64,000 nucleotides of DNA from contig CAYFJW010000001.1 of NCBI GenBank assembly GCA_964343875.1, positions 9,696 to 73,695 of the forward strand, read 5' to 3'. A program made the translations under genes and the position numbers. Positions within the stretch are counted from its first letter, which is position 1. The number at the start of each line of letters is the position of its first letter. Below are positions 1 to 64,000 of this stretch, piece after piece. Origin of the DNA: Candidatus Woesearchaeota archaeon. Lineage in GTDB: Archaea; Nanobdellota; Nanobdellia; SCGC-AAA011-G17; UBA489. The notes beneath the pieces are model-generated. The model ran no database searches. It worked only from the letters and a program-made list of their open reading frames with translations, and was not told where the DNA came from.

Positions 1-737
1 AATTTAACATTCTTAACATCCTTCAACCACCTTTCCGTAAATGGCAACGTTTTATACTCCTTCTCAATTTTAGCCATTAACTTTCTTGCACCATCTAAAC
101 GAACAGGTTTTTTCTCCAAAAATGCATAAACTCCACAAGGTTTACCTTCTTTAACACTCCCAACACCGGTTGTAGCGAAGGGTTCAATTGCAATATGTTG
201 CCCCTCAACTAATTTCTTTGAATTCCCATTGTCATAATTAGGAATTGTCGGCTCAGTATGGACCTGCCACAAATCAACCCCATGTCCACTCAGATTTGTA
301 ATAGGACTGAAACCGGCAGAAGTAATTGTTTCTTCTACAACTTTCCCAAGTTTACCAATTTCAGTTCCAGGAGTTGCAATTTCACATGCAGCCAAACAAG
401 CATCCTTAGAAGCCAATATTAAATCCCTATATTTATCAGTCCCCAACTCAACAGTTATTGCATTATCGGCAACGGCACCATTAACATGCACGCCAATATC
501 CAACTTAACAACATCTCCCCTCTCAAAAACATTAGTGTCATCAATAAAGGGACAATAATGTGCAGCAACATGATTCACAGAAACATCCATTGGAAACGCA
601 GGAAATCCACCCTTCTTAATAATAAAATCTTCGGTTTTATCAGCAACTTCAGTATATGTTTTACCAGCCTTACAGATGCCCACAGCGTACTCTCTAGCAT
701 CTGCAGCAATCTTTCCAGCTTTCAACCAATCGTTCAT
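1..737 (-). CDS. map: Methionine aminopeptidase type 2 (archaeal MetAP); C-terminus runs off the window
   Basis: Not in the ORF track (open at window edge). Own minus-strand translation from ATG at 737-735: MNDWLKAGKIAADAREYAVGICKAGKTYTEVADKTEDFIIKKGGFPAFPMDVSVNHVAAHYCP...GDVVKLDIGVHVNGAVADNAITVE...NLSGHGV...HIAIEPFATTG. These are pita-bread metal-ligand motifs of MetAP2. ATG overlaps the polB stop (TAATG). Confidence 0.85.
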   Translation of the reverse strand, partial: MNDWLKAGKIAADAREYAVGICKAGKTYTEVADKTEDFIIKKGGFPAFPMDVSVNHVAAHYCPFIDDTNVFERGDVVKLDIGVHVNGAVADNAITVELGTDKYRDLILASKDACLAACEIATPGTEIGKLGKVVEETITSAGFSPITNLSGHGVDLWQVHTEPTIPNYDNGNSKKLVEGQHIAIEPFATTGVGSVKEGKPCGVYAFLEKKPVRLDGARKLMAKIEKEYKTLPFTERWLKDVKNVK

Positions 738-3700
738 TAGAAATCACCCAGACTTTTCTGTTTATGAAGCTTTGTTAAGTCCTCTTTATCATATCCAACG
801 GCCAAAAATATCCTTTCAACAGCAGGAATTATCTGATTATCAATATAATATTCAGGATCATAACTCTTAGCTTCATCATCTGGAACAGATCTATCCCCAA
901 TATTGCCCTTACCTTCCTGAACTACATATTTAATTTCACTTCCCGCACCAATAACATCCCCTCTTTTAATTAATTGTTTAGCAACATTAACATGCGGACC
1001 AATCGCACTATAGTCTCCAATGTTCTTAGTTAATCTCTTCTTAAGAATTAATTTTTCAATAGGAGTCTTACCATCCTTAACTTCATCAAGAACATCTTTG
1101 ACATATTTAACAGCTTTCTTAACATCATCTTCAACTAAAACTATTCTTAAAACTTCTTTCTGGGTTTCTTTAGCAATTAAGCTCCAATCCCCTCTTACAG
1201 TTTCAAATCCGACAATCTTTATTTCATCTTTCTCATTAACCAAAGCATACTTCTTCTTAGCGCCTTCTTCCTCACCCTTCTTCATTACAAAAATTCCCCT
1301 TGGATAAAAGCCATCTAATTCTAATTCCATCAAACTAGGCAACTCTTCATTAACGCTCTTCAGAAATAACTCGCCATCCTTCATTGTTTTACCCTTACCC
1401 AAGGAAATAAAGACAGAATCGGTATTATGCACTAATACATAGTTTGCAAAGAACCTATGCGTGTCCTCAACTTCAATGTCATATACGTAACCCTTGTTAC
1501 TAAAAGACTCAATCGTCTTAACACCTTGTAAATCAAAATCAAAATCTTTTATCAATTTCTTTTGGATGTTCTTGGTTTTTATCCTAGCCCTTTTATCCTT
1601 CCTTTTTAACAAAAATCCAATAGAGTCATTAAACTTACGCCTATCTTTTATGATAATGTTCTTAGAGTAACTACCTGAGGTATGGATGGTGTCTTTAGTC
1701 CTATATACATTTTTGTTATTTTCTTTAAATACAGAATGGGAAACACCTACCAGATACAGTAATTTTCTAACAGTCCCAATGTGACTATTCTTTACAGATG
1801 TGAATTTTATAATTGGTGCTCCATTACGTAGCATAACAGTCCCATCCGCAGTAAATAATCCTCTAAGAAATAATCCTATATTTTCTTCAGTTTCATCCAT
1901 AAGCCAATTTGGAATAATTTTCTTATGTTTCTCATCAGAACAATGTTTGGATATTAATTTCACTAATTTAAGCCCATTTATAGTCAAATCTCCTTTTCTG
2001 CTCTTGCTCCACCAATAATTCTTGATATAGCCAAGTTCAATCAATGGCTTGATATTCCTTTCAAATAGTTCTTCTCCATCTAAACCGAGAGATAACCTAA
2101 GGTAGTAGTCTTTATTTGATTTTTTATGATTTAAATTTCTTTGAAAACTCCCATCACCAATAAATAGCCCCATGAATTCATAAACTTTATCAGGGTACTT
2201 TTTTGATTTCATTTTCCTGTTTGGTATTTTTTTCATGGCCACAAGGGACTTTACTTTTTTGTTGATATCCTCTGGTTTAACCTCAAGAATTCTCAACAAG
2301 GGACACTTTCTGCTCTTGCCTCTCGCAGTCATCAAGGATTCATAACCTATTAGGGAATGATCTTCTGTAACATCTATAGACCAATTATTCGTAAAATTTA
2401 CTCTATACATCTTTTTATCACACTTATGCCTCATAACATAAACAAGTGGTTTGAAAACAGAATTTCCTCTGTGATCCAATGTTAAAACTTCCAGACCTTT
2501 CCTAAAATTATATTCCTTGCCATTTTTGCTCTTCATATCAACTTTGTCAAATAAACTTTTTATCTCAGTTTCATAAATCCTTCCCTTATTTCTAATCCAT
2601 ACTCTAGAATTTTCTCCAACACTATCGCCATATACAACCTCAAGTTTCTCTTTTTCTGCACGTTCAATTACTTGCTTAATGTAATCCCTAGCAAAGGCGG
2701 TTGTAGATGCGGCACACTCCTTGCAGTACCATCGAGCCCCAGAGAACCCAAAATAACCGTATGTGCTATTCGCTAGTGTCTTCAAGCTATACTGCCTAGC
2801 AATCAATGTAGCATCTTTCTTATCTTTTTTTAACAAATCCTTAACTCTATTTCTTCTAACTAAAACCTCCCTGATCAACTTAGGAAAGAATCCATCATAC
2901 TTGTATGAAAATCTATACTCCATCTCCTTACCTTCGTAATCAATCTTGGGAGATACATTAACATCCTTCTTACTATCGGTCAATGTGCTCGGACATATAT
3001 TGTGAACGCTAATAATTGTGGGGTACAAACTCTTGAAGTCAAAAACAGCTACATCCCTATAAATTCCTGGTTCAGGTTGAACAACAAAAGCCCCTTCATA
3101 CCCAACACCTTCACGCTCACCAACGACATTCCTGTAAGGTCTATTCGGAGCAATCTCATTAAACTGATCTAAGTTTCTCAAAACAAAACTCTCAACTAAC
3201 TGACTAAAACTCATTCTAGCCAAATCATCCGGAGGCAAACCACATAACTTAACAAACTCACTAATATTTGGATAAATTTTTTCAAATAACTTATATGCCA
3301 ATTCAGCATCAACTAAATTATACTTACAATACACTCCTAATTCCTTTCCACCTTTATCCCAAGCACTCCAAAGTTTACTAACATCTGCACCAGATTTGCC
3401 GGTACCTAAAAAATTATTAGCAACTGTATCCAAATCATAAGAAGGCAAATTAATCTCTCCACTCATAATACGTCGAATAAATTTAAACACATCAATGTGG
3501 GCCATACCCACAATCTTCGCAGTTTTGGTGTTATTCCTCCTAGAAAACTTAACTTCCTTCCCGTCCAACCCAACCTTCAATTTAATCTTATACTTCTCGG
3601 CCCTAGCCTTAACATAAGGAAAATCAAAACCATCTGAAAAATAACCTACAATATAATCAGGACCAAACGTATTCACAATATCATTAAACCTCATCAACAT

Positions 3701-4411
3701 TTCGCCTTCATCTTTAACAAACTCAACATAATCCCCCGCACCTTCAAACTTTTTCCATGTAATTACCTTCTTATAACCGCCAGAACCATAAAATGCAATC
3801 ATCAAAACAGGATCAACATCTTCATTAGGACTTCTTCGTTTGCTATAAACTTCAATATCAAAACCCAAAACTTTAGGTTTATCCAAAGTCCCATTCTCTT
3901 TTTCCTTAACGGACTTAGCATTAATTACTTTTTTTACAGTATAATTACTTTCAACTTCATCACCTTCAACAGTACAAAGTTTCAAGGGCTCCAATTTCCT
4001 ATCATTAAAGTATCTTCTAACAAACGGAACATCAGTTTCCAAACAAGTCACTACACCTTTAACAGATTTAATCTCCTCACGAATAGGACCAATATCCTTA
4101 GGATTATTAACCTCAACCTTCAAAGCATAAACATCCTTAGACAAATGTTTCTTTTTCAATATTTCAACATTAGTCGCATATGCAGTTCTTCTACTCTCAG
4201 CAATCTTTAAACCAAGTATTTTCTTCTTCAACTTAACAGCAAACTCCTTGTCCTCTAAAATAACCCAGAAATAAGCCGAGAAACTACTATCCAAAACACA
4301 AACCCGATCTCCCTCTGAACTTCTCCCAAATAACCTAATTACGCCCCTATGAGCACCATCTGGCTCATCAATATAGTCTGCAGTCAGTGGGAAAAAATCT
4401 AATTTCATCAC
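737..4411 (-). CDS. polB: Family B DNA polymerase precursor (1224 aa) containing one 400-aa intein
   Basis: Exo motifs FDIEV and YNLVDAEL. Pol motifs DFKSLYPTII and KTLANSTYGY, and YGD...TDS interrupted by the intein. C-terminal KKKYA. Confidence 0.95.
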   Translation of the reverse strand: MMKLDFFPLTADYIDEPDGAHRGVIRLFGRSSEGDRVCVLDSSFSAYFWVILEDKEFAVKLKKKILGLKIAESRRTAYATNVEILKKKHLSKDVYALKVEVNNPKDIGPIREEIKSVKGVVTCLETDVPFVRRYFNDRKLEPLKLCTVEGDEVESNYTVKKVINAKSVKEKENGTLDKPKVLGFDIEVYSKRRSPNEDVDPVLMIAFYGSGGYKKVITWKKFEGAGDYVEFVKDEGEMLMRFNDIVNTFGPDYIVGYFSDGFDFPYVKARAEKYKIKLKVGLDGKEVKFSRRNNTKTAKIVGMAHIDVFKFIRRIMSGEINLPSYDLDTVANNFLGTGKSGADVSKLWSAWDKGGKELGVYCKYNLVDAELAYKLFEKIYPNISEFVKLCGLPPDDLARMSFSQLVESFVLRNLDQFNEIAPNRPYRNVVGEREGVGYEGAFVVQPEPGIYRDVAVFDFKSLYPTIISVHNICPSTLTDSKKDVNVSPKIDYEGKEMEYRFSYKYDGFFPKLIREVLVRRNRVKDLLKKDKKDATLIARQYSLKTLANSTYGYFGFSGARWYCKECAASTTAFARDYIKQVIERAEKEKLEVVYGDSVGENSRVWIRNKGRIYETEIKSLFDKVDMKSKNGKEYNFRKGLEVLTLDHRGNSVFKPLVYVMRHKCDKKMYRVNFTNNWSIDVTEDHSLIGYESLMTARGKSRKCPLLRILEVKPEDINKKVKSLVAMKKIPNRKMKSKKYPDKVYEFMGLFIGDGSFQRNLNHKKSNKDYYLRLSLGLDGEELFERNIKPLIELGYIKNYWWSKSRKGDLTINGLKLVKLISKHCSDEKHKKIIPNWLMDETEENIGLFLRGLFTADGTVMLRNGAPIIKFTSVKNSHIGTVRKLLYLVGVSHSVFKENNKNVYRTKDTIHTSGSYSKNIIIKDRRKFNDSIGFLLKRKDKRARIKTKNIQKKLIKDFDFDLQGVKTIESFSNKGYVYDIEVEDTHRFFANYVLVHNTDSVFISLGKGKTMKDGELFLKSVNEELPSLMELELDGFYPRGIFVMKKGEEEGAKKKYALVNEKDEIKIVGFETVRGDWSLIAKETQKEVLRIVLVEDDVKKAVKYVKDVLDEVKDGKTPIEKLILKKRLTKNIGDYSAIGPHVNVAKQLIKRGDVIGAGSEIKYVVQEGKGNIGDRSVPDDEAKSYDPEYYIDNQIIPAVERIFLAVGYDKEDLTKLHKQKSLGDF
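1424..2623 (-). mobile_element. Intein with LAGLIDADG homing-endonuclease domain inserted in the PolB YGD/TDS (pol-c type) site
   Basis: Extein junctions read VVYGD|SVGENSRVWI...ANYVLVHN|TDSVFISL. Intein starts with Ser, ends His-Asn, +1 residue Thr. Block B is TEDH. Two LAGLIDADG motifs, MGLFIGDGSF and LRGLFTADGTV. Exactly 1200 nt, in frame. Confidence 0.85.
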
Positions 4412-4523
4412 CCCTAGAAAGGCTCAGAAATCTTATAAACCTTCCCTCCAAGCCCTAAAAATGCAAAACAATAGACTTATATACTGTAAACTATAGTTTT
4501 GTGTAACTAATTAAGGACGAAAA

Positions 4524-5090
4524 ATGAGGATACCAAAGGGATTCAAATTGCTTGGCGCTGTAGCTGCATTAGCTGGCTTAAGCTTTATCGGAGCAAGAAA
4601 ACTAGATTCTAAGATGGATTTTACAGGAACGGACATTCCAGTTACACTCCAATCAGGAGAAATTGACGTTCCGGTTTACAACATGTTCACAGGCTTAAGA
4701 CCCGGGAGGTGTTCGGCATATGTTAGAAAAGCAGCTAAAGACTTATTCAATGAAAACTACTCCTTCTCAAACGCATGGGACAGAATTTATAATGATAAAG
4801 TTCTCACGGGATTGAATGACTTTGAATCGCTTGAAGACTTAGCAAAAAATGGAACAATGAACCCTGGAAACTTAGTTGGCGTAGTTTACCCAAACAGTCC
4901 AAACATGGATGGTGTTGATGCAAGAAATGAACCAAGGCAGTTTTCACATTTGCTTTTATACTTAGGGGATTCACCCGAAGGAGAACTCCTTTTCTCACAT
5001 AGAGTTGGAGACCAAACGCACGTTGATCCATTAAGTCACTTTAAACCGAATGGTTATGAAGCAAAGTACTTAATAGGAACTAAAAATTAG
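4524..5090 (+). CDS. Hypothetical membrane-anchored/secreted protein; possible papain-like (NlpC/P60-type) Cys-His fold
   Basis: N-terminal hydrophobic helix LLGAVAALAGLSFIG. Conserved-looking Cys (GRCSAYVRK) and downstream His (FSHLLLYLG). Fold call is weak. Confidence 0.45.
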   Translation: MRIPKGFKLLGAVAALAGLSFIGARKLDSKMDFTGTDIPVTLQSGEIDVPVYNMFTGLRPGRCSAYVRKAAKDLFNENYSFSNAWDRIYNDKVLTGLNDFESLEDLAKNGTMNPGNLVGVVYPNSPNMDGVDARNEPRQFSHLLLYLGDSPEGELLFSHRVGDQTHVDPLSHFKPNGYEAKYLIGTKN

Positions 5091-5733
5091 AAAGATTAGA
5101 ATTAATCTCTTTAGTTTCAATTGGCTCTGGCCTAAACATAAATGCTTTATCTCTATCAAAGTAACCACATCTAAACTTATCCAAAGGTATGCCGGTTCTT
5201 TTACTTAACATCAAGGAATAAAAATACACTTGCGTATCAGCATATTTCTCCTTATGCGCATTAGGTTTATAATCCCAAACCCAAATAAGTCCATCTTCAA
5301 CACTCAAAACATCAATGTGCCCAGTTAAAGGTTCATCACTTCCAAACATTTCTTTATATCCAGAAATCTCATCAGAATTCAACCAAATGGGGACCTCAAT
5401 TGCAACAGTTTCATAATCATTCTCCAACATAAACAACTGCACCTTACTATGATTACATTTAAACCTAGTTTCATTAATCTTCAACCCATTTTCAGCTAAA
5501 CTACAAACTCTATGGCCGCTCAACTCAACAACATTATGACTAGAACTAAACTTCAAACTACTCCCTCTTGGACCCCTTCCAAAATAATCATCAGGACAGG
5601 ACTCAAACATATCAGCCAAAAAACTCTTCAATCCCTCTAATCCATTGTTACAAAACTTATCCAGCTTCTTATTATGCACTCTGTAAATATAAATTCCGCC
5701 AGGATGTTCCAGTTTAGTATACTTCACCACCAC
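5080..5733 (-). CDS. PD-(D/E)XK superfamily nuclease-like protein
   Basis: Motif GHIDVLSVEDGLIWVWDYKPN (D...D-x-K) followed by QVYFYSLML (QxxxY), as in RecB/Cas4-like nucleases. No Cas4 Cys cluster. Confidence 0.55.
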   Translation of the reverse strand: MVVKYTKLEHPGGIYIYRVHNKKLDKFCNNGLEGLKSFLADMFESCPDDYFGRGPRGSSLKFSSSHNVVELSGHRVCSLAENGLKINETRFKCNHSKVQLFMLENDYETVAIEVPIWLNSDEISGYKEMFGSDEPLTGHIDVLSVEDGLIWVWDYKPNAHKEKYADTQVYFYSLMLSKRTGIPLDKFRCGYFDRDKAFMFRPEPIETKEINSNLSNF

Positions 5734-5812
5734 TTTTACTACCCTAATTCTAACTAGTTTTAAAAGAATTTACATAATAAGGTATATAAATTAACTATCC
5801 CAATCCTTCAAT

Positions 5813-6832
5813 ATGGGTGTAAAAATCACGGATATTGTAGAAAAAAAGAAGATTTCTTTCGAAGAACTACAAAATAAAAAAATAGCTGTAGATTTCTCAA
5901 ACGCAGCATATCAGTTCCTTACATCAATTAGACAAAGAGACGGAACACCATTAATGGATTCCAAAGGCAATATCACCTCACACTTACAAGGGATCCTATC
6001 AAGATCTACAAACCTAATCGCCCAAGGTATAAAATTAGTCTACGTAATGGACGGAAAACCTCCAGAATTAAAACTAAAAACACAACAATCTAGATATGAA
6101 TCAAAAACAATCGCAGAAGAAAGATTCGAAGCTGCAAAAGAAGAGGGCGATGAAGAATTAATGTTAAAGTACTCAAAACAATTCACAAAACTAACAAAAG
6201 ACATGGTAGAAGAATCAAAGGAACTAATTGAAGCATTAGGAATTCCAATCATCCACGCCCCCTCAGAAGCAGATGCACAAATTGCATATTGTTGCAAACA
6301 AGGAGATGTCTGGGCAGCAGCAACCACAGACTTTGATACATTATTACATGGTTCACCAAGGATGATAACAAATTTAACAGTTTCCCAAAAGAAAAAAACA
6401 GCAATGGGTTTTATTAAAACACATCCAGATTTGATTTTACTAGAAGAAGCATTAAACAATCTAGAAATAACCCAAGACCAACTAATCTACCTAGGAATGC
6501 TAGTCGGAACAGACTATCACCCAGGAATAAAAGGAATAGGCCCAAAAAAAGCAATCAAAATAATAAAAGAACTAAAAACGCCAGAAAAAATATTCAAGGA
6601 ATATCCCTTAGAAAACCAAGATTGGAAAGAGGTATACAAACTATTCAATGACATGAAAGTAAAAAAAGACTACAAATTAGAATGGAAAGTCCCAAATAAG
6701 GAAAAAATAATAGAAATCCTAGTAAAAAAACATGAGTTTTCAGAAGAAAGAATAATGGCTACATTAAACAAATTAACAGGAGGCAACGTAAAGGTCACAG
6801 CAGATCAGAAAGGCCTTAGTTCTTGGATGTAA
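5813..6832 (+). CDS. fen: Flap endonuclease 1
   Basis: MGVKITDIV N-terminus, XPG-N/XPG-I motifs (VYVMDGKPPELK, APSEADAQIAY, GTDYHPGIKGIGPKKA). C-terminal PIP-like GLSSWM. Confidence 0.95.
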   Translation: MGVKITDIVEKKKISFEELQNKKIAVDFSNAAYQFLTSIRQRDGTPLMDSKGNITSHLQGILSRSTNLIAQGIKLVYVMDGKPPELKLKTQQSRYESKTIAEERFEAAKEEGDEELMLKYSKQFTKLTKDMVEESKELIEALGIPIIHAPSEADAQIAYCCKQGDVWAAATTDFDTLLHGSPRMITNLTVSQKKKTAMGFIKTHPDLILLEEALNNLEITQDQLIYLGMLVGTDYHPGIKGIGPKKAIKIIKELKTPEKIFKEYPLENQDWKEVYKLFNDMKVKKDYKLEWKVPNKEKIIEILVKKHEFSEERIMATLNKLTGGNVKVTADQKGLSSWM

Positions 6833-6833
6833 A

Positions 6834-7727
6834 ATGGTTCAGTGGTATGTCTTGATGTTAGTTCCGATAGTCTTCGCTACAGTTGCATCAATTATAGAGA
6901 AAAAAACGCTATTCAAGGAACATGCAATGGAGTTTTCAACAGTATTTGCAATAACCATAGCTCTTATGTCTCTAGTATTCATCCCATTTGTAAATTTTAA
7001 CTTCCCACTTCATTACTGGCCAATCCTTTACATGGCCTCAATTATCGCAGCCACAGCATTCCTATTTGTGGCTAAGGCCACAAGACACATGGAATTGTCC
7101 CAATCAACCCCCCTCTTTACATTCAACCCCATAATTGTTGCAGTTTTAGCATGGCTGGTTCTAAAGGAGGACCTTGGCTTAAACCAAATCATTGGAATCG
7201 CAGTAATCTTTATTGGGTCTTACTTCTTAGAAATGAAGCCAAAGAAGTCTTTCAGAAATGAACTATTAACCCCCTTCAAAGTTATGATAAAATCAAAGTA
7301 TGTCCATTTTATGTTATTTGCCGTGTTCCTATATGCAATTGTAGCAACCATAGATCGGTTCGTCTTACATTCCGCCGGAGTAATGTCTCCTTTCACATAT
7401 TTACTAATTGTACAGTTCTCCGCAGCAATAAACTATCTTATCATGATCACAGTTTTACATGATGGATTAAAGGGCGTTAAACATGGATTCAAATCTGCAG
7501 GCTGGTGGATTGGTTTAATGGCCTTGTTTATGTTAGCAAGCAGGTCAATGCAAGTTTATGTGGTTACACTTCCTGCCGCAAAGATCGCAATGGTAATAGC
7601 AATGAAGAGGGGTTCAACTGTCCTTACAACATTCTTCGGAGGAGAAATATTTCACGACAAACATTTAATACAGAGAACCCTTTCATCCCTGATAATGGTT
7701 GCAGGAACAATCATTATGATATTATAA
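6834..7727 (+). CDS. EamA/DMT-family transporter
   Basis: About 10 hydrophobic helices in two repeated halves, 297 aa. Starts 1 nt after the fen stop. Confidence 0.75.
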   Translation: MVQWYVLMLVPIVFATVASIIEKKTLFKEHAMEFSTVFAITIALMSLVFIPFVNFNFPLHYWPILYMASIIAATAFLFVAKATRHMELSQSTPLFTFNPIIVAVLAWLVLKEDLGLNQIIGIAVIFIGSYFLEMKPKKSFRNELLTPFKVMIKSKYVHFMLFAVFLYAIVATIDRFVLHSAGVMSPFTYLLIVQFSAAINYLIMITVLHDGLKGVKHGFKSAGWWIGLMALFMLASRSMQVYVVTLPAAKIAMVIAMKRGSTVLTTFFGGEIFHDKHLIQRTLSSLIMVAGTIIMIL

Positions 7728-7728
7728 A

Positions 7729-8538
7729 ATGGCAAAATTAAGTTCAATACTATTAAATTCGAAGATAATAACTAAAAAAGAAGCCCAATTCGTGCCAAAT
7801 TCTTTTGACGTAGTTGGAGACATAGCAATATTCAATGACTTTCCCAAAGAACTAAGAAAAAAAGAAAAAAAGATCGCAAGTAAAATTATAGAAACACACA
7901 ATAATATTTATGTGGTAGCTAAAAAATCTAAAAAGTACTCGGGACGCCTTAGAACCCCAAAAATAACCATCTTAGCAGGAGATAAAAGAAAGGAAACAAT
8001 GCACATCGAATCTGGCTGCAGACTAAACTTAAACGTAGAAACATGTTATTTTTCAACAAGATCTGGTTCAGAAAGACTAAGAATTGCAAAAAAAGTAAAA
8101 AAGAATGAATCAGTATTGGTTTTATTCTCGGGCGTAGCGCCATTTCCATGCGTGATTGCAAAAAACGCTAACCCAAAAGAAATCTACGCAATTGAATTAA
8201 GTAAGGCTGCACAAAAATACGCAGAAGAAAACATTCACCTAAACAAACTGGCTAACGTTAAATTATTCCAAGGAGATGTAAAAAAAGTTCTACCAAAAAT
8301 AAAAAAGAAGTTTGACAGAATAATCATGCCCCTCCCAACAAACGCAGAAGAATTCTTAGACTTAGCAAAAAAGAAAATAAAACCAAAAGGAACAATTCAC
8401 CTATACTTATTCGCAAATGAAAAAGAATTCAAAGATATAAAGAAGGAATACAAAGAAGAATTCAAACACGTTAAATTAACTAAAGCAGGGCACTATGCAC
8501 CTGGAACTTTTAGAATTTGTTTAGATCTGAAGAATTAA
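7729..8538 (+). CDS. trm5: Class I SAM-dependent methyltransferase, Trm5/Taw22-like tRNA (m1G37) methyltransferase
   Basis: SFDVVGDIAIF motif typical of Trm5. Rossmann VLVLFSGVAPF. IIMPLPT in place of the NLP/NPPY motif. Confidence 0.7.
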   Translation: MAKLSSILLNSKIITKKEAQFVPNSFDVVGDIAIFNDFPKELRKKEKKIASKIIETHNNIYVVAKKSKKYSGRLRTPKITILAGDKRKETMHIESGCRLNLNVETCYFSTRSGSERLRIAKKVKKNESVLVLFSGVAPFPCVIAKNANPKEIYAIELSKAAQKYAEENIHLNKLANVKLFQGDVKKVLPKIKKKFDRIIMPLPTNAEEFLDLAKKKIKPKGTIHLYLFANEKEFKDIKKEYKEEFKHVKLTKAGHYAPGTFRICLDLKN

Positions 8539-9845
8539 AAATCAAACTCAACTTCTCTCTTCAACTTAATTGCACTTGGTGCCTCACCACCATGCCAACT
8601 TCTCTTAGGATGCACCCTCATCGGATAAATCCGCTCACTATTATCATCTAATATAATTGCACTTCCCCTCAACCTAGGTAGATTATTCAAATGACTTGCT
8701 AAATCACTTGTCAAATAGGACTGCATCATACTATTCAGCGCATTAATGTCCATGCTACTCGTTAATTTATGACTCAAAACAATATCGCTCTGCGTCAAAA
8801 CATCCCTATGGATCTCTCCAGGTTGCTGTGTAACAAGCACCAAACTAATTCCCGGCTGTCTCCCCTCACGTAACAACTGCACCAATGCGTCAGTAGCAGG
8901 AGTCTTACCTTCCTTAGGCAAGAACTCATGAGCTTCATCAATCATTATCCAAACCATTGGCTTATCTTGTCTTTGTTCTTCATAGAAGTAACTATGTTGT
9001 CTTTGAATATCCTGCAACTCTTCCTCTTTCCTTGCACTCATTCTTTCAGCCAATAACTTCTTACTAACTAACCCAATAACCAACCCCTTAATACTCCAAT
9101 CCCCAGAAGTGTGCGTATAACAACTTATGTCTAAAACATTTACGCTCCCAGGTTGCATCAATTCTTCAACAGTCGTTCCAAACTTAGCAAAAAGTCCCCA
9201 TTCATCTGCAGCCAAAAATCTATTTTCTGCTGCATCCTTAACTTGAACAGTAGTTTTCTTATCTTTACGTAACTCCTTTACAATATCCTTTATAGAGTAA
9301 TCTCCTTCTAACTTACCCAAAGTCCGTTCAATCAATATTCCAATTGGATCATTTAATTTAATACCAAAAACGTCAGCCCAATCACTAGCACCTAATTCAC
9401 TAGTTCTTATTGTAAACTTATGGTCTGCAGGAATCCCTTTCTTCTTGTACTCGTCATAATAACCTTCGGGTGTAAAAATATTAATGTCCAACCCCTCAGG
9501 CCTCAATTGCCAAGCCTCCAACAACTTCTCCTGTCTTTGATTAGGAAACTTCATAGTCCAAAACACACCCATAGTATCAAAAAACAACACGGCAATATTT
9601 TTCTTTATCGCCTCCTCCATCCTAGAAATCTCTTCAGCCATAACAGAAGCAGAATACGATTTTCCACTACCTCTTTTACCACAAATCATCACCACATGTG
9701 TCCTAGCAATATCTAAATACACCTCATTGCTCAAGGAAGTGGTATGCCCCATCCTAACATAGGACTTTCCAAGGTAAACGGTCCCTAAATCCCCAAATCT
9801 AGCCAAATCACCCTCGTTTCTTCCTACTATTATCTTATGGGCCAT
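8535..9845 (-). CDS. HerA-like / DUF87 P-loop ATPase
   Basis: Walker A ICGKRGSGKSYSAS, Walker B VWIMIDEAHEFLP, arginine-finger region LLREGRQPGISLVLVTQQP. Confidence 0.75.
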   Translation of the reverse strand: MAHKIIVGRNEGDLARFGDLGTVYLGKSYVRMGHTTSLSNEVYLDIARTHVVMICGKRGSGKSYSASVMAEEISRMEEAIKKNIAVLFFDTMGVFWTMKFPNQRQEKLLEAWQLRPEGLDINIFTPEGYYDEYKKKGIPADHKFTIRTSELGASDWADVFGIKLNDPIGILIERTLGKLEGDYSIKDIVKELRKDKKTTVQVKDAAENRFLAADEWGLFAKFGTTVEELMQPGSVNVLDISCYTHTSGDWSIKGLVIGLVSKKLLAERMSARKEEELQDIQRQHSYFYEEQRQDKPMVWIMIDEAHEFLPKEGKTPATDALVQLLREGRQPGISLVLVTQQPGEIHRDVLTQSDIVLSHKLTSSMDINALNSMMQSYLTSDLASHLNNLPRLRGSAIILDDNSERIYPMRVHPKRSWHGGEAPSAIKLKREVEFDF

Positions 9846-9938
9846 GCAGAATGCTCACCTCTCTACTTAATCAGCAGACTATTTATAAAAACCTTTCTTA
9901 CCAACAATTATATAAAATCCACAGATAATATCTAAGAA

Positions 9939-10787
9939 ATGGTAACTAACCAAATCAAGACATTCGCATTGTTGGTCCTATTATCTGCGATTATCTTCTT
10001 AATTGGAGGCTTACTTGGTGGAAGAACAGGATTAGTAATAGCCTTAATCCTAGCACTACTAATGAACTTCTTCTCATATTTTTATTCACATAAAATAGTC
10101 CTAGCAATGTACAAAGCACAAGACTTACCAAAAAGCAAAGCCCCGGAAATACACGCGATGGTTGAAAAAATTAGTAAGAAAGCAGGAATACCCAAACCTA
10201 AAATTTACTTAATACCTTCAGAAAATCCAAATGCATTTGCAACCGGAAGAAATCCAAAAAATGCAGTTGTTGCTTTCACTTCAGGAATTGCAAAGATACT
10301 AACAAACAAAGAACTAGAAGGAGTTCTTGCACACGAAATCGGACATGTAAAGAATAGAGACATATTGATCTCAACAATAGCGGCAACATTAGCAACTGTA
10401 ATCATGTACATGGCATCCATGGCAAGGTTTGCAGCAATCTTCGGCGGATCAAGAGACTCACAAGGAAACTCAAACATTGTTCAAATATTAGTTTTATCAA
10501 TTGTAGCACCAATAGCAGCGATGATGATACAGTTTGCAATATCTAGATCAAGAGAATTCATGGCAGACGCAACTTCAGCTAAATTAACAGAAGAACCAAA
10601 ACACTTAGCAAGTGCATTACAAAAACTAGAAGACTTTTCTAAGAAGATTCCAATGCGCCTAGGAAACCAATCTACAGCCTCTCTATTTATTGTTAATCCA
10701 TTCAGTGGAGTAAAAGCTGCAAGACTATTCTCCACACACCCATCAACACAAGAAAGAATTAACAAACTAAACGCAATGAAGTTCTAA
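9939..10787 (+). CDS. htpX: HtpX-type M48 zinc metalloprotease
   Basis: Two N-terminal TM helices, HEIGH zinc motif (LAHEIGHVKNRD), downstream EFMAD and C-terminal HPSTQERI. Confidence 0.9.
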   Translation: MVTNQIKTFALLVLLSAIIFLIGGLLGGRTGLVIALILALLMNFFSYFYSHKIVLAMYKAQDLPKSKAPEIHAMVEKISKKAGIPKPKIYLIPSENPNAFATGRNPKNAVVAFTSGIAKILTNKELEGVLAHEIGHVKNRDILISTIAATLATVIMYMASMARFAAIFGGSRDSQGNSNIVQILVLSIVAPIAAMMIQFAISRSREFMADATSAKLTEEPKHLASALQKLEDFSKKIPMRLGNQSTASLFIVNPFSGVKAARLFSTHPSTQERINKLNAMKF

Positions 10788-10827
10788 GAAGGGATGTTTT
10801 TTAAATGAACAACCTTAAATAAGTCAT

Positions 10828-12012
10828 ATGGGTGATACAGGTTTTAAGAATTTTTTGAAAGTTTCTTCTTTAATTCTAGTGTTCACTCTTATTGTTTATT
10901 CGCCGACATTGATTCAAAATACAAAAACGAAAGAAGTAGTAAATGTGATAAAAGACACTTTCTCCCCGCAGTCATCTAACCCAAACAGTGCAACACAAGA
11001 AGATCCATCAAAAACAGAAAAAGTACCCTTGCCTCCACCAAGTCCAACAACCCAAGACAGCGACACACAAGAAGCAGACAACAATGAGGATGAAGAAGAG
11101 TCTGATGATGAAAACAATAATGGGGACAACGATGAAAACAACGAAGAGGACGATGAAGACTCCGGTGGAGACTCAAGTGACAGTGATTCTGACAAGGACG
11201 AATCCAATGATCTTGGAGATGGAAACCTAGATAGCGATATTTATTTTATAGAAACTGATTTTGAAAGCAATTCTATACCTGGTTTTTGGCATACACAATT
11301 TGCAAGACCTGGTTCTGGTGTGATTGTCACAGATATAACAAGAAATGGCAACTATGCTCTAAAACTAAATGTAAAACATGGAGATTATGCAGTTCAGCAT
11401 GATGCAATACATGGTAAAAGTAGGGCTGAATTGAGCCTGAGAGAAGAATATGCTGACGAATACCCTATGGACGACAGACCAATATTTTATGGATGGAGTA
11501 TGTACCTTCCAGAGGATTACTACTTTGATCAAGGTATCACTCACGATGGATTCAACATTCTCGGGCAATGGTACCACCGTTCTGATTTAGCAAACGGGGA
11601 AACCTGGGAAGATTGGTTGAATGCACATGGTGGAAAAGGCATGCCCCCTTCATTCCAGGTTAGATATGAAGAACAAGCGGACGGCACAACTGGATTAGGC
11701 CTTGTTTGGAAACCCTATCCAGACACCATCGCAGAACTTATAGCCTCCAAAGAAATTAATCTGGGCGAATGGAATGACATAATCTTTGAAATAAAATGGT
11801 CCACAGATAACGACGGATATGTTAAAGGGTGGATTAATGGCGAATCATTCACGAATGGAAAGATCCATGGTAGGAACATGTACAACCCTACGCCAAAGAA
11901 CCTAAAATTAGGATTATATCGGGGACCAAACGTTCTTTCAGAAAACAATGTTTATTATGATGAAATAAGAATCGGAGGATCTTACGAAGAAGTTGATCCT
12001 AGCAATTATTAA
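10828..12012 (+). CDS. Secreted protein: signal anchor, acidic low-complexity linker, C-terminal ConA-like/polysaccharide-lyase-like domain
   Basis: N-terminal hydrophobic segment. C-terminal motifs YGWSMYLPEDY, NILGQWH and LKLGLYRG resemble the heparin-lyase-I-like polysaccharide lyase fold. Domain call from memory only. Confidence 0.45.
   Translation: MGDTGFKNFLKVSSLILVFTLIVYSPTLIQNTKTKEVVNVIKDTFSPQSSNPNSATQEDPSKTEKVPLPPPSPTTQDSDTQEADNNEDEEESDDENNNGDNDENNEEDDEDSGGDSSDSDSDKDESNDLGDGNLDSDIYFIETDFESNSIPGFWHTQFARPGSGVIVTDITRNGNYALKLNVKHGDYAVQHDAIHGKSRAELSLREEYADEYPMDDRPIFYGWSMYLPEDYYFDQGITHDGFNILGQWYHRSDLANGETWEDWLNAHGGKGMPPSFQVRYEEQADGTTGLGLVWKPYPDTIAELIASKEINLGEWNDIIFEIKWSTDNDGYVKGWINGESFTNGKIHGRNMYNPTPKNLKLGLYRGPNVLSENNVYYDEIRIGGSYEEVDPSNY
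11053..11238 (+). repeat. Low-complexity D/E/N/S-rich coding tract
   Basis: Translated QDSDTQEADNNEDEEESDDENNNGDNDENNEEDDEDSGGDSSDSDSDKDESNDLGDGNLDSD. Confidence 0.8.
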
Positions 12013-13182
12013 TTACTTCTTCAGCCATTCAATTTCTTCTTCATCCAAACCTAAATCAGGTAGTTTGCCATGTTTTGCCAACATTTTCAAATGAGGTAAA
12101 TCTTCTTGTATAAATCCTTTCTTAGAAGTATGAAATTTACTAGAAAGCTTCTCAGATATGGTCTTCCTCTTAAAGTTCTTCTGATTATTCATCCAAATCT
12201 TCAAGGGCCTACTCCCGCGTTTGTACATAACAAATCCTTTCTTACTTTCATCCTTAGAAAATGCAACGCCATTACTCAACAACTGATAGATATAAACCAA
12301 ATATCTCCAATGTTGCCATCTCATAATTCTTCTATTAAAAACATCAGCCTTGCTTAGGGAATCAAAAGCTTTAGCTAGTTCCTCGCCCCTGTATTCATAA
12401 GGAATATTCTGTTCCAACCAAAGAATTAATTCCCTATGATCTTCCTTAACAGTATCATAAACACCATTAACATTATCCCACTTATTACTCTTCAATACAA
12501 TCCTTAAAGCATCAGTTATCTTACCTTCCTTACCACGTTCATTATCCTCATTATCTTCGCACAAATCAACCCTGCCAAAACAAGAATGTATCTGTAAATC
12601 ATTTATTGCAGCCCTCAAATCCCCTCCAACCCTTCTACCAATAACTTTCAAATCTTCCTTGTCATATTCCACATTCTCAGCCTTGCAAATCCTTTCGAGA
12701 ACCTTGACAATACTCAGATAATTCATAGCATTAAACTTCACAACCTCAGACTTCTTACGGATGGTATTAATCTTGGAACTCCACGGATCCTCAGCACATA
12801 AAATTAGAGCATGTTTATTGTCCTTCATCAACTTAGACAAGGCTTGAACACCTCCACGATCTTCACGCCCGGCAATTCCATTTATTTCATCAACCAAAAC
12901 TATCTTCTCTTTAGCAAACAAACTTTGTTGCTTCAAACTACCGCCGACAACAGTATTCACACCTTCGGTGTTCCTAAAATCAGAAGCGTTCATCTCAATT
13001 AGCTCATAATCCCCTTCTTTAGCAATAGTCTCCACGGCCGTGGTCTTGCCACACCCAGTTGGACCAGAAATCATTGCAATCCCTTTCTTATCAATAATTT
13101 CTTTTAATTTAGAAACAGAAGAGCCACCGACGGCAAGCTCATTAACATCTTTCGGCTTATATTTTTCACACCATGGCTTCAT
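12013..13182 (-). CDS. rfcL: Replication factor C large subunit
   Basis: AAA+ Walker A GPTGCGKTT, Walker B VLVDEINGI. Directly downstream of and overlapping rfcS. Short (389 aa). Confidence 0.85.
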   Translation of the reverse strand: MKPWCEKYKPKDVNELAVGGSSVSKLKEIIDKKGIAMISGPTGCGKTTAVETIAKEGDYELIEMNASDFRNTEGVNTVVGGSLKQQSLFAKEKIVLVDEINGIAGREDRGGVQALSKLMKDNKHALILCAEDPWSSKINTIRKKSEVVKFNAMNYLSIVKVLERICKAENVEYDKEDLKVIGRRVGGDLRAAINDLQIHSCFGRVDLCEDNEDNERGKEGKITDALRIVLKSNKWDNVNGVYDTVKEDHRELILWLEQNIPYEYRGEELAKAFDSLSKADVFNRRIMRWQHWRYLVYIYQLLSNGVAFSKDESKKGFVMYKRGSRPLKIWMNNQKNFKRKTISEKLSSKFHTSKKGFIQEDLPHLKMLAKHGKLPDLGLDEEEIEWLKK

Positions 13183-14141
13183 TTTAAGATTCCAAAACTA
13201 GCAAGAAGCGCTTCTAACTGAAGAAACTCATCACTACCCTCAACCATTCTAAACTCAATTTCTCCACACTTCTCGATCATCTTCATTTTAACTTTCCCGT
13301 CAATATCTAATTTTCCGGCCTCGGCCTGTATCTGTTTAATAATATCCATGCCGCTTAAACCATTATTCAACATTATGTCCAATAGCTTATTCTTAGCCTT
13401 CTCAAATGCCCCATCTAAAGCCATCATTAAAACAACATCAATCTCCTTGGGCTTAGCAAAATTAGCAATCTCATAAACAGTATCAGCATTAACGGTCTTA
13501 TTCACAGCAGAAGAACTATGCAATGTGTTTATTGCTCTTCTAACATCCCCTCCACTAACATCAAACAACGCTTCTTTTGCAGTATCATCTAACGTAAGTC
13601 CTTCTTTCTCTGCAATTTGGCCCATTAAATCAGTAATATCTGTTTTATTCAAGGGTTTAAACTTAAACACAGCACACCTACTCTGTATCGGGTCAATTAT
13701 TTTTGTAGGGAAATTACAACTTAAAATAAATCTAGCAGTTCCAGAATAACTCTCCATTGTTCTTCTCAATGCTTGCTGCGCTTCCTTAGTTAAGCTATCA
13801 CACTCATCCAAGTAAACAATCTTAGGAAACTCAGTTCCAATTGCTTTTGTCCTTGCAAAATCCTTAACTTTATTTCTAACAACATCAATACCTCTTTCAT
13901 CAGAAGCATTTGTTTCCAAAAAATTCCCCCTCCAATTATCGCCAAATAGCTCTTTAGCAATAACTAATGACAACGTAGTCTTACCAATTCCAGCAGGACC
14001 TGCAAACAACAAGTGAGGCATATTCCCTTTATCAACAAAAGCCTTTACTTTCTCAACTACATCTTTTTGACCATAAACTTCTGAAAATTTAGAAGGTCTA
14101 TACTTCTCAGTCCACATTTGTAAAGAATCTGCGCTCATCAT
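13179..14141 (-). CDS. rfcS: Replication factor C small subunit
   Basis: WTEKYRP, GPAGIGKTT, DECD, SRC motif (PIQSRCAVFKF). Confidence 0.95.
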   Translation of the reverse strand: MMSADSLQMWTEKYRPSKFSEVYGQKDVVEKVKAFVDKGNMPHLLFAGPAGIGKTTLSLVIAKELFGDNWRGNFLETNASDERGIDVVRNKVKDFARTKAIGTEFPKIVYLDECDSLTKEAQQALRRTMESYSGTARFILSCNFPTKIIDPIQSRCAVFKFKPLNKTDITDLMGQIAEKEGLTLDDTAKEALFDVSGGDVRRAINTLHSSSAVNKTVNADTVYEIANFAKPKEIDVVLMMALDGAFEKAKNKLLDIMLNNGLSGMDIIKQIQAEAGKLDIDGKVKMKMIEKCGEIEFRMVEGSDEFLQLEALLASFGILK

Positions 14142-14245
14142 CCAAAAATATCAAATCCGATTTATAAGTTTTGTTGGGTTGGAGAGTAAATAGCCTAAAA
14201 AGGATAGCATAACCTATTTAAATGCCTCTCCAAGAGTGAACACCT

Positions 14246-17080
14246 ATGCCGAGTTCCAACATAACTGAAAGGGAGAATAAACTAACCGAGTTTTGGGAAA
14301 AAAACAAAATCTTCGAAAAGTCAGTAGACTCTAAACCCAAAACAAAGCAGTACGTCTTCTACGACGGCCCTCCTTTCGCTACAGGAACACCACACTATGG
14401 ACATATCCTAGGACTCACTTCAAAGGATCTATTCCCAAGATTCTGGACAATGAAAGGTTACAGGGCAGAACGTAGATGGGGATGGGATTGTCACGGTCTT
14501 CCAATTGAAAACATCGCAGAAAAAGATCTAAAATTAAAAGATAAAAAAGAAATTGAAGAAATGGGCGTAAAGAAATTTAATGAGTTCTGTCGCTCAAAAG
14601 TTTTAGAGTTTGCAAGCAAATGGAAAAAAACAGTTAGACGTATGGGAAAATGGATCGAGTTCGATAACGCTTACAAAACAATGGACAACACCTATATGGA
14701 ATCCATCTGGAATATTTTAAAGAAACTTTATGATAAAGGCTACATCTACGAAGGAAAAAAAGTTCTATTATTCTGTCCAAGATGCCAAACCCCATTGTCA
14801 AATTCAGAAATTGCCATGGACAAAAGTTACAAAACAATCACAGAAAAAACAGTTACTGTTAAATTTAAACTAAAAGGCGAAGATGCATACTTCCTAGCCT
14901 GGACCACAACGCCCTGGACACTAATAGGTAATGTTGCTCTGGCAATTAACCCAAACCTAACTTATGTAAAAGTAGACCACAAGGGAGAGAAATTAATCCT
15001 AGTTAAGGACCAATTAGAAACTCTTGAAGGAGAATACAAGGTATTAGACAAATTAAAAGGTGAAAAACTAATACACAAAGAATACGAACCCCTCTACCAT
15101 ATTCCTTCAGATAAAAAAGGACACTACATAATCAATGGGGGAGATGAAGTTACGGCAGAAGATGGAACAGGCATAGTTCATATGGCTCTCTATGGGGAAT
15201 TTGATTATGAAATGATCAAGAAGTATGACCTGCCAGTAATACAACATATTGGTCACCATGGTAAATTACATGCGGGACCAAAAGAGTGGATAAACACATG
15301 GTTCAAACATGCAGATGAAAAAGTAATATCTGACCTAGAAAATAGAGACCTTTTATACTCTAAAATTGACTACTCTCACGAGTATCCTTTCTGTTACAGA
15401 TGTGAAACTCCATTATTCTACAACGCAGTTGACTCTTGGTTTGTAAACATTCAAAAAATCAAATCCCAATTACTGAAAAGAAATAATCAAATTAACTGGT
15501 ATCCAAAAAACATCAAAGACGGCCAATTCAAACATATAGTAGAAACTGCCCCAGACTGGGGGATTTCAAGAAACAGGTTCTGGGCCACAGCCCTACCAAT
15601 TTGGAAGTGTAACAAATGTGAAGAAGTAAAGTTCATAGGTTCAATAAAAGAACTACAAGAAAATGCTACAAAGAAAGTACAGGATAACATAGACCTTCAC
15701 AAGCACATAGTAGACGATATCAAACTAAAATGTAAATGTAAGGGCGAAATGGAAAGAATCCCAGAAGTCCTAGACTGCTGGTTTGAATCTGGAGCAATGC
15801 CATTTGCAGCAAAGCATTACCCTTTCGAAAACAAAGCTTGGTTTGAAAAAAACTTTCCTTCCGATTTCGTCTCAGAGTATGTTCCTCAAGTAAGGGCTTG
15901 GTTCTACTACATGCATGTAATATCTGTCCTACTATTCGATAAAGCACCATTCAAGAACGTAGTTGTATCTGGAAGCATTCTAGCAGCAGACGGGTCTAAA
16001 ATGTCCAAATCAAAAAACAACTACCCAGATCCAAGTGAAATATTTGAAAAATATGGTGCAGACGCATTAAGATTCTATTTAATGTCAACCCAATTAATGA
16101 AGGCGCAAGACCTAAACTTCCATGAAGAAGAGGTAAGAGAAGTCTACAGAAAGGTAGTAATGCTATTATCAAACATAAAAAGTTTCTATGAACTATTTGG
16201 AAATGAAAAAGTTTCACTAAAAGCACCCAACTCAGACAATATTTTAGACAAATGGTGCATAAGCCAAACAAACTCATTAATTGAAAACGTAACTAACTCC
16301 CTAGACAGCTATGACACACCAATGGCATGCAGGGAAATAATGTCATACATAGAACTTCTTTCAAAATGGTATGTAAGAAGAAGCAGAGACAGATTCAAAT
16401 CAGAAGATAAATCCGATGCAATCCAAACATTGGCATTTGCACTGCACACCTTATCAAAAGTTATGGCGCCAATAACACCATTTATCTCGGAAGAGATACA
16501 AATGATGTTCAAAAAGAACAATAAATTAGAAGAATCTGTTCACTTAGAATCATGGCCGAACACAAATAAAAAGGCAATCGATGAAAAATTAAACAAACAG
16601 ATGGCAATAACAAGAGAAATTGTAAGCAGAATTCTAGAAGAAAGAGAAAAAGCAAAGATCTCAGTAAGACAACCATTGTCAAGTGCAAGTATAATCTCAC
16701 CGGACAAACTAAACAAAGAATTCATTGAACTAATAATTGATGAAACAAACTTAAAGAAAATAAATATTACAAAAGTAGAAGACAATCAAGTGTCTGCAAA
16801 ACTAGACATCAAAATCACAAAAGAATTAGAACAAGAAGGATATTTCAGAGAAGTCTCCAGAAAAGTCCAGGACCTTAGAAAGAAAGCAAGGCTAGTTCCA
16901 AGAGATAGAATCTCCCTGGTTATAGACTCTGACTACGACCTAATGGATTTTAAGGAACAATTAATGGGCCGTGTTGGGGCCGTAAATTTAGCATTTGGAG
17001 CCCTAGATGGCAAGTATCATGTCCAAAAAGAAGAGAAAATCAAGGACCACTCATTCAAAATAGCATTTAACAAGCTCTAG
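14246..17080 (+). CDS. ileS: Isoleucyl-tRNA synthetase (archaeal/eukaryotic type)
   Basis: DGPPFATGTPHYGHIL (HIGH), WDCHGLPIE, editing-domain region, KMSKS (GSKMSKSKNNY). Confidence 0.95.
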   Translation: MPSSNITERENKLTEFWEKNKIFEKSVDSKPKTKQYVFYDGPPFATGTPHYGHILGLTSKDLFPRFWTMKGYRAERRWGWDCHGLPIENIAEKDLKLKDKKEIEEMGVKKFNEFCRSKVLEFASKWKKTVRRMGKWIEFDNAYKTMDNTYMESIWNILKKLYDKGYIYEGKKVLLFCPRCQTPLSNSEIAMDKSYKTITEKTVTVKFKLKGEDAYFLAWTTTPWTLIGNVALAINPNLTYVKVDHKGEKLILVKDQLETLEGEYKVLDKLKGEKLIHKEYEPLYHIPSDKKGHYIINGGDEVTAEDGTGIVHMALYGEFDYEMIKKYDLPVIQHIGHHGKLHAGPKEWINTWFKHADEKVISDLENRDLLYSKIDYSHEYPFCYRCETPLFYNAVDSWFVNIQKIKSQLLKRNNQINWYPKNIKDGQFKHIVETAPDWGISRNRFWATALPIWKCNKCEEVKFIGSIKELQENATKKVQDNIDLHKHIVDDIKLKCKCKGEMERIPEVLDCWFESGAMPFAAKHYPFENKAWFEKNFPSDFVSEYVPQVRAWFYYMHVISVLLFDKAPFKNVVVSGSILAADGSKMSKSKNNYPDPSEIFEKYGADALRFYLMSTQLMKAQDLNFHEEEVREVYRKVVMLLSNIKSFYELFGNEKVSLKAPNSDNILDKWCISQTNSLIENVTNSLDSYDTPMACREIMSYIELLSKWYVRRSRDRFKSEDKSDAIQTLAFALHTLSKVMAPITPFISEEIQMMFKKNNKLEESVHLESWPNTNKKAIDEKLNKQMAITREIVSRILEEREKAKISVRQPLSSASIISPDKLNKEFIELIIDETNLKKINITKVEDNQVSAKLDIKITKELEQEGYFREVSRKVQDLRKKARLVPRDRISLVIDSDYDLMDFKEQLMGRVGAVNLAFGALDGKYHVQKEEKIKDHSFKIAFNKL

Positions 17081-17081
17081 C

Positions 17082-17097
17082 GTCTCTAAGGAGAGAC
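17082..17097 (+). terminator. Perfect 6-bp hairpin immediately after the ileS stop
   Basis: GTCTCT-AAGG-AGAGAC starts 2 nt after the TAG at 17078-17080. No oligo-T tract follows, so terminator function is uncertain. Confidence 0.3.
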
Positions 17098-17166
17098 ACC
17101 ATCCATTTAAATACCTTTAAATACTCAACCTCTCCCATATATAAATCAAAAAGAGGGCATTGGAAT

Positions 17167-17751
17167 ATGGGGGATAAAATGCCAAAAAAAACAACCAAAA
17201 AAACAAGTTCTAAAAAGAAACTAGACATCAGGATAGTAAACATAGTATGTTCTTCATCCCTAGGACAAGACATACCTCTGATTAGATTGGCGGAAACATT
17301 GCCAAACACAGAATACAATCCAGAACAATTCCCTGGATTAATCATGAGAATCAGAGAGCCAAAAACTTCTGCACTTATCTTTTCCTCAGGAAAGATCGTC
17401 AATACGGGTGCAAGATCTCTTTCAAAAGTAAGAGAATCCATTGACAAAATAATCGAAAACCTAGCTAAAGTCAATGTTAAGATCAAGATTCAACCAAAAA
17501 TAGAGGTTCAGAACATGGTTGGTTCTGGAAGTATTGGAATGGATTTAAATCTAAACTCCTTAGCTATGGAATTAGAAAACACAGAGTACGAACCTGAACA
17601 ATTTCCAGGGTTAGTTTATAAATTAGCCGGCACAAGAGCAACCTTCTTGCTTTTCAGCAATGGTAAAATTGTTTGTACAGGTACTCGTTCTGAAAAGAAA
17701 TTGAAAGAAGCTGTTACACAGCTAATTGATGTTTTAAAGAAAAAGAAATGA
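17167..17751 (+). CDS. tbp: TATA-box binding protein with Lys-rich N-terminal extension
   Basis: Two TBP repeats: IVNIVCSSSLGQDIPL...EYNPEQFPGLIMR and VQNMVGSGSIGMDLNL...EYEPEQFPGLVYK. Confidence 0.95.
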   Translation: MGDKMPKKTTKKTSSKKKLDIRIVNIVCSSSLGQDIPLIRLAETLPNTEYNPEQFPGLIMRIREPKTSALIFSSGKIVNTGARSLSKVRESIDKIIENLAKVNVKIKIQPKIEVQNMVGSGSIGMDLNLNSLAMELENTEYEPEQFPGLVYKLAGTRATFLLFSNGKIVCTGTRSEKKLKEAVTQLIDVLKKKK

Positions 17752-17822
17752 TGGGGCAATTCCCCATTCCCCTTTTTCAAAATATATTATTTACCGCACA
17801 TATAGCCTTCAACCTATAATTC

Positions 17823-17830
17823 TTTAAATA
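17823..17830 (+). promoter_or_regulatory. TATA box (TTTAAATA) upstream of mcm
   Basis: Matches archaeal TTTAWATA consensus. Lies about 28 nt upstream of the ORF start at 17858, implying a leaderless or near-leaderless transcript. Confidence 0.45.
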
Positions 17831-17857
17831 TTCGCCACATCTCAGTAAGACCTACTT

Positions 17858-19897
17858 TTGGGGGGGCGCGAGTCCGTGGTTAATGCACAAGAACAAATTG
17901 AGAAGTTTCAGGAATTTTTGGAATTAAATTATCAAAAAGAAATACATTCTTTAGTTAAGCAAGGTGCAAGAGCACTTTTAGTTGACTTCAATAACATTTC
18001 AATGTTTGATCCAATTCTAGCAGAAGAAGTTCTTAACGAACCAGAAGAATCTTTCAAGGCAGCAGAAGTTGCACTATCTCAATTTGATATTCCCAACAAG
18101 TACATTAAAGTTAGATTCTTTAACATCCCAGAATCACAAAAGCTACTAATAAAAAATATTAGAAGCGAACATATAGACAAGTTTATTTGTTTTGAAGGGA
18201 TTGTAAGACAGTCATCGGACGTAAGGCCGCAAGTAATTTCTGCAAAATTTGAATGTCCTGCATGCGGTAATAATATTACAATGCCTCAAATCGAAGAAAA
18301 ATTCAAGGAACCAAATAGATGTTCTTGTGGCCGTGTCGGTAGATTCAAACTTATAGACAAGTTACTCGTAGACTCCCAAAGACTAATCCTGGAAGAACCT
18401 TCAGACAACCTAGATGGAGGGGAACAAGCCAAAAGACTTCCAATCTACCTAAGGGATGACTTAGTTGAACCTAAAATGGAGAAGAAAACAACCCCCGGTT
18501 CAAGAGTCACGGTCTATGGCCTGATTAGAGAGGTCCCAATACAATCCAAAACAGGTGGACAATCAACAAGGTTCGACCTATGTTTAGAAACAAATTACGT
18601 AGAACCTGCAGAAGAATCATATGAAGAAATAATCCTCAACGAAGAAGACATGGCAGAAATACATCAATTAGCAAAAGATCCAAAGATCCATGAGAAATTC
18701 CTTTCATCAATTGCCCCTTCAATTCTAGGGCATGAAGATATCAAAGGCGCATTAATACTCCAATTAATGGGGGGAGTAAAAAAGGAAACAGGGGACGGAC
18801 AAAAGATAAGAGGAGACATTCACATCTTATTGGTTGGAGATCCCGGAGCAGCTAAATCTTCATTAATCAAGTTTATCGAAAATGCAGCACCAAGAGCAAG
18901 GTACGTTGTTGGACGTGCAGCAACTTCAGCAGGAATTACTGCGAGTGTGGTGCGTGATGAATTCATCCGTGGTTGGGCATTGGAAGCAGGAGCAATTGTT
19001 TTGGCAAGTGGCGGTTTCCTATTACTTGATGAGATGGATAAGATGTCAGAAGAAGATACATCCGCAATGCACGAAGCAATGGCACAACAAACTGTTACAA
19101 TAAGTAAAGCAAATATTCAAGCAACATTATCTGCACAAACATCTGTTCTCGCAGCAGCAAACCCAAAGTTTGGCCGTTTTGATCCATACCAACCAATCGC
19201 TGCCCAAATAGATCTTCCACCAGCATTAATTAACAGGTTTGACTTAATTTTCCCAGTAAGAGACCTACCAAATAAAGAAAAAGATACATTAATCGCATCT
19301 CACGTTTTAGAGTTACAACACAATCCCCAATCAAAAGAGCCGCCAATAGAACTAGAACTAATGAGGAAGTACATAGCACATGCAAAACAAGCAATCAACC
19401 CAATCCTAACCCCTGGGGCAATTGAGGAAATAAGAAACTTCTATGTCAACCTAAGAAACTCAACAACAATCGGAGACGTAGACGCAGTTAAACCAATTCC
19501 AATTTCAGCACGACAACTAGAGTCCCTTGTACGTCTAGCAGAAGGATCAGCTAGAATAAGGCTTTCATCAAAAGTTACAAGGAGCGATGCAAGAAAAGCA
19601 ATATCCGTAATGAGATACTGCCTAATGCAAGTCGGATTAGACCCAGAAACAGGACAGATTGACATTGATAGAATCTCAACAGGGGTTACAGCCTCAACAA
19701 GAAACAAAATCCATATAGTAAGGGAAATATTAAGCTTGTTTGAATCAAAAGGAAAAAAATCAATTCCAATGGAAGACATAATTGCCGAAGCAACAGATAA
19801 AAAGATATCAGAATCACAAGTAGAAGAAATTATTGAAAAACTAAAAAGGGAAGGAGAAGTATACGAGCCAAGAAGAGGATTCATAAGCAAAATCTAA
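17858..19897 (+). CDS. mcm: MCM replicative helicase
   Basis: Zn motif CPACGN...CSCG, Walker A LLVGDPGAAKS, Walker B LLLDEMDKM, arginine finger SRFDLIF, C-terminal wH. The track start is TTG; a GTG at 17876 is an alternative. Confidence 0.95.
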   Translation: MGGRESVVNAQEQIEKFQEFLELNYQKEIHSLVKQGARALLVDFNNISMFDPILAEEVLNEPEESFKAAEVALSQFDIPNKYIKVRFFNIPESQKLLIKNIRSEHIDKFICFEGIVRQSSDVRPQVISAKFECPACGNNITMPQIEEKFKEPNRCSCGRVGRFKLIDKLLVDSQRLILEEPSDNLDGGEQAKRLPIYLRDDLVEPKMEKKTTPGSRVTVYGLIREVPIQSKTGGQSTRFDLCLETNYVEPAEESYEEIILNEEDMAEIHQLAKDPKIHEKFLSSIAPSILGHEDIKGALILQLMGGVKKETGDGQKIRGDIHILLVGDPGAAKSSLIKFIENAAPRARYVVGRAATSAGITASVVRDEFIRGWALEAGAIVLASGGFLLLDEMDKMSEEDTSAMHEAMAQQTVTISKANIQATLSAQTSVLAAANPKFGRFDPYQPIAAQIDLPPALINRFDLIFPVRDLPNKEKDTLIASHVLELQHNPQSKEPPIELELMRKYIAHAKQAINPILTPGAIEEIRNFYVNLRNSTTIGDVDAVKPIPISARQLESLVRLAEGSARIRLSSKVTRSDARKAISVMRYCLMQVGLDPETGQIDIDRISTGVTASTRNKIHIVREILSLFESKGKKSIPMEDIIAEATDKKISESQVEEIIEKLKREGEVYEPRRGFISKI

Positions 19898-19898
19898 A

Positions 19899-20615
19899 AT
19901 GGAAAACTTTCAAAAAAATAAACCAATGCAAAGGCAAGTAGCGTTCAAAATTTGGATCTCCAACTTAAACAATGGCAAGTTTATACAAGGATCAAAGAAC
20001 GGAGAAAGTTTCATCCCAAGCTGCGTAGACCTAAACAATAAAAAAATCTCAAGAGTAAACCTAATAGCGACAATTGTAGATGTTTTCAAAAGTGAAGATG
20101 GAAACTATTTCTCTTTCACCCTAGACGATGGAAGCGGTACAATTAGAATTAAAGCATTCAATGAGGACACAAACAATCTACTGAACTTCAACAAGGGAGA
20201 CAGAGTCCTTGTAGTTGGACGAGTAAGAGAATACCAAGAAGAACTTTACATTTCACCAGAAATAACAAAAAAAATAACAGACCCAAATGTAGAATTAATA
20301 AGGAAAGCAGAACTCCTAAATATTCTAGGAAAACCAGAAACAGAAGCACATTTATCAAGAACACAATTTGTACCAGCCCAAAACCAAAACAACGGAGCAA
20401 TCAAACAACCTCTCCAAACACAAGACCCCTCACATGAAGAGCTCAGGCAAAAAATAATCAATCATTTAATGGCCAATGATGAATCTGGAGTGGAATTATC
20501 TGCCCTTTCCCAAGTAATCAGCAAGGATGATCCAACCACTGAAACAGTAGTCAAAGAGCTCCTAACAGAAGGAGAAATCTACGAAAACAAGCCAGGACAC
20601 TACAAGGCAATCTAG
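19899..20615 (+). CDS. RPA32/Stn1-like OB-fold protein with C-terminal winged helix
   Basis: OB core VNLIATIVDVFKSEDGNYFSFTLDDGSGTIRIKAF...GDRVLVVGRVREYQEELYISPE. C-terminal wH-like VVKELLTEGEIYENKPGHYKAI. Starts 2 nt after the mcm stop. Confidence 0.6.
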   Translation: MENFQKNKPMQRQVAFKIWISNLNNGKFIQGSKNGESFIPSCVDLNNKKISRVNLIATIVDVFKSEDGNYFSFTLDDGSGTIRIKAFNEDTNNLLNFNKGDRVLVVGRVREYQEELYISPEITKKITDPNVELIRKAELLNILGKPETEAHLSRTQFVPAQNQNNGAIKQPLQTQDPSHEELRQKIINHLMANDESGVELSALSQVISKDDPTTETVVKELLTEGEIYENKPGHYKAI

Positions 20616-20652
20616 CCAAAACTATTAAAAAGCGTACTTCTAAGTCCATTCT

Positions 20653-21060
20653 ATGGATTATCTAAAACTACTCAAGGAAGCAAAGGAAAAACTACCGGAT
20701 GTACAAGACACTGGTAGCAGATTCGAGATTCCTATAGTCAAAGGACACGTTCAAGGAAACAAAACAATAGTAACTAACTTCCAGCAAATAGTAGATAAAT
20801 TAGGAAGACCTAAAGAACACCTGCTAAAATTCTTACAAAGGGAGTTAGCAACACCGGCAGTCCTTGAAGACCAAAGACTAGTTTTAGGTAGAAAAATTCC
20901 ATCCGGTTTAATCAACAAAAAAGTTGATTTATACTGCAAGGACTTTGTAATCTGTAAGGAATGTGGTAAGCCAGACACAAAAATAATGAAAGAAGAAAGA
21001 GTTATGTTCCTAAAATGTACAGCATGCGGAGCAAAGCATCCAATTAAATCAAAAATATGA
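20653..21060 (+). CDS. eif2b: Translation initiation factor aIF2 beta subunit
   Basis: 135 aa. HLLKFLQRELAT motif and C-terminal zinc ribbon CKECGKPDT...CTACG. Confidence 0.9.
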   Translation: MDYLKLLKEAKEKLPDVQDTGSRFEIPIVKGHVQGNKTIVTNFQQIVDKLGRPKEHLLKFLQRELATPAVLEDQRLVLGRKIPSGLINKKVDLYCKDFVICKECGKPDTKIMKEERVMFLKCTACGAKHPIKSKI

Positions 21061-21353
21061 TGTATGTAAAAATCCACAAATCAGAACACCAAAAGGTAAT
21101 TGCGGTTTGTGATGAGGGGCTTCTAGGAAGAATAGTTGCAGATGAAAAGAAGGAGATTAACATATCCGAAGACTTCTACAAGGGAGAGTTAATGGAAGAA
21201 AAAGAAGTGTTAGAACTATTAAAAGATGTTGCAAACGCAAACTTCACAGGCGATGAGGCCGTCGCTTGTGGGATAAAAAGTGGATTAATCAACGAGCAAC
21301 ACATAATAACAATTGGAGGCGTAAGGCATGCCCAGTTCTACTCACTCGAATAA
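21057..21353 (+). CDS. DUF424-family protein
   Basis: MYVKIHKSEHQKVIAVCDEGLLG N-terminus is typical of the DUF424 proteins found next to aIF2-beta. ATGA overlap with the upstream gene. Confidence 0.6.
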   Translation: MMYVKIHKSEHQKVIAVCDEGLLGRIVADEKKEINISEDFYKGELMEEKEVLELLKDVANANFTGDEAVACGIKSGLINEQHIITIGGVRHAQFYSLE

Positions 21354-21684
21354 GGTTTTGTCTTACAAGTACAAGCCACCTGGGGACAAACACGAACAGT
21401 ACTACGAAGCAAAGATACAAATACGGCCCTTTGATGAACAAGCAATTAGATTCGTAATAGACCAAATAGACAATAATGACAGGGTGAGAATATCAAAAAC
21501 AACGCAACTAAAAACAGGAGTAGACATTTATGTTTCTTCAAGAAGGTTTGCAACCTCGATTGGTAAAAAATTAAAAACCAAATTCAAGGGAGGCAAGCTA
21601 TTAGTTACAAAAACACTGTTTTCAAGAAACAGACAGACAAGCAAAAATATTTATAGGGTTACAGTCCTATTTAGACTTAATTAA
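21328..21684 (+). CDS. NMD3-like domain protein lacking the N-terminal zinc ribbons
   Basis: YEAKIQIRP...TGVDIYVSS...YRVTVLFRL resembles the central NMD3 (60S export adaptor) domain. Overlaps the upstream gene by 26 nt. Confidence 0.5.
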   Translation: MPSSTHSNKVLSYKYKPPGDKHEQYYEAKIQIRPFDEQAIRFVIDQIDNNDRVRISKTTQLKTGVDIYVSSRRFATSIGKKLKTKFKGGKLLVTKTLFSRNRQTSKNIYRVTVLFRLN

Positions 21685-21696
21685 AAGAGGGATACA

Positions 21697-24066
21697 ATGC
21701 GTATATCTAAAGGTGTGATCTTAGTAGTATTCATGTTATTTAGTTCAATCTTTGTTTTGGCAGAATCCTTTGATTACGGTAGCTCTGGAGACAAAGTAGA
21801 GATTGAAGAAAACTTCACATCTATCCTTCCAATAATAACCTCTGCAGAGATGCCATTATTAGAATCCGCAACAATAGCAACAGATTATGGATCAACAGAA
21901 CAACACCAATACATTCATTTTGGTAACGCAATAGATGATATATTATCACCAAGAGTTAGATATGTAAAATCCGACAGTGGAGAAGTTGGATCATTTATTG
22001 AAATTACTGGCGGAACCTCCACAACAGAAGCCTTTTTTGAATATGAAGCAGTTTTTGATGAAGGTCTAGAAAGTACAAAATCATCCTCAAACAATCTAAA
22101 AGACATAGAAGACGCAAAAATAAAACTATTTGCAGATGAATATGTGATAATTGATACAAACATAGATACAAGCAGTTCCAAAGTAACACTCTTACTCGCA
22201 ACAAGCGCAATTTCAGATACAGTACTTGAAGGGGATTCAAAAGTATACTCAATCGGATCAAGCAAATATGAAGTGACCGTTTCATCTATTTCAGCATCCC
22301 CCCAAACAATAATTATGACTGTGAATGGAATTGACATAGGGAAACTAGAGGAAGATGAATACCACCAATTGGCAGATAACACCGTAATCGGGGTCAGGGA
22401 TATTGTAACTTCGTCGGGAGAGGTAAAAGACCTAGCAAACATTTACATTGGCGCTAAAACAGTTGAGTTAGAAGATACATATAGTGATAACATATTTGAA
22501 CAGGGAGTCTCTATTGATGGTTCAAGCGTTTCAGAAGGATTCGTTTTACTAAAAGGAACTTATGCCTCTGATGTATTCAAACTTACAAATCTAAAATATA
22601 GGGGAACAAACCCCTCAAAAATCTACATCCCTCAAGGTTCTAAACTCTCCTATGGAATGAGCAATCCAGCAGCCCTCTTAGGAAATTGGGATATCCTATA
22701 TCATGGCTTCAAAGATGTATCAGAATCAAAAGTTGAATTCAAGACAACAAACAAAGAAGTTTACCATATAGTCTTTGAAAACCAAAATAAAAAAACATAT
22801 AGCGTCCCCTTCTACCATGAAACTGGCAGCCTAGGTGACGGAACAGACGACACCCATATTAAAGAAAGCGCATCTTCATCAACCTTTAGCATCTCCACAA
22901 ACGATTACTTCTTCCTTTCAACAGGCTCATCAAAAAACGATAAAACATTTGCAATACAATACAATACAATTGACAAGAACAATAATAAAATCACTTTCAA
23001 TGAAATGATTGAAGGGGGCATTGTTCAATTAACCGCAACATACACTGCTTCTGAAACAGCCGGGACTCTAGGGGAAGGAAAGATAGACGTACAAGGCAAT
23101 CAATTTGATTTCTACATAGACGACTCAACGGGAAACAACTTATCAATAGACCTAGATAAAGATGGAACTGTAGAAGCAGATTCAGTTGACATAATAATAA
23201 ACGGCGGTGGAATAATAGATCCAGGGACATCTAACACCCCTGGAACAACATATAGTATACAACTCACAACAAAGGCATCTTCATTTGAAGAATCAACTTC
23301 AGATGAAACAATTACATTCCAACTAACAGGAGGGACAACGGCTGGAATACCTACAGGGGGTTTCTCTAACATAATTATTAATGGTGCCGATGACACATAT
23401 TCAGGCATGTCCGACTACGGCGCAGAATATATTCTTAGTGATGTTGTTGGTAGTAGTAACGAAGGAAATCTAATGATTAATTACCCTCTTGAGCAAAGAT
23501 TCGCAGATGTTAGTATAGAATTACTTCAGACTTCTTCAGAGTCAACATCAAAAAGTGAAACCACAAACACCTGCACAGATGGAATACAAAACGGAGACGA
23601 AACAGGAATTGATTGTGGGGGAACATGTGATCCTTGCGAATCAATAACTTGTAACAATGGAGTACAAGATGGAGATGAAACTGGGGTAGACTGCGGAGGA
23701 TCATGTGAAAACATTTGTGAATCAGAAAAGAACGAAACAAAGAAAGTCACAACACCCGTAGAGTCTTCTCAATGTCCCTTTGGATGTCTCTTCACGGACA
23801 GCGAAGAAAAAACAATCTGTCTAAAGGTTGGAGAAATAATAGAAAAAAAATACTGCAGTGCACCAGATAACTTAGTATCTCAAAAGAAAAATGGAGATAC
23901 TTGTAGCCTATCCACAGAATGCCTCTCAAATAAGTGTGAAGACAATAAATGCGGAATTGACACCAGCCCCGCAGTAGCAGCATTCAATATATTGCTAGTC
24001 CTGTTGCTGATATTCGTAGTTTTCAAGGTCCATTCTCTTATTAGAGTAAAAAAACCACCCCTCTAG
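21697..24066 (+). CDS. Large secreted surface (S-layer-like) protein with Cys-rich modules and C-terminal TM anchor
   Basis: N-terminal signal sequence, S/T-rich beta-rich body, two CxxGxQ(N/D)GDETGxDCGGxC modules. C-terminal hydrophobic helix followed by RVKKPPL. Confidence 0.6.
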   Translation: MRISKGVILVVFMLFSSIFVLAESFDYGSSGDKVEIEENFTSILPIITSAEMPLLESATIATDYGSTEQHQYIHFGNAIDDILSPRVRYVKSDSGEVGSFIEITGGTSTTEAFFEYEAVFDEGLESTKSSSNNLKDIEDAKIKLFADEYVIIDTNIDTSSSKVTLLLATSAISDTVLEGDSKVYSIGSSKYEVTVSSISASPQTIIMTVNGIDIGKLEEDEYHQLADNTVIGVRDIVTSSGEVKDLANIYIGAKTVELEDTYSDNIFEQGVSIDGSSVSEGFVLLKGTYASDVFKLTNLKYRGTNPSKIYIPQGSKLSYGMSNPAALLGNWDILYHGFKDVSESKVEFKTTNKEVYHIVFENQNKKTYSVPFYHETGSLGDGTDDTHIKESASSSTFSISTNDYFFLSTGSSKNDKTFAIQYNTIDKNNNKITFNEMIEGGIVQLTATYTASETAGTLGEGKIDVQGNQFDFYIDDSTGNNLSIDLDKDGTVEADSVDIIINGGGIIDPGTSNTPGTTYSIQLTTKASSFEESTSDETITFQLTGGTTAGIPTGGFSNIIINGADDTYSGMSDYGAEYILSDVVGSSNEGNLMINYPLEQRFADVSIELLQTSSESTSKSETTNTCTDGIQNGDETGIDCGGTCDPCESITCNNGVQDGDETGVDCGGSCENICESEKNETKKVTTPVESSQCPFGCLFTDSEEKTICLKVGEIIEKKYCSAPDNLVSQKKNGDTCSLSTECLSNKCEDNKCGIDTSPAVAAFNILLVLLLIFVVFKVHSLIRVKKPPL
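23572..23718 (+). repeat. Tandem Cys-rich modules in the surface protein
   Basis: CTDGIQNGDETGIDCGGTCDPC followed by CNNGVQDGDETGVDCGGSCENIC. Confidence 0.8.
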
Positions 24067-24104
24067 TCCCAAACTTTATAAACAGCAATAGAGGGTAAGC
24101 CTAT

Positions 24105-24479
24105 ATGTCACCATTCAAAAGGACATTCAAAAAACCTTTCAAGAAGAAAACCGGTAAGAAACCAACTGGCCCGCCTCCAGAAGAAGTACTTAGGGTTAGA
24201 ACGCCAAGAGGCAGAGAGGTAATAGGAACTATTGATCAAAGGCTAGGGGGATCCAAAATGAGAGTTAAGTGCTTAGATGGAAAAACTAGAATGTGCAGGG
24301 TTCCTGGAAGAATGAAAAGAAGACTCTGGGTTCGAGAGGGTGATGTTGTAATCGTTGAGCCTTGGGAACTTGGTGGAGATGAAAAAGGAGATTTGGTTTA
24401 CAAATACAGACCAAATCAAGTACAATGGCTTAAGAAGAAAGGAATTCTCAAGCAAATTGAAGAATTCGAAGAGTTCTAA
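24105..24479 (+). CDS. eif1a: Translation initiation factor aIF1A
   Basis: S1-like OB core: GREVIGTIDQRLGGSKMRVKCLDGKTRMCRVPGRMKRRLWVREGDVVIVEPW. Confidence 0.9.
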   Translation: MSPFKRTFKKPFKKKTGKKPTGPPPEEVLRVRTPRGREVIGTIDQRLGGSKMRVKCLDGKTRMCRVPGRMKRRLWVREGDVVIVEPWELGGDEKGDLVYKYRPNQVQWLKKKGILKQIEEFEEF

Positions 24480-24480
24480 G

Positions 24481-24996
24481 ATGTTCTCACAAGAATTGAA
24501 AATCCCACAAAAACGGGTAGCCGTTTTGATTGGTAAAAAGGGAGAAACTAAAAAACTACTTGCTAGAAAAACCAAAACAAAGATTCAAGTTTCAAAAGAA
24601 GGCAACGTCCTTATTTCTTCAGAAGAAAACATTGATTGTTTTAATGCAGTCCCCATCGTAACAGCAGTAGGAAGAGGGTTCAATCCAGAGGTGGCCCTAA
24701 TGCTCTTAGATGAAAACTTTTCATTTGAATTAATTCAAATAAAAGACTTTGCAAAGAACGAAAAAGATCTAATAAGGCTTAGATCCCGTACAATTGGAAC
24801 AAATGGCAAGGCAAGAATAATGTTAGAAAAACTAACAAACGTTCTTATTTCAGTTTATGGGAAAACAGTTGCATTAATTGGTAAAATTGAAGATATCTCG
24901 CTAGCAAAACGCGCAATAGAAAAACTACTAAAGGGCGCTCCGCACGGAAACGTTTACAAATACATAGAACTTCAAAAAAAGAAGGAACTAATATAA
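24481..24996 (+). CDS. KH-domain RNA-binding protein (Dim2/Pno1-like)
   Basis: Two KH motifs, VLIGKKGETKK and IGTNGKARIMLE. I place the start at ATG 24481, directly after the aIF1A stop. The track ORF from 24355 overlaps aIF1A. Confidence 0.75.
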   Translation: MFSQELKIPQKRVAVLIGKKGETKKLLARKTKTKIQVSKEGNVLISSEENIDCFNAVPIVTAVGRGFNPEVALMLLDENFSFELIQIKDFAKNEKDLIRLRSRTIGTNGKARIMLEKLTNVLISVYGKTVALIGKIEDISLAKRAIEKLLKGAPHGNVYKYIELQKKKELI

Positions 24997-25039
24997 ATCA
25001 CAACAATCTTTATAAATAGTTTTGAAAAAAGAGGATCGG

Positions 25040-26617
25040 ATGGCAGCCAAAAAATCTTCCAGACATAAAAATCATGCAGAAAGATTAGCTCAAGAACAAA
25101 GAGCAATATCAGTCTCACAATTCTTCGAACGTAACAGACACCTACTTGGTTTTGATAATCCTATTAAAGCACTATCCACAACAATAAAAGAGCTCGTTGA
25201 TAACTCCTTGGATGCCTGCCAAGAGATTAATGTTCTACCGGAATTAATTGTTCAGATCAAACAAAAAGGAGACAACAGATTCACAGTAATTGTAGAAGAC
25301 AACGGCCCAGGAATTGTAAAAGAACAAATTCCAAGCGTTTTTGCAAAACTGCTATACGGCTCCAAGTTCTCTAAAATGAGACAATCCAGAGGACAGCAAG
25401 GAATTGGTGTTTCAGCCTCTGTACTCTACGGACAGCTAACTACTGGAAAATCATCAAAAATAACGTCAAAAATCTCTCCAAAGACGCCAGCCCACTTCTA
25501 TGAACTCCATGTTGATGTTAACCATAACGAACCAGAAATCATTCAAGAAAAAGAAATAGAATGGACAAACAAAGACCATGGGATCAAAGTTGAAATAGAT
25601 CTAGAAGGGAAGTACCAAAGAGGGAGACTAAGCGTTGATGAATATATTAAACAAACAGCAATTTCAAACCCACATGCAACAATAACTTACATTTCCCCAG
25701 ACAACAATGTTACAAAATACAAAAAAGGCACATCCGAACTTCCAAAAGAACCTAAAGAAATCAAACCACACCCATACGGAATAGAATTAGGCGTACTAAT
25801 AAGAATGTTAAAGGTTACACCTTCAAAAACACTCCTAAATTTTTTTACAACTTCATTCTCAAGGGTATCTGCGAAAACAGCAAAAGAGATCTGTGAAAAA
25901 GCAAACATCCCACTAAACGCAAAACCAAAGAAAATCGACCACAAACAAGCAGATGCATTGTTCCATGCAATAAGCAAAACAAAAATAATGGCTCCACCAA
26001 CAAATTGTTTATCTCCTATTGGTGAAGATGTCTTAATCAAGGGGTTAAAGAAAGAGATCAACGCAGAATTCTACAGCGCGACTACAAGACCACCAACAGT
26101 TTACAGAGGAATGCCTTTCCAAATAGAATGCGCATTTGCCTACGGCGGGGATCTAAAAGGAGATGAATTAATCAAAATTATGAGGTTCGCTAACCGTGTC
26201 CCTCTCCAATACATGCAATCGGCATGCGCAATATTCAAGTCTGCACAACAAACAGCATGGAAAAACTACGGTTTGTCCCAATCAAAGGGAGCCCTCCCTA
26301 CAGCACCAATGGTAGCAATGATCCACATAGCCTCGGTATGGGTCCCTTTCACATCGGAATCAAAAGAAGCAATCGCACATTACCCTGAAATTGTGAAGGA
26401 AATTAAATTAGCACTCCAAGAATGTGGTAGAAAGTTGGGAATTTACTTAAGAAGAAAAAAGAAAGCTGCGGAATCAGAAAGAAAGAAGTCATACATTGTG
26501 AAGTACATCCCACATATGGGCGAAGCACTAAAAGAAATACTAAACTTAACTGAAAAACAATCACAAGAGGTACAAAAAATACTGAAACAAAAACTAGAAT
26601 CATCAAGAGAAAAATGA
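25040..26617 (+). CDS. top6B: DNA topoisomerase VI subunit B
   Basis: GHKL ATPase motifs ELVDNSLDA, DNGPGI, GQQGIGVS. ATG at 25040 preceded by AGAGGA. The track start at 25022 is TTG. Confidence 0.95.
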   Translation: MAAKKSSRHKNHAERLAQEQRAISVSQFFERNRHLLGFDNPIKALSTTIKELVDNSLDACQEINVLPELIVQIKQKGDNRFTVIVEDNGPGIVKEQIPSVFAKLLYGSKFSKMRQSRGQQGIGVSASVLYGQLTTGKSSKITSKISPKTPAHFYELHVDVNHNEPEIIQEKEIEWTNKDHGIKVEIDLEGKYQRGRLSVDEYIKQTAISNPHATITYISPDNNVTKYKKGTSELPKEPKEIKPHPYGIELGVLIRMLKVTPSKTLLNFFTTSFSRVSAKTAKEICEKANIPLNAKPKKIDHKQADALFHAISKTKIMAPPTNCLSPIGEDVLIKGLKKEINAEFYSATTRPPTVYRGMPFQIECAFAYGGDLKGDELIKIMRFANRVPLQYMQSACAIFKSAQQTAWKNYGLSQSKGALPTAPMVAMIHIASVWVPFTSESKEAIAHYPEIVKEIKLALQECGRKLGIYLRRKKKAAESERKKSYIVKYIPHMGEALKEILNLTEKQSQEVQKILKQKLESSREK

Positions 26618-27723
26618 CTCCAAAAAAACAAAAAAGAACAAACGGAGATACAATCAAAACTATAGACAGTTCTGCAAATGACGTTTACAAAAAAATTCTA
26701 AAGAAAAAAAGTCCAGAAATGAACTTCCCAATAAGAGCTCTTAGTAACGTAAAATACGATCCGAAAAAAGGTTTTTTTGAACTTTTAGGAAAAGTAAAAA
26801 CAAGGGCACTTAATGTAACCACAATCAAAGCATTCGCACAAACCCTAAAGATGATGGGCCTATCTAAGAACTTACTAAAAACTAACGATATCGCAACCAA
26901 GAGAGAGGCATACTATGTATCAAAGAACTGGGGAGATGCAAGATTCAAGGAACAACCAGAGTCAGACACAGTAATGGATGATGTAGAAGCAATGTTTGGA
27001 ATAAACCGTGAACAACTAGGGTTCATACCAGAAGAAAAAGGAGGCGCAGTTGCAGGAGAATTATTAGTAATTGATAAAGATCCAAACACGGGAAAAGAAA
27101 TAAAGATTGATTGTACCAAATTCGGTTCAGGAGCTTATTCAGTACCAACCTCAGTTGAACACCTAAAATTCGAAACAAAGGCAAAATTCATTCTAGCAAT
27201 AGAAACCGCGGGTATGTTTGAAAGGCTAAACAAACATGGCTATTGGAAAAAAGCAAAATGCATCCTAATCTCAATGGGCGGAGTCCCAACAAGGGCGTGT
27301 AGAAGATTCATAAGAAGATTATCGGATGAAAAGAAAATTCCGGTCTACGCATTCTGCGATGGGGATATGTACGCATTCTTTAATATTTATAGAACACTAA
27401 AAGTTGGCTCAGGTAATGCCGCACACCTAAATGAATTCTTTTGCGTACCCCAAGCAAGATTCATTGGAATAACGCCACAAGATATTGTAGATTACAAGCT
27501 TCCAACACACCCATTAAAGGAAGTAGACATTAAACGAGCAAAAGATGCATTAAAGAACGATCCATTTGTACAACAACACAAAGAATGGCAAAAGGCAATT
27601 CAACAACAAGTAAAGTCAGGTCAACGTGCAGAACAACAAGCACTAGCCAAATGGGGACTAAACTACGTTATTGACAAGTACCTCCCACAAAAGCTAAAGA
27701 ATGATAAAACTTGGCTGCCCTAA
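26614..27723 (+). CDS. top6A: DNA topoisomerase VI subunit A (Spo11 family)
   Basis: Catalytic-Tyr region REAYYVS, Toprim ILAIETAGMF and FCDGDMYAFFNI. ATGA overlap with top6B. Confidence 0.95.
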   Translation: MTPKKQKRTNGDTIKTIDSSANDVYKKILKKKSPEMNFPIRALSNVKYDPKKGFFELLGKVKTRALNVTTIKAFAQTLKMMGLSKNLLKTNDIATKREAYYVSKNWGDARFKEQPESDTVMDDVEAMFGINREQLGFIPEEKGGAVAGELLVIDKDPNTGKEIKIDCTKFGSGAYSVPTSVEHLKFETKAKFILAIETAGMFERLNKHGYWKKAKCILISMGGVPTRACRRFIRRLSDEKKIPVYAFCDGDMYAFFNIYRTLKVGSGNAAHLNEFFCVPQARFIGITPQDIVDYKLPTHPLKEVDIKRAKDALKNDPFVQQHKEWQKAIQQQVKSGQRAEQQALAKWGLNYVIDKYLPQKLKNDKTWLP

Positions 27724-27755
27724 ATCTTAAAAACTACTCCAACATTCCATTCTAA

Positions 27756-28445
27756 ATGATAATAAAAGCAGTCTTATTCGATCTAGAAATGACCTTGTTT
27801 GATGCAGAGACACATAAAAAAAGATCCGTAGAATTAGCAGTGCAATCAATGCTTAATGCCGGCCTAAAAATGGAAAAAGAAGAGGCCGAAAAATTACTTT
27901 GGAAAGAATATTTAATAATCTTCCATGGGTCCCAAGTAATATCAGATTTCTTAAAAAACAACAACCAACTAAGCCAAGAAATTCTTGATGCAGGAATTGA
28001 AGGCTACAGGAAGGTATGGGCAGAAAAAACAGAATCATATCCTGAGGTAAAAGAAACATTAACAGAACTAAAATCTTTAGGACTAAGACTGGCAATTATT
28101 ACAGACGCCCCAGTGAAAAAAGCACTAAAAAGATTAGAAGCACTGAATCTATTAGATTTCTTTGAAGAAGTAATCGGACCGGAAGATACAGGAAAATTAA
28201 AACCCTCAAAAGAACCCTTCCTAGAAGCCACAAAAAGATTAGGAATCCAACCAAATGAGGCAATTTACGTTGGAGACTGGCCAGAGAGAGATATAAAAGG
28301 AGCAAATGAGGCAGGTTTAACCTCTGTCCACGCAAAATATGGCAATGTTATCTCAGACAATAGCTACACAGGTAAGCCAAATTACGAAATAAATGCTTTC
28401 AATGAACTTCTAGGCATCATACGCTCCATTAATCAAAAACCTTAA
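27756..28445 (+). CDS. HAD-superfamily hydrolase
   Basis: Motif I AVLFDLEMTLF, motif II ITDAP, motif III/IV KPSKEPF...YVGDWPERDIKGANEAG. Confidence 0.8.
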   Translation: MIIKAVLFDLEMTLFDAETHKKRSVELAVQSMLNAGLKMEKEEAEKLLWKEYLIIFHGSQVISDFLKNNNQLSQEILDAGIEGYRKVWAEKTESYPEVKETLTELKSLGLRLAIITDAPVKKALKRLEALNLLDFFEEVIGPEDTGKLKPSKEPFLEATKRLGIQPNEAIYVGDWPERDIKGANEAGLTSVHAKYGNVISDNSYTGKPNYEINAFNELLGIIRSINQKP

Positions 28446-28524
28446 AAATCCATCAAAATACAAGATGGTACACACCTGACATCAGAACATTCTGACGTAT
28501 TAGTATAATTCATGGGGGAATCAA

Positions 28525-30144
28525 ATGACACAAGACAGCTCAAATCAACCAATATTCATACTACCAGAAGGATACCAGAGAACTCTAGGAAAAGACGCTC
28601 AAAGAAACAATATTCTGGCAGCTAAGGTCGTAGCTGAAACAGTCCGTACAACTCTAGGTCCGAAAGGCATGGACAAAATGCTAGTTGACTCCATGGGCGA
28701 CGTTATTGTCACAAATGATGGCGTTACAATTCTAAGAGAGATGCAAATTGAGCATCCTGCAGCTAAAATGATTGTTGAAGTTGCAAAAACCCAAGAAGAA
28801 GAAGTTGGAGATGGAACCACAACAGCAGTTGTTCTAGCAGGCGAATTACTAAAGAACGCAGAAACATTAATTGAAAAAAATGTACACCCCACAATAATCG
28901 CAAAAGGATACAATTTAGCAGCACAAAAATCACAAGAAGTTCTTGGCAGAATGGCAGAAACCATCGGAACCGATGATGAGTCCATCTTAAAGAAAATAGC
29001 AATGACTGCAATGACAGGAAAGGGAGCAGAATCCTCAAAAGAACTTTTATCGAATTTAACAGTAAAGGCAATCTTACAGGTAGCAAATGACGCAAAAGAG
29101 GTATCAACAAACGATATTAAAATAGAAAAGAAGGTTGGTTCAGGAATTGAAAGTTCAGAATTAATTAGCGGATTAGTAATTGAAAAAGAGAGAGTTAATT
29201 CTGCGATGCCAAAAAAAGTAAATGATGCAAAGGTATTGCTTCTAGATACTCCCATTGAAATAAAGAACACAGAAACAGATGCAAAGATCCAAATCACATC
29301 TCCAGACCAAATGGATGCATTCCTAAAGAAAGAAGAAACAATAATCAAAGAAATGACAGATAAGATCAAAGATTCTGGAGCAACAGTTGTCTTCTGTCAA
29401 AAAGGAATTGACGACTTAGCACAATACTACTTAGCAAAACATGGAATTTATGCAACGAGAAGAGTAAAAAAGTCCGACATGGAAATGTTAGCAAGGGCAA
29501 CAGGCACAACTGTTACCACAAACATAGAAACAATAAACTCAGACTCACTGGGTCACGCAGGATTAATAGAAGAAGTTAAAGTTGGAGACGAAGAGATGAC
29601 TTACGTTAGAGAATGTAAGAGTCCAAAAGCAGTTACAATTCTACTAAGGGGCGGAACGGAGCATGTTGTGGCAGAGGTTGAAAGGGCTATCGAAGATGCA
29701 ATTGGCGATGTTATCTCTTCAATTAAGGAAGGAAAGGCCGTTGGGGGGGCAGGATCTCCAGAAATAGAGCTAGCAAAGAACCTTAGGGACTTTGCAAACA
29801 CGCTATCAGGACGTGAACAACTAGCAGTTCAAGCTTTCGCAGAAGCAATGGAAGTTATCCCAAGAACCCTAGCTGAAAACGCAGGATTAGATCCAATTGA
29901 TATCCTAACTAATTTAAAGGCAAGCCACGATAGGGATGAGAAATTTGCAGGAGTAGATGTTTTCACTGGGAATGTAATTAACGCTTGGAAAGAAGGAATA
30001 ATTGAGCCTTTAAAAATAAAAACACAGGCAGTTAAATCAGCATCAGAGGTTGCTGAACTAATTCTTAGGATAGACGATGTAATTTCTAGCTCGGCCTCCC
30101 AAGGAAGTCCTCATCCAGGCCCAATGCCAGGGATGGAAATGTAA
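28525..30144 (+). CDS. ths: Thermosome (group II chaperonin) subunit
   Basis: [44 protein letters not shown]-terminal GMPGMEM tail. Confidence 0.95.
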
Positions 30145-30175
30145 GGTTTTTATATTTCTTCCACCACTAAAAAGT

Positions 30176-30697
30176 ATGGTTCTTCGTATGAAAAAAGAGG
30201 ATGTGGTTAAGTCATCTAGATTTATTAGAAAGCACGATGCAAACAGAAAGGGAAGCAAATTAAAAGAGATTTCTAAATTTTTAGAAGAAGGGCATTCAAC
30301 AGAAATACTTGCAGAAGAAAACTTTGTTAAAAAAAGAAATAGAACAATCAACACCTTCGCACACACGATTCTTTACAAAGATAAAAAGTCAAGAATCAAT
30401 AACATAATTATTTCCCCAAAAACCACAGAAAGAGATTTATTTGAATTAATTAACAACTGCATGGATTATCTAGTAAGGAAGGGGTCAAAAGAAATAGAAT
30501 TAAAAGCACCTGCACAATTAGAAAGATTCTTCAAGAAGATGAAATTTGAAAAAATAGGAACAAAAAACAAAGCAGTCTTAATGAGATACATTGCCAAGTC
30601 CGACAAACAATCAAGCTTGAGAAAAAGGTTTGAGGATGAAGAAATGATAAAGGAAATCTCCAAAAAAACCTCAGAACAGCTGCTGAAACTAAGATAA
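30176..30697 (+). CDS. Hypothetical Lys-rich protein
   Basis: Intact 173-aa ORF in a coding-dense context. No motif recognised confidently. Confidence 0.35.
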   Translation: MVLRMKKEDVVKSSRFIRKHDANRKGSKLKEISKFLEEGHSTEILAEENFVKKRNRTINTFAHTILYKDKKSRINNIIISPKTTERDLFELINNCMDYLVRKGSKEIELKAPAQLERFFKKMKFEKIGTKNKAVLMRYIAKSDKQSSLRKRFEDEEMIKEISKKTSEQLLKLR

Positions 30698-30755
30698 CTC
30701 ACCAATAATTTTATAAAGTTTATAGGCTCAGTCTAGACAAGGAAAAAGAGGAAAA

Positions 30756-31103
30756 ATGCCAGCTAAAAAAGTTTCTCCATCGGAGCCATTAATTGATGAA
30801 CTAATTAAACACAATGTAGCTCTAGAGAAAGTATCCTTAGAACTTCTTGAGTCAATGAATAAGATGACTCGTAGAATGGACAGAATGCTTTCTTTATTTG
30901 AAGAAGCAGCAAAGAATATAGAAAGGGCGGAGAAACTTGATGAAAAGCCACTTGCTAAGCAAATCTCCGATCTAGTTGAGCAAAATAAAACAATCGCTAG
31001 AGGCCTTCTTTTAATTGAACGTTTTGTAAGGGATAAAACAACCATTGGATTCAGTCCTACTGATCTGCAACCAAAACCCCTTCCTAAATCAGAGTTAGAA
31101 TAA
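30756..31103 (+). CDS. Hypothetical coiled-coil protein
   Basis: 115-aa ORF. Its stop overlaps the start of the next gene (TAATG), indicating an operon with 31103..32104. Confidence 0.4.
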   Translation: MPAKKVSPSEPLIDELIKHNVALEKVSLELLESMNKMTRRMDRMLSLFEEAAKNIERAEKLDEKPLAKQISDLVEQNKTIARGLLLIERFVRDKTTIGFSPTDLQPKPLPKSELE

Positions 31104-32104
31104 TGAAAGATGAAATTAATTTCGTTCTAGATGAAAAATTAAACGAATTAAATAGTGAAATTGAGCACGTTCTGTACAATCTGAAAGAACCCTTAGCAGG
31201 AGAGAGAATATACATCCTAAATAAATTTACAAAAGAACTAATCAACGCACACCTTAAAAAGTCTAGCAGAACAATAAAGAAAAAGCCAATACAAGAGGCA
31301 TTGCTCCTAACAACAAACGAAGAGGAATTTTTACCTCAAGAGTTTGATTTCCCCTCTCCAGAAACAGAAGAGTTTGAAATTCCAGCGTTCCCAATTGAAC
31401 CCTCAAAAAACCTAAGTGAAGAAAGCTTAAACATTCAACCAAGAGACTTTCAAGCAAAGAAGATATTAGAAGAACCAAAACCCGTGGAAAAGCCAAGGCC
31501 TGTTGAAGAACCAAAACCAGTAGAAATAACAGAAGAACATATTTCCCTAATAACGTCTCAAATTACAGAAGAAGAAATGGCGTCTGCAACAATAAAAGGC
31601 ATGTTCTATATTGTTAATGAATCAAAGCTAGAAGAAAGTGAAATCACAATGCTTAATGCATTAAAACCCTTACTTGAAAAAAAGCAAAGCCTATTCCAAG
31701 ACAAAGAAAAGTTTACAAAAATCATGAACAAAACAGCAAAAAAGAGTAAAATAGCTCCTAACGAGCTTAGCCCATCAAAATTGAGGTATTTCCTAATCAA
31801 ACATCTAGTTAATTTTGGATTAATTGACCCAATTTTGCATGATCCAAAGGTCACAAAAATAACCTGCGACGGTCCAAATTTAAAAATAAAAGTTCAAAGA
31901 GACAACAAGGAACTAATTTCTAACCTAGAATACATAAATGCAAAACAGCTAAAAGATTTCATAAGTTACTTAGCAGAAAAATCATCAAAGAAAATAACTG
32001 AAGAAACAACAACGCTAGACATTGAATTCGAAAACTTTAGAATTCACATAACTGTTGGCACAGAAGACTTACCGTCAAAGTACATCCTAGAAAAAACAAT
32101 CTGA
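31103..32104 (+). CDS. FlaI/VirB11/PilB-like secretion-ATPase N-terminal domain protein with no ATPase core
   Basis: C-terminal half YFLIKHLVNFGLIDPILHDPKVTKITCDGPNLKIKVQRDNKELISNLEY...LDIEFENFRIHITVGTEDLPSKYILEK matches the region just before Walker A of archaeal FlaI-type ATPases. The ORF stops before any P-loop. Confidence 0.5.
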   Translation: MKDEINFVLDEKLNELNSEIEHVLYNLKEPLAGERIYILNKFTKELINAHLKKSSRTIKKKPIQEALLLTTNEEEFLPQEFDFPSPETEEFEIPAFPIEPSKNLSEESLNIQPRDFQAKKILEEPKPVEKPRPVEEPKPVEITEEHISLITSQITEEEMASATIKGMFYIVNESKLEESEITMLNALKPLLEKKQSLFQDKEKFTKIMNKTAKKSKIAPNELSPSKLRYFLIKHLVNFGLIDPILHDPKVTKITCDGPNLKIKVQRDNKELISNLEYINAKQLKDFISYLAEKSSKKITEETTTLDIEFENFRIHITVGTEDLPSKYILEKTI

Positions 32105-33082
32105 TTATTTCCAATCAACTAAGACATCATCGGTTCTTTCATAAGGCCTAATCTCAACCTCGCCCTCTTTCCTTCCAGCTTCATGCTCTAATATTCCTTG
32201 ATATGCAATCATCGCACCATTATCAACTAACAATCCCTTTGGAGGAGCATAAAACTTTGCACCTCTCTCCTTGCACATAATTGCACACATTTCTTGCAAT
32301 CTTGAATTACAACCAACGCCCCCACCAATTAAAAGTTCTTTTTTACCACAATGCGCTATAGCTCTTTCAGAAACTTCAACTAACATCGCAAAAGCAGTCT
32401 CTTGTAGAGAGTAAGCTAAATCCTCATCACTAATCTCCTTGGAATCAAATTTATTTTTCAGATTAGTCAACATTCCGGACAGTGAAATATCCATCCCCTT
32501 AACAGAATAAGGAAGTTCAACATATTTTTTGCCCTTCTTCGCTAAAACTTCAATCTTGGGTCCGCCAGGAAAACCAAGCCCCATATGTCTTGCAAAGGAA
32601 TCTATAAAATTACCGATTCCCTGATCCAACGTTTCCCCAAAAACCCTATACTTTCCACCTTCGTAGGCTATAACCTGGGTGTTTGCACCAGAAGCGTATA
32701 ACAAAACAGGATCCTTAACAGGAGTAACCAAACTCCCAACAGACAAATGAGCAACACAATGGTTCACACCAATAACTGGAACCCCCCACTCCTTACCAAG
32801 TTCTCTTGCTGTATTTTTCCCAACATGTAAACAAGGCCCAATTCCAGGACCACGAGAATAAACAATTAGATCAATCTTACCCTTGCCTAGCTTTTCGAAT
32901 TCTTCTAAAGCCTCTTTCACTAACTTGTCGGCAATTCTTTCATGGTGCTTACCGGCCTCCATTGGAATTATTCCACCTTTTTCAGTCGTATAAGACTCCC
33001 TCAAATTAACAAAAACTTCTTTCTTACTAACAATTCCAATACCAAACGTATGTGCAGTACTTTCAATACCTAAAGCAATCAT
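32105..33082 (-). CDS. kae1: tRNA N6-adenosine threonylcarbamoyltransferase Kae1 (not fused to Bud32)
   Basis: MIALGIESTAHTFGIGI, VNHCVAHL, ASGANTQV, GGGVGCNSRLQEM, DNGAMIAY. Confidence 0.95.
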   Translation of the reverse strand: MIALGIESTAHTFGIGIVSKKEVFVNLRESYTTEKGGIIPMEAGKHHERIADKLVKEALEEFEKLGKGKIDLIVYSRGPGIGPCLHVGKNTARELGKEWGVPVIGVNHCVAHLSVGSLVTPVKDPVLLYASGANTQVIAYEGGKYRVFGETLDQGIGNFIDSFARHMGLGFPGGPKIEVLAKKGKKYVELPYSVKGMDISLSGMLTNLKNKFDSKEISDEDLAYSLQETAFAMLVEVSERAIAHCGKKELLIGGGVGCNSRLQEMCAIMCKERGAKFYAPPKGLLVDNGAMIAYQGILEHEAGRKEGEVEIRPYERTDDVLVDWK

Positions 33083-33083
33083 T

Positions 33084-33485
33084 TTAACGTAGAATAAGTT
33101 TACTCCCCCTTACTTCATGAAATATTTTCATATAATTAACATGATTCCTATCCATCTTCATAAATCTAACATTTTCACATATTTTAGCAAAGAAATTCAA
33201 CAACCTTTCTTCAACCCTATCCTCATCAACTAACTTCTTAACAAACAAACTACCGATAACATCATCTTCATCAATATCTTGCTCACCCTGGGATTTAATA
33301 AACCTCAAAATACTAGCAACAAGAAGCTCAATCTTACGAGTAAAATCAAACCTTACGGTCTGAACTTTCTCTTCCCCATCAATGGAATAACGAAGATTCA
33401 TCTCCCCATGGAAATCATTAGGGCTAAAATTGACCATTTCAAGACCATTTACTTTCAAAACAACTTGTCTCATAGAAAAACCCAT
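33084..33485 (-). CDS. Hypothetical protein immediately upstream of kae1
   Basis: 133-aa ORF ending 1 nt before the kae1 start. No recognisable motif. Confidence 0.4.
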   Translation of the reverse strand: MGFSMRQVVLKVNGLEMVNFSPNDFHGEMNLRYSIDGEEKVQTVRFDFTRKIELLVASILRFIKSQGEQDIDEDDVIGSLFVKKLVDEDRVEERLLNFFAKICENVRFMKMDRNHVNYMKIFHEVRGSKLILR

Positions 33486-33509
33486 TGAAGGTCTAATTTA
33501 AATTTTTGC

Positions 33510-34703
33510 CTATTTAGTCATAATCTCCACAACATCGCCATCTAATAGGACATGCTCCTTACCAATAGGGACTCTTTTTTTAACATCCATCGCCTTAATG
33601 AATCCATTCCCAATATCGGTATGAATCCTAAAGGCAAACTCCAAAGCCGTAGACCCTCTCTTCATTAAGAAACAATCAGGCAATACATTCCCATCTTTAT
33701 CCTCTAGCTTATTCATCCCTCCAGGATAAACATGAATATAATCCAACAACTTAAACACTGCATCATTAAGCGCTTTCTGAACTCCAGTACATCCAAGGCC
33801 TCCCAAAACATCCTTCCTAATAAATTCCAAGGCCTCTTTTTGTTTCTCACTCAACTTAGAATCATTAATTAAAAAGTCCTTATCTCCGGGAGTATATTCA
33901 ACAACCCCATGTTTTGCAGCTTCCCTCAAAGCAAGTTCACTGTCTGCAGAACAAGGAATAATAATATAATCCTTAAACTTCTCTTGCAATTTCAAAACAT
34001 TCTCCCTAGCAATTTTTTTATCGCACTTATTTGCAATTACCACCATTGGTTTTGTTTCCTTTCTCAACCAACTTGCAAACCTTAGCATTTCATCTTCGTT
34101 CCAAGTTTCAGGCGCCTTATCTCCTAATCGATTCTCCTTCAAACATCTTTCAACATGTTCTTCAGTAACTCTTAACCCAGATAACCTTTTAGCAACAGTT
34201 TTTACAACATTTGCCTGCTCTTGTTGCATTGTTCTTGCAAACTTCTCCCATCCACGTTTCATTATTCCTAAGTACCACATGTCCAACTCATTCTCCAAAA
34301 ACAAAATGTCTTCAGCAGGATCATAACTTCCCTCGTCCACAGTTTCACCTTTTTCATTAGTTCCACCACTAGCATCAATTACATGTATCAATGCATCAGC
34401 CGGTCTCAAATCTTCTAAAAACTCATTACCCAAACCCTTTCCTTCATGCGCACCCGGAACTAAACCTGCAACATCAACCAATTCAACAGGAATAAATCTT
34501 TTATTTTTCAAACAATAACCCGTTCTAGGATTACATTGAGTCTTAAACTCAACATCAACGCAATCAACTTTCACATGTCCAACTCCAGAATTTGCTTTAA
34601 TTGTTGCAAAGGGATAATTAGCTATTTCAACATCTGCCAAAGTAGCGGACTTGAAAAAAGTACTCTTCCCAACATTGGGCTTCCCAACAACACCGATTAT
34701 CAT
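33510..34703 (-). CDS. YchF/OLA1-type Obg-family GTPase/ATPase with C-terminal TGS domain
   Basis: G1 GVVGKPNVGKST, G3 DVAGLV, NKCD, C-terminal TGS-like LLDGDVVEI. Start placed at MIIGVVGK (ATG 34703). The track ORF extends to 34745. Confidence 0.85.
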   Translation of the reverse strand: MIIGVVGKPNVGKSTFFKSATLADVEIANYPFATIKANSGVGHVKVDCVDVEFKTQCNPRTGYCLKNKRFIPVELVDVAGLVPGAHEGKGLGNEFLEDLRPADALIHVIDASGGTNEKGETVDEGSYDPAEDILFLENELDMWYLGIMKRGWEKFARTMQQEQANVVKTVAKRLSGLRVTEEHVERCLKENRLGDKAPETWNEDEMLRFASWLRKETKPMVVIANKCDKKIARENVLKLQEKFKDYIIIPCSADSELALREAAKHGVVEYTPGDKDFLINDSKLSEKQKEALEFIRKDVLGGLGCTGVQKALNDAVFKLLDYIHVYPGGMNKLEDKDGNVLPDCFLMKRGSTALEFAFRIHTDIGNGFIKAMDVKKRVPIGKEHVLLDGDVVEIMTK

Positions 34704-34748
34704 ACTCCTTCTCCAGAATAAACGCCTAATAAAGCTTCTCATCAAAAG

Positions 34749-34756
34749 TTTTAAAA
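34749..34756 (+). promoter_or_regulatory. TATA-like box (TTTTAAAA) upstream of tRNA-Ile(UAU)
   Basis: Ends 27 nt upstream of tRNA position 1. Equivalent boxes sit at the same spacing before tRNA-Glu, tRNA-Thr and tRNA-Asn. Confidence 0.45.
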
Positions 34757-34782
34757 GTCTCTCAATGACCCAAAGACCATAA

Positions 34783-34897
34783 GAGCCCGTAGCTTAGTCT
34801 GGTTAGAGCGCCAGTCTTATATGACGCTTCTTCGCTTAGAAGAAGATATAAGCTCTAAGAAAGCTGGAGGTCGGGAGTTCAAATCTCCTCGGGCTCA
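34783..34897 (+). tRNA. tRNA-Ile(UAU) with a 40-nt canonical 37/38 BHB intron (34822..34861)
   Basis: Acceptor GAGCCCG/CGGGCTC + A73 and a D arm almost identical to tRNA-Ile(GAU) at 61357. Anticodon stem CCAGT/GCTGG, loop CTTATA|A, anticodon TAT at 34818-34820. BHB: central helix CTTA (34816-19)/TAAG (34856-59), bulges TAT (34820-22) and AAA (34860-62). T arm GGGAG-TTCAAAT-CTCCT. Confidence 0.8.
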
Positions 34898-34912
34898 TTC
34901 ATATTTTTCTCA

Positions 34913-35515
34913 TTAATCGTTTTTATTGGGGCGAGGAAAATAAGCATCCGCACTTGGTTCAGGAGTAATCCACTGTCTTAATCTGCGATCAACATTTTCA
35001 GGAACAAGACCCAACTCATCCAATAAAACTCTTTCAACAAGGGACCCATCCCCCAACACACATAAAGAATACAACAAATGTTCTCCGGCAACTCTGCCTT
35101 CTTCATTCAATTTTGCAGCATATTCTCCTGCAGACGCAAGAACTCTCCATGCTTCCTCCGTGGGAGCAATTGACAAATGTCCATTGTTACCTCCCACACT
35201 AGAACTTGCAAGTTTCCTCAAATCACCTTCTAAAAGAGCCCTAACTCTTCCTCCCTCTACACGAAAACTTTCAAGAAGAAGATTCCCTACACTATGCCCA
35301 TCCTCCACAATTGCTAAGAGTATGTGTTCTGGTCCAATCGCTGCGGAGCCATACCTTCTTGCTTCAAACTCGGCATGTTGTAAAATTCTCCTGCCACCCT
35401 CATTGACTATCTTTTCTACATCCAAGTAAACTTTGGGTACAGGTTCTAATCCTTCATTCATCCGCGACGGAACCATTGAGGGTTTATATGTTATTTCATA
35501 TTCCTCAAAATCCAA
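34913..35515 (-). CDS. Stand-alone Clp N-terminal (double Clp_N repeat) domain protein
   Basis: Two repeats: AAIGPEHILLAIVEDGHSVGNLLLESFRV and RVAGEHLLYSLCVLGDGSLVERVLLDELGL. Arg-rich and Lys-poor, unlike its neighbours. Confidence 0.7.
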   Translation of the reverse strand: MDFEEYEITYKPSMVPSRMNEGLEPVPKVYLDVEKIVNEGGRRILQHAEFEARRYGSAAIGPEHILLAIVEDGHSVGNLLLESFRVEGGRVRALLEGDLRKLASSSVGGNNGHLSIAPTEEAWRVLASAGEYAAKLNEEGRVAGEHLLYSLCVLGDGSLVERVLLDELGLVPENVDRRLRQWITPEPSADAYFPRPNKND

Positions 35516-35517
35516 AG

Positions 35518-35527
35518 TTTTTTAAAG
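35518..35527 (+). promoter_or_regulatory. TATA-like box (TTTTTTAAAG) upstream of tRNA-Glu
   Basis: Ends 26 nt upstream of tRNA position 1 (35553). Confidence 0.45.
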
Positions 35528-35552
35528 AAATTTAAGAGATTCTCACTTTACT

Positions 35553-35627
35553 GCCCCGATAGTGTAGTCCGGTCAATCATTCCGGCTTTTCGAGCCGGGG
35601 ACCTGGGTTCGAATCCCAGTCGGGGCG
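35553..35627 (+). tRNA. tRNA-Glu(UUC)
   Basis: Acceptor GCCCCGA/TCGGGGC, D region GTGTAGTCCGGTCAATCAT typical of archaeal tRNA-Glu. Anticodon arm CCGGC-TTTTCGA-GCCGG, T arm CTGGG-TTCGAAT-CCCAG. No encoded CCA. Confidence 0.9.
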
Positions 35628-35724
35628 CATTTTTCTGATATTAACCACTTCAAAAAATAAAAAACATTTATATAGTCCTACAGGTCAAGTTTACGTATTA
35701 TACTCATTATAAGAGGTGAATTAT

Positions 35725-36105
35725 ATGGCTGCAAGAAGAAGAAAAGCAACAAGGCGACGTTCTACAGCTAGAAGATCCACTACTAGAAGAAGATCGACTG
35801 CAAGGAGAGCTACAACAAGACGTTCCACAAGAAGATCCACTACTAGAAAAAGATCTACTGCAAGAAGAACATCAACAAGGAGAAAAGCTCCACGAAGAAC
35901 ATCTTCAGCAAGTGCAACTTTAGTGTCTGCACCAGCTAGAAAAAGTTCTAAAGATCAGGAACTAGCTGCAATGCATCTGTCAATTTTAATTGTGGGTGTT
36001 GCCGGTGTTATACTCCTATTTGCTAAACCAACTCCAATGATGCAGAAAGTAGTAGGTGTCCTACTAGTTATTCTCGGTCTTTGGGGCCTAATGATGAAGA
36101 AATAA
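35725..36105 (+). CDS. Arg/Ser/Thr-repeat protein with two C-terminal TM helices
   Basis: ATG at 35725 preceded by GAGGTG. N-terminal tract of about 55 aa of RRST(A/T)RR repeats, then LSILIVGVAGVILLF and VVGVLLVILGLWGLMM. Confidence 0.55.
   Translation: MAARRRKATRRRSTARRSTTRRRSTARRATTRRSTRRSTTRKRSTARRTSTRRKAPRRTSSASATLVSAPARKSSKDQELAAMHLSILIVGVAGVILLFAKPTPMMQKVVGVLLVILGLWGLMMKK
35734..35898 (+). repeat. Tandem coding repeats (RRSTARR/RRSTTRR units)
   Basis: RRRKATRRRSTARRSTTRRRSTARRATTRRSTRRSTTRKRSTARRTSTRRKAPRR. Repetition is also visible at nucleotide level (agaagatccactactagaa occurs twice). Confidence 0.8.
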
Positions 36106-36118
36106 TTCTTCATCTTTT

Positions 36119-36484
36119 TTATTTATCCCTTATTTCTTTCCATTTAACTTTCTTAGAATCAACTAAATCTTTTATCCTTCTCTGTTTCTTAGATAAATTT
36201 GAACTTCCTGTTTTAAATTCAACAAACACAATTTCATCATCCTCAAAACTTAATCCATCTATAGGCGATCCAATAAATCTAAAATTATTCACATCATAAG
36301 GATATGAACTCATAAAGGGAAATAACTGCTCAAAAGATTTCCCGTGCTTCACAACATTGGACTTATGAGAAAATCTCAACTCTTCATGCAATCCTCCTAA
36401 CACTCTGAGCTCATTATTCTTCAACCAAAGGAGCACAAATAATATCAAAATTACACCAATCAAAACTAACGTTAAAACATCCAT
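36119..36484 (-). CDS. Membrane-anchored endonuclease related to archaeal Holliday-junction resolvase (PF10107-like)
   Basis: N-terminal TM VLTLVLIGVILILFVLLWL, then FRFIGSPIDGLSFEDDEIVFVEFKTGSSNLSKKQRRIKDLV (D...E-x-K core). Confidence 0.55.
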   Translation of the reverse strand: MDVLTLVLIGVILILFVLLWLKNNELRVLGGLHEELRFSHKSNVVKHGKSFEQLFPFMSSYPYDVNNFRFIGSPIDGLSFEDDEIVFVEFKTGSSNLSKKQRRIKDLVDSKKVKWKEIRDK

Positions 36485-36570
36485 ACAACCCTTATAATCG
36501 CTAAATATAAAAACCTATTCTAAACCCCACCAAAACCTTTAAAAGTCGAAATCCAGCATATACGATACAC

Positions 36571-36675
36571 ATGAAAAGAAGCTCTAAAAGGTGGAAAAAA
36601 AGACACCAAATGCGTTGGAAGTGGCAACGTAAAAAGATGAATAAAGAGAAGAGAAAGCGTAAAGCTAACAAATAG
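36571..36675 (+). CDS. rpl41e: Ribosomal protein L41e (34 aa; absent from the ORF track)
   Basis: Own translation MKRSSKRWKKRHQMRWKWQRKKMNKEKRKRKANK. It contains the KRSS.RWKKK..MRWKW core of archaeal L41e. Confidence 0.75.
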   Translation: MKRSSKRWKKRHQMRWKWQRKKMNKEKRKRKANK

Positions 36676-36689
36676 TTCTACTAGAAATG

Positions 36690-36698
36690 TTTTTAAAG
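36690..36698 (+). promoter_or_regulatory. TATA-like box (TTTTTAAAG) upstream of tRNA-Thr
   Basis: Ends about 24 nt upstream of tRNA position 1 (36722), just after the rpl41e stop. Confidence 0.45.
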
Positions 36699-36757
36699 TA
36701 ACCAGTCGGCACCTAGCTATCGCCACCGTAGCTCAACGGTAGAGCATTTGCCTTGTA

Positions 36758-37201
36758 TGTCCACAAGGGATATAAAAACCATTGTCTTTTTTGACAGATG
36801 GTCTCAGAGAAAAAGAAAATTTCAAGAGAAGCGGAATTACGCTTTGCCTCTGAATTTGTGAAGAAAGGATACGACGTATTCTTTCCGATGTCGGAGTTTG
36901 GAGCTATAGACCTAGCGGTTCACAAAGATGGATGTTTTAAACGTGTCCAAGTGAAAGCTACAAAACCTACTAATGGGGGATTAACTGTTAAGTTGAGATC
37001 TACCAATAACTGGCAGGATAAGAGGTACACTACAAATGACGTTGATGGGATAGCTGCGTATGACTATATGTCTTGTAGAGGATATTTGTTCGACCTCAAA
37101 AAATTTGAAGGCCAATCACAAGTTGTATTAAGGACAAACCCCACAAAGAATAATCAAAAAAAGCTCGTTAACTCCGCATCAAAATTCCTGTGGTTCAAGT
37201 A
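36758..37201 (+). mobile_element. Bulge-helix-bulge tRNA intron (444 nt) carrying an endonuclease ORF
   Basis: hBHBh' fold: anticodon stem, then 3-nt bulge TAA (37200-02). Central helix CTTG (36752-55)/CAAG (37196-99), then 3-nt bulge TAT (36756-58). Inner helix GTCCACA (36759-65)/TGTGGTT (37189-95) with one G-U and one U-U. Cleavage after the second bulge nucleotide on each side gives 36757|36758 and 37201|37202. Confidence 0.75.
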
Positions 37202-37202
37202 A
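36798..37202 (+). CDS. Intron-encoded PD-(D/E)XK endonuclease-like protein (I-Ssp6803I / PDDEXK_5-like), 134 aa
   Basis: REAELRFASEFVKKGYDVFFPMSEFGAIDLAVHKDGCFKRVQVKAT (E...D...QxK core), then NDVDGIAAYD and LRTNPTKNNQ. These match my recollection of the family that includes the cyanobacterial tRNA-intron homing endonuclease. Confidence 0.7.
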   Translation: MVSEKKKISREAELRFASEFVKKGYDVFFPMSEFGAIDLAVHKDGCFKRVQVKATKPTNGGLTVKLRSTNNWQDKRYTTNDVDGIAAYDYMSCRGYLFDLKKFEGQSQVVLRTNPTKNNQKKLVNSASKFLWFK

Positions 37203-37244
37203 GCAAAAGGTTGGGAGTTCAAATCTCTCCGGTGGCTTTTCAAA

Positions 37245-37871
37245 ATGAGAATAGTATTAATCGGCGGACCAGGATCTGGAAAAGGAACTAGAGCCAAACA
37301 TATGGCAAAACACCTTTCCCTCCCACACATAAGCACAGGAGATATTTTTAGACACCACTTAGAGCAAGATACAGAGCATGCAGCCGAAATAAGAAGTTTC
37401 ATAGACTTTGGAAACTTAGTCCCAGATTCTCTTACAATAAAACTACTAAAAAAGAGACTAGCAGAAGACGATTGTCAAAGCGGTTTTATCTTGGATGGCT
37501 TTCCAAGAACAATGGAACAAGCCATGGGCATGGATCTTCCCGAACATGTTTTATTTTTTGATTGCCACGAAGATACTTTAGTTGATCGCCTAGGAAATAG
37601 ACTAAGTTGTAAGGATTGCAAACAGATCTACAATCTAAAAGGACAAAAACCAAAAGTCGAAAACAAATGCGATCACTGTGAAGGCGATTTAATACAAAGG
37701 GAAGATGACAAGGAAGAAGTTATTAGAGACCGATTAAAAGTTTACAAAAAACAAACAGAACCAGTTTTAGATTTCTTTGGAGAAAAAGTAACTAAATTTG
37801 ACACAGGAAAGGAAGTTGAAGAATCTGTAGAAGAAATATTGGCATTCTTAAGAAAAGAGCCCGTGGTCTAG
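37245..37871 (+). CDS. adk: Adenylate kinase (long, zinc-lid type)
   Basis: P-loop GGPGSGKGT, ISTGDIFR, GFILDGFPRT, lid CKDCKQIYN...CDHCEG. Starts 8 nt after tRNA-Thr. The last 4 codons plus stop lie inside tRNA-Val. Confidence 0.9.
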   Translation: MRIVLIGGPGSGKGTRAKHMAKHLSLPHISTGDIFRHHLEQDTEHAAEIRSFIDFGNLVPDSLTIKLLKKRLAEDDCQSGFILDGFPRTMEQAMGMDLPEHVLFFDCHEDTLVDRLGNRLSCKDCKQIYNLKGQKPKVENKCDHCEGDLIQREDDKEEVIRDRLKVYKKQTEPVLDFFGEKVTKFDTGKEVEESVEEILAFLRKEPVV

Positions 37872-37928
37872 TGGTATGACGTTTCCCTGACTTGGAAGAG
37901 GTCGCAGGTTCGATCCCTGCCGGGCTCA
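37857..37928 (+). tRNA. tRNA-Val(GAC)
   Basis: Acceptor GAGCCCG/CGGGCTC + A73, anticodon arm TTTCC-CTGACTT-GGAAG, T arm GCAGG-TTCGATC-CCTGC. The U at position 37 is unusual. Confidence 0.75.
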
Positions 37929-37994
37929 CTTTTTCAAAACATTTATTTCCATTTATACATTAGACTTTTAAAGAAGCTCTCATTGTAAAACTCA

Positions 37995-38468
37995 ATGAGT
38001 AAAAAGAAAAAGCCAATAACAATTGATTTTTGGAGTGTTATTAAAAAGAGGATCAACCTAATAAAAATTGGAATTCCTCCATCAATATTAATATTTGTTG
38101 GTATTTACATTTTAATAAAAACTTCACAATTACCTTACCTATCAGATCAAGATTATTTATTGAATACTTGGGGCTTAATCATTGGGATAACAGGGGTAAT
38201 CTGGCTAATTGTTGCGTTTGTGATTAGCGGACTAAAAACTTTCAAAAAATGGGATATTATCAAAAAACAAAAATATTATGCTAAAAATCAGAAACACTCA
38301 AAAAAGTATAAGGCTCTTTTTATTTTTTTAGTTGTAATAATGCTTGTAAAAGTGTATCTCACTGGAATAGAAGGCTATCAAGAACTTTCCAGATATTTTA
38401 ACTGGGCAATAATCATTGCAGTTCTTTGGTCTATTGTGATAAACATAAAATCTAAGACTACAGAATAA
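37995..38468 (+). CDS. Hypothetical integral membrane protein
   Basis: 157 aa with four hydrophobic helices and a Lys-rich loop. Confidence 0.5.
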   Translation: MSKKKKPITIDFWSVIKKRINLIKIGIPPSILIFVGIYILIKTSQLPYLSDQDYLLNTWGLIIGITGVIWLIVAFVISGLKTFKKWDIIKKQKYYAKNQKHSKKYKALFIFLVVIMLVKVYLTGIEGYQELSRYFNWAIIIAVLWSIVINIKSKTTE

Positions 38469-38595
38469 TTGTTTAATCGGCTTTTCTTCCAAAACATTTA
38501 TATATCAATTCTTAACATATTTAAGAAGTTAAAAAGCTTTTAAAACTAAAAAAAGACGTTTTTGACCTTTTTAGACTTAAAAGAGGTTTTAAAGA

Positions 38596-38781
38596 GTGTT
38601 TCCCACGGAAAAAGAACTGATATCATTCGTTAAGAAAAAAGGCCTAGTCAACTTCAGCATGATTGCTAAGCATTTCCAAATACAAAACACCACAGTTTCT
38701 GATTTAGTAGCTTCTTTAGAAAAAAGAAAGGTTCTCAGAATAAAAAAATTGGGAGGATCCAAATTAGTTCTATTAAAATGA
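38596..38781 (+). CDS. Small winged-helix DNA-binding protein (GTG start)
   Basis: 61 aa. LVNFSMIAKHFQIQNTTVSDLVASLEKRKVLRIKKLGG resembles a MarR/TrmB-type wHTH. ATGA overlap with the next gene. Confidence 0.45.
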   Translation: MFPTEKELISFVKKKGLVNFSMIAKHFQIQNTTVSDLVASLEKRKVLRIKKLGGSKLVLLK

Positions 38782-40760
38782 ATAAGAAAGCCCAGGCAAC
38801 AGCCTTCATAATAGCAGGAATAGTAATTGTAGCAGTAGTAATTACAGGAGTTTACTTCAGGGCAGAAATATTCAACTCACTAAAAAAAGAAACACTCTCA
38901 GAACAACCAACAATAAGTCAAATAGAGAAGGTTCACTCTTTCACAAAAGATTGTTTACAAGGATCTCTTGACCAAGGAACGGCAGAACTTGGGTTAAAAG
39001 GCGGACACATTGTAATGCCAGAAGGAGATTACTCTCCAACACCATACAACCCATTGTCAAATAGACTAAGCATCTTTGGTAGCGAGGGATTGACAGTTCC
39101 ATACTGGTCATTCCTAACACCCAACAACCTAGAAAAAACACAAATTCCTTCAAAACAAGAAATGGAAACCGAACTAAAAGAATTTGTAGAAACAGAATTA
39201 GATACCTGTCTAAATGATTACACACTATTCAAGAGCGAAGGATATGATATCGAATACAACCCATCAGAAGTAGAAATAGATATTGGAAATGAAGCAGTTA
39301 TCGCAGACACTTCAATGTTCTTAGAGGTAAGATACAAAGAGACTGCACAAACATTCACAAGGTTCAAAACAATCTCAGATGTACCTCTCGGCAGGCTTTA
39401 CTCTAGGGCCCTAGAACTCTTCGAATACGAAGCAAGGACAGGGTTCGTAGAAAACTTCACCTTAGAAACAATGGTTGTATACGATGAAATCCCGTTCTCA
39501 GGAGTAGACTTTGAATGTACTCCGAGAACATGGTTAAAGACTCAAGTAGTACAAGACCTAAAATCAATATTGGCATTAAATATTCCAACTTTAAAGATAG
39601 AAGGAACAGATTTCAGAATAAAAGATAGAAAAGATGAACAATTAATACATGACGCACTAAAGAAAAAAGAAAGAGATCTAACCATTACACTAATCTCATC
39701 CCCTTCATGGCCATTAATGATGGACGTAATTGGAACGGATTCCGAATTACTAAGAGGCAAACCCTTCACAACAGAGAATGAAGCGGCTAGATTCTTATTG
39801 CCTCTATTCTGTTTAAATGATTACCATTTTGTATACGACTTAAAATTCCCAGTACTTGTAACATTAACAGAAGATGATTACACCTTCCAATTCCCATTTG
39901 TTGCAGTAATAGACAACAACCAAGCAAAGAAGAACCAATTCCTAGTTCCTCAGTTTGAAGATAATCAAGAAATATGTGAAAGAAAAGATACAACACTAAA
40001 GGTAACCGCATTAGGAATAGCAGCCGATAGCTCAACAGTTCCATTAGATGGAGCAGACATTTCATTCCAATGCGTATTTACAGAATGTGAAGCCGGCGTA
40101 ACAAGACAGGAAGGAAATACATATTCATTAACAACACAATTCCCGCAGTGTATTGGCGGTAAAATGACTGCCTCCAAACAAGGATACCATACATCCAGCC
40201 TAGAAGTAGATACAAACCAAGAAGGAATGGTCAACCTGCCCTTAGAGCCATACTACGAGCTACCGGTAGGAATAATGATCGATGATGAAGGAACTTTAAG
40301 ATCTCCATACGATACAGAAAGTATCTTATTCCAGTTTGAAAATGAAGACAAGGAATATTTCACAACATACTATTATCCCTCTGAAGAAAAATTAAAACTA
40401 ATTGCAGGAAACTACAAGGTATCGGCAACCTTAATAGTTGAAACATCTGGAGGATTTAATTTCCCAGAAAGACAAATAGAAATTTGTTCAGAAGTCCCAA
40501 AGAGAGGTATTGGTGGAATCACAGGACTAACAGAAACAAAATGTACACAACAAAAAATTGACCCAATACAATTAGATGCAGTTGTAGCTGGTGGTGGTTC
40601 AACTACATGGAACATAGACAGGAGAGTGCTAGCAACATCAAACAAAATCACACTATACTCTTACAGAGGCAAAACTCCGACATCATTCGAAGAACTGAAC
40701 AATGTTTATACAAGTCAAGGAACATTCAGTAAAAACATGAGGAGTCCATCGTTCGAATAA
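38778..40760 (+). CDS. Large secreted protein with possible class III (pilin-like) signal peptide
   Basis: MNKKAQATAFIIAGIVIVAVVITGVYF N-terminus (basic-A-Q then a hydrophobic stretch). 660 aa, no other recognisable domain. Confidence 0.55.
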   Translation: MNKKAQATAFIIAGIVIVAVVITGVYFRAEIFNSLKKETLSEQPTISQIEKVHSFTKDCLQGSLDQGTAELGLKGGHIVMPEGDYSPTPYNPLSNRLSIFGSEGLTVPYWSFLTPNNLEKTQIPSKQEMETELKEFVETELDTCLNDYTLFKSEGYDIEYNPSEVEIDIGNEAVIADTSMFLEVRYKETAQTFTRFKTISDVPLGRLYSRALELFEYEARTGFVENFTLETMVVYDEIPFSGVDFECTPRTWLKTQVVQDLKSILALNIPTLKIEGTDFRIKDRKDEQLIHDALKKKERDLTITLISSPSWPLMMDVIGTDSELLRGKPFTTENEAARFLLPLFCLNDYHFVYDLKFPVLVTLTEDDYTFQFPFVAVIDNNQAKKNQFLVPQFEDNQEICERKDTTLKVTALGIAADSSTVPLDGADISFQCVFTECEAGVTRQEGNTYSLTTQFPQCIGGKMTASKQGYHTSSLEVDTNQEGMVNLPLEPYYELPVGIMIDDEGTLRSPYDTESILFQFENEDKEYFTTYYYPSEEKLKLIAGNYKVSATLIVETSGGFNFPERQIEICSEVPKRGIGGITGLTETKCTQQKIDPIQLDAVVAGGGSTTWNIDRRVLATSNKITLYSYRGKTPTSFEELNNVYTSQGTFSKNMRSPSFE

Positions 40761-40761
40761 A

Positions 40762-43700
40762 ATGAATAAAAAATTAATTGCAATGTTTATGATTTTCCTA
40801 GTGCTAACCCTGCCAGTAGCATACGGTCAAATAATAAGAACCGATAACCCAGATCAAGGAAGAAACATTGGAGACGAATTAGAAAGAAGACTTACAGAAC
40901 CCCCGACAATTTCAGACATAGTCGGAGAAGACATTATAATCAACGTAAAAGAGTACCAACCCCCAATCCTTAGAACAGGCCTATTAGAGGACCAAGGAGC
41001 AGTAGTGTACGCAATACTATCTGGAACACCAAGTAACCCTGCAATAACAGTTCCAAAGATCCATGACGTAGACATTCTCTCATACAATGTAATAACAACT
41101 CCAGAAGATTTACCAGTAAGAGTTGGAAGACCAAGGTACTTCAGAGACAGAACACAACCATTAACATATGACAACATGGGTTACTTACAAATACCAATTG
41201 CAAGAATTCCAAAAGAATCAAATGTTCCAGACAACATAATAATAGAAGTAGACTCAAGAGTTTTATTTGATGTTTCTGCAGGGATTGGAAAAAGTCCAAC
41301 TAAGATGGTTATTAGAGAAAAATCAGCAGAAAGAGGTAATGTCGAAAATCAAAAATATTTAAACATCTACATTGAAGCCGAAGAAATATCTTCTGACTAT
41401 GCAATATTTGATATCTATGATAACAACGGCAACTTAATTGAAGATGATTTAAAATTAGAAAAAGGAAAGAAATCAAGAACATTAAGAAGAAATAGATTCT
41501 ACTCTCCAGGACAGGTCTTTGACAAATTCAACGTGTACCTTAAAGACATTAAATCTGGAGGAAGAACATTAGATATTATGGTCCTTAGGGACGGAGTTCC
41601 AGAAACACACACAGTCTCAGAAGGAGAATCGATATATCCTGGATCAGGAATTACATTAGAGAGAATCGAAATCAGAGGAGATAATATACATGCCGACTTC
41701 AGAACCCCCAGTGGCCGATTACAAACAGCAGGCTTTCCTAGGTCAATCCCGGACGCAGCAGGGGAAATAGACTTTGGAAGCTTGTCTATCGCAGAGAACC
41801 AAAGCCGAAGTAGTGGCGGACCGCCAATCCGAATATGTGGAGGCATAGAACTATCTTCGGCAATAAAAGACGCAGAAACTAAGCTACACACAGCAACAAA
41901 ACCAGAAGACTACAACTTAGTACTCCAAGACATAAAACCATGTACAGACATATTCCAAAAAGATGCAACAGCAGTATCAAAAGAACATGCAATAGCGATG
42001 CAAGCGTTACTTGCAACAATTGAGTCCGAAACATCGGCAAGGTTAGTTGAAGATGCTAGTTTTGGAGGTGTACACACAATGGCACAAGGAAGATTAAATG
42101 AATTCTTAACAAAGTATTGGGAAACATACCAAACTGCTGAGTTCTCATTAGGAGCAATTGCAAACGATGAAACAGTGGAAGAGCTATATAGATTATCTGC
42201 AGAAGAATACGCAAGTGTTGTTTCACTAAATGAGGGCGATTTGGAAGTTAAATACGAAGGTGCGGCAAGCGGAGATAAAACAGCAATCCCAGAATTCTAT
42301 GCACAGTATAACAGAGCAGTGATCTATCATGCTAAATTAAAAGACTTAAGCAGAGCAGTAATAGAATACAATGCCCTGTTGGAAATGATTACAAAATACG
42401 AAGGAAACAAAAAAGCAGAGGCGGAAGCAATAATTTCTCCTGGGAGAATTCAAGGTAGAATCAATCTATTAACCTCCTTCATTAAAGACCCCTCAGGAAA
42501 GAGCCTTAGAGCTGAAATAGACTTAAAAGAGAAGAACGATGAAATTGTTACAGTGGTACTAGACGGTTCAAGTATAACCGATTACCAGTTAGAGGGAAGT
42601 CAATCAACAGCAACGGTAAGAGTCCACAACCCGGAAGGATCGGCAGCAGAAGAAAAACACATGCTCAAGGAGGGGGATTCAGTACCATTCATAGAAGGAT
42701 CATCGCCCTGGGTTGTAGAAAAGATAACATCAAACTCCATAATAATCAAACCAACATACAAAGACCATAGAACAACAACAATTCCAAGAGATAACAGGAA
42801 CGGAATCAGTATTCCAATAAAGATTGATGATAAATTTACAACACAAAGAGTAGTTTTAGAAAGTGTTGAATTGCATAATGAAGCACACATAATCGTAAGT
42901 CCAAACATAGAAAAAGCATTCAGTGCAGCAAGATTTAACTTACACATCCCAATTGAAAAAAGAGCATTCGACTTACCTTTATTCTCTGCATCAATTGAAT
43001 CTGAGATAGATAAAACAGAAAGACTCTTAGAGAAACTAGATGACACTTTAGAAAAAGTTGGAAAGATACACGAAGCATGGAAGAAATTTTGTTTTGGGGT
43101 TTACACCGCAATAGCGGCATGGAATTTCTTAAAATCTGTAGTTGGTTCGGGTTCAGGAAGAGCAAAAGATAGAGCATCAGAAACCTTCTGGAAACAAAAC
43201 GGTGATTGGTGTAAGAGTAAGGGGTTCTCAATGGATGAGTGTGTATTTGAAAGAGAAGATGCATACAACACAATTTTAGAAAACGAAGAAGAAGCCTATG
43301 AATATGCAGCAAAAGACACCTATACAGGGGATCTGAGCGGCGTTAAAAAAACACCAGAAAACAAGGTGCAAATGGAAAACTTAGCATATCTACAAAAAAG
43401 AATGCAACAAAATAACAGTACTGAGAACACAAAAGATTACCTTAACGCTTATGTTGGTGTAATGGCGGATAGGAATTATGAGGAGGAACTAGCAAAAACA
43501 GGCAAATCAGAGAGAGAATTATCCGATAGTGAAAGGGCAAACCTAAAGTTAGCAGTTGCAGATAGAAACGCACAAATGTTTGGAACACTAGGTAATGCCT
43601 ATTCCAACCAAAAAGACTACCTACAAACTCTTGATGTTTCAAGAGCATCAATTTACTTGCCGAAGGATAATAAAGTATTCTTGGGAGATCTAGCAGAGTT

Positions 43701-46263
43701 TGACCCAAATAAACTTTCACCGGAATTAAAAAAGAACATAGAAGACGCATGGATATCAAGGGAGGTGGAAATACTAAGAAAAGAAAACCCAGACCTAACA
43801 GTAGAGGAAGCAACAAAACAAGCGAGTAGTAGGGTTGTAGCAGCATTAGGGGGTGCAGGTTATGTATACACCTCTCCAAACGGAGGATTAATTCTCTTTG
43901 AGCAAAAAGAACAAGGAAAAAATTCATTACTATCCCCAGATGGAAAAACATACGAACTATCTTCAACATCAGTTGAACAAAGAGTAGAACACAAACCACT
44001 AGTAACCTACTACACAGACGGTCCAAATGCAGGAAAGATACACAGAATAACTATTGATGCAACACATTATGCAGAAATAGAATACACTTCCGGGGGAAGA
44101 ATGCTTGAACCAAGAATATTTGCGCGCACAGATCCAAATGCAGAAATAAGGGTAGATGACACAGAATATGGAGGGGGAGGCATTAGGGATGTAACTGCCT
44201 TATGGAAACAAGAAGGAAAAGATGTATCCGACCTTGGGAAAGTAGAGTCATGTGTTGGAACTATTAACAGGGCAAAAGCCTCAAAAAGAGATATGGTTAT
44301 CTGTAACGGGGTTGAATATGCAATCAGAAATGACCCAGCAATAAAAGGTCCGGCATGTGTAGAGTTTTACAGTCCAACAGAATGTAAATTATTATTTAAT
44401 GCATGTGATCCAGTTCTTTGTCCATCAAGTAGATTTGACTTGGGAGGAGAATGGAGAGTTGATAATGTAGCAGAAACTGGAATAATAGGAAGCACAATCT
44501 TAGGACTACATAACTTTGGAATACCTGGGACGGATATAGGCTTTGATGGCGGACAAGTTGTAATGCCAATTTGCATAACTGGCGTTTATGCAGGATTACA
44601 AAATATTAGAACTGTATTAATGGAATATTCAGACTGCCTAAAAAGATCTTTAGTTGATGATGAGTCAGTTGGAATTTGTGATATGCTAAGAAGTTATTAC
44701 ATTTGCGATGTTCTTTGGAAGGAAGCAATTGCAATATTTAATATTAAGAGCGGATTAGTGGGCACAGTATTAAAATCAATACATGATGATGAAGGTTCAG
44801 AGTACACAGACTTTGATGCAAGCATGGACCAATCAATAAATGGATTGAAATACTTCACTCAAAGTTATGCAAAGAATACATTTGCACAATTCTCGGGCGG
44901 AGCCCTCCCAGAAATAGGTGCAGAGGTGTGTAAGGCCGCAGTATATGGAAAGGTTCCAGGAGTAGGGTCATTCACAGATAGATTAATGCAACCAGAAAGT
45001 CCGCCACAATTCACAGCAATAATGGACGTTGTCCCATATTCAGACATTCCATTCCCTCCACAAGCAACATACAAAGTATATTACAGAATGTACGCAGGAG
45101 CAAATGAACCAATTTCATTCTCTGTATATCTAAAACATCAAGCAATAGATGGACAAAGTGGATTGCCAATAGCCTGGCTAGTAAGAAACAAAAGACTAAC
45201 ACCGGATGCATTTGACTCAGAAAACATTGACTTCAATGCGCCAGAAGGATACAACCAAGTATGCATGACTTATAGTAGTCCAACTTATGGTGTAAGAGAA
45301 GAATGTGGCTTCGGGAAAACAACTTCTGGCTTCGCAGTTAACTACATCGCACAAAAAATGGCAGAAAAAGAAGCAGGTCAGGAAGGAATACAAACTGCAG
45401 AACAATGTAACCCTTCTGGTTCAAGTTTGAGTGGACCCTACACTAGCACCACATCAAAAGTTGGAGCCGTAGCAGTTGGAGGATTTTCTTCAGGATTATT
45501 GGAAACGGGAATAATAAGGGTTTGTTCAACTTTCCCTCCAGGAGAAGATGTAGATTGGAAGGAAGTAGGAGAATGTTGGGAAGGACCAAAACCAAATGAA
45601 GGAAGGCACTTAGGTTATTGTTGGTTACATCTGCCATCTGCAGAGAAGATTGTAACAAAGTACTCAGTAAACAAAGATATTGATTGGAACAACTTTGAAA
45701 AAACACTACCTAATGCAACACAAGGTGCCGTAGACAGAATAAGCGAATATGCCCGAAAGTTAGGTTTAAGATCAGTTTATCTAACTACCGAGGATATTGA
45801 AGAAGCAGAAAAGAGAATTGAAACTGCCATATCAAATGGCAAATATGAAGAAGCAATAAACATATACAGGGATGTAATTGACAATGGCGTTCTTACCGTA
45901 GTAAAACAAGTAGAGTTAAGACTTGGACTCGCAGACCTATATAGGGAGTTTGCAAGTTTAACTGAAAATGAGAAAAACAGTCAACCATCTACAACAACCC
46001 CTCCACCAACACCACCAACACCACCAGCAACCACAGTTACTGCCACAACAACCGCAACATCTGGGCCATTCTGGTACCAGGTAGAAAAGGGAGATACACT
46101 TGCAGATGCCACCAATCACTCAAAAACGTATCTTGTAAATGAAGTAATAAAGACAAACACAGCATTGACATATTTTGTTCTCGAAATGCATAATGGCACA
46201 ACATTTAGAGTTCACCAAACAACAATTGCTAGCCTAGCCAGTGCAGGTTGGACTCTCCTTTAA
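40762..46263 (+). CDS. Giant (1833 aa) secreted/cell-surface protein
   Basis: Sec-type signal MNKKLIAMFMIFLVLTLPVAYGQ, internal hydrophobic segment FCFGVYTAIAAWNFLKSVVG. Cys-rich region CVEFYSPTECKLLFNACDPVLCPSS, Thr/Pro linker TTTPPPTPPTPPATTVTATTTAT (about 45985..46062). Small C-terminal domain WYQVEKGDTLAD is LysM-like. Confidence 0.7.
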   Translation: MNKKLIAMFMIFLVLTLPVAYGQIIRTDNPDQGRNIGDELERRLTEPPTISDIVGEDIIINVKEYQPPILRTGLLEDQGAVVYAILSGTPSNPAITVPKIHDVDILSYNVITTPEDLPVRVGRPRYFRDRTQPLTYDNMGYLQIPIARIPKESNVPDNIIIEVDSRVLFDVSAGIGKSPTKMVIREKSAERGNVENQKYLNIYIEAEEISSDYAIFDIYDNNGNLIEDDLKLEKGKKSRTLRRNRFYSPGQVFDKFNVYLKDIKSGGRTLDIMVLRDGVPETHTVSEGESIYPGSGITLERIEIRGDNIHADFRTPSGRLQTAGFPRSIPDAAGEIDFGSLSIAENQSRSSGGPPIRICGGIELSSAIKDAETKLHTATKPEDYNLVLQDIKPCTDIFQKDATAVSKEHAIAMQALLATIESETSARLVEDASFGGVHTMAQGRLNEFLTKYWETYQTAEFSLGAIANDETVEELYRLSAEEYASVVSLNEGDLEVKYEGAASGDKTAIPEFYAQYNRAVIYHAKLKDLSRAVIEYNALLEMITKYEGNKKAEAEAIISPGRIQGRINLLTSFIKDPSGKSLRAEIDLKEKNDEIVTVVLDGSSITDYQLEGSQSTATVRVHNPEGSAAEEKHMLKEGDSVPFIEGSSPWVVEKITSNSIIIKPTYKDHRTTTIPRDNRNGISIPIKIDDKFTTQRVVLESVELHNEAHIIVSPNIEKAFSAARFNLHIPIEKRAFDLPLFSASIESEIDKTERLLEKLDDTLEKVGKIHEAWKKFCFGVYTAIAAWNFLKSVVGSGSGRAKDRASETFWKQNGDWCKSKGFSMDECVFEREDAYNTILENEEEAYEYAAKDTYTGDLSGVKKTPENKVQMENLAYLQKRMQQNNSTENTKDYLNAYVGVMADRNYEEELAKTGKSERELSDSERANLKLAVADRNAQMFGTLGNAYSNQKDYLQTLDVSRASIYLPKDNKVFLGDLAEFDPNKLSPELKKNIEDAWISREVEILRKENPDLTVEEATKQASSRVVAALGGAGYVYTSPNGGLILFEQKEQGKNSLLSPDGKTYELSSTSVEQRVEHKPLVTYYTDGPNAGKIHRITIDATHYAEIEYTSGGRMLEPRIFARTDPNAEIRVDDTEYGGGGIRDVTALWKQEGKDVSDLGKVESCVGTINRAKASKRDMVICNGVEYAIRNDPAIKGPACVEFYSPTECKLLFNACDPVLCPSSRFDLGGEWRVDNVAETGIIGSTILGLHNFGIPGTDIGFDGGQVVMPICITGVYAGLQNIRTVLMEYSDCLKRSLVDDESVGICDMLRSYYICDVLWKEAIAIFNIKSGLVGTVLKSIHDDEGSEYTDFDASMDQSINGLKYFTQSYAKNTFAQFSGGALPEIGAEVCKAAVYGKVPGVGSFTDRLMQPESPPQFTAIMDVVPYSDIPFPPQATYKVYYRMYAGANEPISFSVYLKHQAIDGQSGLPIAWLVRNKRLTPDAFDSENIDFNAPEGYNQVCMTYSSPTYGVREECGFGKTTSGFAVNYIAQKMAEKEAGQEGIQTAEQCNPSGSSLSGPYTSTTSKVGAVAVGGFSSGLLETGIIRVCSTFPPGEDVDWKEVGECWEGPKPNEGRHLGYCWLHLPSAEKIVTKYSVNKDIDWNNFEKTLPNATQGAVDRISEYARKLGLRSVYLTTEDIEEAEKRIETAISNGKYEEAINIYRDVIDNGVLTVVKQVELRLGLADLYREFASLTENEKNSQPSTTTPPPTPPTPPATTVTATTTATSGPFWYQVEKGDTLADATNHSKTYLVNEVIKTNTALTYFVLEMHNGTTFRVHQTTIASLASAGWTLL

Positions 46264-46264
46264 A

Positions 46265-47077
46265 ATGAAAATATTAAAACAAACTTTCAAAGTATACAAA
46301 AAAAGTTTCTTCACACTAGCATTTGCCCAATTAATGCTATTTTTCTCATCACTCTTCTTCTTAATTTTCGTAAAATGGAAGCTAACAGATTACCTCAGAA
46401 AGTTACAAGAATTCCAACCACAATTGCAACAAGTCTTAAACACCGTAGATGTTAACAACCCAGCAACGATTGATAACTCATTAACAGTAATTGAAGCATT
46501 AAACAGAGTTACAAATGAAGCAACACTATTTGCATATGTTCTTGTCCCATTAGTATTACTAATAATCTGGATTGCATTCCAAGGATTATTTTGGGGAACA
46601 ATAAAGAAACAAAAAATAAAACCAATAAAAAACTACTTAGTAAGACTTGCAATTCCATCAGTATTTATCTTGATTATATTCTCACAAATTGCATTCCCCA
46701 GACAGATAACAGACTTCTTTAACACTTTTGATGATAGCATCTTCAGAATAATAATCTCTGCATTCATAGGTCTCTACTTACTAACAATGTATTACATAAT
46801 CTTAGATAACCAAACACTAGCAAAAGCACTCAAACAAACATATAACTTGGCAATAAAGAAATTCTACAGATTCATACCATTGTATCTCCCTTCATTCCTA
46901 CTTACAACAATTCTATTTTGGTTAATGGCGATTGCATTGACACAAGAATACACAGGAACAACAGTTTATGCCTCATCCATAGAATTAATAATCATAAGTT
47001 TGATAACTTTAATTCTAGCAATGTTCTATAAAGTATTCCTACAAAACTTAGTTAACAAAGAAAAAGTGTGGGAGTAA
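46265..47077 (+). CDS. Polytopic membrane protein, last gene of the surface-protein operon
   Basis: Six or more hydrophobic helices. ATG at 46265 is 2 nt after the giant ORF stop. Its own stop overlaps the 3' end of tRNA-Leu on the opposite strand. Confidence 0.55.
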   Translation: MKILKQTFKVYKKSFFTLAFAQLMLFFSSLFFLIFVKWKLTDYLRKLQEFQPQLQQVLNTVDVNNPATIDNSLTVIEALNRVTNEATLFAYVLVPLVLLIIWIAFQGLFWGTIKKQKIKPIKNYLVRLAIPSVFILIIFSQIAFPRQITDFFNTFDDSIFRIIISAFIGLYLLTMYYIILDNQTLAKALKQTYNLAIKKFYRFIPLYLPSFLLTTILFWLMAIALTQEYTGTTVYASSIELIIISLITLILAMFYKVFLQNLVNKEKVWE

Positions 47078-47174
47078 GGATTCGAACCTTAGTAGGCACT
47101 AAGCCACTGGGTTTCTTAGGTTTTTGTTCTTAACCTCCTAAGCCCAGTCCATTTGACCGCTCTGGCACTCCCAC
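47067..47174 (-). tRNA. tRNA-Leu(UAG), class II, with a 24-nt canonical 37/38 BHB intron (47113..47136)
   Basis: Minus strand: acceptor GTGGGAG/CTCCCAC + A73, anticodon stem CTGGG/CCCAG, loop CTTAGG|A. Long variable arm TGGCTTAGTGCCTAC, T arm TAAGG-TTCGAAT-CCTTA. BHB: central CTTA/TAAG, bulges GGA and AAA, inner helix GGTT/AACC. Confidence 0.85.
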
Positions 47175-48023
47175 GCGTTTAAATCTTGAAAGACAATCGC
47201 GGAATACTCTATCTCGCGATTTACTATTTTTAAAAATATCTAATTTCTTGAGAATCAAAAAATTAGCATGCCCATAGATATCTAGCTCATATTGCCCATC
47301 TTTGTTTCTTCCAGAATTACATTTTTGAGGAGATTTACATTTTACGTTGTGTTTCAAAAGAATATTTCTAATTAATCTTAGAGTCCTAACATCTTTCCCA
47401 CAGAGGTTTACTGCATTTAATGTGTTATTTCTATTCCTTCTAACAACAGGACAGCCTTCAGCAGCATAATAACCTCTTACAAACCCTAGCCCTAGTTTCA
47501 AATCATTAAGACATCTCTTTAATGCAATTTCTTGCATGGTCAAAACAAGTCTATGGAATAAAACACTATGAAATCGAATATTAACTCTCTCTATGTTTCC
47601 TGGATTTGTTTTTGGAATACCTGGCCTATTGAACTGATCAGTTGACAAACCTAGCAACTCAGCCCAACGTTTGTTGATATTGATCAATTTAGAATTTTTT
47701 GAACCGATAACAATAAACTTCAAGTTAGCTTTATCTAAGCCAAAGTATTTTTTTAACCAACTTATGAAAAATTTTAATAGGTTTAGATCCGAATTTGTAA
47801 ATGAAATTCTTGTAGGCTTATTACTTTTTTCACCTTCACCAATGTAAAGACCTAAACCTTCAAAGAATTCCTGATCTACCGTAATTATTCTTTTAACAAC
47901 TATTGGTTTTGGCTGCCCGCCTTTTTTGTTTTTGCAAGAAACTCTAAGGAGATCATTCCTTAAACCTTCAAAAAGAGTATTCTCCGAAAAGCATCCAAGA
48001 GATTTAATGTCTAATTTAAACAT
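47130..48023 (-). CDS. Free-standing double-motif LAGLIDADG homing-endonuclease-like protein
   Basis: Motifs FFEGLGLYIGEGEK and LGFVRGYYAAEGC. The last 15 codons (RVGVPERSNGLGLGG) are read from the tRNA-Leu 5' half. The TAA stop (47130-47132) lies inside the tRNA intron. Confidence 0.75.
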   Translation of the reverse strand: MFKLDIKSLGCFSENTLFEGLRNDLLRVSCKNKKGGQPKPIVVKRIITVDQEFFEGLGLYIGEGEKSNKPTRISFTNSDLNLLKFFISWLKKYFGLDKANLKFIVIGSKNSKLININKRWAELLGLSTDQFNRPGIPKTNPGNIERVNIRFHSVLFHRLVLTMQEIALKRCLNDLKLGLGFVRGYYAAEGCPVVRRNRNNTLNAVNLCGKDVRTLRLIRNILLKHNVKCKSPQKCNSGRNKDGQYELDIYGHANFLILKKLDIFKNSKSRDRVFRDCLSRFKRVGVPERSNGLGLGG

Positions 48024-48057
48024 AAAACATTAAAAGAAGGCTTACTTAACAGCCTTC
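48024..48057 (-). terminator. Hairpin plus T-tract downstream of rpl37e
   Basis: Minus strand GAAGGCT-GTTAAGTA-AGCCTTC (48057..48036) followed by TTTTAATGTTTT. It sits directly upstream of the LAGLIDADG ATG. Confidence 0.5.
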
Positions 48058-48079
48058 ACTAAGAACCTAGTAAGTGCGA

Positions 48080-48328
48080 TTACTTACCCAACTTGAAAGT
48101 GTTCTTCTTTCTTTTATTCATATGCTGCTTAATCTTAGCAACAATTCTATTCTTACTAACAGTCTTTTTATGCCAGTTAAATCTCCTTAACTTAGCACTG
48201 TTTCCGTAGCCACAGCTACTACACACACTCTTAATTTTATGATAAGAAGCCTTTCCACACCGTCTACATCTGATGTGAAGTCTTCCTTTATTTCTCTTTA
48301 ATCCTTTTGCTGCCGTTCCCTTTGACAT
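48080..48328 (-). CDS. rpl37e: Ribosomal protein L37e
   Basis: MSKGTAAKG..., zinc ribbon CRRCGKASYH...CSSCGYG. Confidence 0.9.
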   Translation of the reverse strand: MSKGTAAKGLKRNKGRLHIRCRRCGKASYHKIKSVCSSCGYGNSAKLRRFNWHKKTVSKNRIVAKIKQHMNKRKKNTFKLGK

Positions 48329-48329
48329 C

Positions 48330-48554
48330 TTATTGTGGTGAGATTATTGTGATTGTATCTCCTCTAATGAACGTAGTTCCCAACTTTCGTTTAAGTTCTC
48401 CATTCTCAAACTCTTCAACATCGTCAAGAACAATGTTAATATGAATATCAAATGCCTGTAGAACGCCCACAAATTGCTTTCCGTTTTTAAGCTCAATGAG
48501 CACTCTCTTTCCTCGACTTTGATTTAATGAATCTAAAGGCCTGCTTGTCTCCAT
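48330..48554 (-). CDS. Sm-like (LSm) archaeal protein
   Basis: PLDSLNQSRGKRVLIELKNGKQFVGVLQAFDIHINIVLDDVEE...FIRGDTITIISP (Sm1 and Sm2 motifs). Start placed at METSRPL (ATG 48554). The track ORF extension to 48686 looks spurious. Confidence 0.85.
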   Translation of the reverse strand: METSRPLDSLNQSRGKRVLIELKNGKQFVGVLQAFDIHINIVLDDVEEFENGELKRKLGTTFIRGDTITIISPQ

Positions 48555-48661
48555 GGTTTTAACCCCCAAGTTGATTATACACATCCTCAAAAGAGAGTAT
48601 TTAAAGCTTATGGAACCTAAAAAGAAAGTCTTAAAAATAGAGAACCGAGAAAAATAATTCG

Positions 48662-49042
48662 ATGGCAAACGCACAATCACGTTCAAAAAGGAAGCCTACT
48701 GGCGGTAGATACGTTCCCATGAGATCCAAAAGATTAAGGGAATTAGCAAGACTTCCAACATTAACAAGGGTCGGAGAGAGACTAATTAAAACAATGAGAA
48801 AAAGGGGCGGAAAAACAAAAACAATCTCAATCACAGACACTACAGCAAACGTTTTTGATCCAAAAACAAAAAAATATTCTAAGGTAAAGATCGAACAAGT
48901 TGTTGAAAATCCAGCTAACAGACACTTTGTTAGAAGAAACATTCTCACAAGAGGTACAATAATCAAGACCTCCAAGGGAAACGCAAAAATACTTTCCCGA
49001 CCAGGCCAGGAAGGAGTGGTTAATGCGATTTTCGTTAAGTAA
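48662..49042 (+). CDS. rps8e: Ribosomal protein S8e
   Basis: SRSKRKPTGGRYVPMRSKR N-terminus and C-terminal GQEGVVNAIFV. Confidence 0.9.
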   Translation: MANAQSRSKRKPTGGRYVPMRSKRLRELARLPTLTRVGERLIKTMRKRGGKTKTISITDTTANVFDPKTKKYSKVKIEQVVENPANRHFVRRNILTRGTIIKTSKGNAKILSRPGQEGVVNAIFVK

Positions 49043-49058
49043 TTCTTAACCATCACAA

Positions 49059-49658
49059 ATGCAAGAAGATAACATAGCAGCATTACTAAGATGTGGTCCC
49101 GCAATGACCAGTTTAAAAAATGTTCCTGATGAACTTCTTAGAGAAGCCCTAAGCGACACCCCAGATGAACCAACACAATTCTACACTCCTCTCGAAAATA
49201 ATAAAATAATGGTTGCTACCGATGGAAGCGCACCAAGGAACCATAAACCATGGATAACTATTGACCTAGGAGCCCTCATAGGCAACAGACATACAGACAG
49301 ATCTTTGCTAGAATCACTCTTACTAATGTTTCGCTGGAGAAATGAATTTAAAGATCCCTCTGATTTTAAGGCATGGAGCAAGGAATTAAAAGCCAACCCG
49401 GTTTACGTAAAAATGTTAAGAGATTCTCTATACCCTTGTAGTGTTTTAGGACAAAGAACTGAAACTGATCCAAGGCATCCAGAAGGAAGTTTGAGGGTAA
49501 GAACGCCTTTCTTATTAACCCCTCACACAAACACTTCAATATCTGGAACACCAGTTTACGAACAAGCAACAGGAAATTTTTTCAGACCAAACATAAGAAT
49601 TGGGATTTCTAAATATAGTCAATTATTTGCGGAAGTACAAAGGGAGGAAGCAGCATGA
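49059..49658 (+). CDS. Unknown-function protein, paralog 1 of a 4-gene tandem family
   Basis: Shares N-terminal QED..A motif, FY motif (QFYTPL) and YPCSVLG motif with the next three ORFs. Arg-rich and Lys-poor. Confidence 0.6.
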   Translation: MQEDNIAALLRCGPAMTSLKNVPDELLREALSDTPDEPTQFYTPLENNKIMVATDGSAPRNHKPWITIDLGALIGNRHTDRSLLESLLLMFRWRNEFKDPSDFKAWSKELKANPVYVKMLRDSLYPCSVLGQRTETDPRHPEGSLRVRTPFLLTPHTNTSISGTPVYEQATGNFFRPNIRIGISKYSQLFAEVQREEAA

Positions 49659-50242
49659 CACGCATAAAACAAGAAGATGCACAAGCGATAATTGAAGCAA
49701 CAAGAAGCCACCCCTCCATAGTCGCAGGTCTTAATGAAGATCAGATAAGAGCTGAGATTGAAGCAACAAATGCACCTATTAAATCAAGAAGATTTTATGA
49801 TTTTGTTGATGGAAGGGGCCAATCAAAGGATGAAGCAAGCAGAGAAATAACATTTACACCCAGAAGAGTTCTAAGAAATCATGGAGATTACAGTTTAAGA
49901 TTTGCATTACCAAAAAGAGTTATTGGAGCAGTAGCTCATGAACTAGGTGCCTATTCTTCAAATAGGCTTGCAAGAAACCTAAGGGCCCACCAAGAAATAA
50001 TGAGATTTATGGCACAATCGCCACATCCATTCTCATTACTAGGCAAACTAGAAGTTTTAGACTATGAAATGCCCGGAAAATCTATCAGAGAAACATCTCC
50101 CGTTTTGATTATTCCAGGATTACGCCAGGAAGATGCAAGAACAGTTTCCGATTGGGAATTAAGTCACAGAGTCCGAGAAGAAGAATCTAGTCTTGGTTTA
50201 TTCAAACATTGGAAAAGGATTTCACCAGAGAGGTATGTATAA
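49655..50242 (+). CDS. Unknown-function protein, paralog 2
   Basis: MTRIKQEDAQAIIEA, RFYDFV, HPFSLLG, SPVLIIPGLRQEDARTVSDWE. ATGA overlap with paralog 1. Confidence 0.6.
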   Translation: MTRIKQEDAQAIIEATRSHPSIVAGLNEDQIRAEIEATNAPIKSRRFYDFVDGRGQSKDEASREITFTPRRVLRNHGDYSLRFALPKRVIGAVAHELGAYSSNRLARNLRAHQEIMRFMAQSPHPFSLLGKLEVLDYEMPGKSIRETSPVLIIPGLRQEDARTVSDWELSHRVREEESSLGLFKHWKRISPERYV

Positions 50243-50796
50243 TGGATAGAAGAAACGCGTTAGATATATGGGAATCTTTTATGACCCACCCTGCCATAGC
50301 TGAATATGGGCTTAGGAGTATGTTTACAGATAAATCACTAGAAGCATTAGAAGCCTCAGGTAATTCTAACTTTTATCAAAGAGTAAAAAGAGCAGGATCG
50401 ATTGGAGATAATGACGGCAGTAAATTTTCACTGAGGGGTGTGATAAACAATGGCCAAGTTGGAAACCACGGAAGTAAATTAGTAAGAAGTTTACTGGGAA
50501 TGTGGGATTCATCAGGTCCACTTTCAATGTGGGTTTTATCACGACTTGCAAGAAGGGATGCAAGCATCGCAAGTGTACTAAAGTCATGTGAAAGTGCATA
50601 CTCTGCAACAGGAAGATTAGAAACTTACGATACCGACGGAAGACCAACCTCCGTACGTCCAATATTAATTGTTCCAGGGTTAGATGTAGAACAAAGAACA
50701 ATACTTGACAAATGGGAAACAAGATACACAAGAAGAGGAAGAAACTTACAAGGGATAGCAGCAATTGGACTCCCAGTAGACACATCATACAATTAA
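50242..50796 (+). CDS. Unknown-function protein, paralog 3
   Basis: ATG at 50242 overlaps the paralog 2 stop (TAATG); the track start at 50209 is TTG. NFYQRV, RPILIVPGLDVEQRTILDKWE. Confidence 0.6.
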   Translation: MDRRNALDIWESFMTHPAIAEYGLRSMFTDKSLEALEASGNSNFYQRVKRAGSIGDNDGSKFSLRGVINNGQVGNHGSKLVRSLLGMWDSSGPLSMWVLSRLARRDASIASVLKSCESAYSATGRLETYDTDGRPTSVRPILIVPGLDVEQRTILDKWETRYTRRGRNLQGIAAIGLPVDTSYN

Positions 50797-50797
50797 A

Positions 50798-51325
50798 ATG
50801 CCAAGAGTAACTCAAGAAAACGCAGAAGCAATTGTAGCAGAGTTACATTACCATGTAGCAGGCAGTTTGACAGATCCACAATATCTTATGGACAGATTAG
50901 TTTCAGCGGAACTTCCCGACACAGGTAATTTTTATCTCCCACTTCCCCAAGGAATAGTGCCAATATCCAGCAGTATGCCTATGGCGGCGGAAGGAGTACT
51001 TGACAATAGAAGAGTAATGGATAGTTTGGATTCCGGTCTTAGAACATTCACATTAGCGGATCTAACAAGGGCTACACCACATGATCCTCACGCAATAGCA
51101 AGGGAGATGCAAAGGGATGAAGAAATAACGGACGTCCTACAAGCATGTCAATACCCTTTCTCCGCATTATGTTTAGTTGAAAACTTTAAACCTAGCAGTT
51201 TCTTAGGATCAACGGCACCATTGAGATCAAGACCAGTTATCCTCGTTCCGGGAAATAACCACGATGGAAGAGCCCCATTAACTAGGCTTGAGAGAAGGTT
51301 TGAAAGGCCGCTCAGAAATGCTTAA
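50798..51325 (+). CDS. Unknown-function protein, paralog 4
   Basis: MPRVTQENAEAIVAE, NFYLPL, YPFSALC, RPVILVPGNNHDGRAPLTRLE. Starts 2 nt after paralog 3. Confidence 0.6.
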   Translation: MPRVTQENAEAIVAELHYHVAGSLTDPQYLMDRLVSAELPDTGNFYLPLPQGIVPISSSMPMAAEGVLDNRRVMDSLDSGLRTFTLADLTRATPHDPHAIAREMQRDEEITDVLQACQYPFSALCLVENFKPSSFLGSTAPLRSRPVILVPGNNHDGRAPLTRLERRFERPLRNA

Positions 51326-51349
51326 ATATTGGGCCAGTACAATCTTCTT

Positions 51350-52081
51350 ATGAAAAAAGAGTCTAATTCAAAAACAATTATTATCACTGTAGTCATCATT
51401 GCAGTTGCATTCTTAATCGGTTTATCTTTCTTTGCCCCACAAACACAGGGACAAACAGTTCAAGTTACTGGAAATTCCCAATTAACTATTGCTCCGGATG
51501 AAATTGGAATTTATGCCCAAATACAGTCTACAAAAGACACAGCAAAAGAAGCTAAAGATGCAAATTCAATAATTTCAGATAAAATAGTTCAATCATTAAA
51601 GCCATTAAATATTCCAGAGGACAGTATTAACACAGAAAACTACAATGTTTACGAACAATTTGATTGGTTCGAGGGTACAAAAAGCGAAGATAACAAATTT
51701 GTTGCCTCGCATAATATAAAAATCACATTAAAAGATCAAGATTTAATGGGAGATGTAATTGATGCAGTAATCGACAATGGCGGATTAGTCAACCGAATAA
51801 CTTCTGAATTATCTTTTGAGAAAAATAACGAACTTAAATCTAAAGTTTTAGCATCTGCCGCATCCGACGCAAGGGGTAAAGCCGAGGCTATCGCTTCAGG
51901 CCTAAACATGAAAGTTGGCAAATTGGTTTCTGTTACAACTAATGATTATGGATATCAGCCTCCAATTGCATACGCCAGAGCTGAAATTGCAATTGATGAA
52001 GCACAAAGCATCCCGACAGACTTAGAAGTCAGAGATATAGATCTAAATGCAGTTGTTAATGTTGTTTACGAATTAGTTTGA
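51350..52081 (+). CDS. SIMPL/DUF541-domain protein with N-terminal membrane anchor
   Basis: TM IIITVVIIAVAFLIGLSFF, then VTGNSQLTIAPDEIGIYAQIQS...AKEAKDAN...INTENYNVYEQ, typical of SIMPL. ATG at 51350; the track start at 51329 is TTG. Confidence 0.65.
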   Translation: MKKESNSKTIIITVVIIAVAFLIGLSFFAPQTQGQTVQVTGNSQLTIAPDEIGIYAQIQSTKDTAKEAKDANSIISDKIVQSLKPLNIPEDSINTENYNVYEQFDWFEGTKSEDNKFVASHNIKITLKDQDLMGDVIDAVIDNGGLVNRITSELSFEKNNELKSKVLASAASDARGKAEAIASGLNMKVGKLVSVTTNDYGYQPPIAYARAEIAIDEAQSIPTDLEVRDIDLNAVVNVVYELV

Positions 52082-52168
52082 ACTCTCCTACGCAAGTAAT
52101 ATTTCTTTCTACACAGATTATACGTCAACAATGCCAACCTTGTGCAAGGACTTTCTTCTTTGTATGTG

Positions 52169-52576
52169 CTAACAACATCCTTTGGAAGAGAACCATTCTT
52201 TTCTTGTAGGCCTTTTAGTTTCAATAATTCCTAAAATATCTTCATTTTGATTTCTCTTGCTTTTGTCACTCGTTCGATAGATTACTATGTCTGCCCTTTC
52301 ATTTCTATTTTTTTTTGAGTTTTTTTCACCCCTTTGGATAGGAACCTCAATTCCCATTTGTCCAAATTCATAATCGTAATCTTCGTATAAGACTCTTTCA
52401 TAATCTTGTCTAACTTTTTCCTCAGGGGTTTCACGAAGTTGCTTCCCAGAGGATAAATCTCTGATATAGCCTTCTTTCAAAAGATCTTCCGTCATTTTTT
52501 CAAAGTTAGGGAAGTGGCAGACTTTGTAAATGTTTCTATTCCTTGAATAGTAGCAAAATTTGTTCCAAAGTTTCAT
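52169..52576 (-). CDS. HsdR_N-like (type I restriction R-subunit N-terminal, PD-(D/E)XK-type) domain protein
   Basis: EEKVRQDYERVLYEDYDYEFGQMGIEVPIQ...RADIVIYR...ILGIIETKRP. Start placed at ATG 52576, which overlaps the transposase TGA (ATGA). Confidence 0.5.
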   Translation of the reverse strand: MKLWNKFCYYSRNRNIYKVCHFPNFEKMTEDLLKEGYIRDLSSGKQLRETPEEKVRQDYERVLYEDYDYEFGQMGIEVPIQRGEKNSKKNRNERADIVIYRTSDKSKRNQNEDILGIIETKRPTRKEWFSSKGCC

Positions 52577-53787
52577 TCCAGAAATTCTCCTTTTATTCCT
52601 AGTTCTTGGATTTCGTGGGCTACTACGCATATGTTGTGGCAGAGGAATTTTAGGTATAGTTCGTTTTTTTGGGCTGTGAAGCTTTTACTCTTGAGGTTTG
52701 AGCCGAACTTCATTTTTATGATGTGGAATACTGTTTCTGCATTGGATCTTTTTGAATATTCTTTGAGGAATTCTTCATTTTTGTATAAGAAGAAGTAATG
52801 CATCTTTAACCAGATAGGACTCCCCCGCGTATTTACTTTGGCATTAACTTTGAAAGGGATGTAAGGGACTCCGCCTTTTTCATCAATTTTTTCTAAATTT
52901 TTCTTAGAACTGTAAGCTTTGTCACAGCTGACCCCGCCAAGCCTAAACATTTTACTTGTCTCATCGACGAGGCGGGAAAGCTGAGGACTATCAGCATGTC
53001 TCTTATCCGTGATGTTTACGGATGTGACAATGTTGGTTTTCACTCCAGACATTACGTGGGCTTTCAACCAATACCTGTATTCGTTATTGTTGTGATGTCT
53101 GTAAGTCAGATATCTTGCAAATTTGGAACTACTAAAACCAGAACTATCTATTGCAAAATCTTTTTCAACACCTCTCAATGGATAACTGCTGAGATGTATC
53201 AACTTTTTAACCAACTTGGTTGTCTGAGGTTTTTGCAAGAAATGCCCTACTGAAGCATAGCACGGCACAGAGGTGATTAATTTCATTTCGTGGGCAATCT
53301 TAGCGTAGGACATAAATCTCCTTAGAGAGAATGTAGAATAGACCTTTAGGGCTGAACAGAACATTAAGTCTTTTGTTGATAGTTTAGGTCTTCCAAATTT
53401 GTATTTAGGCTCTTCAATCTGATTACACAAATCATTTAGTAGTTTCATGAATGTGAATAACTCATTAGTCTGGGATTTGTCATAAGCCTTCCAGTTTTGT
53501 CCGTACTGGACTCTAACACCTTTAGTTCTCCTTACTTTTCCTTCTTTGTTGATTACATCTTTGATAAAGAACTCCACAGCGTAGATATGCTTACATTTAG
53601 AATGCGTTAGTTTAGAATCTGGACAAGTACATTTAGGATATTGTAGCCTGAAAGTTACTAGATATGTTCCTTTTCCTACTTGTGATGGCACGGACCAGCC
53701 TTTTTCTGTTTTGGTTATTTTGAGGGTTTTGTAGATTAAGAGTCCTCTCTCTTCCCTGTTTAGTTTTTTCCATTCTTGTTTTCTCAT
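52573..53787 (-). mobile_element. IS4/IS5-like DDE transposase with N-terminal SWIM zinc finger
   Basis: SWIM CTCPDSKLTHSKCKHIYAV. DDE triad candidates FAIDSSGF, GGVSCDKAYSS and SNAETVFHIIKMKFG. 404 aa. Confidence 0.7.
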
Positions 53788-53890
53788 TTTTTACTCTCCT
53801 ATTGTACCACCTCCTTGAAGTATTACGTAATACTATACTACTATATAAAACTATAGGTTAGAGTATATATGTTGAGTAAATGCTAAGAAA

Positions 53891-54496
53891 TTAATCACAA
53901 ATCCTTTGTTCTCTGTATTTGACAACTGGTTTCGATTTAAACACCTGTTCTAGCTCCGTCACATTCTTACATTCCTGTAAGGTGGGCTTGACTAGAGTTA
54001 CATAGAAAGCACTTGCTGAGCCAGGTTTATTTCTCCATATAGATCCGTAGTAGAGGTGCCTGTATTCAGTTTCCTTTGGACCAACATCAATAGTGTCATA
54101 AATGTAAGATTCAATATAATCATTCTTATTATCTACAAAGTTAACCTTTATTCCGAATGACCCTAATTTATCTTCATAATTCTTAATGCGGTACTCCGTA
54201 GAAGTTTCTGTGTTAGGTTTCCCATCACTGTAGAATAAACTGTAAATTAGGTTTATATCGTAAGTATTTCCATTGTATTCGTTATAGTATTCTGCTTTAG
54301 CTTGATATTCGACAGAATCACATTTCTCTTTTGTTCTCGGTTCTGTATCCCAATAGTTTTCAGTTGTTTCGTACGGAAGGTTCTCATACCTGCAGTTGTT
54401 TCTCGCTTCATTGTCCTCCCAACTTGCAATTAGGGCAAACATGCTTATTGCTAGAATTACTACTGCCACTACCCTTGTGTCCTTAGTCTTTGCCAA
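53891..54496 (-). CDS. Hypothetical secreted/membrane-anchored protein
   Basis: N-terminal helix VVAVVILAISMFALIASW. Tyr/Asn/Glu-rich body with three Cys. Confidence 0.45.
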   Translation of the reverse strand: MAKTKDTRVVAVVILAISMFALIASWEDNEARNNCRYENLPYETTENYWDTEPRTKEKCDSVEYQAKAEYYNEYNGNTYDINLIYSLFYSDGKPNTETSTEYRIKNYEDKLGSFGIKVNFVDNKNDYIESYIYDTIDVGPKETEYRHLYYGSIWRNKPGSASAFYVTLVKPTLQECKNVTELEQVFKSKPVVKYREQRICD

Positions 54497-54564
54497 TTTA
54501 ACCCTAACCTTATACTACGTTAATGTAGCGTAGGGATATATAAAGTTTACTACATAATCGTAGC

Positions 54565-54768
54565 ATGGAAAAGAGGAAATCATCAGAGCTAATCAAAGAA
54601 ATATATGACACTATCAAGAAGAATCCAGACATTACTATGTCCTCCCTAGAAAGAAAGATGAGGACTAACCCAACATCACTAAAAGACCACTGCGAAGCAC
54701 TAGAATACTTAGGAGTCATCAAAATTAAGAGATTGAAAGGCACAAGGAAACTGAAGGTAGTGAAATGA
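54565..54768 (+). CDS. Small winged-helix protein
   Basis: 67 aa. ELIKEIYDTIKKNPDITMSSLERKMRTNPTSLKDHCEALEYLGVIKI is wHTH-like. ATGA overlap with the next ORF. Confidence 0.45.
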   Translation: MEKRKSSELIKEIYDTIKKNPDITMSSLERKMRTNPTSLKDHCEALEYLGVIKIKRLKGTRKLKVVK

Positions 54769-54974
54769 AAAAAGAAGAAGCTAGAAAAAGAGCATTTTCA
54801 GAAATAGTTTCTGGTTTTTTTGGAGGTATGACTGTTGTAGTTGCCCAGATGTATTTTTTACCTGCCCTCGAATTAAAAGATTGTGGAAGAATTGTTTTTG
54901 GAATATTTGCAGTATTATTGTTCTTTTTTGCAATGGTCTGGTGTCTTTCTAGACATTATGAACAAAACCATTGA
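54765..54974 (+). CDS. Small two-TM membrane protein
   Basis: 69 aa with two hydrophobic helices. Translationally coupled to the wHTH ORF. Confidence 0.35.
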   Translation: MKKEEARKRAFSEIVSGFFGGMTVVVAQMYFLPALELKDCGRIVFGIFAVLLFFFAMVWCLSRHYEQNH

Positions 54975-55008
54975 ATAACTTTATATACTACCTTAATACT
55001 ATAATTCT

Positions 55009-55143
55009 ATGGTGAGAAAAACAACTAGTATCAAAGTTGATGAAAAACTCTGGAAAAAAGTGAAAATTCGTTGCGTAAACAAAGACGAAGACATTTCCGA
55101 CTACATTGAAAAAATAATAAAAAAGGACTTGAAAATAAAATGA
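55009..55143 (+). CDS. Ribbon-helix-helix (CopG/Arc-like) protein, 44 aa (absent from the ORF track)
   Basis: Own translation MVRKTTSIKVDEKLWKKVKIRCVNKDEDISDYIEKIIKKDLKIK. This is a beta-strand-helix-helix pattern. The stop overlaps the next ATG (ATGA). Confidence 0.5.
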   Translation: MVRKTTSIKVDEKLWKKVKIRCVNKDEDISDYIEKIIKKDLKIK

Positions 55144-55376
55144 GTAAAGAGCTGATTTTTTTGAAAACAAAGAGGTGGAATTATTATATAGAAGGGAACA
55201 ATTTATGGACAATAGCAATTACATTTTTACCTTCTTTAGCAATATTTACAAAATATGTTCCTGAACAATGGAAATTATCTGCTTTTCTAAGTTGGGTGAT
55301 TTTATGGGGATTTGTCTCATGGGCATCCTTTGTTAAAAAACGTCCAAAACTTAGTGTAACATTTCTTCCTCATTAA
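55140..55376 (+). CDS. Small membrane protein coupled to the RHH ORF
   Basis: 78 aa with two hydrophobic helices. Confidence 0.35.
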   Translation: MSKELIFLKTKRWNYYIEGNNLWTIAITFLPSLAIFTKYVPEQWKLSAFLSWVILWGFVSWASFVKKRPKLSVTFLPH

Positions 55377-55525
55377 TATTTTAAATAAAACTTTATACAC
55401 AGAAGTTACTTTTTACACAAAACCCCGAAAACCAAAACCTTTATATAGCACCTATTCATTTTATTTATAAATATTACTATCTTACAAAACCATAAATTCT
55501 TATGGACTCATAGGAGGAGCATAAA

Positions 55526-56458
55526 ATGCCCCAAAAAACAAAGAAGTGCCCCGAATGCAATTCTACAAACCTAATCGCAGACCAAGACCGCGGTGAATTA
55601 GTCTGTAAAGACTGCGGCCTAGTTCTAGAAGAAAGAATGGTTGATTTCGGCCAGGAATGGAGAGAATTCGAAAACGACCAAGAAAAGAGGAGAAGAACTG
55701 GAGCACCTATGACATACACCCGTTATGACAGGGGTCTAGGAACAGACATCGGTCAGAGAGGAGATATCTTCCAATTAGATGGGAAGGGCATGAACAAATT
55801 CTTAAGACTTAGAAAATGGCAATACAGAATTTCAACAGCAATTGAAAGAAACCTAAAACTTGCATTAGCAGAACTAAAGCGTGTCGCTTCATACCTAAAA
55901 CTACCAAAGGCAGTTGAAGAAGAGGCAGCTAAAATTTACACATTAGCAGTTCAAAGAGGTTTAGTAAGAGGACGTTCCATGGAGTCAGTTGTTGCAGGCG
56001 CACTATACGCAGCATGCAGACGTCATGAAATCCCGAGAACATTAGACGAACTAAGCGAAGCTTCTGGAATAGAAAAGAAAGAAGTTGGAAGAACATATAG
56101 ATTCATTACAAGAGAATTAGGAATTAGAATACTTCCATCAAATCCAGTAGACTACATTCCAAGATTCGCATCAGCATTAAAACTTTCTGCAGAAACACAA
56201 TCCAAATCCGTCGAAATATTAGAAATGGCAGAAAAAGCAGATCTAACTTCGGGAAGAGGTCCAACTGGAATTGCAGCCGCATCCTTATATGTTGCAGCCC
56301 TAACAAATGACGAAAAAAGGACCCAAAGAGAAGTAGCAGATGTAGCAGGAGTAACAGAAGTTACTATCAGAAACAGGTATAAGGAGCTATTTAACAAACT
56401 AAATCTAAAAGATAAGTTTAAAAAAGAGCTAAACAAACCAAAACAAGAAGAGGAGTAG
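55526..56458 (+). CDS. tfb: Transcription initiation factor TFB
   Basis: Zn ribbon CPECNS...CKDCG, B-reader/linker, two cyclin repeats. AGGAGGAG Shine-Dalgarno at 55512-55519. Confidence 0.95.
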   Translation: MPQKTKKCPECNSTNLIADQDRGELVCKDCGLVLEERMVDFGQEWREFENDQEKRRRTGAPMTYTRYDRGLGTDIGQRGDIFQLDGKGMNKFLRLRKWQYRISTAIERNLKLALAELKRVASYLKLPKAVEEEAAKIYTLAVQRGLVRGRSMESVVAGALYAACRRHEIPRTLDELSEASGIEKKEVGRTYRFITRELGIRILPSNPVDYIPRFASALKLSAETQSKSVEILEMAEKADLTSGRGPTGIAAASLYVAALTNDEKRTQREVADVAGVTEVTIRNRYKELFNKLNLKDKFKKELNKPKQEEE

Positions 56459-57301
56459 GTGATATTCATTTACAGAACCGAAATAAAAAAGAGTTTGAAA
56501 CAACTTAAATTGAAGCTTATCTTTCCGGATATCTTATTCTTCATAATTAGTTTATTCTTATTCGGAATGTTCACACGAGTAACGGGCCTTACAAACGTCC
56601 CTCCGGAAGCATTAGAGGCAGGACTTGAGTCATATGTAGCCTCAAACTTTGGTCCACTAATGGGGTCCATATTTGTATTTGTATTAATTGCGTTCTTCAT
56701 TGGAGCAGGATTAAAAGCATTCAAATTAAAAATGATCCTTGAAGCAATGAAGGGCAAGGACTTCGATATGTGGAAAGCCTTCAAAGATTCTCATAGATTC
56801 TATTGGAGAGTAATCGGATTAAAGATATTATCATTCGTAATATTATTGGTTGGTTTTGTTACAGCAATAATTATCTTCTTGTTATTGAGGAATATGGCTG
56901 AGCTCCTTGCAGGTGTACTCGCAGTGTTGCTTCTACTATTTGTAGTTCTAGCATTGTTATTAAAAGAAGCAGCATTGTTCCAAAAAGATGTAAACGCAGC
57001 AGATGCAATAGCCAACTCTTTCAAAACATTCAACAAACACAAAATGTTGATCTTTGGGTTATTGATTATAGTCCTAGCTGTAAACTTTGCAGCAGCAATC
57101 TTAGAAGGTATCTTCCCACAATCACCAGGGGCAATGGGTGTTATAATCTCAACAATATTCTTACTAATAATATTATTGATCTCTGCATGGGGCAACCTAT
57201 TCACCTTTAACATATACCAAAGAATAACAAAGAAAAGAACTTCTAAAAAGGTTAAGAGAACTAGAAGGAAAACAACTAAAAAAAAGAGAAAAGGTAACTA
57301 A
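56459..57301 (+). CDS. Polytopic membrane protein with Lys/Arg-rich C-terminal tail (GTG start)
   Basis: Five or six hydrophobic helices. Tail KKRTSKKVKRTRRKTTKKKRKGN. Confidence 0.5.
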   Translation: MIFIYRTEIKKSLKQLKLKLIFPDILFFIISLFLFGMFTRVTGLTNVPPEALEAGLESYVASNFGPLMGSIFVFVLIAFFIGAGLKAFKLKMILEAMKGKDFDMWKAFKDSHRFYWRVIGLKILSFVILLVGFVTAIIIFLLLRNMAELLAGVLAVLLLLFVVLALLLKEAALFQKDVNAADAIANSFKTFNKHKMLIFGLLIIVLAVNFAAAILEGIFPQSPGAMGVIISTIFLLIILLISAWGNLFTFNIYQRITKKRTSKKVKRTRRKTTKKKRKGN

Positions 57302-57795
57302 CATTCCCTGTGTTCTGGCCTATGTAAGAGCTCTCCTGTTTCTAGATCTTTAAAACCTACGAAGATATCTCTTGGCTTTGTTACTTCTTCCAAACCCGCT
57401 CTAAGTTTACCCCTTAACAAGGCAAGACCTTCAGGTGTGATTGCCGGAGATCTGCCAAAAACTTCAGAATATGCATTCTGTGGAGCGCTACCAGCATTGA
57501 TTTCATTCTCTGCATTTGCTGCAAAATCAACAAGGACGAATTCTTGAGAATAACTTCCAAGAGCTGTGAAATCAAACTTCCCAGACTCGCTCAATAGACG
57601 CTCTCTGTCTAAAAATGGAAATGTCCTACCAAGGCCCCTGCCTTCATTAGAGATCAACGAGGCTACATACCTACCAATACACTCGTCCCTTATTTCCCTA
57701 AAACCTGGAACAGGAGTTCCAGATAAAATTCTCTTTATTTCTTGCCTGTAAGGCATTAGCTCATCGCTTAATAACATAAGAAAAAAATAAACCAA
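57298..57795 (-). CDS. Hypothetical Arg-rich, Lys-poor cytoplasmic protein
   Basis: Intact ORF. The likely true start is MPYRQEIKRIL (ATG 57756). No recognised motif. Confidence 0.45.
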   Translation of the reverse strand: MVYFFLMLLSDELMPYRQEIKRILSGTPVPGFREIRDECIGRYVASLISNEGRGLGRTFPFLDRERLLSESGKFDFTALGSYSQEFVLVDFAANAENEINAGSAPQNAYSEVFGRSPAITPEGLALLRGKLRAGLEEVTKPRDIFVGFKDLETGELLHRPEHREC

Positions 57796-57838
57796 GACTT
57801 TATATCACTTTCTAAGAATTATTTATATATTTTATAAA

Positions 57839-58741
57839 TCAAACTTTAATTTTCATAAAATCCTTTGCAGCAATTACATCTTTCTTAAAGACTTTTTTTG
57901 CTTCCTTAACCATTTGTTCAACTTCAGCCATCTCATACCTTTGACTAAAATGGGTAATAGCTAACTTCTTACACTTACCTTTCTTCCCTAATTCGCCAGC
58001 ATCTTCAGATGTTAAATGTTTATACCTTTTAGCCCTAGCTTTCATGTCTTTCAAAAAAGTAGCCTCACAAATAAGTAGATCGGCATTTTTCCCAACATTA
58101 ACAGCGGCAGCACAAAAAGAAGTGTCTAACACAACTCCAACTTTCTTGCCTTCCTTAACATAAGTAACGCTCTTCCATTTAATTTTCTTGCCTTTATATT
58201 CAACGTCTTTCTTATTCTTCAATTTAGCAATAATTGGTCCAGAAGGTAATTTCAACTTCTTCATTTTAATTTTATCAACACAAACTTTATCCTTCTCTTT
58301 AGCATAATAACCCAAACAAGGAATACTATGTTTTAAAAAATAAGCTCCAAACTGATAATCTCCAGTATCCAAAAACACTCCACTCTTATCAATTACAGTA
58401 AAATTAATCTTTATCTTATGGCCCAAATCAAAAGTCCTAACTAATTGCATCAACTTCTTCTTAACATCAAGAGTTCCATAAATATCAATCTTCTTCTCAA
58501 AAGAATTCTTAGCCAAATTCTCTAACAAACCAGGCAAACCAAATATGTGATCTCCATGCCAATGTGAAATAAATATTCTTGTAATCTTTGGAGGTGCAAT
58601 CCCAGCAATTCTTAACTGCCTTTGCATATTTTCTCCGCAATCAACCAAAACTTTCTCCCTACCACAATCTATCAGAATGCCACTCTGTCCACGTTCCTTC
58701 GTAGGCACCATTGAAGAGGTCCCCAAAAATGTAACTTCCAT
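57839..58741 (-). CDS. rnz: Ribonuclease Z (tRNA 3' endonuclease)
   Basis: Metallo-beta-lactamase motif ISHWHGDHIFGLPGLL, LGTSSMVPTKER, ITHFSQRY. Confidence 0.9.
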   Translation of the reverse strand: MEVTFLGTSSMVPTKERGQSGILIDCGREKVLVDCGENMQRQLRIAGIAPPKITRIFISHWHGDHIFGLPGLLENLAKNSFEKKIDIYGTLDVKKKLMQLVRTFDLGHKIKINFTVIDKSGVFLDTGDYQFGAYFLKHSIPCLGYYAKEKDKVCVDKIKMKKLKLPSGPIIAKLKNKKDVEYKGKKIKWKSVTYVKEGKKVGVVLDTSFCAAAVNVGKNADLLICEATFLKDMKARAKRYKHLTSEDAGELGKKGKCKKLAITHFSQRYEMAEVEQMVKEAKKVFKKDVIAAKDFMKIKV

Positions 58742-58791
58742 CTAGAAATCTACCCAAAGACTTTTATAAATGATTCTTTTTTACAGCCAAT

Positions 58792-59322
58792 ATGGCAGCT
58801 AAGAAAACCTTCCAAGCAAATTTTGTTGGAGAAGGAGTAACGGCGGAGGATGGACCCAAACCTAGAGAACTCTATGACAAAAGCAGATTTGGAGAATTGG
58901 TTTCGGGCAAATTCAAATATTCATTATCAGAAGCACTCTTCTTACTTGAAAACAAAAAGATAGAAGTCCTAGACAGAAACAAAACACTAACAAAGGAAGA
59001 TTTCTTAAAAAAAGCAAGAAAGCTAGACAAGAACTTCTGGGTTAAATATGTAGTATTTTCTAACCTCAGAACTAAGGGCTACATTGTAAAAACAGCACTA
59101 AAATTCGGAGCGGACTTCAGAGTATATGATAAAGGAATCAAACCAGGACAAGACCACGCAAAATGGATTGTTTTCCCAGTACATGAATCAAACACATTAA
59201 CATGGCATGACTTCTCAGCCAAAAACAGAGTATCACATTCAACCAGAAAGAACCTTTTAATTGCAGTGGTAGACGAAGAAGATGACGTCACATACTACGA
59301 AATCGCTTGGAAAAAGCCATAA
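58792..59322 (+). CDS. endA: tRNA-splicing endonuclease EndA, short (176 aa) single-unit type
   Basis: LSEALFLLENKKIEV, YVVFSNLRTKGYIVKTALKFGADFRVY, HAKWIVFPV (catalytic Y/H/K context). The size matches homotetrameric alpha4 enzymes. Confidence 0.9.
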   Translation: MAAKKTFQANFVGEGVTAEDGPKPRELYDKSRFGELVSGKFKYSLSEALFLLENKKIEVLDRNKTLTKEDFLKKARKLDKNFWVKYVVFSNLRTKGYIVKTALKFGADFRVYDKGIKPGQDHAKWIVFPVHESNTLTWHDFSAKNRVSHSTRKNLLIAVVDEEDDVTYYEIAWKKP

Positions 59323-59353
59323 TTCTTATATATCCAGACACTAAAAATAGCAT

Positions 59354-60223
59354 ATGCTAGATGCCCATTCCTTAGCAGAAAAAGCTGCTAACAAACCCCC
59401 AGAAGAAGAGAAGAAACCAACTAAAAATCTTAAAACACAAGTTCTAGAATTCTTACAAAATGAAGGACCTTCTTTCCCAGTTAAAATTGCACAAGGGGTT
59501 GGAAGAGAATCATTCTTCGTTGGAGCAGTATTGTCAGAATTAACAGAAGTTAAAACAATAAAACTAAGCAAGGCAAAGGTAGGTGGATCAAGAGTCTATT
59601 ACATACCGGGCCAAGAAGAAAAACTATCAATACTATATGAGTATCTTCCAGATGCAGAAAAGAAAGCATACGACTTACTAAAGGAAAAAGAAGTAATTAA
59701 GGCAAAAGAAACAACTCCCGTAATGAGGGTTGCATTAAATAACATTTCTGACTTCTCAAAACCAATAACAATCAATGGAGAACCAGCATGGCAATGGTAC
59801 TTATCCAAAGAAATTCCAAAAACACCAACTAAAACAATAAAGAGGCCAGAAGAAAACCAAACAAAAATAGTTCCAGAAACTCCAAAACTTAAGCCTAGAC
59901 CGAAAAAAGAAGACACCTTCTCAAGAAACATTGAAACATTCTTTACAAACAACAACATCAAGATCTTACAAAAAGAAATCATAAGAAAGAACACAGAATC
60001 CAATTTCGTAATAAAAATAGCCTCTCAAATAGGACCATTAGAAATGTTTGTATGTGCAAAAAACAAAAAGAAGATTTCAGATCAAGACATAATGCTAGCA
60101 CACCAAAAAGGCCAAAATAAAAAAATGCCAACACTATTCCTAACGACGGGAGAACAAACAAGGAAATCAAAGGAGTATCTAGAGAAAACATTAAAAGGTT
60201 TTATGGTATTTAAAAAAATATGA
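59354..60223 (+). CDS. Hypothetical protein with N-terminal winged helix
   Basis: VLEFLQNEGPSFPVKIAQGVGRESFFVGAVLSEL...GGSRVYYIPGQ is wHTH-like. The C-terminal third has a weak restriction-endonuclease-like pattern (not confident). Confidence 0.4.
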   Translation: MLDAHSLAEKAANKPPEEEKKPTKNLKTQVLEFLQNEGPSFPVKIAQGVGRESFFVGAVLSELTEVKTIKLSKAKVGGSRVYYIPGQEEKLSILYEYLPDAEKKAYDLLKEKEVIKAKETTPVMRVALNNISDFSKPITINGEPAWQWYLSKEIPKTPTKTIKRPEENQTKIVPETPKLKPRPKKEDTFSRNIETFFTNNNIKILQKEIIRKNTESNFVIKIASQIGPLEMFVCAKNKKKISDQDIMLAHQKGQNKKMPTLFLTTGEQTRKSKEYLEKTLKGFMVFKKI

Positions 60224-61119
60224 AATGGACGTTTTTACTGCTAATATTCTTTGCAATCATCCCAATAGCTAGCGCAGCTACGGTGACAAACACCATGGAG
60301 AATATAGATGATTATTATTACCTAGTTCTAGGAGAAAATTCAATTGGGGGAGACACTATTTCAGCAACAGAGATTGCATTGGGACTACAAAACCACAATA
60401 ACTTGGATGTAAAAACAGTTCTGGAGGATGAAATAAGCTCAAGCCTACCAAGAATACTAATTGGTCCGCCTTGTGGAAGCACCTACATGAAAGAAGTATT
60501 AGGTTACACCTGTGACCTATGGCCTTATGAAGAAGGGCAGGCAATAATTAAAGTTAACAACAATGATTTAGTTGTAACTGGTACAACTCCAAATGACAGG
60601 AGACGTGCAGGATTAATCCTAAAAGATTATCCCAATTATCCAATACTAGCTGAATATTCATTTATTTTAGTTTCAGGAACATCATTAGAACCAGTAAACT
60701 TAGATTTAGAAAAAGCAAAAGAAGAAGATGAATTCACTTGTGGAGATGGAATATGTGAACCTGGAGAAGCATTCTTATGTTTTCCCGATTGCAACAAACA
60801 ATCCTGTTTTGATATTTGTCAAGAAGAAGGTTTTGAAGGAGCATTTTGTAGAGAAATCCCTACAAATCCAAATGTACTAATCTGTGGAGATGGAGAAGTA
60901 AACAAAGGAATGCAATACTGCACATCAAAAAAATCTTGTTGCTGTCAACCAAAAACCACAGAAGAAAATACGCCAATTCAAGTTCCAGAACAACTGACCA
61001 CCAACAAAGAGAACTTCGTAGACTCCTTCCTAAAAGGCGAGGCCGCAGGCCTAATAGTCACAATGTCTCTCATAATCGTAGGATTCATTATCCTTCTAGC
61101 CTTCATCCTCACAAGATAG
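60220..61119 (+). CDS. Secreted Cys-rich protein with C-terminal TM anchor
   Basis: Signal MKWTFLLLIFFAIIPIASA, CGDGICEPGEAFLCFPDC module, C-terminal LIVTMSLIIVGFIILLAFIL. Confidence 0.5.
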   Translation: MKWTFLLLIFFAIIPIASAATVTNTMENIDDYYYLVLGENSIGGDTISATEIALGLQNHNNLDVKTVLEDEISSSLPRILIGPPCGSTYMKEVLGYTCDLWPYEEGQAIIKVNNNDLVVTGTTPNDRRRAGLILKDYPNYPILAEYSFILVSGTSLEPVNLDLEKAKEEDEFTCGDGICEPGEAFLCFPDCNKQSCFDICQEEGFEGAFCREIPTNPNVLICGDGEVNKGMQYCTSKKSCCCQPKTTEENTPIQVPEQLTTNKENFVDSFLKGEAAGLIVTMSLIIVGFIILLAFILTR

Positions 61120-61129
61120 TGTGGAAAAT

Positions 61130-61138
61130 CTTTTAAAC
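61130..61138 (+). promoter_or_regulatory. TATA-like box (CTTTTAAAC) upstream of tRNA-Asn
   Basis: Ends 25 nt upstream of tRNA position 1 (61163). Confidence 0.4.
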
Positions 61139-61162
61139 AATCCAGATTAGCTTTACTATCAA

Positions 61163-61302
61163 GTCTCGGTAGCTCAGTGGTTAGAGCACACCAAGTGGCC
61201 TAAAGGCGCAAGGGCTCAAACGGCTGTTATCCTTCTAGGGTAAGGCTGAAAACCCATAGGGCTGAGACCGTGAGGTCGGAGGTTCAAATCCTCCCCGGGA
61301 CG
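61163..61302 (+). tRNA. tRNA with doubly interrupted anticodon arm; best reading is tRNA-Asn(GUU) with two introns (61190..61219 and 61230..61266)
   Basis: Intact acceptor GTCTCGG/CCGGGAC + G73, D arm GCTC-AGTGGTTA-GAGC, T arm GGAGG-TTCAAAT-CCTCC. 67 extra nt lie in the anticodon arm. Joining 61163-89 + 61220-29 + 61267-302 gives stem CACGG/CCGTG and loop CTGTTAA (73 nt). Confidence 0.65.
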
Positions 61303-61356
61303 CTTTTTTCTCGCCAGAAAATCTTATAAATTGGTATAAAAAGAAATTAAAAGCAA

Positions 61357-61430
61357 GAGCCCGTGGCTTAGTCTGGTAGAGCACTCGACTGATAATCGAG
61401 AGGTCGTCGGTTCAAATCCGATCGGGCTCA
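61357..61430 (+). tRNA. tRNA-Ile(GAU)
   Basis: Acceptor GAGCCCG/CGGGCTC + A73, anticodon arm CTCGA-CTGATAA-TCGAG, T arm GTCGG-TTCAAAT-CCGAT. Confidence 0.9.
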
Positions 61431-61447
61431 CTCAAATTTATTTCAAA

Positions 61448-62065
61448 ATGAAGAAAACCTTAAAAAAAGTAAAAAAGAGCACAAAAAAGATGGTTAAGAA
61501 CAAAACCACCATACTTCCAATTATCTTAGTCCTTATCATTATTGCAGTATTTGCCTTCTTTATTACAGGCCCAGGAAATAATTACAACAGTGAAGCAGAA
61601 TATGAAATAACTGAAATAGATATTTTTTCATTAGAAAATTTTAATGCAAATGATGTTTCTGTAATGGGACTCATGGTTGGAGATAGAACACAAACGCTCT
61701 TAGAAAAGTTAGGATCTCCAGATTTACAAACAGACTATCGTGGCGGAACTTCAACTTTAGAATACTCGGAATCAATCGGATTAGATGAGCCTGGATTAAT
61801 CGTCTTGGTAGATAATGGGGTTGTAAAAAGAATCACAGTAAAACCTACATTTAATGAGTTCTTAGTTGGAAAAACAAAAGCAAACTTGGAAAAAGAAGAA
61901 ATTTACGCATTGTATGGTGCGCCTGACGAAGTCGTTAGAATGCCATTAAAACAAGATTCCACATTAGTAATCAAATCATTACTCTACCACACAAAAGGAT
62001 TAGAATTCACAATAAGGAAAAATACAGCATTAGGTTTCTCATTAAACCTTAATGATGCTAACTAA
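61448..62065 (+). CDS. Hypothetical membrane-anchored protein
   Basis: Lys-rich N-terminus, one TM (ILPIILVLIIIAVFAFFI), extracytoplasmic domain of about 160 aa. Confidence 0.45.
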   Translation: MKKTLKKVKKSTKKMVKNKTTILPIILVLIIIAVFAFFITGPGNNYNSEAEYEITEIDIFSLENFNANDVSVMGLMVGDRTQTLLEKLGSPDLQTDYRGGTSTLEYSESIGLDEPGLIVLVDNGVVKRITVKPTFNEFLVGKTKANLEKEEIYALYGAPDEVVRMPLKQDSTLVIKSLLYHTKGLEFTIRKNTALGFSLNLNDAN

Positions 62066-62387
62066 CTCTTGATCCAATATCGATTGACTTCTCTGGAGAA
62101 ATAAGAATTACTTTCTCACTTTTAACTGCAGCAAGAACCATCCCTTCACTCTTAACACCTCTTAGCTCAGCAGGTTCTAAATTAGCAAAGATAACAACTT
62201 CCATCCCTTTTAATTCATCTACAGAATAATACCCCTTCAAACCAGCCACAATAGTTCTAGGATTATCTTCACCAATATCAACCTTCATAACTAACAACTT
62301 ATCAGCATTAGGATGATCCTCTACTTCCAATATCTTCCCAACTCTCAAATCCAGTTTTTGCCAATCCTTAAAACTAATCTCGGCCAT
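62058..62387 (-). CDS. Trbp111/CsaA-like tRNA-binding OB domain (MetRS C-terminal domain encoded as a separate ORF)
   Basis: FKDWQKLDLRVGKILEVEDHPNADKLLVMKVDIG...TIVAGL...ANLEPAELRGVKSEGMVLAA. Confidence 0.85.
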   Translation of the reverse strand: MAEISFKDWQKLDLRVGKILEVEDHPNADKLLVMKVDIGEDNPRTIVAGLKGYYSVDELKGMEVVIFANLEPAELRGVKSEGMVLAAVKSEKVILISPEKSIDIGSRVS

Positions 62388-63813
62388 TTTCTATCTTATT
62401 GAATAACACTTCAGCTTTTTTAACTTTACTAATCTTCAACTTCTCCTTAAGACCGCTATATTCTAGCTTAAAGTTAAAGACCCTAGATATCTTCTCACAG
62501 GTCTCAGGAATAAACGGACTCAATAATATTGCAATATCCTTTATAGCATTACTCAACTGATACAATACTCTATTGTCCTTAGTCTCCCAAGGTTTCTTCT
62601 CCTGTATGTATTCATTACAATGATCGACAAAAGAGAATATAACATTCAAGGCCTTATCAAACTCTAACCTATCCAAATGCTGTTCAACCTCTTTAACAGT
62701 TCCACTTACATCTAAAGCATCATCTTCACTTAAATCATATTTCTCGACCAAAGCAGAAACCCTACTAACTAAATTACCTAACTTATCAGCTAATTCACTA
62801 TTATGCCTCTCAATTAAAGCATTCTCTGAAAAGTCTCCATCATCACCAAATGGAAAGTGTCTCAAACAAAAATACCTAATTGAATCTGCACCATATTTCT
62901 TAACAAGCACATCTGAAGATATAGCGTTGCCCAGAGACTTAGATATTTTCTGACCATTAAATGTTAAAAATCCATGATTGAACACCTTCAAAGGCAATTC
63001 AATACCTGCAGACTTCAACATCGCAGGCCAATAAACACAGTGGAACCAAGAATTATCCTTGCCCAGTAAATGTAAATTTGCAGGCCAATAATTCTTACCA
63101 ACAACACCAGTATAATAGTTAATCAAAGCATCAAACCAAACATATGTTACATGTTTATCATCCAATGGAAAAGGTATTCCCCAATTAAATGAAGTCCTCG
63201 ATATACTCAAATCTTGCAATCCTTCTTTAACTCTGTTAACAATCTCATTCTTCCTTTCCCTTGGAGAGATAAATTCAGGATTCTTTTCATACAAATCCAA
63301 TAAAAAATCCTTATATTCCGACAATTTAAAGAAATAAGATTCCTCTTTCAAATTTTCTAAAGGCTTCTTATGAATGGGACAAACTAAATTTGGAGCATCT
63401 TTCTCAGTATAATAAGCTTCACAACCAACGCAATACAACCCACTATACTCACCCTTGTAAATATCCCCTTTATCATTAACTTTAGTGATAATGTCTTTAA
63501 CAACCTTCAAATGATCCTCATCAGTTGTTCGAATAAATCTATCCGGCTGGATATTCAAATTCTTCCAGGCATCTTTAAACTTCACAGAAACTTCATCAAC
63601 AAAATCCTTAGTATCCTTTCCAGCCTTCTTAGCAGAATCAGCAACCTTCTTACCATGCTCATCGGTTCCAGTCAAATAAAATACATCCTTCCCAAGAAGC
63701 TTATGCCATCTAGCCAAAACATCGGCAACAATCTTCTGATACGCATGTCCTATATGTGGCTCAGCATTCACATAATCGATTGCCGTAGTCACATAAAATG
63801 TGTTTTTTGTCAT
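62374..63813 (-). CDS. metG: Methionyl-tRNA synthetase core (no C-terminal tRNA-binding domain)
   Basis: YVNAEPHIGHAY (HIGH), zinc knuckle CVGCEAYY...CPIH, KISKSLGN (KMSKS). Start placed at MTKNTFYVTT (ATG 63813). Confidence 0.95.
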   Translation of the reverse strand: MTKNTFYVTTAIDYVNAEPHIGHAYQKIVADVLARWHKLLGKDVFYLTGTDEHGKKVADSAKKAGKDTKDFVDEVSVKFKDAWKNLNIQPDRFIRTTDEDHLKVVKDIITKVNDKGDIYKGEYSGLYCVGCEAYYTEKDAPNLVCPIHKKPLENLKEESYFFKLSEYKDFLLDLYEKNPEFISPRERKNEIVNRVKEGLQDLSISRTSFNWGIPFPLDDKHVTYVWFDALINYYTGVVGKNYWPANLHLLGKDNSWFHCVYWPAMLKSAGIELPLKVFNHGFLTFNGQKISKSLGNAISSDVLVKKYGADSIRYFCLRHFPFGDDGDFSENALIERHNSELADKLGNLVSRVSALVEKYDLSEDDALDVSGTVKEVEQHLDRLEFDKALNVIFSFVDHCNEYIQEKKPWETKDNRVLYQLSNAIKDIAILLSPFIPETCEKISRVFNFKLEYSGLKEKLKISKVKKAEVLFNKIENGRD

Positions 63814-63893
63814 ATTCTCTCTTCTTAATTGATGTATTATTAAGCTTTCTAAAAGCAAATATTAAAAACAGATTCTATTTCCAATAGGAACAT

Positions 63894-63966
63894 AGCCCTG
63901 TAGTGTAGTGGTCAAGCATACAAGGTTCTGGGCCTTGGGACCCAGGTTCAAATCCTGGCAGGGCTA
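63894..63966 (+). tRNA. tRNA-Gln(CUG)
   Basis: Acceptor AGCCCTG/CAGGGCT + A73 (A1:U72 is typical of archaeal tRNA-Gln). D region GTGTAGTGGTCAAGCAT, anticodon arm CAAGG-TTCTGGG-CCTTG, T arm CCAGG-TTCAAAT-CCTGG. Confidence 0.9.
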
Positions 63967-64000
63967 TACACTTAAAAACATAAAATAAATCCCAGAAATA

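What the first reader, a model, noticed from the sequence alone, without database searches (positions are those of the whole stretch)
49059..51325. Four tandem, translationally coupled paralogs of an unrecognised Arg-rich protein family
Four consecutive ORFs (199, 195, 184 and 175 aa) are joined by ATGA and TAATG overlaps or a 1-nt gap. All lie directly after rps8e on the same strand. They share an N-terminal (K/T)QE(D/N)A.AI(I/V)EA-like motif, a central (N/R/Q)FY motif and a (Y/H)P(F/C)S.L(G/C) motif. Three also share a C-terminal RP(V/I)LI(V/I)PG...(W/L)E motif. They have no TM segments and no motif I recognise. Unlike nearly every other protein in the window they are rich in Arg and almost devoid of Lys. 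A four-fold tandem array in such a streamlined genome suggests either a heteromeric assembly or a rapidly diversifying, horizontally acquired module (viral, host-interaction or defence-related).
Basis: seen in the sequence. Interest (0 to 1): 0.68.

Follow-up and report, generated by a model that had tools for sequence, protein, structure and literature searches.

The report
Four-copy array of unknown DPANN protein
A small symbiotic-type (DPANN) archaeon carries four adjacent, very diverged copies of a roughly 190-residue protein that its relatives keep as one copy, and this widespread family matches no known protein family or solved structure, so its function is open.

Summary
Four ORFs (199, 195, 184 and 175 aa) lie at the stated coordinates with ATGA, TAATG and 1-nt-gap junctions, directly after rps8e. 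They are true homologues, Arg-rich and Lys-poor.

New findings:
- Gene B is the canonical member of an unannotated family with at least 225 clusters at 50% identity. It occurs in Woese-, Pace-, Nano- and Aenigmatarchaeota MAGs and is single-copy at every other locus examined.
- A close relative (S8e 91% identical) has L37e-LSM-S8e-[one B-like gene]-SIMPL. The four-copy array is therefore confined to a narrow clade.
- A, C and D are extreme outliers of the family but evolve under purifying selection (dN/dS 0.16-0.31).
- Codon usage is native. Nothing matches viral, plasmid or defence collections.
- AlphaFold2 gives a confident model of B (pLDDT 90, pTM 0.86) with no significant Foldseek match in PDB or BFVD.
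- Gene A plus the 5' end of B forms a sharply bounded divergent block between two otherwise about 90-97% identical lineages.

Best reading: a lineage-specific expansion of a conserved cytoplasmic DPANN protein. B keeps the ancestral role, and A, C and D are probably partner subunits. The complex is inferred, not shown, and the biochemical function is unknown.

The parts
48662..49042 (+). rps8e (ribosomal protein S8e), probable first gene of the transcription unit
   Evidence: PF01201 on the identical contig. A+T-rich TATA-like elements (TTTAAA, CTTAAAAATA) lie 20-60 nt upstream of its ATG. Only 16 nt separate its stop from gene A, which leaves no room for a separate promoter (inference).
49059..49658 (+). 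Paralogue A (199 aa, pI 6.4), the most divergent copy. It keeps a C-terminal hairpin-like segment but has lost the RR, YSS, K and WE family motifs.
   Evidence: 32 bits against the canonical HMM. dN/dS is 0.16 but protein identity to the L001 orthologue is only 60% and dS is saturated.
49655..50242 (+). Paralogue B (195 aa, pI 9.5), the canonical orthologue of the DPANN-wide family
   Evidence: 161 bits against the canonical HMM, inside the canonical range. It matches the consensus at 23 of 29 conserved columns. It is the best BLAST hit of every single-copy homologue. The only copy in relative L043 is 63% identical to it. The AF2 model has pLDDT 90.4.
50242..50796 (+). Paralogue C (184 aa, pI 9.4), an intermediate divergent copy whose C-terminal hairpin is degenerate or disordered
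   Evidence: 81 bits, 17 of 29 conserved columns. dN/dS 0.31. The AF2 model has pLDDT 75 and the same secondary-structure order as B up to helix 5.
50798..51325 (+). Paralogue D (175 aa, pI 5.5, one Lys), truncated after helix 5 so that it lacks the C-terminal hairpin
   Evidence: 55 bits, 12 of 29 conserved columns. dN/dS 0.19. Groups with C in the neighbour-joining tree at 66% bootstrap.
51350..52081 (+). SIMPL/DUF541 membrane-anchored protein, the conserved downstream neighbour and probably on the same transcript
   Evidence: PF04402, 7.7e-39. A 24-nt gap follows D. The same neighbour is present in L001 and L043.
49079..49795 (.). Divergent block between the window lineage and the L001 lineage, covering gene A from codon 8 onward and about the first 47 codons of B
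   Evidence: Nucleotide identity drops from 0.97 to 0.52-0.78 and returns to 0.92-0.94. The flanks are mostly 0.8-0.97.

Best explanation
SHOWN:
- The four genes are a clade-restricted tandem expansion of a conserved, soluble, roughly 190-aa protein family.
- That family is single-copy in other Woese-, Pace-, Nano- and Aenigmatarchaeota genomes.
- It has a confidently predicted alpha+beta structure with no detectable relative in Pfam, NCBIfam, PDB or BFVD.
- Gene B is the canonical orthologue and has not accelerated since the expansion.
- A, C and D have diverged far beyond the family's normal range. A and D have lost most of the conserved polar and basic positions (RR on strand 3, the YSS loop, K after the PFSLLG strand, WE in helix 5). 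C has lost some of them but keeps WE. C and D lack the C-terminal hairpin.
- All four keep the core positions (F42, N70, S122, P145, P150), remain intact in two lineages, and evolve under purifying selection.

INFERRED:
- The genes are co-transcribed with rps8e and SIMPL and are translated in coupled fashion.
- The ancestral protein works as a homo-oligomer. In this clade it has been replaced by a hetero-oligomer in which B supplies the ancestral ligand-binding or active surface and A, C and D act as specialised structural or regulatory subunits.
- The conserved Arg clusters, and a conserved loop that stays disordered in the monomer model, suggest a phosphate-bearing ligand, most likely RNA or another nucleic acid. 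This fits the gene's repeated placement among translation and RNA-modification genes.
- The biochemical activity itself is unknown.
For: Family and copy number:
- An exhaustive HMM search found 225 representatives at E<=1e-3, almost all 170-210 aa.
- Seven loci in GTDB species-representative genomes are labelled Woesearchaeota, Nanoarchaeota, Pacearchaeota or Aenigmatarchaeota, apart from one labelled Methanosarcinales. There are 24 metagenome loci.
- Each locus in which the HMM found the gene holds exactly one copy. Ten distinct loci have at least 2 kb of flank on both sides.
- L043 has S8e-[one B-like gene]-SIMPL and is a close relative: S8e 91%, LSM 96%, SIMPL 85% identical.

B is canonical, A/C/D are outliers:
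- Canonical-HMM scores are B 161-165 bits in all three lineages, against A 32, C 81-84 and D 55-58. The canonical minimum is 110.

Real, selected genes:
- dN/dS is 0.16-0.31 and all ORFs are intact in L001.
- The junction architecture is identical in L001.

Consistent with an assembly, but weak:
- The charge pattern is conserved in both lineages, with A and D acidic (pI 5.5-6.4) and B and C basic (pI 9.4-10.1).
- Arg is enriched over Lys. From general knowledge, this is typical of protein-protein interfaces and of nucleic-acid binding.

Native origin:
- GC3 and AGA/AGG Arg codons match the rest of the genome.

Fold:
- AF2 of B gives pLDDT 90.4 and pTM 0.86.
- The best Foldseek E-value is 0.77 in PDB and 0.23 in BFVD, with TM-scores no higher than 0.28.

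Context:
- The gene lies after S8e here and in L043, and after S19e-L31e-Cbf5 in L016. It is next to SpoU or Trm5 methyltransferases elsewhere.
Against: - No oligomeric state was predicted or measured.
- Overlapping or abutting genes are common in this genome (18 of 42 same-strand pairs), so the coupling carries little weight.
- Gene neighbourhood across about 26 loci is not conserved. It also includes unrelated genes: M23 peptidase, thermosome, FKBP, M48 peptidase, GyrB, SepF, MFS and Fic. The RNA link is therefore weak.
- The family's median pI is only 7.7.
- In-situ duplication is not proven. A, C and D are no closer to B than to outgroup members. They share only 1-3 of 30 B-clade-specific residues, against a background of 1.1. 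The neighbour-joining tree joins only C with D.
- No expression data exist.
Confidence: 0.42

Rival explanations
1. The paralogues act independently. After duplication, A, C and D gained new specificities, for example different targets in host or virus interaction. Gene A is a diversifying cassette exchanged by recombination.
For: - A, C and D lie far outside the canonical score range.
- There is a sharp roughly 720-bp block of 52-78% identity inside a region whose flanks are mostly 0.8-0.97 identical. dS is saturated for A only.
- dN/dS of the four (0.16-0.31) is higher than that of neighbours (0.00-0.10).
- The array lies beside variable DNA. The LAGLIDADG gene upstream is only 30% identical between lineages. 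Downstream there is an IS element here, and a defence island (GmrSD, ThsB-TIR, MmeI-like) in L001.
- Lys depletion is extreme in a Lys-rich proteome.
Against: - dN/dS is well below 1 for all four, including A.
- Only two alleles were seen.
- No secretion signal or TM segment is evident.
- There are no hits in defence or viral libraries.
- Gene order, junctions and charge pattern are rigidly conserved. That fits co-functioning subunits better than free-running diversification.
Confidence: 0.25
2. The family is a very divergent form of an already known housekeeping protein, for example an RNA-processing or ribosome-biogenesis factor, that sequence and Foldseek searches missed. The array would then be a duplication of a known function.
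For: - It is single-copy and widely conserved in DPANN core-genome contexts next to ribosomal and RNA-modification genes.
- DPANN proteins are often too diverged for HMM detection (general knowledge; PMC8204110 makes the same caveat).
Against: - None of 97 members hits Pfam at a meaningful level.
- Profile searches of PDB sequences gave zero hits at E<=10.
- NCBIfam gave nothing.
- A high-confidence model finds nothing in PDB (best E 0.77, TM-scores no higher than 0.25).
Confidence: 0.15
3. The array is a horizontally acquired viral, mobile or defence module.
For: The four genes are about 2-4% higher in GC than the surrounding DNA. Mobile and defence genes lie within 1-8 kb.
Against: - The extra GC sits in codon positions 1 and 2 (Arg, Gly, Ala, Pro content). 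GC3 is 0.22-0.31, the same as the genome, and Arg codons are AGA/AGG.
- No relatives exist in IMG/VR, phage, plasmid, PHROGs, PADLOC or BFVD collections.
- B is orthologous to a core single-copy gene at the same syntenic site in L043.
- No A-, C- or D-like donor lineage exists among 1.84 billion representative proteins.
Confidence: 0.04
4. A, C and D are decaying duplicates with no function.
For: They have lost many family-conserved residues, and C and D have lost the C-terminal hairpin.
Against: - All reading frames are intact in two lineages separated by dS of 0.3-2.
- dN/dS is 0.16-0.31.
- Core positions, lengths and charge pattern are conserved.
- The genome is otherwise compact.
Confidence: 0.04

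Closest known systems
Pace-/Woesearchaeota-wide protein families of unknown function (for example 'module 98', 51 families, in Castelle et al. 2021, PMC8204110)
   Same: The distribution is similar (Woese-, Pace- and Nanoarchaeota, also Aenigmatarchaeota). There is no Pfam annotation, and the genes are small core-genome genes.
   Different: I could not check whether this family is one of those 51. The paper's family sequences were not compared. The four-copy array and the fold prediction are not described there.
Archaeal hetero-oligomers that arose from homo-oligomers by gene duplication, such as heterotrimeric PCNA1-3 of Crenarchaeota or the alpha2-beta2 tRNA-splicing endonuclease with a degenerate structural subunit (from general knowledge)
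   Same: One copy keeps the canonical sequence. The other copies lose conserved functional residues but keep the fold core and stay under purifying selection. The genes are clustered and tightly coupled.
   Different: There is no sequence or structural similarity to those proteins. The oligomeric state of this family is unknown. This is an analogy of evolutionary mechanism only.
Flat antiparallel-sheet-plus-helices proteins at the top of the (non-significant) Foldseek lists: MHC class I platform, p32/gC1qR, hot-dog thioesterases/FabZ, Anbu/proteasome
   Same: The overall class is the same: an antiparallel beta-sheet packed against helices (secondary-structure order).
   Different: E-values are 0.1-3, TM-scores are 0.1-0.25 and rmsd is 11-18 A. 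This is noise level, so there is no evidence of homology or a shared fold.

Membership tests
Unnamed DPANN ~190-aa family (defined here from 129 canonical members) | Full-length match to the family HMM within the canonical score range (110 bits or more; median 195) | tested here: met
   B meets it at 161 bits. A (32), C (81) and D (55) are significant matches but fall below the canonical minimum, so they are divergent offshoots.
Unnamed DPANN ~190-aa family (defined here from 129 canonical members) | Conserved motifs: SSRFYE, LSLRRvLRN, G.YSS..L.R.LR, PFSLLGK, RPiLIIPG, WE..NT.YE.E | tested here: met
   B matches 23 of 29 columns that are at least 70% conserved (canonical median 25, minimum 18). 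C matches 17, A 13 and D 12. All four keep F42, N70, S122, P145 and P150.
Unnamed DPANN ~190-aa family (defined here from 129 canonical members) | Single copy per locus | tested here: not met
   There are four tandem copies here and in the L001 lineage, and one copy in every other locus, including the close relative L043.
Any curated protein family (Pfam-A, NCBIfam) | HMM hit at or near the curated threshold | tested here: not met
   The four proteins give 0 Pfam hits at E<=1. 97 family members give only three isolated hits with E>1e-3. NCBIfam gave only noise.
Known anti-phage defence proteins (PADLOC-DB) | HMM hit to a defence-system component | tested here: not met
   No hit for the four paralogues or for 12 canonical members.
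Viral or mobile-element protein families | Homologues on viral contigs, phage genomes or plasmids, or in PHROGs or BFVD | tested here: not met
   PHROGs gave one hit at E=0.19. IMG/VR gave none. INPHARED and PLSDB tblastn gave none. The best BFVD Foldseek E-value was 0.23.
Any experimentally solved fold (PDB) | Significant sequence-profile or Foldseek match | tested here: not met
Paralogue-derived hetero-oligomer (functional class, not a homology family) | Physical association of the paralogous subunits | not testable with these tools
   No multimer prediction was available. Only indirect evidence exists: coupling, conserved complementary charge and loss of functional residues.

The most novel reading that the evidence does not exclude
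The family is a new protein fold and a core, still unnamed component of Woese-/Pace-/Nano-/Aenigmatarchaeota biology. In this clade it has been rebuilt into a four-subunit machine. Its outer subunit A, together with the N-terminal helices of B, is swapped between strains by recombination. That would make it a recognition module at the symbiont-host or symbiont-virus interface. The strong selection for Arg over Lys could protect the proteins from Lys-directed modification or degradation in a foreign cytoplasm.
Probability: 0.1. Interest if true: 0.8.

Novelty: categorically new. Interest (0 to 1): 0.55.

Why it matters
DPANN archaea have tiny genomes, so a conserved single-copy gene found across several of their phyla is likely to do something important. 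This one has no annotation and no relative in any curated library. It has a confident predicted structure with no match among solved or viral structures.

The four-copy array is a natural experiment. It shows which positions are dispensable (the basic and polar motifs lost in A and D) and which are not (F42, N70, S122, P145, P150). It also offers four proteins that could be co-expressed to test whether the family works as an oligomer.

The work also defines a family alignment and HMM of about 130 sequences that could seed a new Pfam or arCOG entry.

Tried and rejected
- Word-indexed protein searches reached only the clade itself. The 4-sequence profile, the 97-sequence profile and B alone gave 6, 5 and 9 hits. 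The candidate cap hid the family. The exhaustive HMM search was needed.
- The search for related loci with the 97-sequence alignment failed because no stretch was conserved enough. A 12-sequence canonical subset worked.
- The first AF2 model (C with 7 sequences) was mediocre at pLDDT 75, and its top matches to the MHC platform were noise.
- A conserved-neighbour search across about 26 loci found no neighbour family in more than 3 loci. Pfam annotation of 30 immediate neighbours showed no consistent function. In L025 an FKBP gene and an M48 peptidase gene flank the family gene, and in L014 a thermosome gene follows it. I considered this a chaperone lead and judged it too thin.
- Apparent N-terminal fusions in longer family members (P0033, P0037, P0068, P0110) have no Pfam domain and look like mis-called start codons.
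- The origin of A, C and D is unresolved. The shared-derived-residue test gave 1-3 of 30 against a background of 1.1. The neighbour-joining bootstrap tree gave only C+D, at 66%. A first tree attempt timed out.
- An exact-sequence look-up of the window's LSM protein found only the two lineages already known.
- Cluster look-up gave no source names for ten family members.
Full report
**1. Observation**

The four ORFs exist exactly as described: 49059-49658 (199 aa), 49655-50242 (195 aa), 50242-50796 (184 aa from the ATG) and 50798-51325 (175 aa), all on the + strand. I call them A, B, C and D. The junctions are an ATGA overlap, a TAATG overlap and a 1-nt gap. Upstream, 16 nt away, is rps8e (PF01201). 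Downstream, 24 nt away, is a SIMPL/DUF541 gene.

Pairwise phmmer supports homology: B-C 5e-10, C-D 1e-10, A-B 2e-5, B-D 1e-5 and A-D 3e-3. A-C is not directly detectable.

Arg is enriched and Lys depleted, with R/(R+K) of 0.62-0.94. Most other proteins of the window fall between 0.13 and 0.46. Tight junctions are common in this genome, in 18 of 42 same-strand pairs, so they are weak evidence on their own.

**2. The genes are real and native**

A second lineage carries the same L37e-LSM-S8e-A-B-C-D-SIMPL arrangement with identical junction types. It is represented by L001, a 28-kb Logan contig, and three shorter contigs.

Nei-Gojobori dN/dS between the two lineages is 0.16 (A), 0.27 (B), 0.31 (C) and 0.19 (D). 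Neighbouring genes give 0.00-0.10. This is purifying selection, though more relaxed than in the neighbours.

GC3 of the four genes (0.22-0.31) is the same as in the rest of the window, and Arg is encoded by AGA/AGG as elsewhere. The slightly higher GC therefore reflects amino-acid content, not foreign origin.

The organism is archaeal, with L37e, S8e, LSM, TFIIB and tRNA-splicing endonuclease. Its proteins are most similar to those of DPANN MAGs.

**3. The family**

Curated libraries give nothing for the four proteins: Pfam, PHROGs, NCBIfam, PADLOC and PDB sequences. Word-indexed searches found only the clade itself.

An exhaustive HMMER search of 1.84 billion representative proteins found 225 representatives at E<=1e-3 and 121 at E<=1e-10. 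Nearly all are 170-210 aa and match over their full length. The consensus motifs are SSRFYE, LSLRRvLRN.NA, G.YSS..LtR.LR, PFSLLGKleTyD, TRPiLIIPG and WE..NT.YE.E.

- None of 97 members hits Pfam meaningfully.
- The family profile finds no PDB sequence.
- Canonical members hit nothing in NCBIfam or PADLOC.
- No source gives any member a name.
- Longer members appear to be mis-called starts, not fusions.

In GTDB species-representative genomes the gene was found in MAGs labelled Woesearchaeota, Nanoarchaeota, Pacearchaeota and Aenigmatarchaeota. It was also found on one 6.5-kb contig of a bin labelled Methanosarcinales. A further 24 loci came from JGI metagenomes. None came from IMG/VR viral contigs, phage genomes or plasmids.

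**4. Copy number and ancestry**

The family HMM finds exactly one copy in every locus outside the clade. Ten distinct loci have at least 2 kb of flank on both sides. The best window match of each single-copy gene is always B, at 30-38% identity.

The most informative locus is L043. It comes from a close relative (S8e 91%, LSM 96%, SIMPL 85% identical) and has L37e-LSM-S8e-[one gene, 63% identical to B]-SIMPL.

Against an HMM built only from members outside the clade, B scores 161-165 bits in all three lineages. The canonical range is 110 and above, with a median of 195. A scores 32, C 81-84 and D 55-58, all below the canonical minimum. No A-, C- or D-like protein from any other lineage appears in the exhaustive search.

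So B is the conserved orthologue, and A, C and D are clade-restricted, extremely diverged copies.

Whether they arose by in-situ duplication after the split from L043, or earlier with loss in L043, is not settled:
- They are no closer to B than to outgroup members.
- They share only 1-3 of 30 B-clade-specific residues, against a background of 1.1.
- A crude neighbour-joining tree joins only C with D, at 66% bootstrap.

**5. What changed in the copies**

Of the 29 columns that are at least 70% conserved in the family, B keeps 23, C 17, A 13 and D 12. The canonical median is 25 and the minimum 18.

All four keep F42, N70, S122, P145 and P150. A and D lose the RR pair of the LSLRRvLRN motif, the Y and S positions of the YSS loop, K126 and W161-E162. 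C keeps part of these.

In the AF2 models, C has the same order of secondary-structure elements as B up to helix 5, but its C-terminal hairpin is replaced by a low-confidence tail. D ends just after helix 5.

The charge pattern is conserved in both lineages: pI is 6.1-6.4 for A, 9.5-10.1 for B, 9.4-10.0 for C and 5.5-6.1 for D.

**6. Structure**

With an 85-sequence alignment, AlphaFold2 gives B a mean pLDDT of 90.4 and pTM of 0.86. The five models agree at 88.7-90.4.

The topology is two N-terminal helices, a three-stranded meander, a long loop (residues 75-101), two helices, a beta-hairpin, a long helix, a second hairpin and a short helix. Residues 90-97 of the loop have low confidence, and the conserved YSS motif lies within or next to that stretch.

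**7. The divergent block**

Nucleotide identity between the window and L001 is 0.90-0.97 across LSM, S8e and the first 20 nt of A. It falls abruptly to 0.52-0.70 through the rest of A and 0.72-0.78 over the first ~140 nt of B, then returns to 0.92-0.94.

A is only 60% identical at the protein level with saturated dS (about 2.0). For its neighbours dS is 0.39 (S8e) and 0.32 (B).

Sharp boundaries and elevated dS point to recombination with a more distant allele rather than to selection alone (inference). A's dN/dS is still 0.16.

**8. Context and function**

Gene neighbourhood is not conserved. Immediate neighbours include:
- S8e; the S19e-L31e-Cbf5 cluster; SpoU and Trm5 methyltransferases;
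- thermosome, FKBP, M48 and M23 peptidases;
- GyrB, HerA, SepF, Fic and MFS.

This fits a stand-alone housekeeping gene and gives no operon partner. The conserved Arg clusters, a conserved loop that is disordered in the monomer model, and the recurrent translation or RNA-modification neighbours make a phosphate-bearing ligand such as RNA the best guess. This is inference, and the family's median pI is only 7.7.

For the array, the favoured mechanism is a hetero-oligomer in which B is the canonical subunit and A, C and D are specialised partners. The support is one canonical copy alongside three degenerate copies that are still selected, a fixed gene order with coupled junctions, a conserved complementary charge pattern, and a preference for Arg over Lys. 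I put this at about 0.4.

The main rival, at about 0.25, is independent neofunctionalised paralogues with A as a diversifying cassette. A missed relationship to a known family is about 0.15. Horizontal, viral or defence origin and decay are each about 0.04.

**9. Comparison with the known, and novelty**

The closest described category is the set of Pace-/Woesearchaeota-wide families of unknown function reported by Castelle et al. 2021 (PMC8204110). Membership in their module 98 could not be checked.

The evolutionary pattern resembles archaeal homo-to-hetero-oligomer transitions such as PCNA1-3 and the alpha2-beta2 splicing endonuclease (general knowledge). There is no sequence or structural similarity to those proteins.

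Every membership test against curated families, defence systems, viral families and solved structures failed. I therefore rate the family as lying outside all known kinds. Two caveats apply. DPANN genomes contain many such orphan families, and the function remains unknown.

**Verdict**

Interest is moderate at 0.55.

Noticed in passing
window 47130-48023 (-): A free-standing LAGLIDADG_3 homing-endonuclease-like ORF lies next to rpl37e. Its counterpart at the same site in L001 is only 30% identical, while flanking genes are 84-100% identical. The two lineages therefore carry different endonuclease alleles.
   Followed up: partly
window 38778-46263 (+): Two adjacent giant ORFs (660 and 1833 aa) have no Pfam hit. 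They are conserved in L001 (77% identity, dN/dS 0.10 for the larger one). They may be the large surface proteins typical of DPANN.
   Followed up: no
window 52169-53787 (-); L001 13372-20603: A variable region starts directly after SIMPL. Here it holds an HSDR_N_2 fragment and a DDE_Tnp_1 transposase. In L001 the same position carries Fic, an IS240-type transposase, GmrSD, ThsB-TIR and an MmeI-like restriction-modification gene.
   Followed up: no
window 57298-57777 (-): Another Arg-rich, Lys-poor ORF (159 aa, R 9.4%, K 3.1%) with no Pfam hit. The family HMM does not detect it.
   Followed up: partly
window 35725-36105 (+) and 34913-35476 (-): A 126-aa ORF has 20.6% Arg. An adjacent Arg-rich protein contains a Clp_N domain (R/(R+K) 0.76). 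These are further exceptions to the Lys-rich proteome.
   Followed up: no
L008 (CAZGEW010000073.1): A canonical family member (300 bits) lies on a 6.5-kb contig of a MAG labelled 'uncultured Methanosarcinales archaeon'. This is either a mis-binned DPANN contig or a real occurrence outside DPANN.
   Followed up: no
L025 5634-7926; L014 8001-10227: In one metagenome locus the family gene sits between an FKBP prolyl isomerase gene and an M48 (HtpX-like) peptidase gene on the same strand. In a Pacearchaeota MAG it lies 25 nt upstream of the thermosome gene. This is a thin hint of a protein-folding link.
   Followed up: partly
window 50696-50785: The C-terminal tail of paralogue C is an indel-rich variable spot between the two lineages (64% identity, 12 gap columns; 184 vs 180 aa).
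   Followed up: no

What the first reader, a model, noticed from the sequence alone, without database searches (positions are those of the whole stretch)
61163..61302. tRNA-Asn(GUU) candidate with two introns, a 10-nt micro-exon, and one non-canonical (27/28) intron that borrows the D-stem for its BHB
All arms except the anticodon arm are intact, and 67 extra nt interrupt the anticodon arm. Intron 2 (61230-61266, 37 nt) sits at canonical 37/38. Its BHB is relaxed: bulges UAU and AGA, central helix C-G/U-U/G-C/U-G, inner helix CCU/AGG. Intron 1 (61190-61219, 30 nt) lies in the 5' strand of the anticodon stem. Its register is ambiguous by 2 nt because AC is repeated at both ends. For intron 1 I can build a 4-bp central helix, GAGC (61184-87, normally the D-stem 3' strand) with GCUC (61214-17, inside the intron). 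It is flanked by 3-nt bulges ACA and AAA and a 2-bp inner helix, but there is no outer helix. Multi-intron tRNAs with non-canonical positions are best known from Thermoproteales. They are thought to need broad-specificity endonucleases, yet the EndA in this window is a short alpha4-like type.
Basis: partly seen in the sequence, partly recalled or inferred. Interest (0 to 1): 0.7.

Follow-up and report, generated by a model that had tools for sequence, protein, structure and literature searches.

The report
Two-intron tRNA-Asn gene in a Woesearchaeote
This is a real asparagine tRNA gene of a tiny DPANN archaeon that, unlike the same gene in every relative examined, is interrupted by two short introns, one in an unusual place; it is a clean natural example of recent tRNA intron gain, but of a kind already known in archaea.

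Summary
Removing 61190-61219 (30 nt) and 61230-61266 (37 nt) gives a perfect 73-nt tRNA-Asn(GUU). That sequence is exactly the uninterrupted gene found at the same syntenic spot in at least eight related Woesearchaeota lineages. The only difference is one compensatory T-stem pair.

- **Splice motifs.** Both insertions carry bulge-helix-bulge (BHB) geometry at the boundaries set by the orthologs. Intron 1 fits only in register 27/28, where D-stem strand GAGC pairs with intronic GCUC. RNAfold predicts this as the dominant fold. Intron 2, at 37/38, has a weaker BHB with a U·U mismatch, and a stable hairpin competes with it in silico.
- **Assembly.** The two-intron allele is identical in four independent assemblies.
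- **Enzyme.** The neighbouring EndA looks alpha4-like: N and C domains, a Tyr-His-Lys triad, an acidic L10 loop and no N. equitans-type loop insertion. A beta subunit elsewhere in the genome cannot be excluded.
- **Literature.** Multi-intron, non-canonical tRNA introns are known, and their association with alpha4-type EndAs in DPANN was noted in Kaneta 2018.

Verdict: a new member of a known kind and a likely lineage-specific double intron gain. There is no RNA evidence of splicing.

Side finding: a tRNA-Thr(UGU) with a 444-nt intron that encodes a PD-(D/E)XK endonuclease.

The parts
61125..61140 (+). Archaeal promoter-like BRE/TATA element (AAAATCTTTTAAACAA), about 30 nt upstream of the tRNA start
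   Evidence: Read. The same motif sits upstream of the intron-less orthologs, and a similar one (AAAATCTTATAAAT) precedes the downstream tRNA-Ile. Promoter function is inferred.
61163..61302 (+). Whole tRNA-Asn(GUU) gene, 140 nt, with two introns; discriminator G at 61302
   Evidence: Orthologs.
61163..61189 (+). Exon 1 (tRNA positions 1-27: acceptor 5' strand, D arm, A26, C27)
   Evidence: Identical to positions 1-27 of the intron-less orthologs.
61190..61219 (+). Intron 1, 30 nt, non-canonical position 27/28 in the 5' strand of the anticodon stem
   Evidence: Absent from all orthologs. BHB geometry fits only register 27/28.
61184..61187 (+). BHB1 central helix, 5' strand GAGC (the D-stem 3' strand in the mature tRNA)
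   Evidence: Pairs with 61214-61217 at probability 0.91-0.95.
61214..61217 (+). BHB1 central helix, 3' strand GCUC, inside intron 1; it copies the D-stem 5' strand GCUC
61188..61190 (+). BHB1 5' bulge ACA (predicted cleavage after C61189)
   Evidence: The same cleavage rule recovers the canonical introns of tRNA-Leu and tRNA-Ile(UAU) in this window.
61218..61220 (+). BHB1 3' 'bulge' AAA (predicted cleavage after A61219). It lies in a junction between the central helix and the anticodon stem
61191..61213 (+). BHB1 inner helix CC (61191-92) / GG (61212-13), closing a small hairpin
   Evidence: Pair probability 0.81-0.85.
61220..61229 (+). Micro-exon ACGGCUGUUA (positions 28-37, including anticodon GUU at 61226-61228). 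It breaks down as: third nt of bulge 1, then 3 bp of anticodon stem, then 4 nt of central helix 2, then 2 nt of bulge 2
61230..61266 (+). Intron 2, 37 nt, canonical position 37/38
   Evidence: Absent from all orthologs. ARAGORN calls it as an intron once intron 1 is removed.
61224..61227 (+). BHB2 central helix, 5' strand CUGU. It pairs with GCUG at 61261-61264 (C-G, U·U, G-C, U·G)
   Evidence: Pair probability is about 0 in unconstrained folding.
61258..61267 (+). BHB2 3' side: AGG (inner helix, pairs with CCU 61231-33), GCUG (central helix), AGA (3' bulge, predicted cleavage after G61266)
61221..61248 (+). Competing 12-bp hairpin: micro-exon plus intron 2 start (61221-33) paired with intron 2 segment AGGGUAAGGCUG (61237-48). 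It buries the 5' splice site of intron 2
   Evidence: Present in the RNAfold MFE of the precursor and of the intron-1-less intermediate. Forcing BHB2 instead costs +10.4 to +12.5 kcal/mol.
61267..61302 (+). Exon 3 (positions 38-73). Its T-stem pair is G-C where all relatives have A-U
61304..61309 (+). T-run directly after the gene (likely transcription stop)
   Evidence: Function inferred.
58792..59322 (+). EndA (tRNA-intron lyase), 176 aa, the presumed splicing endonuclease
   Evidence: Pfam PF02778 and PF01974. TIGR00324. Best PDB matches are the N. equitans alpha subunit and M. jannaschii alpha4. Triad and loop analysis.

Best explanation
The locus is the functional tRNA-Asn(GUU) gene of a Woesearchaeota (DPANN) archaeon. 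It is probably the only such gene in the genome.

Origin. In this one species-level lineage the gene acquired two short protein-spliced (BHB-type) introns. One is a 37-nt intron at the canonical 37/38 site. The other is a 30-nt intron at 27/28 in the anticodon stem.

Proposed mechanism. Apart from the in-silico folding, which was computed here, all of these steps are inferred from established archaeal tRNA splicing.
1. The gene is transcribed from the conserved BRE/TATA element.
2. The precursor folds so that the intronic GCUC displaces the D-stem 5' strand and pairs with GAGC. This gives a 3-4-3 bulge-helix-bulge with a 2-bp inner helix.
3. The 3' bulge abuts the anticodon stem. That stem is also the outer helix of the second BHB, so the 10-nt micro-exon runs from cleavage site to cleavage site across two tandem motifs.
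4. The EndA encoded 2 kb upstream cuts after the second nucleotide of each bulge.
5. An RtcB-type ligase joins the three exons, and the D-stem re-forms.

The EndA is most likely an alpha4-type homotetramer.
For: Exon structure
- The spliced product is a perfect cloverleaf Asn(GUU) with discriminator G.
- The spliced sequence equals the uninterrupted syntenic gene in relatives whose EndA is 98%, 94%, 85%, 82%, 81% and 73% identical. It also equals the gene in 5 GTDB species representatives.
- The exons carry no damage. The only change is a compensatory A-U to G-C pair in the T-stem.

BHB motifs
- BHB geometry falls exactly at the ortholog-defined boundaries (86 and 2,891 of 200,000 shuffles; 28 of 7,259 site pairs).
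- BHB1 is the predicted dominant fold.
- The same geometric rule recovers the canonical introns of three other tRNAs in the window.

Expression context and assembly
- Promoter motif and T-run are retained.
- The allele is identical in four assemblies.
- No other Asn anticodon arm occurs in the window.

Enzyme
- EndA is present with an intact catalytic triad.
- Its acidic L10 loop, VDEEDDV, resembles M. jannaschii DADGD and is absent from the N. equitans alpha subunit. PMC2761253 describes L10 as the tetramerisation determinant.
Against: - There is no RNA evidence that either intron is removed.
- BHB1 has no conventional outer helix. Alpha4 enzymes are described as needing a strict hBHBh' motif (PMC3239211).
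- BHB2 has a U·U mismatch and near-zero probability in silico. A 12-bp competing hairpin is favoured by 10-12 kcal/mol, against 2.7 kcal/mol for two control introns of the same window.
- Only 64 kb of the genome was visible. A second tRNA-Asn gene, a beta subunit and the ligase could not be checked genome-wide.
- No homologous two-intron gene exists in the collections searched, so covariation support for the helices is impossible.
Confidence: 0.8

Rival explanations
1. The locus is a decaying pseudogene. Two unrelated insertions inactivated it, and a functional tRNA-Asn lies elsewhere in the genome.
For: - No RNA data exist.
- BHB2 is thermodynamically poor.
- Standard tRNA finders do not call the locus.
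- Only about 6% of a roughly 1-Mb genome was inspected.
Against: - All 73 exon positions are intact, and the only change is compensatory.
- Both insertions have BHB geometry exactly at their boundaries.
- The locus is the syntenic position of the tRNA-Asn gene in every relative examined.
- Promoter and T-run are retained.
- The allele is fixed and identical in four assemblies.
- No other Asn anticodon arm occurs in the window.
Confidence: 0.1
2. This rival concerns the enzyme only. The 176-aa EndA is the catalytic alpha subunit of an (alpha-beta)2 heterotetramer, as in Nanoarchaeum equitans. A structural beta subunit is encoded outside the window, and this explains cleavage of the relaxed motif.
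For: - The best PDB match is the N. equitans alpha subunit, 3IEY_A, at E = 2.6e-36.
- The N. equitans beta subunit is also detectable from this query (E = 8.5e-16), so paralogs can be found by sequence.
- The literature ties non-canonical introns to (alpha-beta)2 and epsilon2 enzymes.
Against: - No second EndA-like ORF exists in the 64-kb window, even at E = 10 with filters off.
- The protein keeps a full N-terminal domain.
- It keeps an acidic L10 loop, which the N. equitans alpha subunit lacks.
- It lacks the N. equitans loop insertion: Tyr-to-His spacing is 10 in all 124 homologs.
Confidence: 0.2
3. Intron 1 is excised in another register (28/29 or 29/30). These give the same mature sequence because AC is repeated at both ends.
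For: The mature product cannot distinguish the registers.
Against: At 28/29 only 1 of 4 central pairs forms, and at 29/30 none do. At 27/28 all 4 central pairs plus 2 inner pairs form.
Confidence: 0.04
4. The insertions are an assembly or chimera artefact.
For: Two Logan contigs (L014, L015) end within 1 nt of the start of intron 1.
Against: - Four independent assemblies from different runs carry the identical 140-nt gene.
- The contig breaks are explained by co-occurring intron-less relatives in the same project (L029, L030). These relatives create a branch in the assembly graph.
Confidence: 0.01

Closest known systems
Multiple-intron tRNA genes with non-canonical BHB introns in Thermoproteales (Sugahara 2008; Fujishima 2010, as reviewed in PMC4033280 and PMC4090602)
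   Same: - More than one protein-spliced intron in a single tRNA gene.
- One intron lies outside 37/38.
- The BHB is built by pairing intron to exon at the cost of the cloverleaf.
- Recent lineage-specific gain is inferred from close relatives.
   Different: - Those organisms have (alpha-beta)2 EndA with the Crenarchaea-specific loop, and many of their tRNAs are affected.
- Their introns recur with similar sequence in different tRNAs (the transposition model).
- Here the host is a DPANN archaeon with an alpha4-like EndA.
- Here no related intron copy was found anywhere.
ARMAN-2 pre-tRNA-Pro(GGG) with two adjacent introns at 53/54 and 59/60 (Fujishima 2011, PMC3239211)
   Same: - A DPANN host.
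- Two introns separated by a very short micro-exon.
- BHB motifs at both junctions.
   Different: - The ARMAN-2 introns are in the T-loop and are cut by an epsilon2 enzyme that carries the ASL loop.
- Here the introns flank positions 28-37 of the anticodon arm.
- Here the enzyme is a single 176-aa subunit with no such insertion over the residues that aligned (33-176).
Methanopyrus kandleri pre-tRNA-Glu(UUC): an HBh' intron at 20b/21 plus a canonical intron, cut by a loop-less EndA (Kaneta 2018, PMC5829648)
   Same: - One canonical plus one non-canonical relaxed intron in the same tRNA.
- An endonuclease without the L1, L2 or L3 specificity loops.
   Different: - The M. kandleri enzyme is an (alpha-beta)2 heterotetramer, and it cleaves the relaxed site inefficiently in vitro.
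- Here the enzyme looks alpha4-like, and nothing has been tested biochemically.
DPANN alpha4-type EndAs associated with disrupted tRNA genes (Kaneta 2018, PMC5829648, Fig. 7 text)
   Same: An alpha4-type EndA together with non-canonical or multiple tRNA introns, in a superphylum survey that included a Woesearchaeote.
   Different: - That paper attributes the association to an L3 (N. equitans/ARMAN-2-type) loop.
- At the position of the N. equitans loop (residues 90-98, PMC3488258), this EndA and 123 homologs show no length insertion relative to M. jannaschii.
- I could not see their alignment, so the definitions of the loop may differ.

Membership tests
tRNA-Asn | Cloverleaf with anticodon GUU after intron removal | tested here: met
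   ARAGORN on the spliced sequence gives tRNA-Asn(gtt), 73 nt, with all stems paired.
tRNA-Asn | Orthology to recognised tRNA-Asn genes, and discriminator G73 | tested here: met
   72 of 73 positions... more exactly, all positions except one compensatory T-stem pair (2 nt) match the syntenic intron-less Asn genes. The discriminator is G at 61302.
Archaeal protein-spliced (BHB) tRNA intron | Two 3-nt bulges separated by a 4-bp helix, with cleavage sites that give the correct mature RNA | tested here: met
   Intron 1 has 4/4 central pairs with bulges ACA and AAA. Intron 2 has 3/4 central pairs (U·U mismatch) with bulges UAU and AGA. Both fall at the ortholog-defined boundaries.
Archaeal protein-spliced (BHB) tRNA intron | Splicing endonuclease encoded in the genome | tested here: met
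   EndA at 58792-59322 with Pfam PF02778 and PF01974 and TIGR00324. The YHK triad is present.
Archaeal protein-spliced (BHB) tRNA intron | RNA ligase (RtcB type) encoded in the genome | not testable with these tools
Archaeal protein-spliced (BHB) tRNA intron | Experimental excision (mature RNA or circular intron detected) | not testable with these tools
   No transcriptome data were available.
Strict hBHBh' motif | Outer helix h formed by the strand 5' of the central helix and the strand 3' of the 3' bulge | tested here: not met
   Intron 1 has 0 outer pairs; the 3' bulge is instead followed by the anticodon stem in a junction. Intron 2 has 4 outer pairs but a U·U mismatch in the central helix. 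Both motifs are therefore relaxed.
Alpha4 homotetrameric EndA | Single subunit of about 180 aa with an N-terminal domain, a catalytic C-terminal domain and the Tyr-His-Lys triad | tested here: met
   (Y112, H122, K153).
Alpha4 homotetrameric EndA | Acidic L10 loop on the same subunit that carries the active site | tested here: met
   VDEEDDV aligns to M. jannaschii VDADGDI, and the N. equitans alpha subunit has a deletion at this point. The loop is conserved in homologs. The role of L10 is taken from PMC2761253. This is a sequence-level test only.
Alpha4 homotetrameric EndA | No second (beta) EndA gene in the genome | tested here: inconclusive
   None is present in the 64-kb window at E up to 10.
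Broad-specificity EndA (L1/CSL, L2/ASL or L3/N. equitans loop) | Loop insertion near the active site relative to strict enzymes | tested here: not met
   There is no insertion of 2 aa or more relative to M. jannaschii EndA over residues 33-176. Tyr-to-His spacing is 10, against 16 in N. equitans, in all 124 homologs. The first 32 residues were not aligned, so a short N-terminal loop cannot be excluded.

The most novel reading that the evidence does not exclude
Both introns were born within a single species-level Woesearchaeota lineage, with no detectable donor copy. They are removed by a loop-less alpha4 homotetramer of the kind regarded as strict. The enzyme would act on two tandem BHBs that share the anticodon stem. 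The first of these exists only because an intronic GCUC invades the D-stem, and its 3' site lies in a junction rather than a bulge. If true, this gives a natural before-and-after pair (intron-less orthologs at about 84% nucleotide identity) for studying how archaeal tRNA introns arise. It would also be a counter-example to the rule that relaxed or non-canonical sites need (alpha-beta)2 or epsilon2 enzymes or a specificity loop.
Probability: 0.3. Interest if true: 0.6.

Novelty: new member of a known kind. Interest (0 to 1): 0.4.

Why it matters
Three points make the locus useful even though its kind is known.

1. **Annotation.** Standard tRNA finders miss this gene, so the genome would look as if it lacked tRNA-Asn. 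This is the kind of hidden disrupted tRNA that Kaneta 2018 predicted for DPANN.
2. **Intron gain.** At least eight related lineages keep an intron-less gene that is identical apart from one compensatory T-stem pair. That dates both insertions to one lineage and fixes their boundaries without RNA data. Such a clean case of archaeal tRNA intron gain is uncommon.
3. **Enzyme specificity.** An alpha4-like EndA without known specificity loops sits next to a non-canonical, relaxed splice motif. This makes the substrate-range question directly testable with one recombinant protein and one transcript.

Tried and rejected
- **Donor copies of the introns.** blastn-short of both introns against the window and all fetched loci found only the population's own copies. 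Exact-core scans of viral contigs found nothing.
- **Other intron-bearing tRNA-Asn genes with the same exons.** Two gapped-pattern scans of JGI metagenomes gave 0 hits. A GTDB scan with the 3' exon returned 5 species, all intron-less. Covariation analysis of the BHB helices was therefore impossible.
- **Origin by duplication.** Introns as degenerate duplications of the tRNA's own D-arm or anticodon arm, or of each other: local alignments against shuffles were not significant (p = 0.11-0.66). The shared 3' ends (AGGGCUCAA|AC and AGGGCUGAG|AC) remain only suggestive.
- **Import by recombination from a divergent donor.** Flanking identity to the closest relative is not depressed around the gene.
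- **ARAGORN's alternative reading.** ARAGORN read the unspliced locus as tRNA-Leu(gag) with a 69-nt intron. This reading has mismatched stems and is contradicted by the orthologs.
- **C/D-box guide RNA in intron 2.** It contains CUGA boxes but no C box, and at 37 nt it is too short (from the sequence; rejected).
- **Second EndA paralog in the window.** None was found.
- **Group I intron in the tRNA-Thr intron.** No Rfam hit.
- **Kaneta 2018 supplement.** It is not held, so the exact EndA and loop assignment for their Woesearchaeote could not be checked.

Full report
**What is there.** The stretch 61163-61302 (+) reads GTCTCGG TA GCTC AGTGGTTA GAGC A C | 30 nt | ACGGCTGTTA | 37 nt | ACCGTG AGGTC GGAGG TTCAAAT CCTCC CCGGGAC G. 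ARAGORN in default mode and Rfam at gathering threshold do not call it. A permissive Rfam scan gives only a 19.6-bit partial tRNA match over intron 2 and the T arm. After deleting 61190-61219 and 61230-61266, ARAGORN reports a 73-nt tRNA-Asn(gtt) with every stem paired. Deleting either insertion alone makes ARAGORN call the other one as an intron.

**Organism and context.** The window is about 36% G+C and archaeal (TBP, topoisomerase VI, thermosome). The EndA at 58792-59322 is 94% identical to a protein that NCBI names tRNA-intron lyase of a Candidatus Woesearchaeota archaeon. Gene order around it is conserved in relatives: TFIIB, an MBL-fold protein, EndA, two unknown ORFs, tRNA-Asn, tRNA-Ile, an ORF, a tRNA-binding protein and MetRS.

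**Decisive comparison.** At the same intergenic position every relative carries an uninterrupted tRNA-Asn:

GTCTCGGTAGCTCAGTGGTTAGAGCACACGGCTGTTAACCGTGAGGTCGAAGGTTCAAATCCTTCCCGGGACG

- This is the predicted spliced product of the window gene, apart from one T-stem pair (A-U in relatives, G-C here, changed on both sides).
- It holds for lineages whose EndA is 98% (L021, L022, L024), 94% (L001-L003, L016), 85% (L004-L006), 82% (L007), 81% (L029, L030, L020) and 73% (L031, L032, L018) identical. It also holds for L017 and L019.
- The closest relative is still only about 84% identical in DNA across 8 kb, so it is a different species.
- The comparison fixes the insertions as 30 nt (register 27/28, 28/29 or 29/30, because AC is repeated) and 37 nt (unique at 37/38).
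- With all outgroups intron-less, gain in the window lineage is the parsimonious reading (inference).
- The two-intron allele is base-for-base identical in four independent assemblies of project PRJEB17505 (L010-L013).

**Are the insertions introns?** I applied the canonical rule for the archaeal splice motif: a 4-bp central helix, 3-nt bulges and cleavage after the second bulge nucleotide. The rule is taken from established knowledge of the motif. It was validated here because it recovers the 37/38 introns of three other tRNAs of this window.

- **Intron 1.** It fits only in register 27/28. GAGC (61184-87) pairs with GCUC (61214-17), the bulges are ACA and AAA, the inner helix is CC/GG, and there are no conventional outer pairs. 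Registers 28/29 and 29/30 give 1 and 0 central pairs. Only 86 of 200,000 shuffled introns do as well.
- **Intron 2.** It has 3 of 4 central pairs (C-G, U·U, G-C, U·G), inner helix CCU/AGG and a 4-bp outer helix. This was reached by 2,891 of 200,000 shuffles.
- **Specificity.** Across the whole precursor only 28 of 7,259 site pairs pass comparable criteria, and both ortholog-defined pairs are among them.

**Architecture.** The micro-exon ACGGCUGUUA is made of four parts: the third nucleotide of bulge 1, three anticodon-stem pairs, the four nucleotides of central helix 2, and the first two nucleotides of bulge 2. The two motifs are therefore tandem and share the anticodon stem. The 3' 'bulge' of intron 1 is a junction strand between its central helix and that stem. 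My reading is that this stem could stack in place of the outer helix. That is an inference, not shown.

| Motif | RNA folded | Pair probability | Cost of forcing the motif |
|---|---|---|---|
| BHB1 (intron 1) | full precursor | 0.81-0.91 | 0 kcal/mol (it is the MFE) |
| BHB1 (intron 1) | intermediate lacking intron 2 | 0.85-0.95 | +3.9 kcal/mol |
| D-stem | both of the above | 0.004-0.035 | not computed |
| BHB2 (intron 2) | full precursor | about 0 | +12.5 kcal/mol |
| BHB2 (intron 2) | intermediate lacking intron 1 | about 0 | +10.4 kcal/mol |
| Control: tRNA-Leu intron | its precursor | 0.68 (central pairs) | +2.7 kcal/mol |
| Control: tRNA-Ile(UAU) intron | its precursor | 0.02 (central pairs) | +2.7 kcal/mol |

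(Values.)

- The competitor to BHB2 is a 12-bp hairpin between 61221-61233 and the intron segment 61237-61248.
- Even with the whole cloverleaf enforced, a bulge-less pairing is preferred over BHB2 by about 5.6 kcal/mol.
- Intron 2 contains an imperfect internal repeat (UAGGGUAAGGCUGA and UAGGG-CUGA). This gives the anticodon region two alternative partners.
- A 16-nt version, UCCUUCUAGGGCUGAG, would be a tidy minimal intron.
- I cannot explain this feature. It lowers confidence in efficient splicing of intron 2, although energy models ignore tRNA tertiary structure and enzyme binding.

**The enzyme.**
- The 176-aa EndA has the Pfam N-terminal and catalytic domains.
- Its best solved relatives are the N. 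equitans catalytic alpha subunit (3IEY_A, 2.6e-36) and the M. jannaschii alpha4 enzyme (1A79, 2.6e-29).
- Over residues 33-176 it aligns to the M. jannaschii enzyme with a single one-residue gap.
- It has the Tyr-His-Lys triad and a Tyr-to-His spacing of 10, as in M. jannaschii. N. equitans has 16 because of its basic loop 90-98 (PMC3488258).
- It has an acidic L10 loop (VDEEDDV), which the N. equitans alpha subunit lacks.
- All 124 homologs examined share these features.
- L10 is the determinant of tetramer assembly (PMC2761253). A subunit that has both an active site and L10 is what an alpha4 enzyme needs.
- No second EndA-like ORF is present in the window, but the rest of the genome could not be searched.

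**Literature.**
- Alpha4 and alpha'2 enzymes are described as needing a strict 3-4-3 hBHBh' motif. Relaxed motifs are assigned to (alpha-beta)2 and epsilon2 enzymes with specificity loops (PMC3239211, PMC5829648).
- Kaneta et al. 2018 already reported alpha4-type EndAs in several DPANN lineages associated with increased tRNA gene disruption. They attributed this to an L3 loop, and they predicted undiscovered disrupted tRNA genes in DPANN.
- I see no L3-length insertion in this family. I could not view their alignment, so this discrepancy stands unresolved.
- Two adjacent introns with a micro-exon are known in ARMAN-2 tRNA-Pro.
- A canonical plus a relaxed intron cut by a loop-less enzyme is known in M. 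kandleri tRNA-Glu.
- Rapid gain by intron transposition is described for Thermoproteales.

**Origin of the introns.** No related sequence was found in the window, in any fetched locus, in JGI metagenomes (through the exon-anchored patterns) or in viral contigs. Similarity of the introns to the tRNA itself or to each other is not significant. The two 3' ends are alike (AGGGCUCAA|AC and AGGGCUGAG|AC), which is suggestive only. The source genome is absent from the GTDB collection that I could scan, so a donor copy elsewhere in the same genome cannot be excluded.

**Verdict.** The locus is a genuine tRNA-Asn(GUU) gene with two BHB-type introns, one of them non-canonical. It is specific to one Woesearchaeota lineage and sits next to an alpha4-like EndA. 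The kind is known. The clean gain scenario and the enzyme/substrate pairing give it moderate interest. Splicing, its order and the enzyme's oligomeric state are inferred, not shown.

Noticed in passing
window 36722-37237 (+); intron 36758-37201; ORF 36798-37202: A hidden tRNA-Thr(UGU), missed by ARAGORN and Rfam, with a 444-nt intron at 37/38.
- BHB: central helix CUUG/CAAG, bulges UAU and UAA. The ORF's stop codon TAA is the 3' bulge.
- The intron is almost filled by a 134-aa ORF of Pfam PF11645 (PDDEXK_5, E = 1.2e-17). Its only PDB hit is 2OST_A, 'putative endonuclease', at E = 0.36 (from memory, the homing endonuclease I-Ssp6803I).
- No group I intron signal in Rfam.
- 23 homologs exist. 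One (L033) also sits in a 453-nt intron of tRNA-Thr(UGU). Two others (L034, L035) are free-standing right next to a tRNA-Thr(UGU) gene.
- It looks like a homing-endonuclease family tied to tRNA-Thr in DPANN BHB introns.
   Followed up: partly
window 34783-34897 (+); intron 34822-34861: ARAGORN with introns calls this tRNA 'Ser(tga)'. BHB geometry and re-scanning of the spliced sequence show it is tRNA-Ile(UAU) with a 40-nt intron at 37/38. A UAU isoleucine tRNA is uncommon in archaea (from memory).
   Followed up: partly
window 47067-47174 (-); intron 47113-47136: ARAGORN calls this Leu(taa). The strict BHB (central CUUA/UAAG, 4 inner and 6 outer pairs) places the 24-nt intron so that the anticodon is UAG with G37, which makes it tRNA-Leu(UAG).
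   Followed up: partly
L014 and L015 (Logan contigs of ERR2281800 and ERR2281804), ends of contigs: Two contigs that carry the identical EndA stop at ...GAGCACA, within 1 nt of the start of intron 1. This suggests a branch in the assembly graph. Intron-less relatives co-occur in the same project (L029, L030), so the break may reflect those relatives or a presence/absence polymorphism.
   Followed up: partly
window 61236-61249 and 61257-61265: Imperfect internal repeat inside intron 2 (UAGGGUAAGGCUGA and UAGGG-CUGA). The proximal copy forms a 12-bp hairpin with the micro-exon that competes with the splice motif. Unexplained.
   Followed up: partly
window 57839-58741 (-), next to EndA: A metallo-beta-lactamase-fold protein is conserved immediately upstream of EndA, on the opposite strand, in all relatives. 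It has weak similarity to Anti-Pycsar Apyc1 and, at E = 0.07, to the tRNase Z domain. It may be an RNA-processing nuclease.
   Followed up: no
L001 11330-11824, L004 11335-11808, L007 11382-11843 (just beyond the 3' end of the window in relatives): Relatives encode a protein of about 155-165 aa with Pfam Sigma70_r2 and r4 domains downstream of MetRS. A bacterial-type sigma-factor-like protein in an archaeon is unexpected.
   Followed up: no
window 52573-53787 (-): DDE transposase (PF01609, 5.8e-22), so an insertion sequence lies in the window. A related transposase is near EndA in L030.
   Followed up: no
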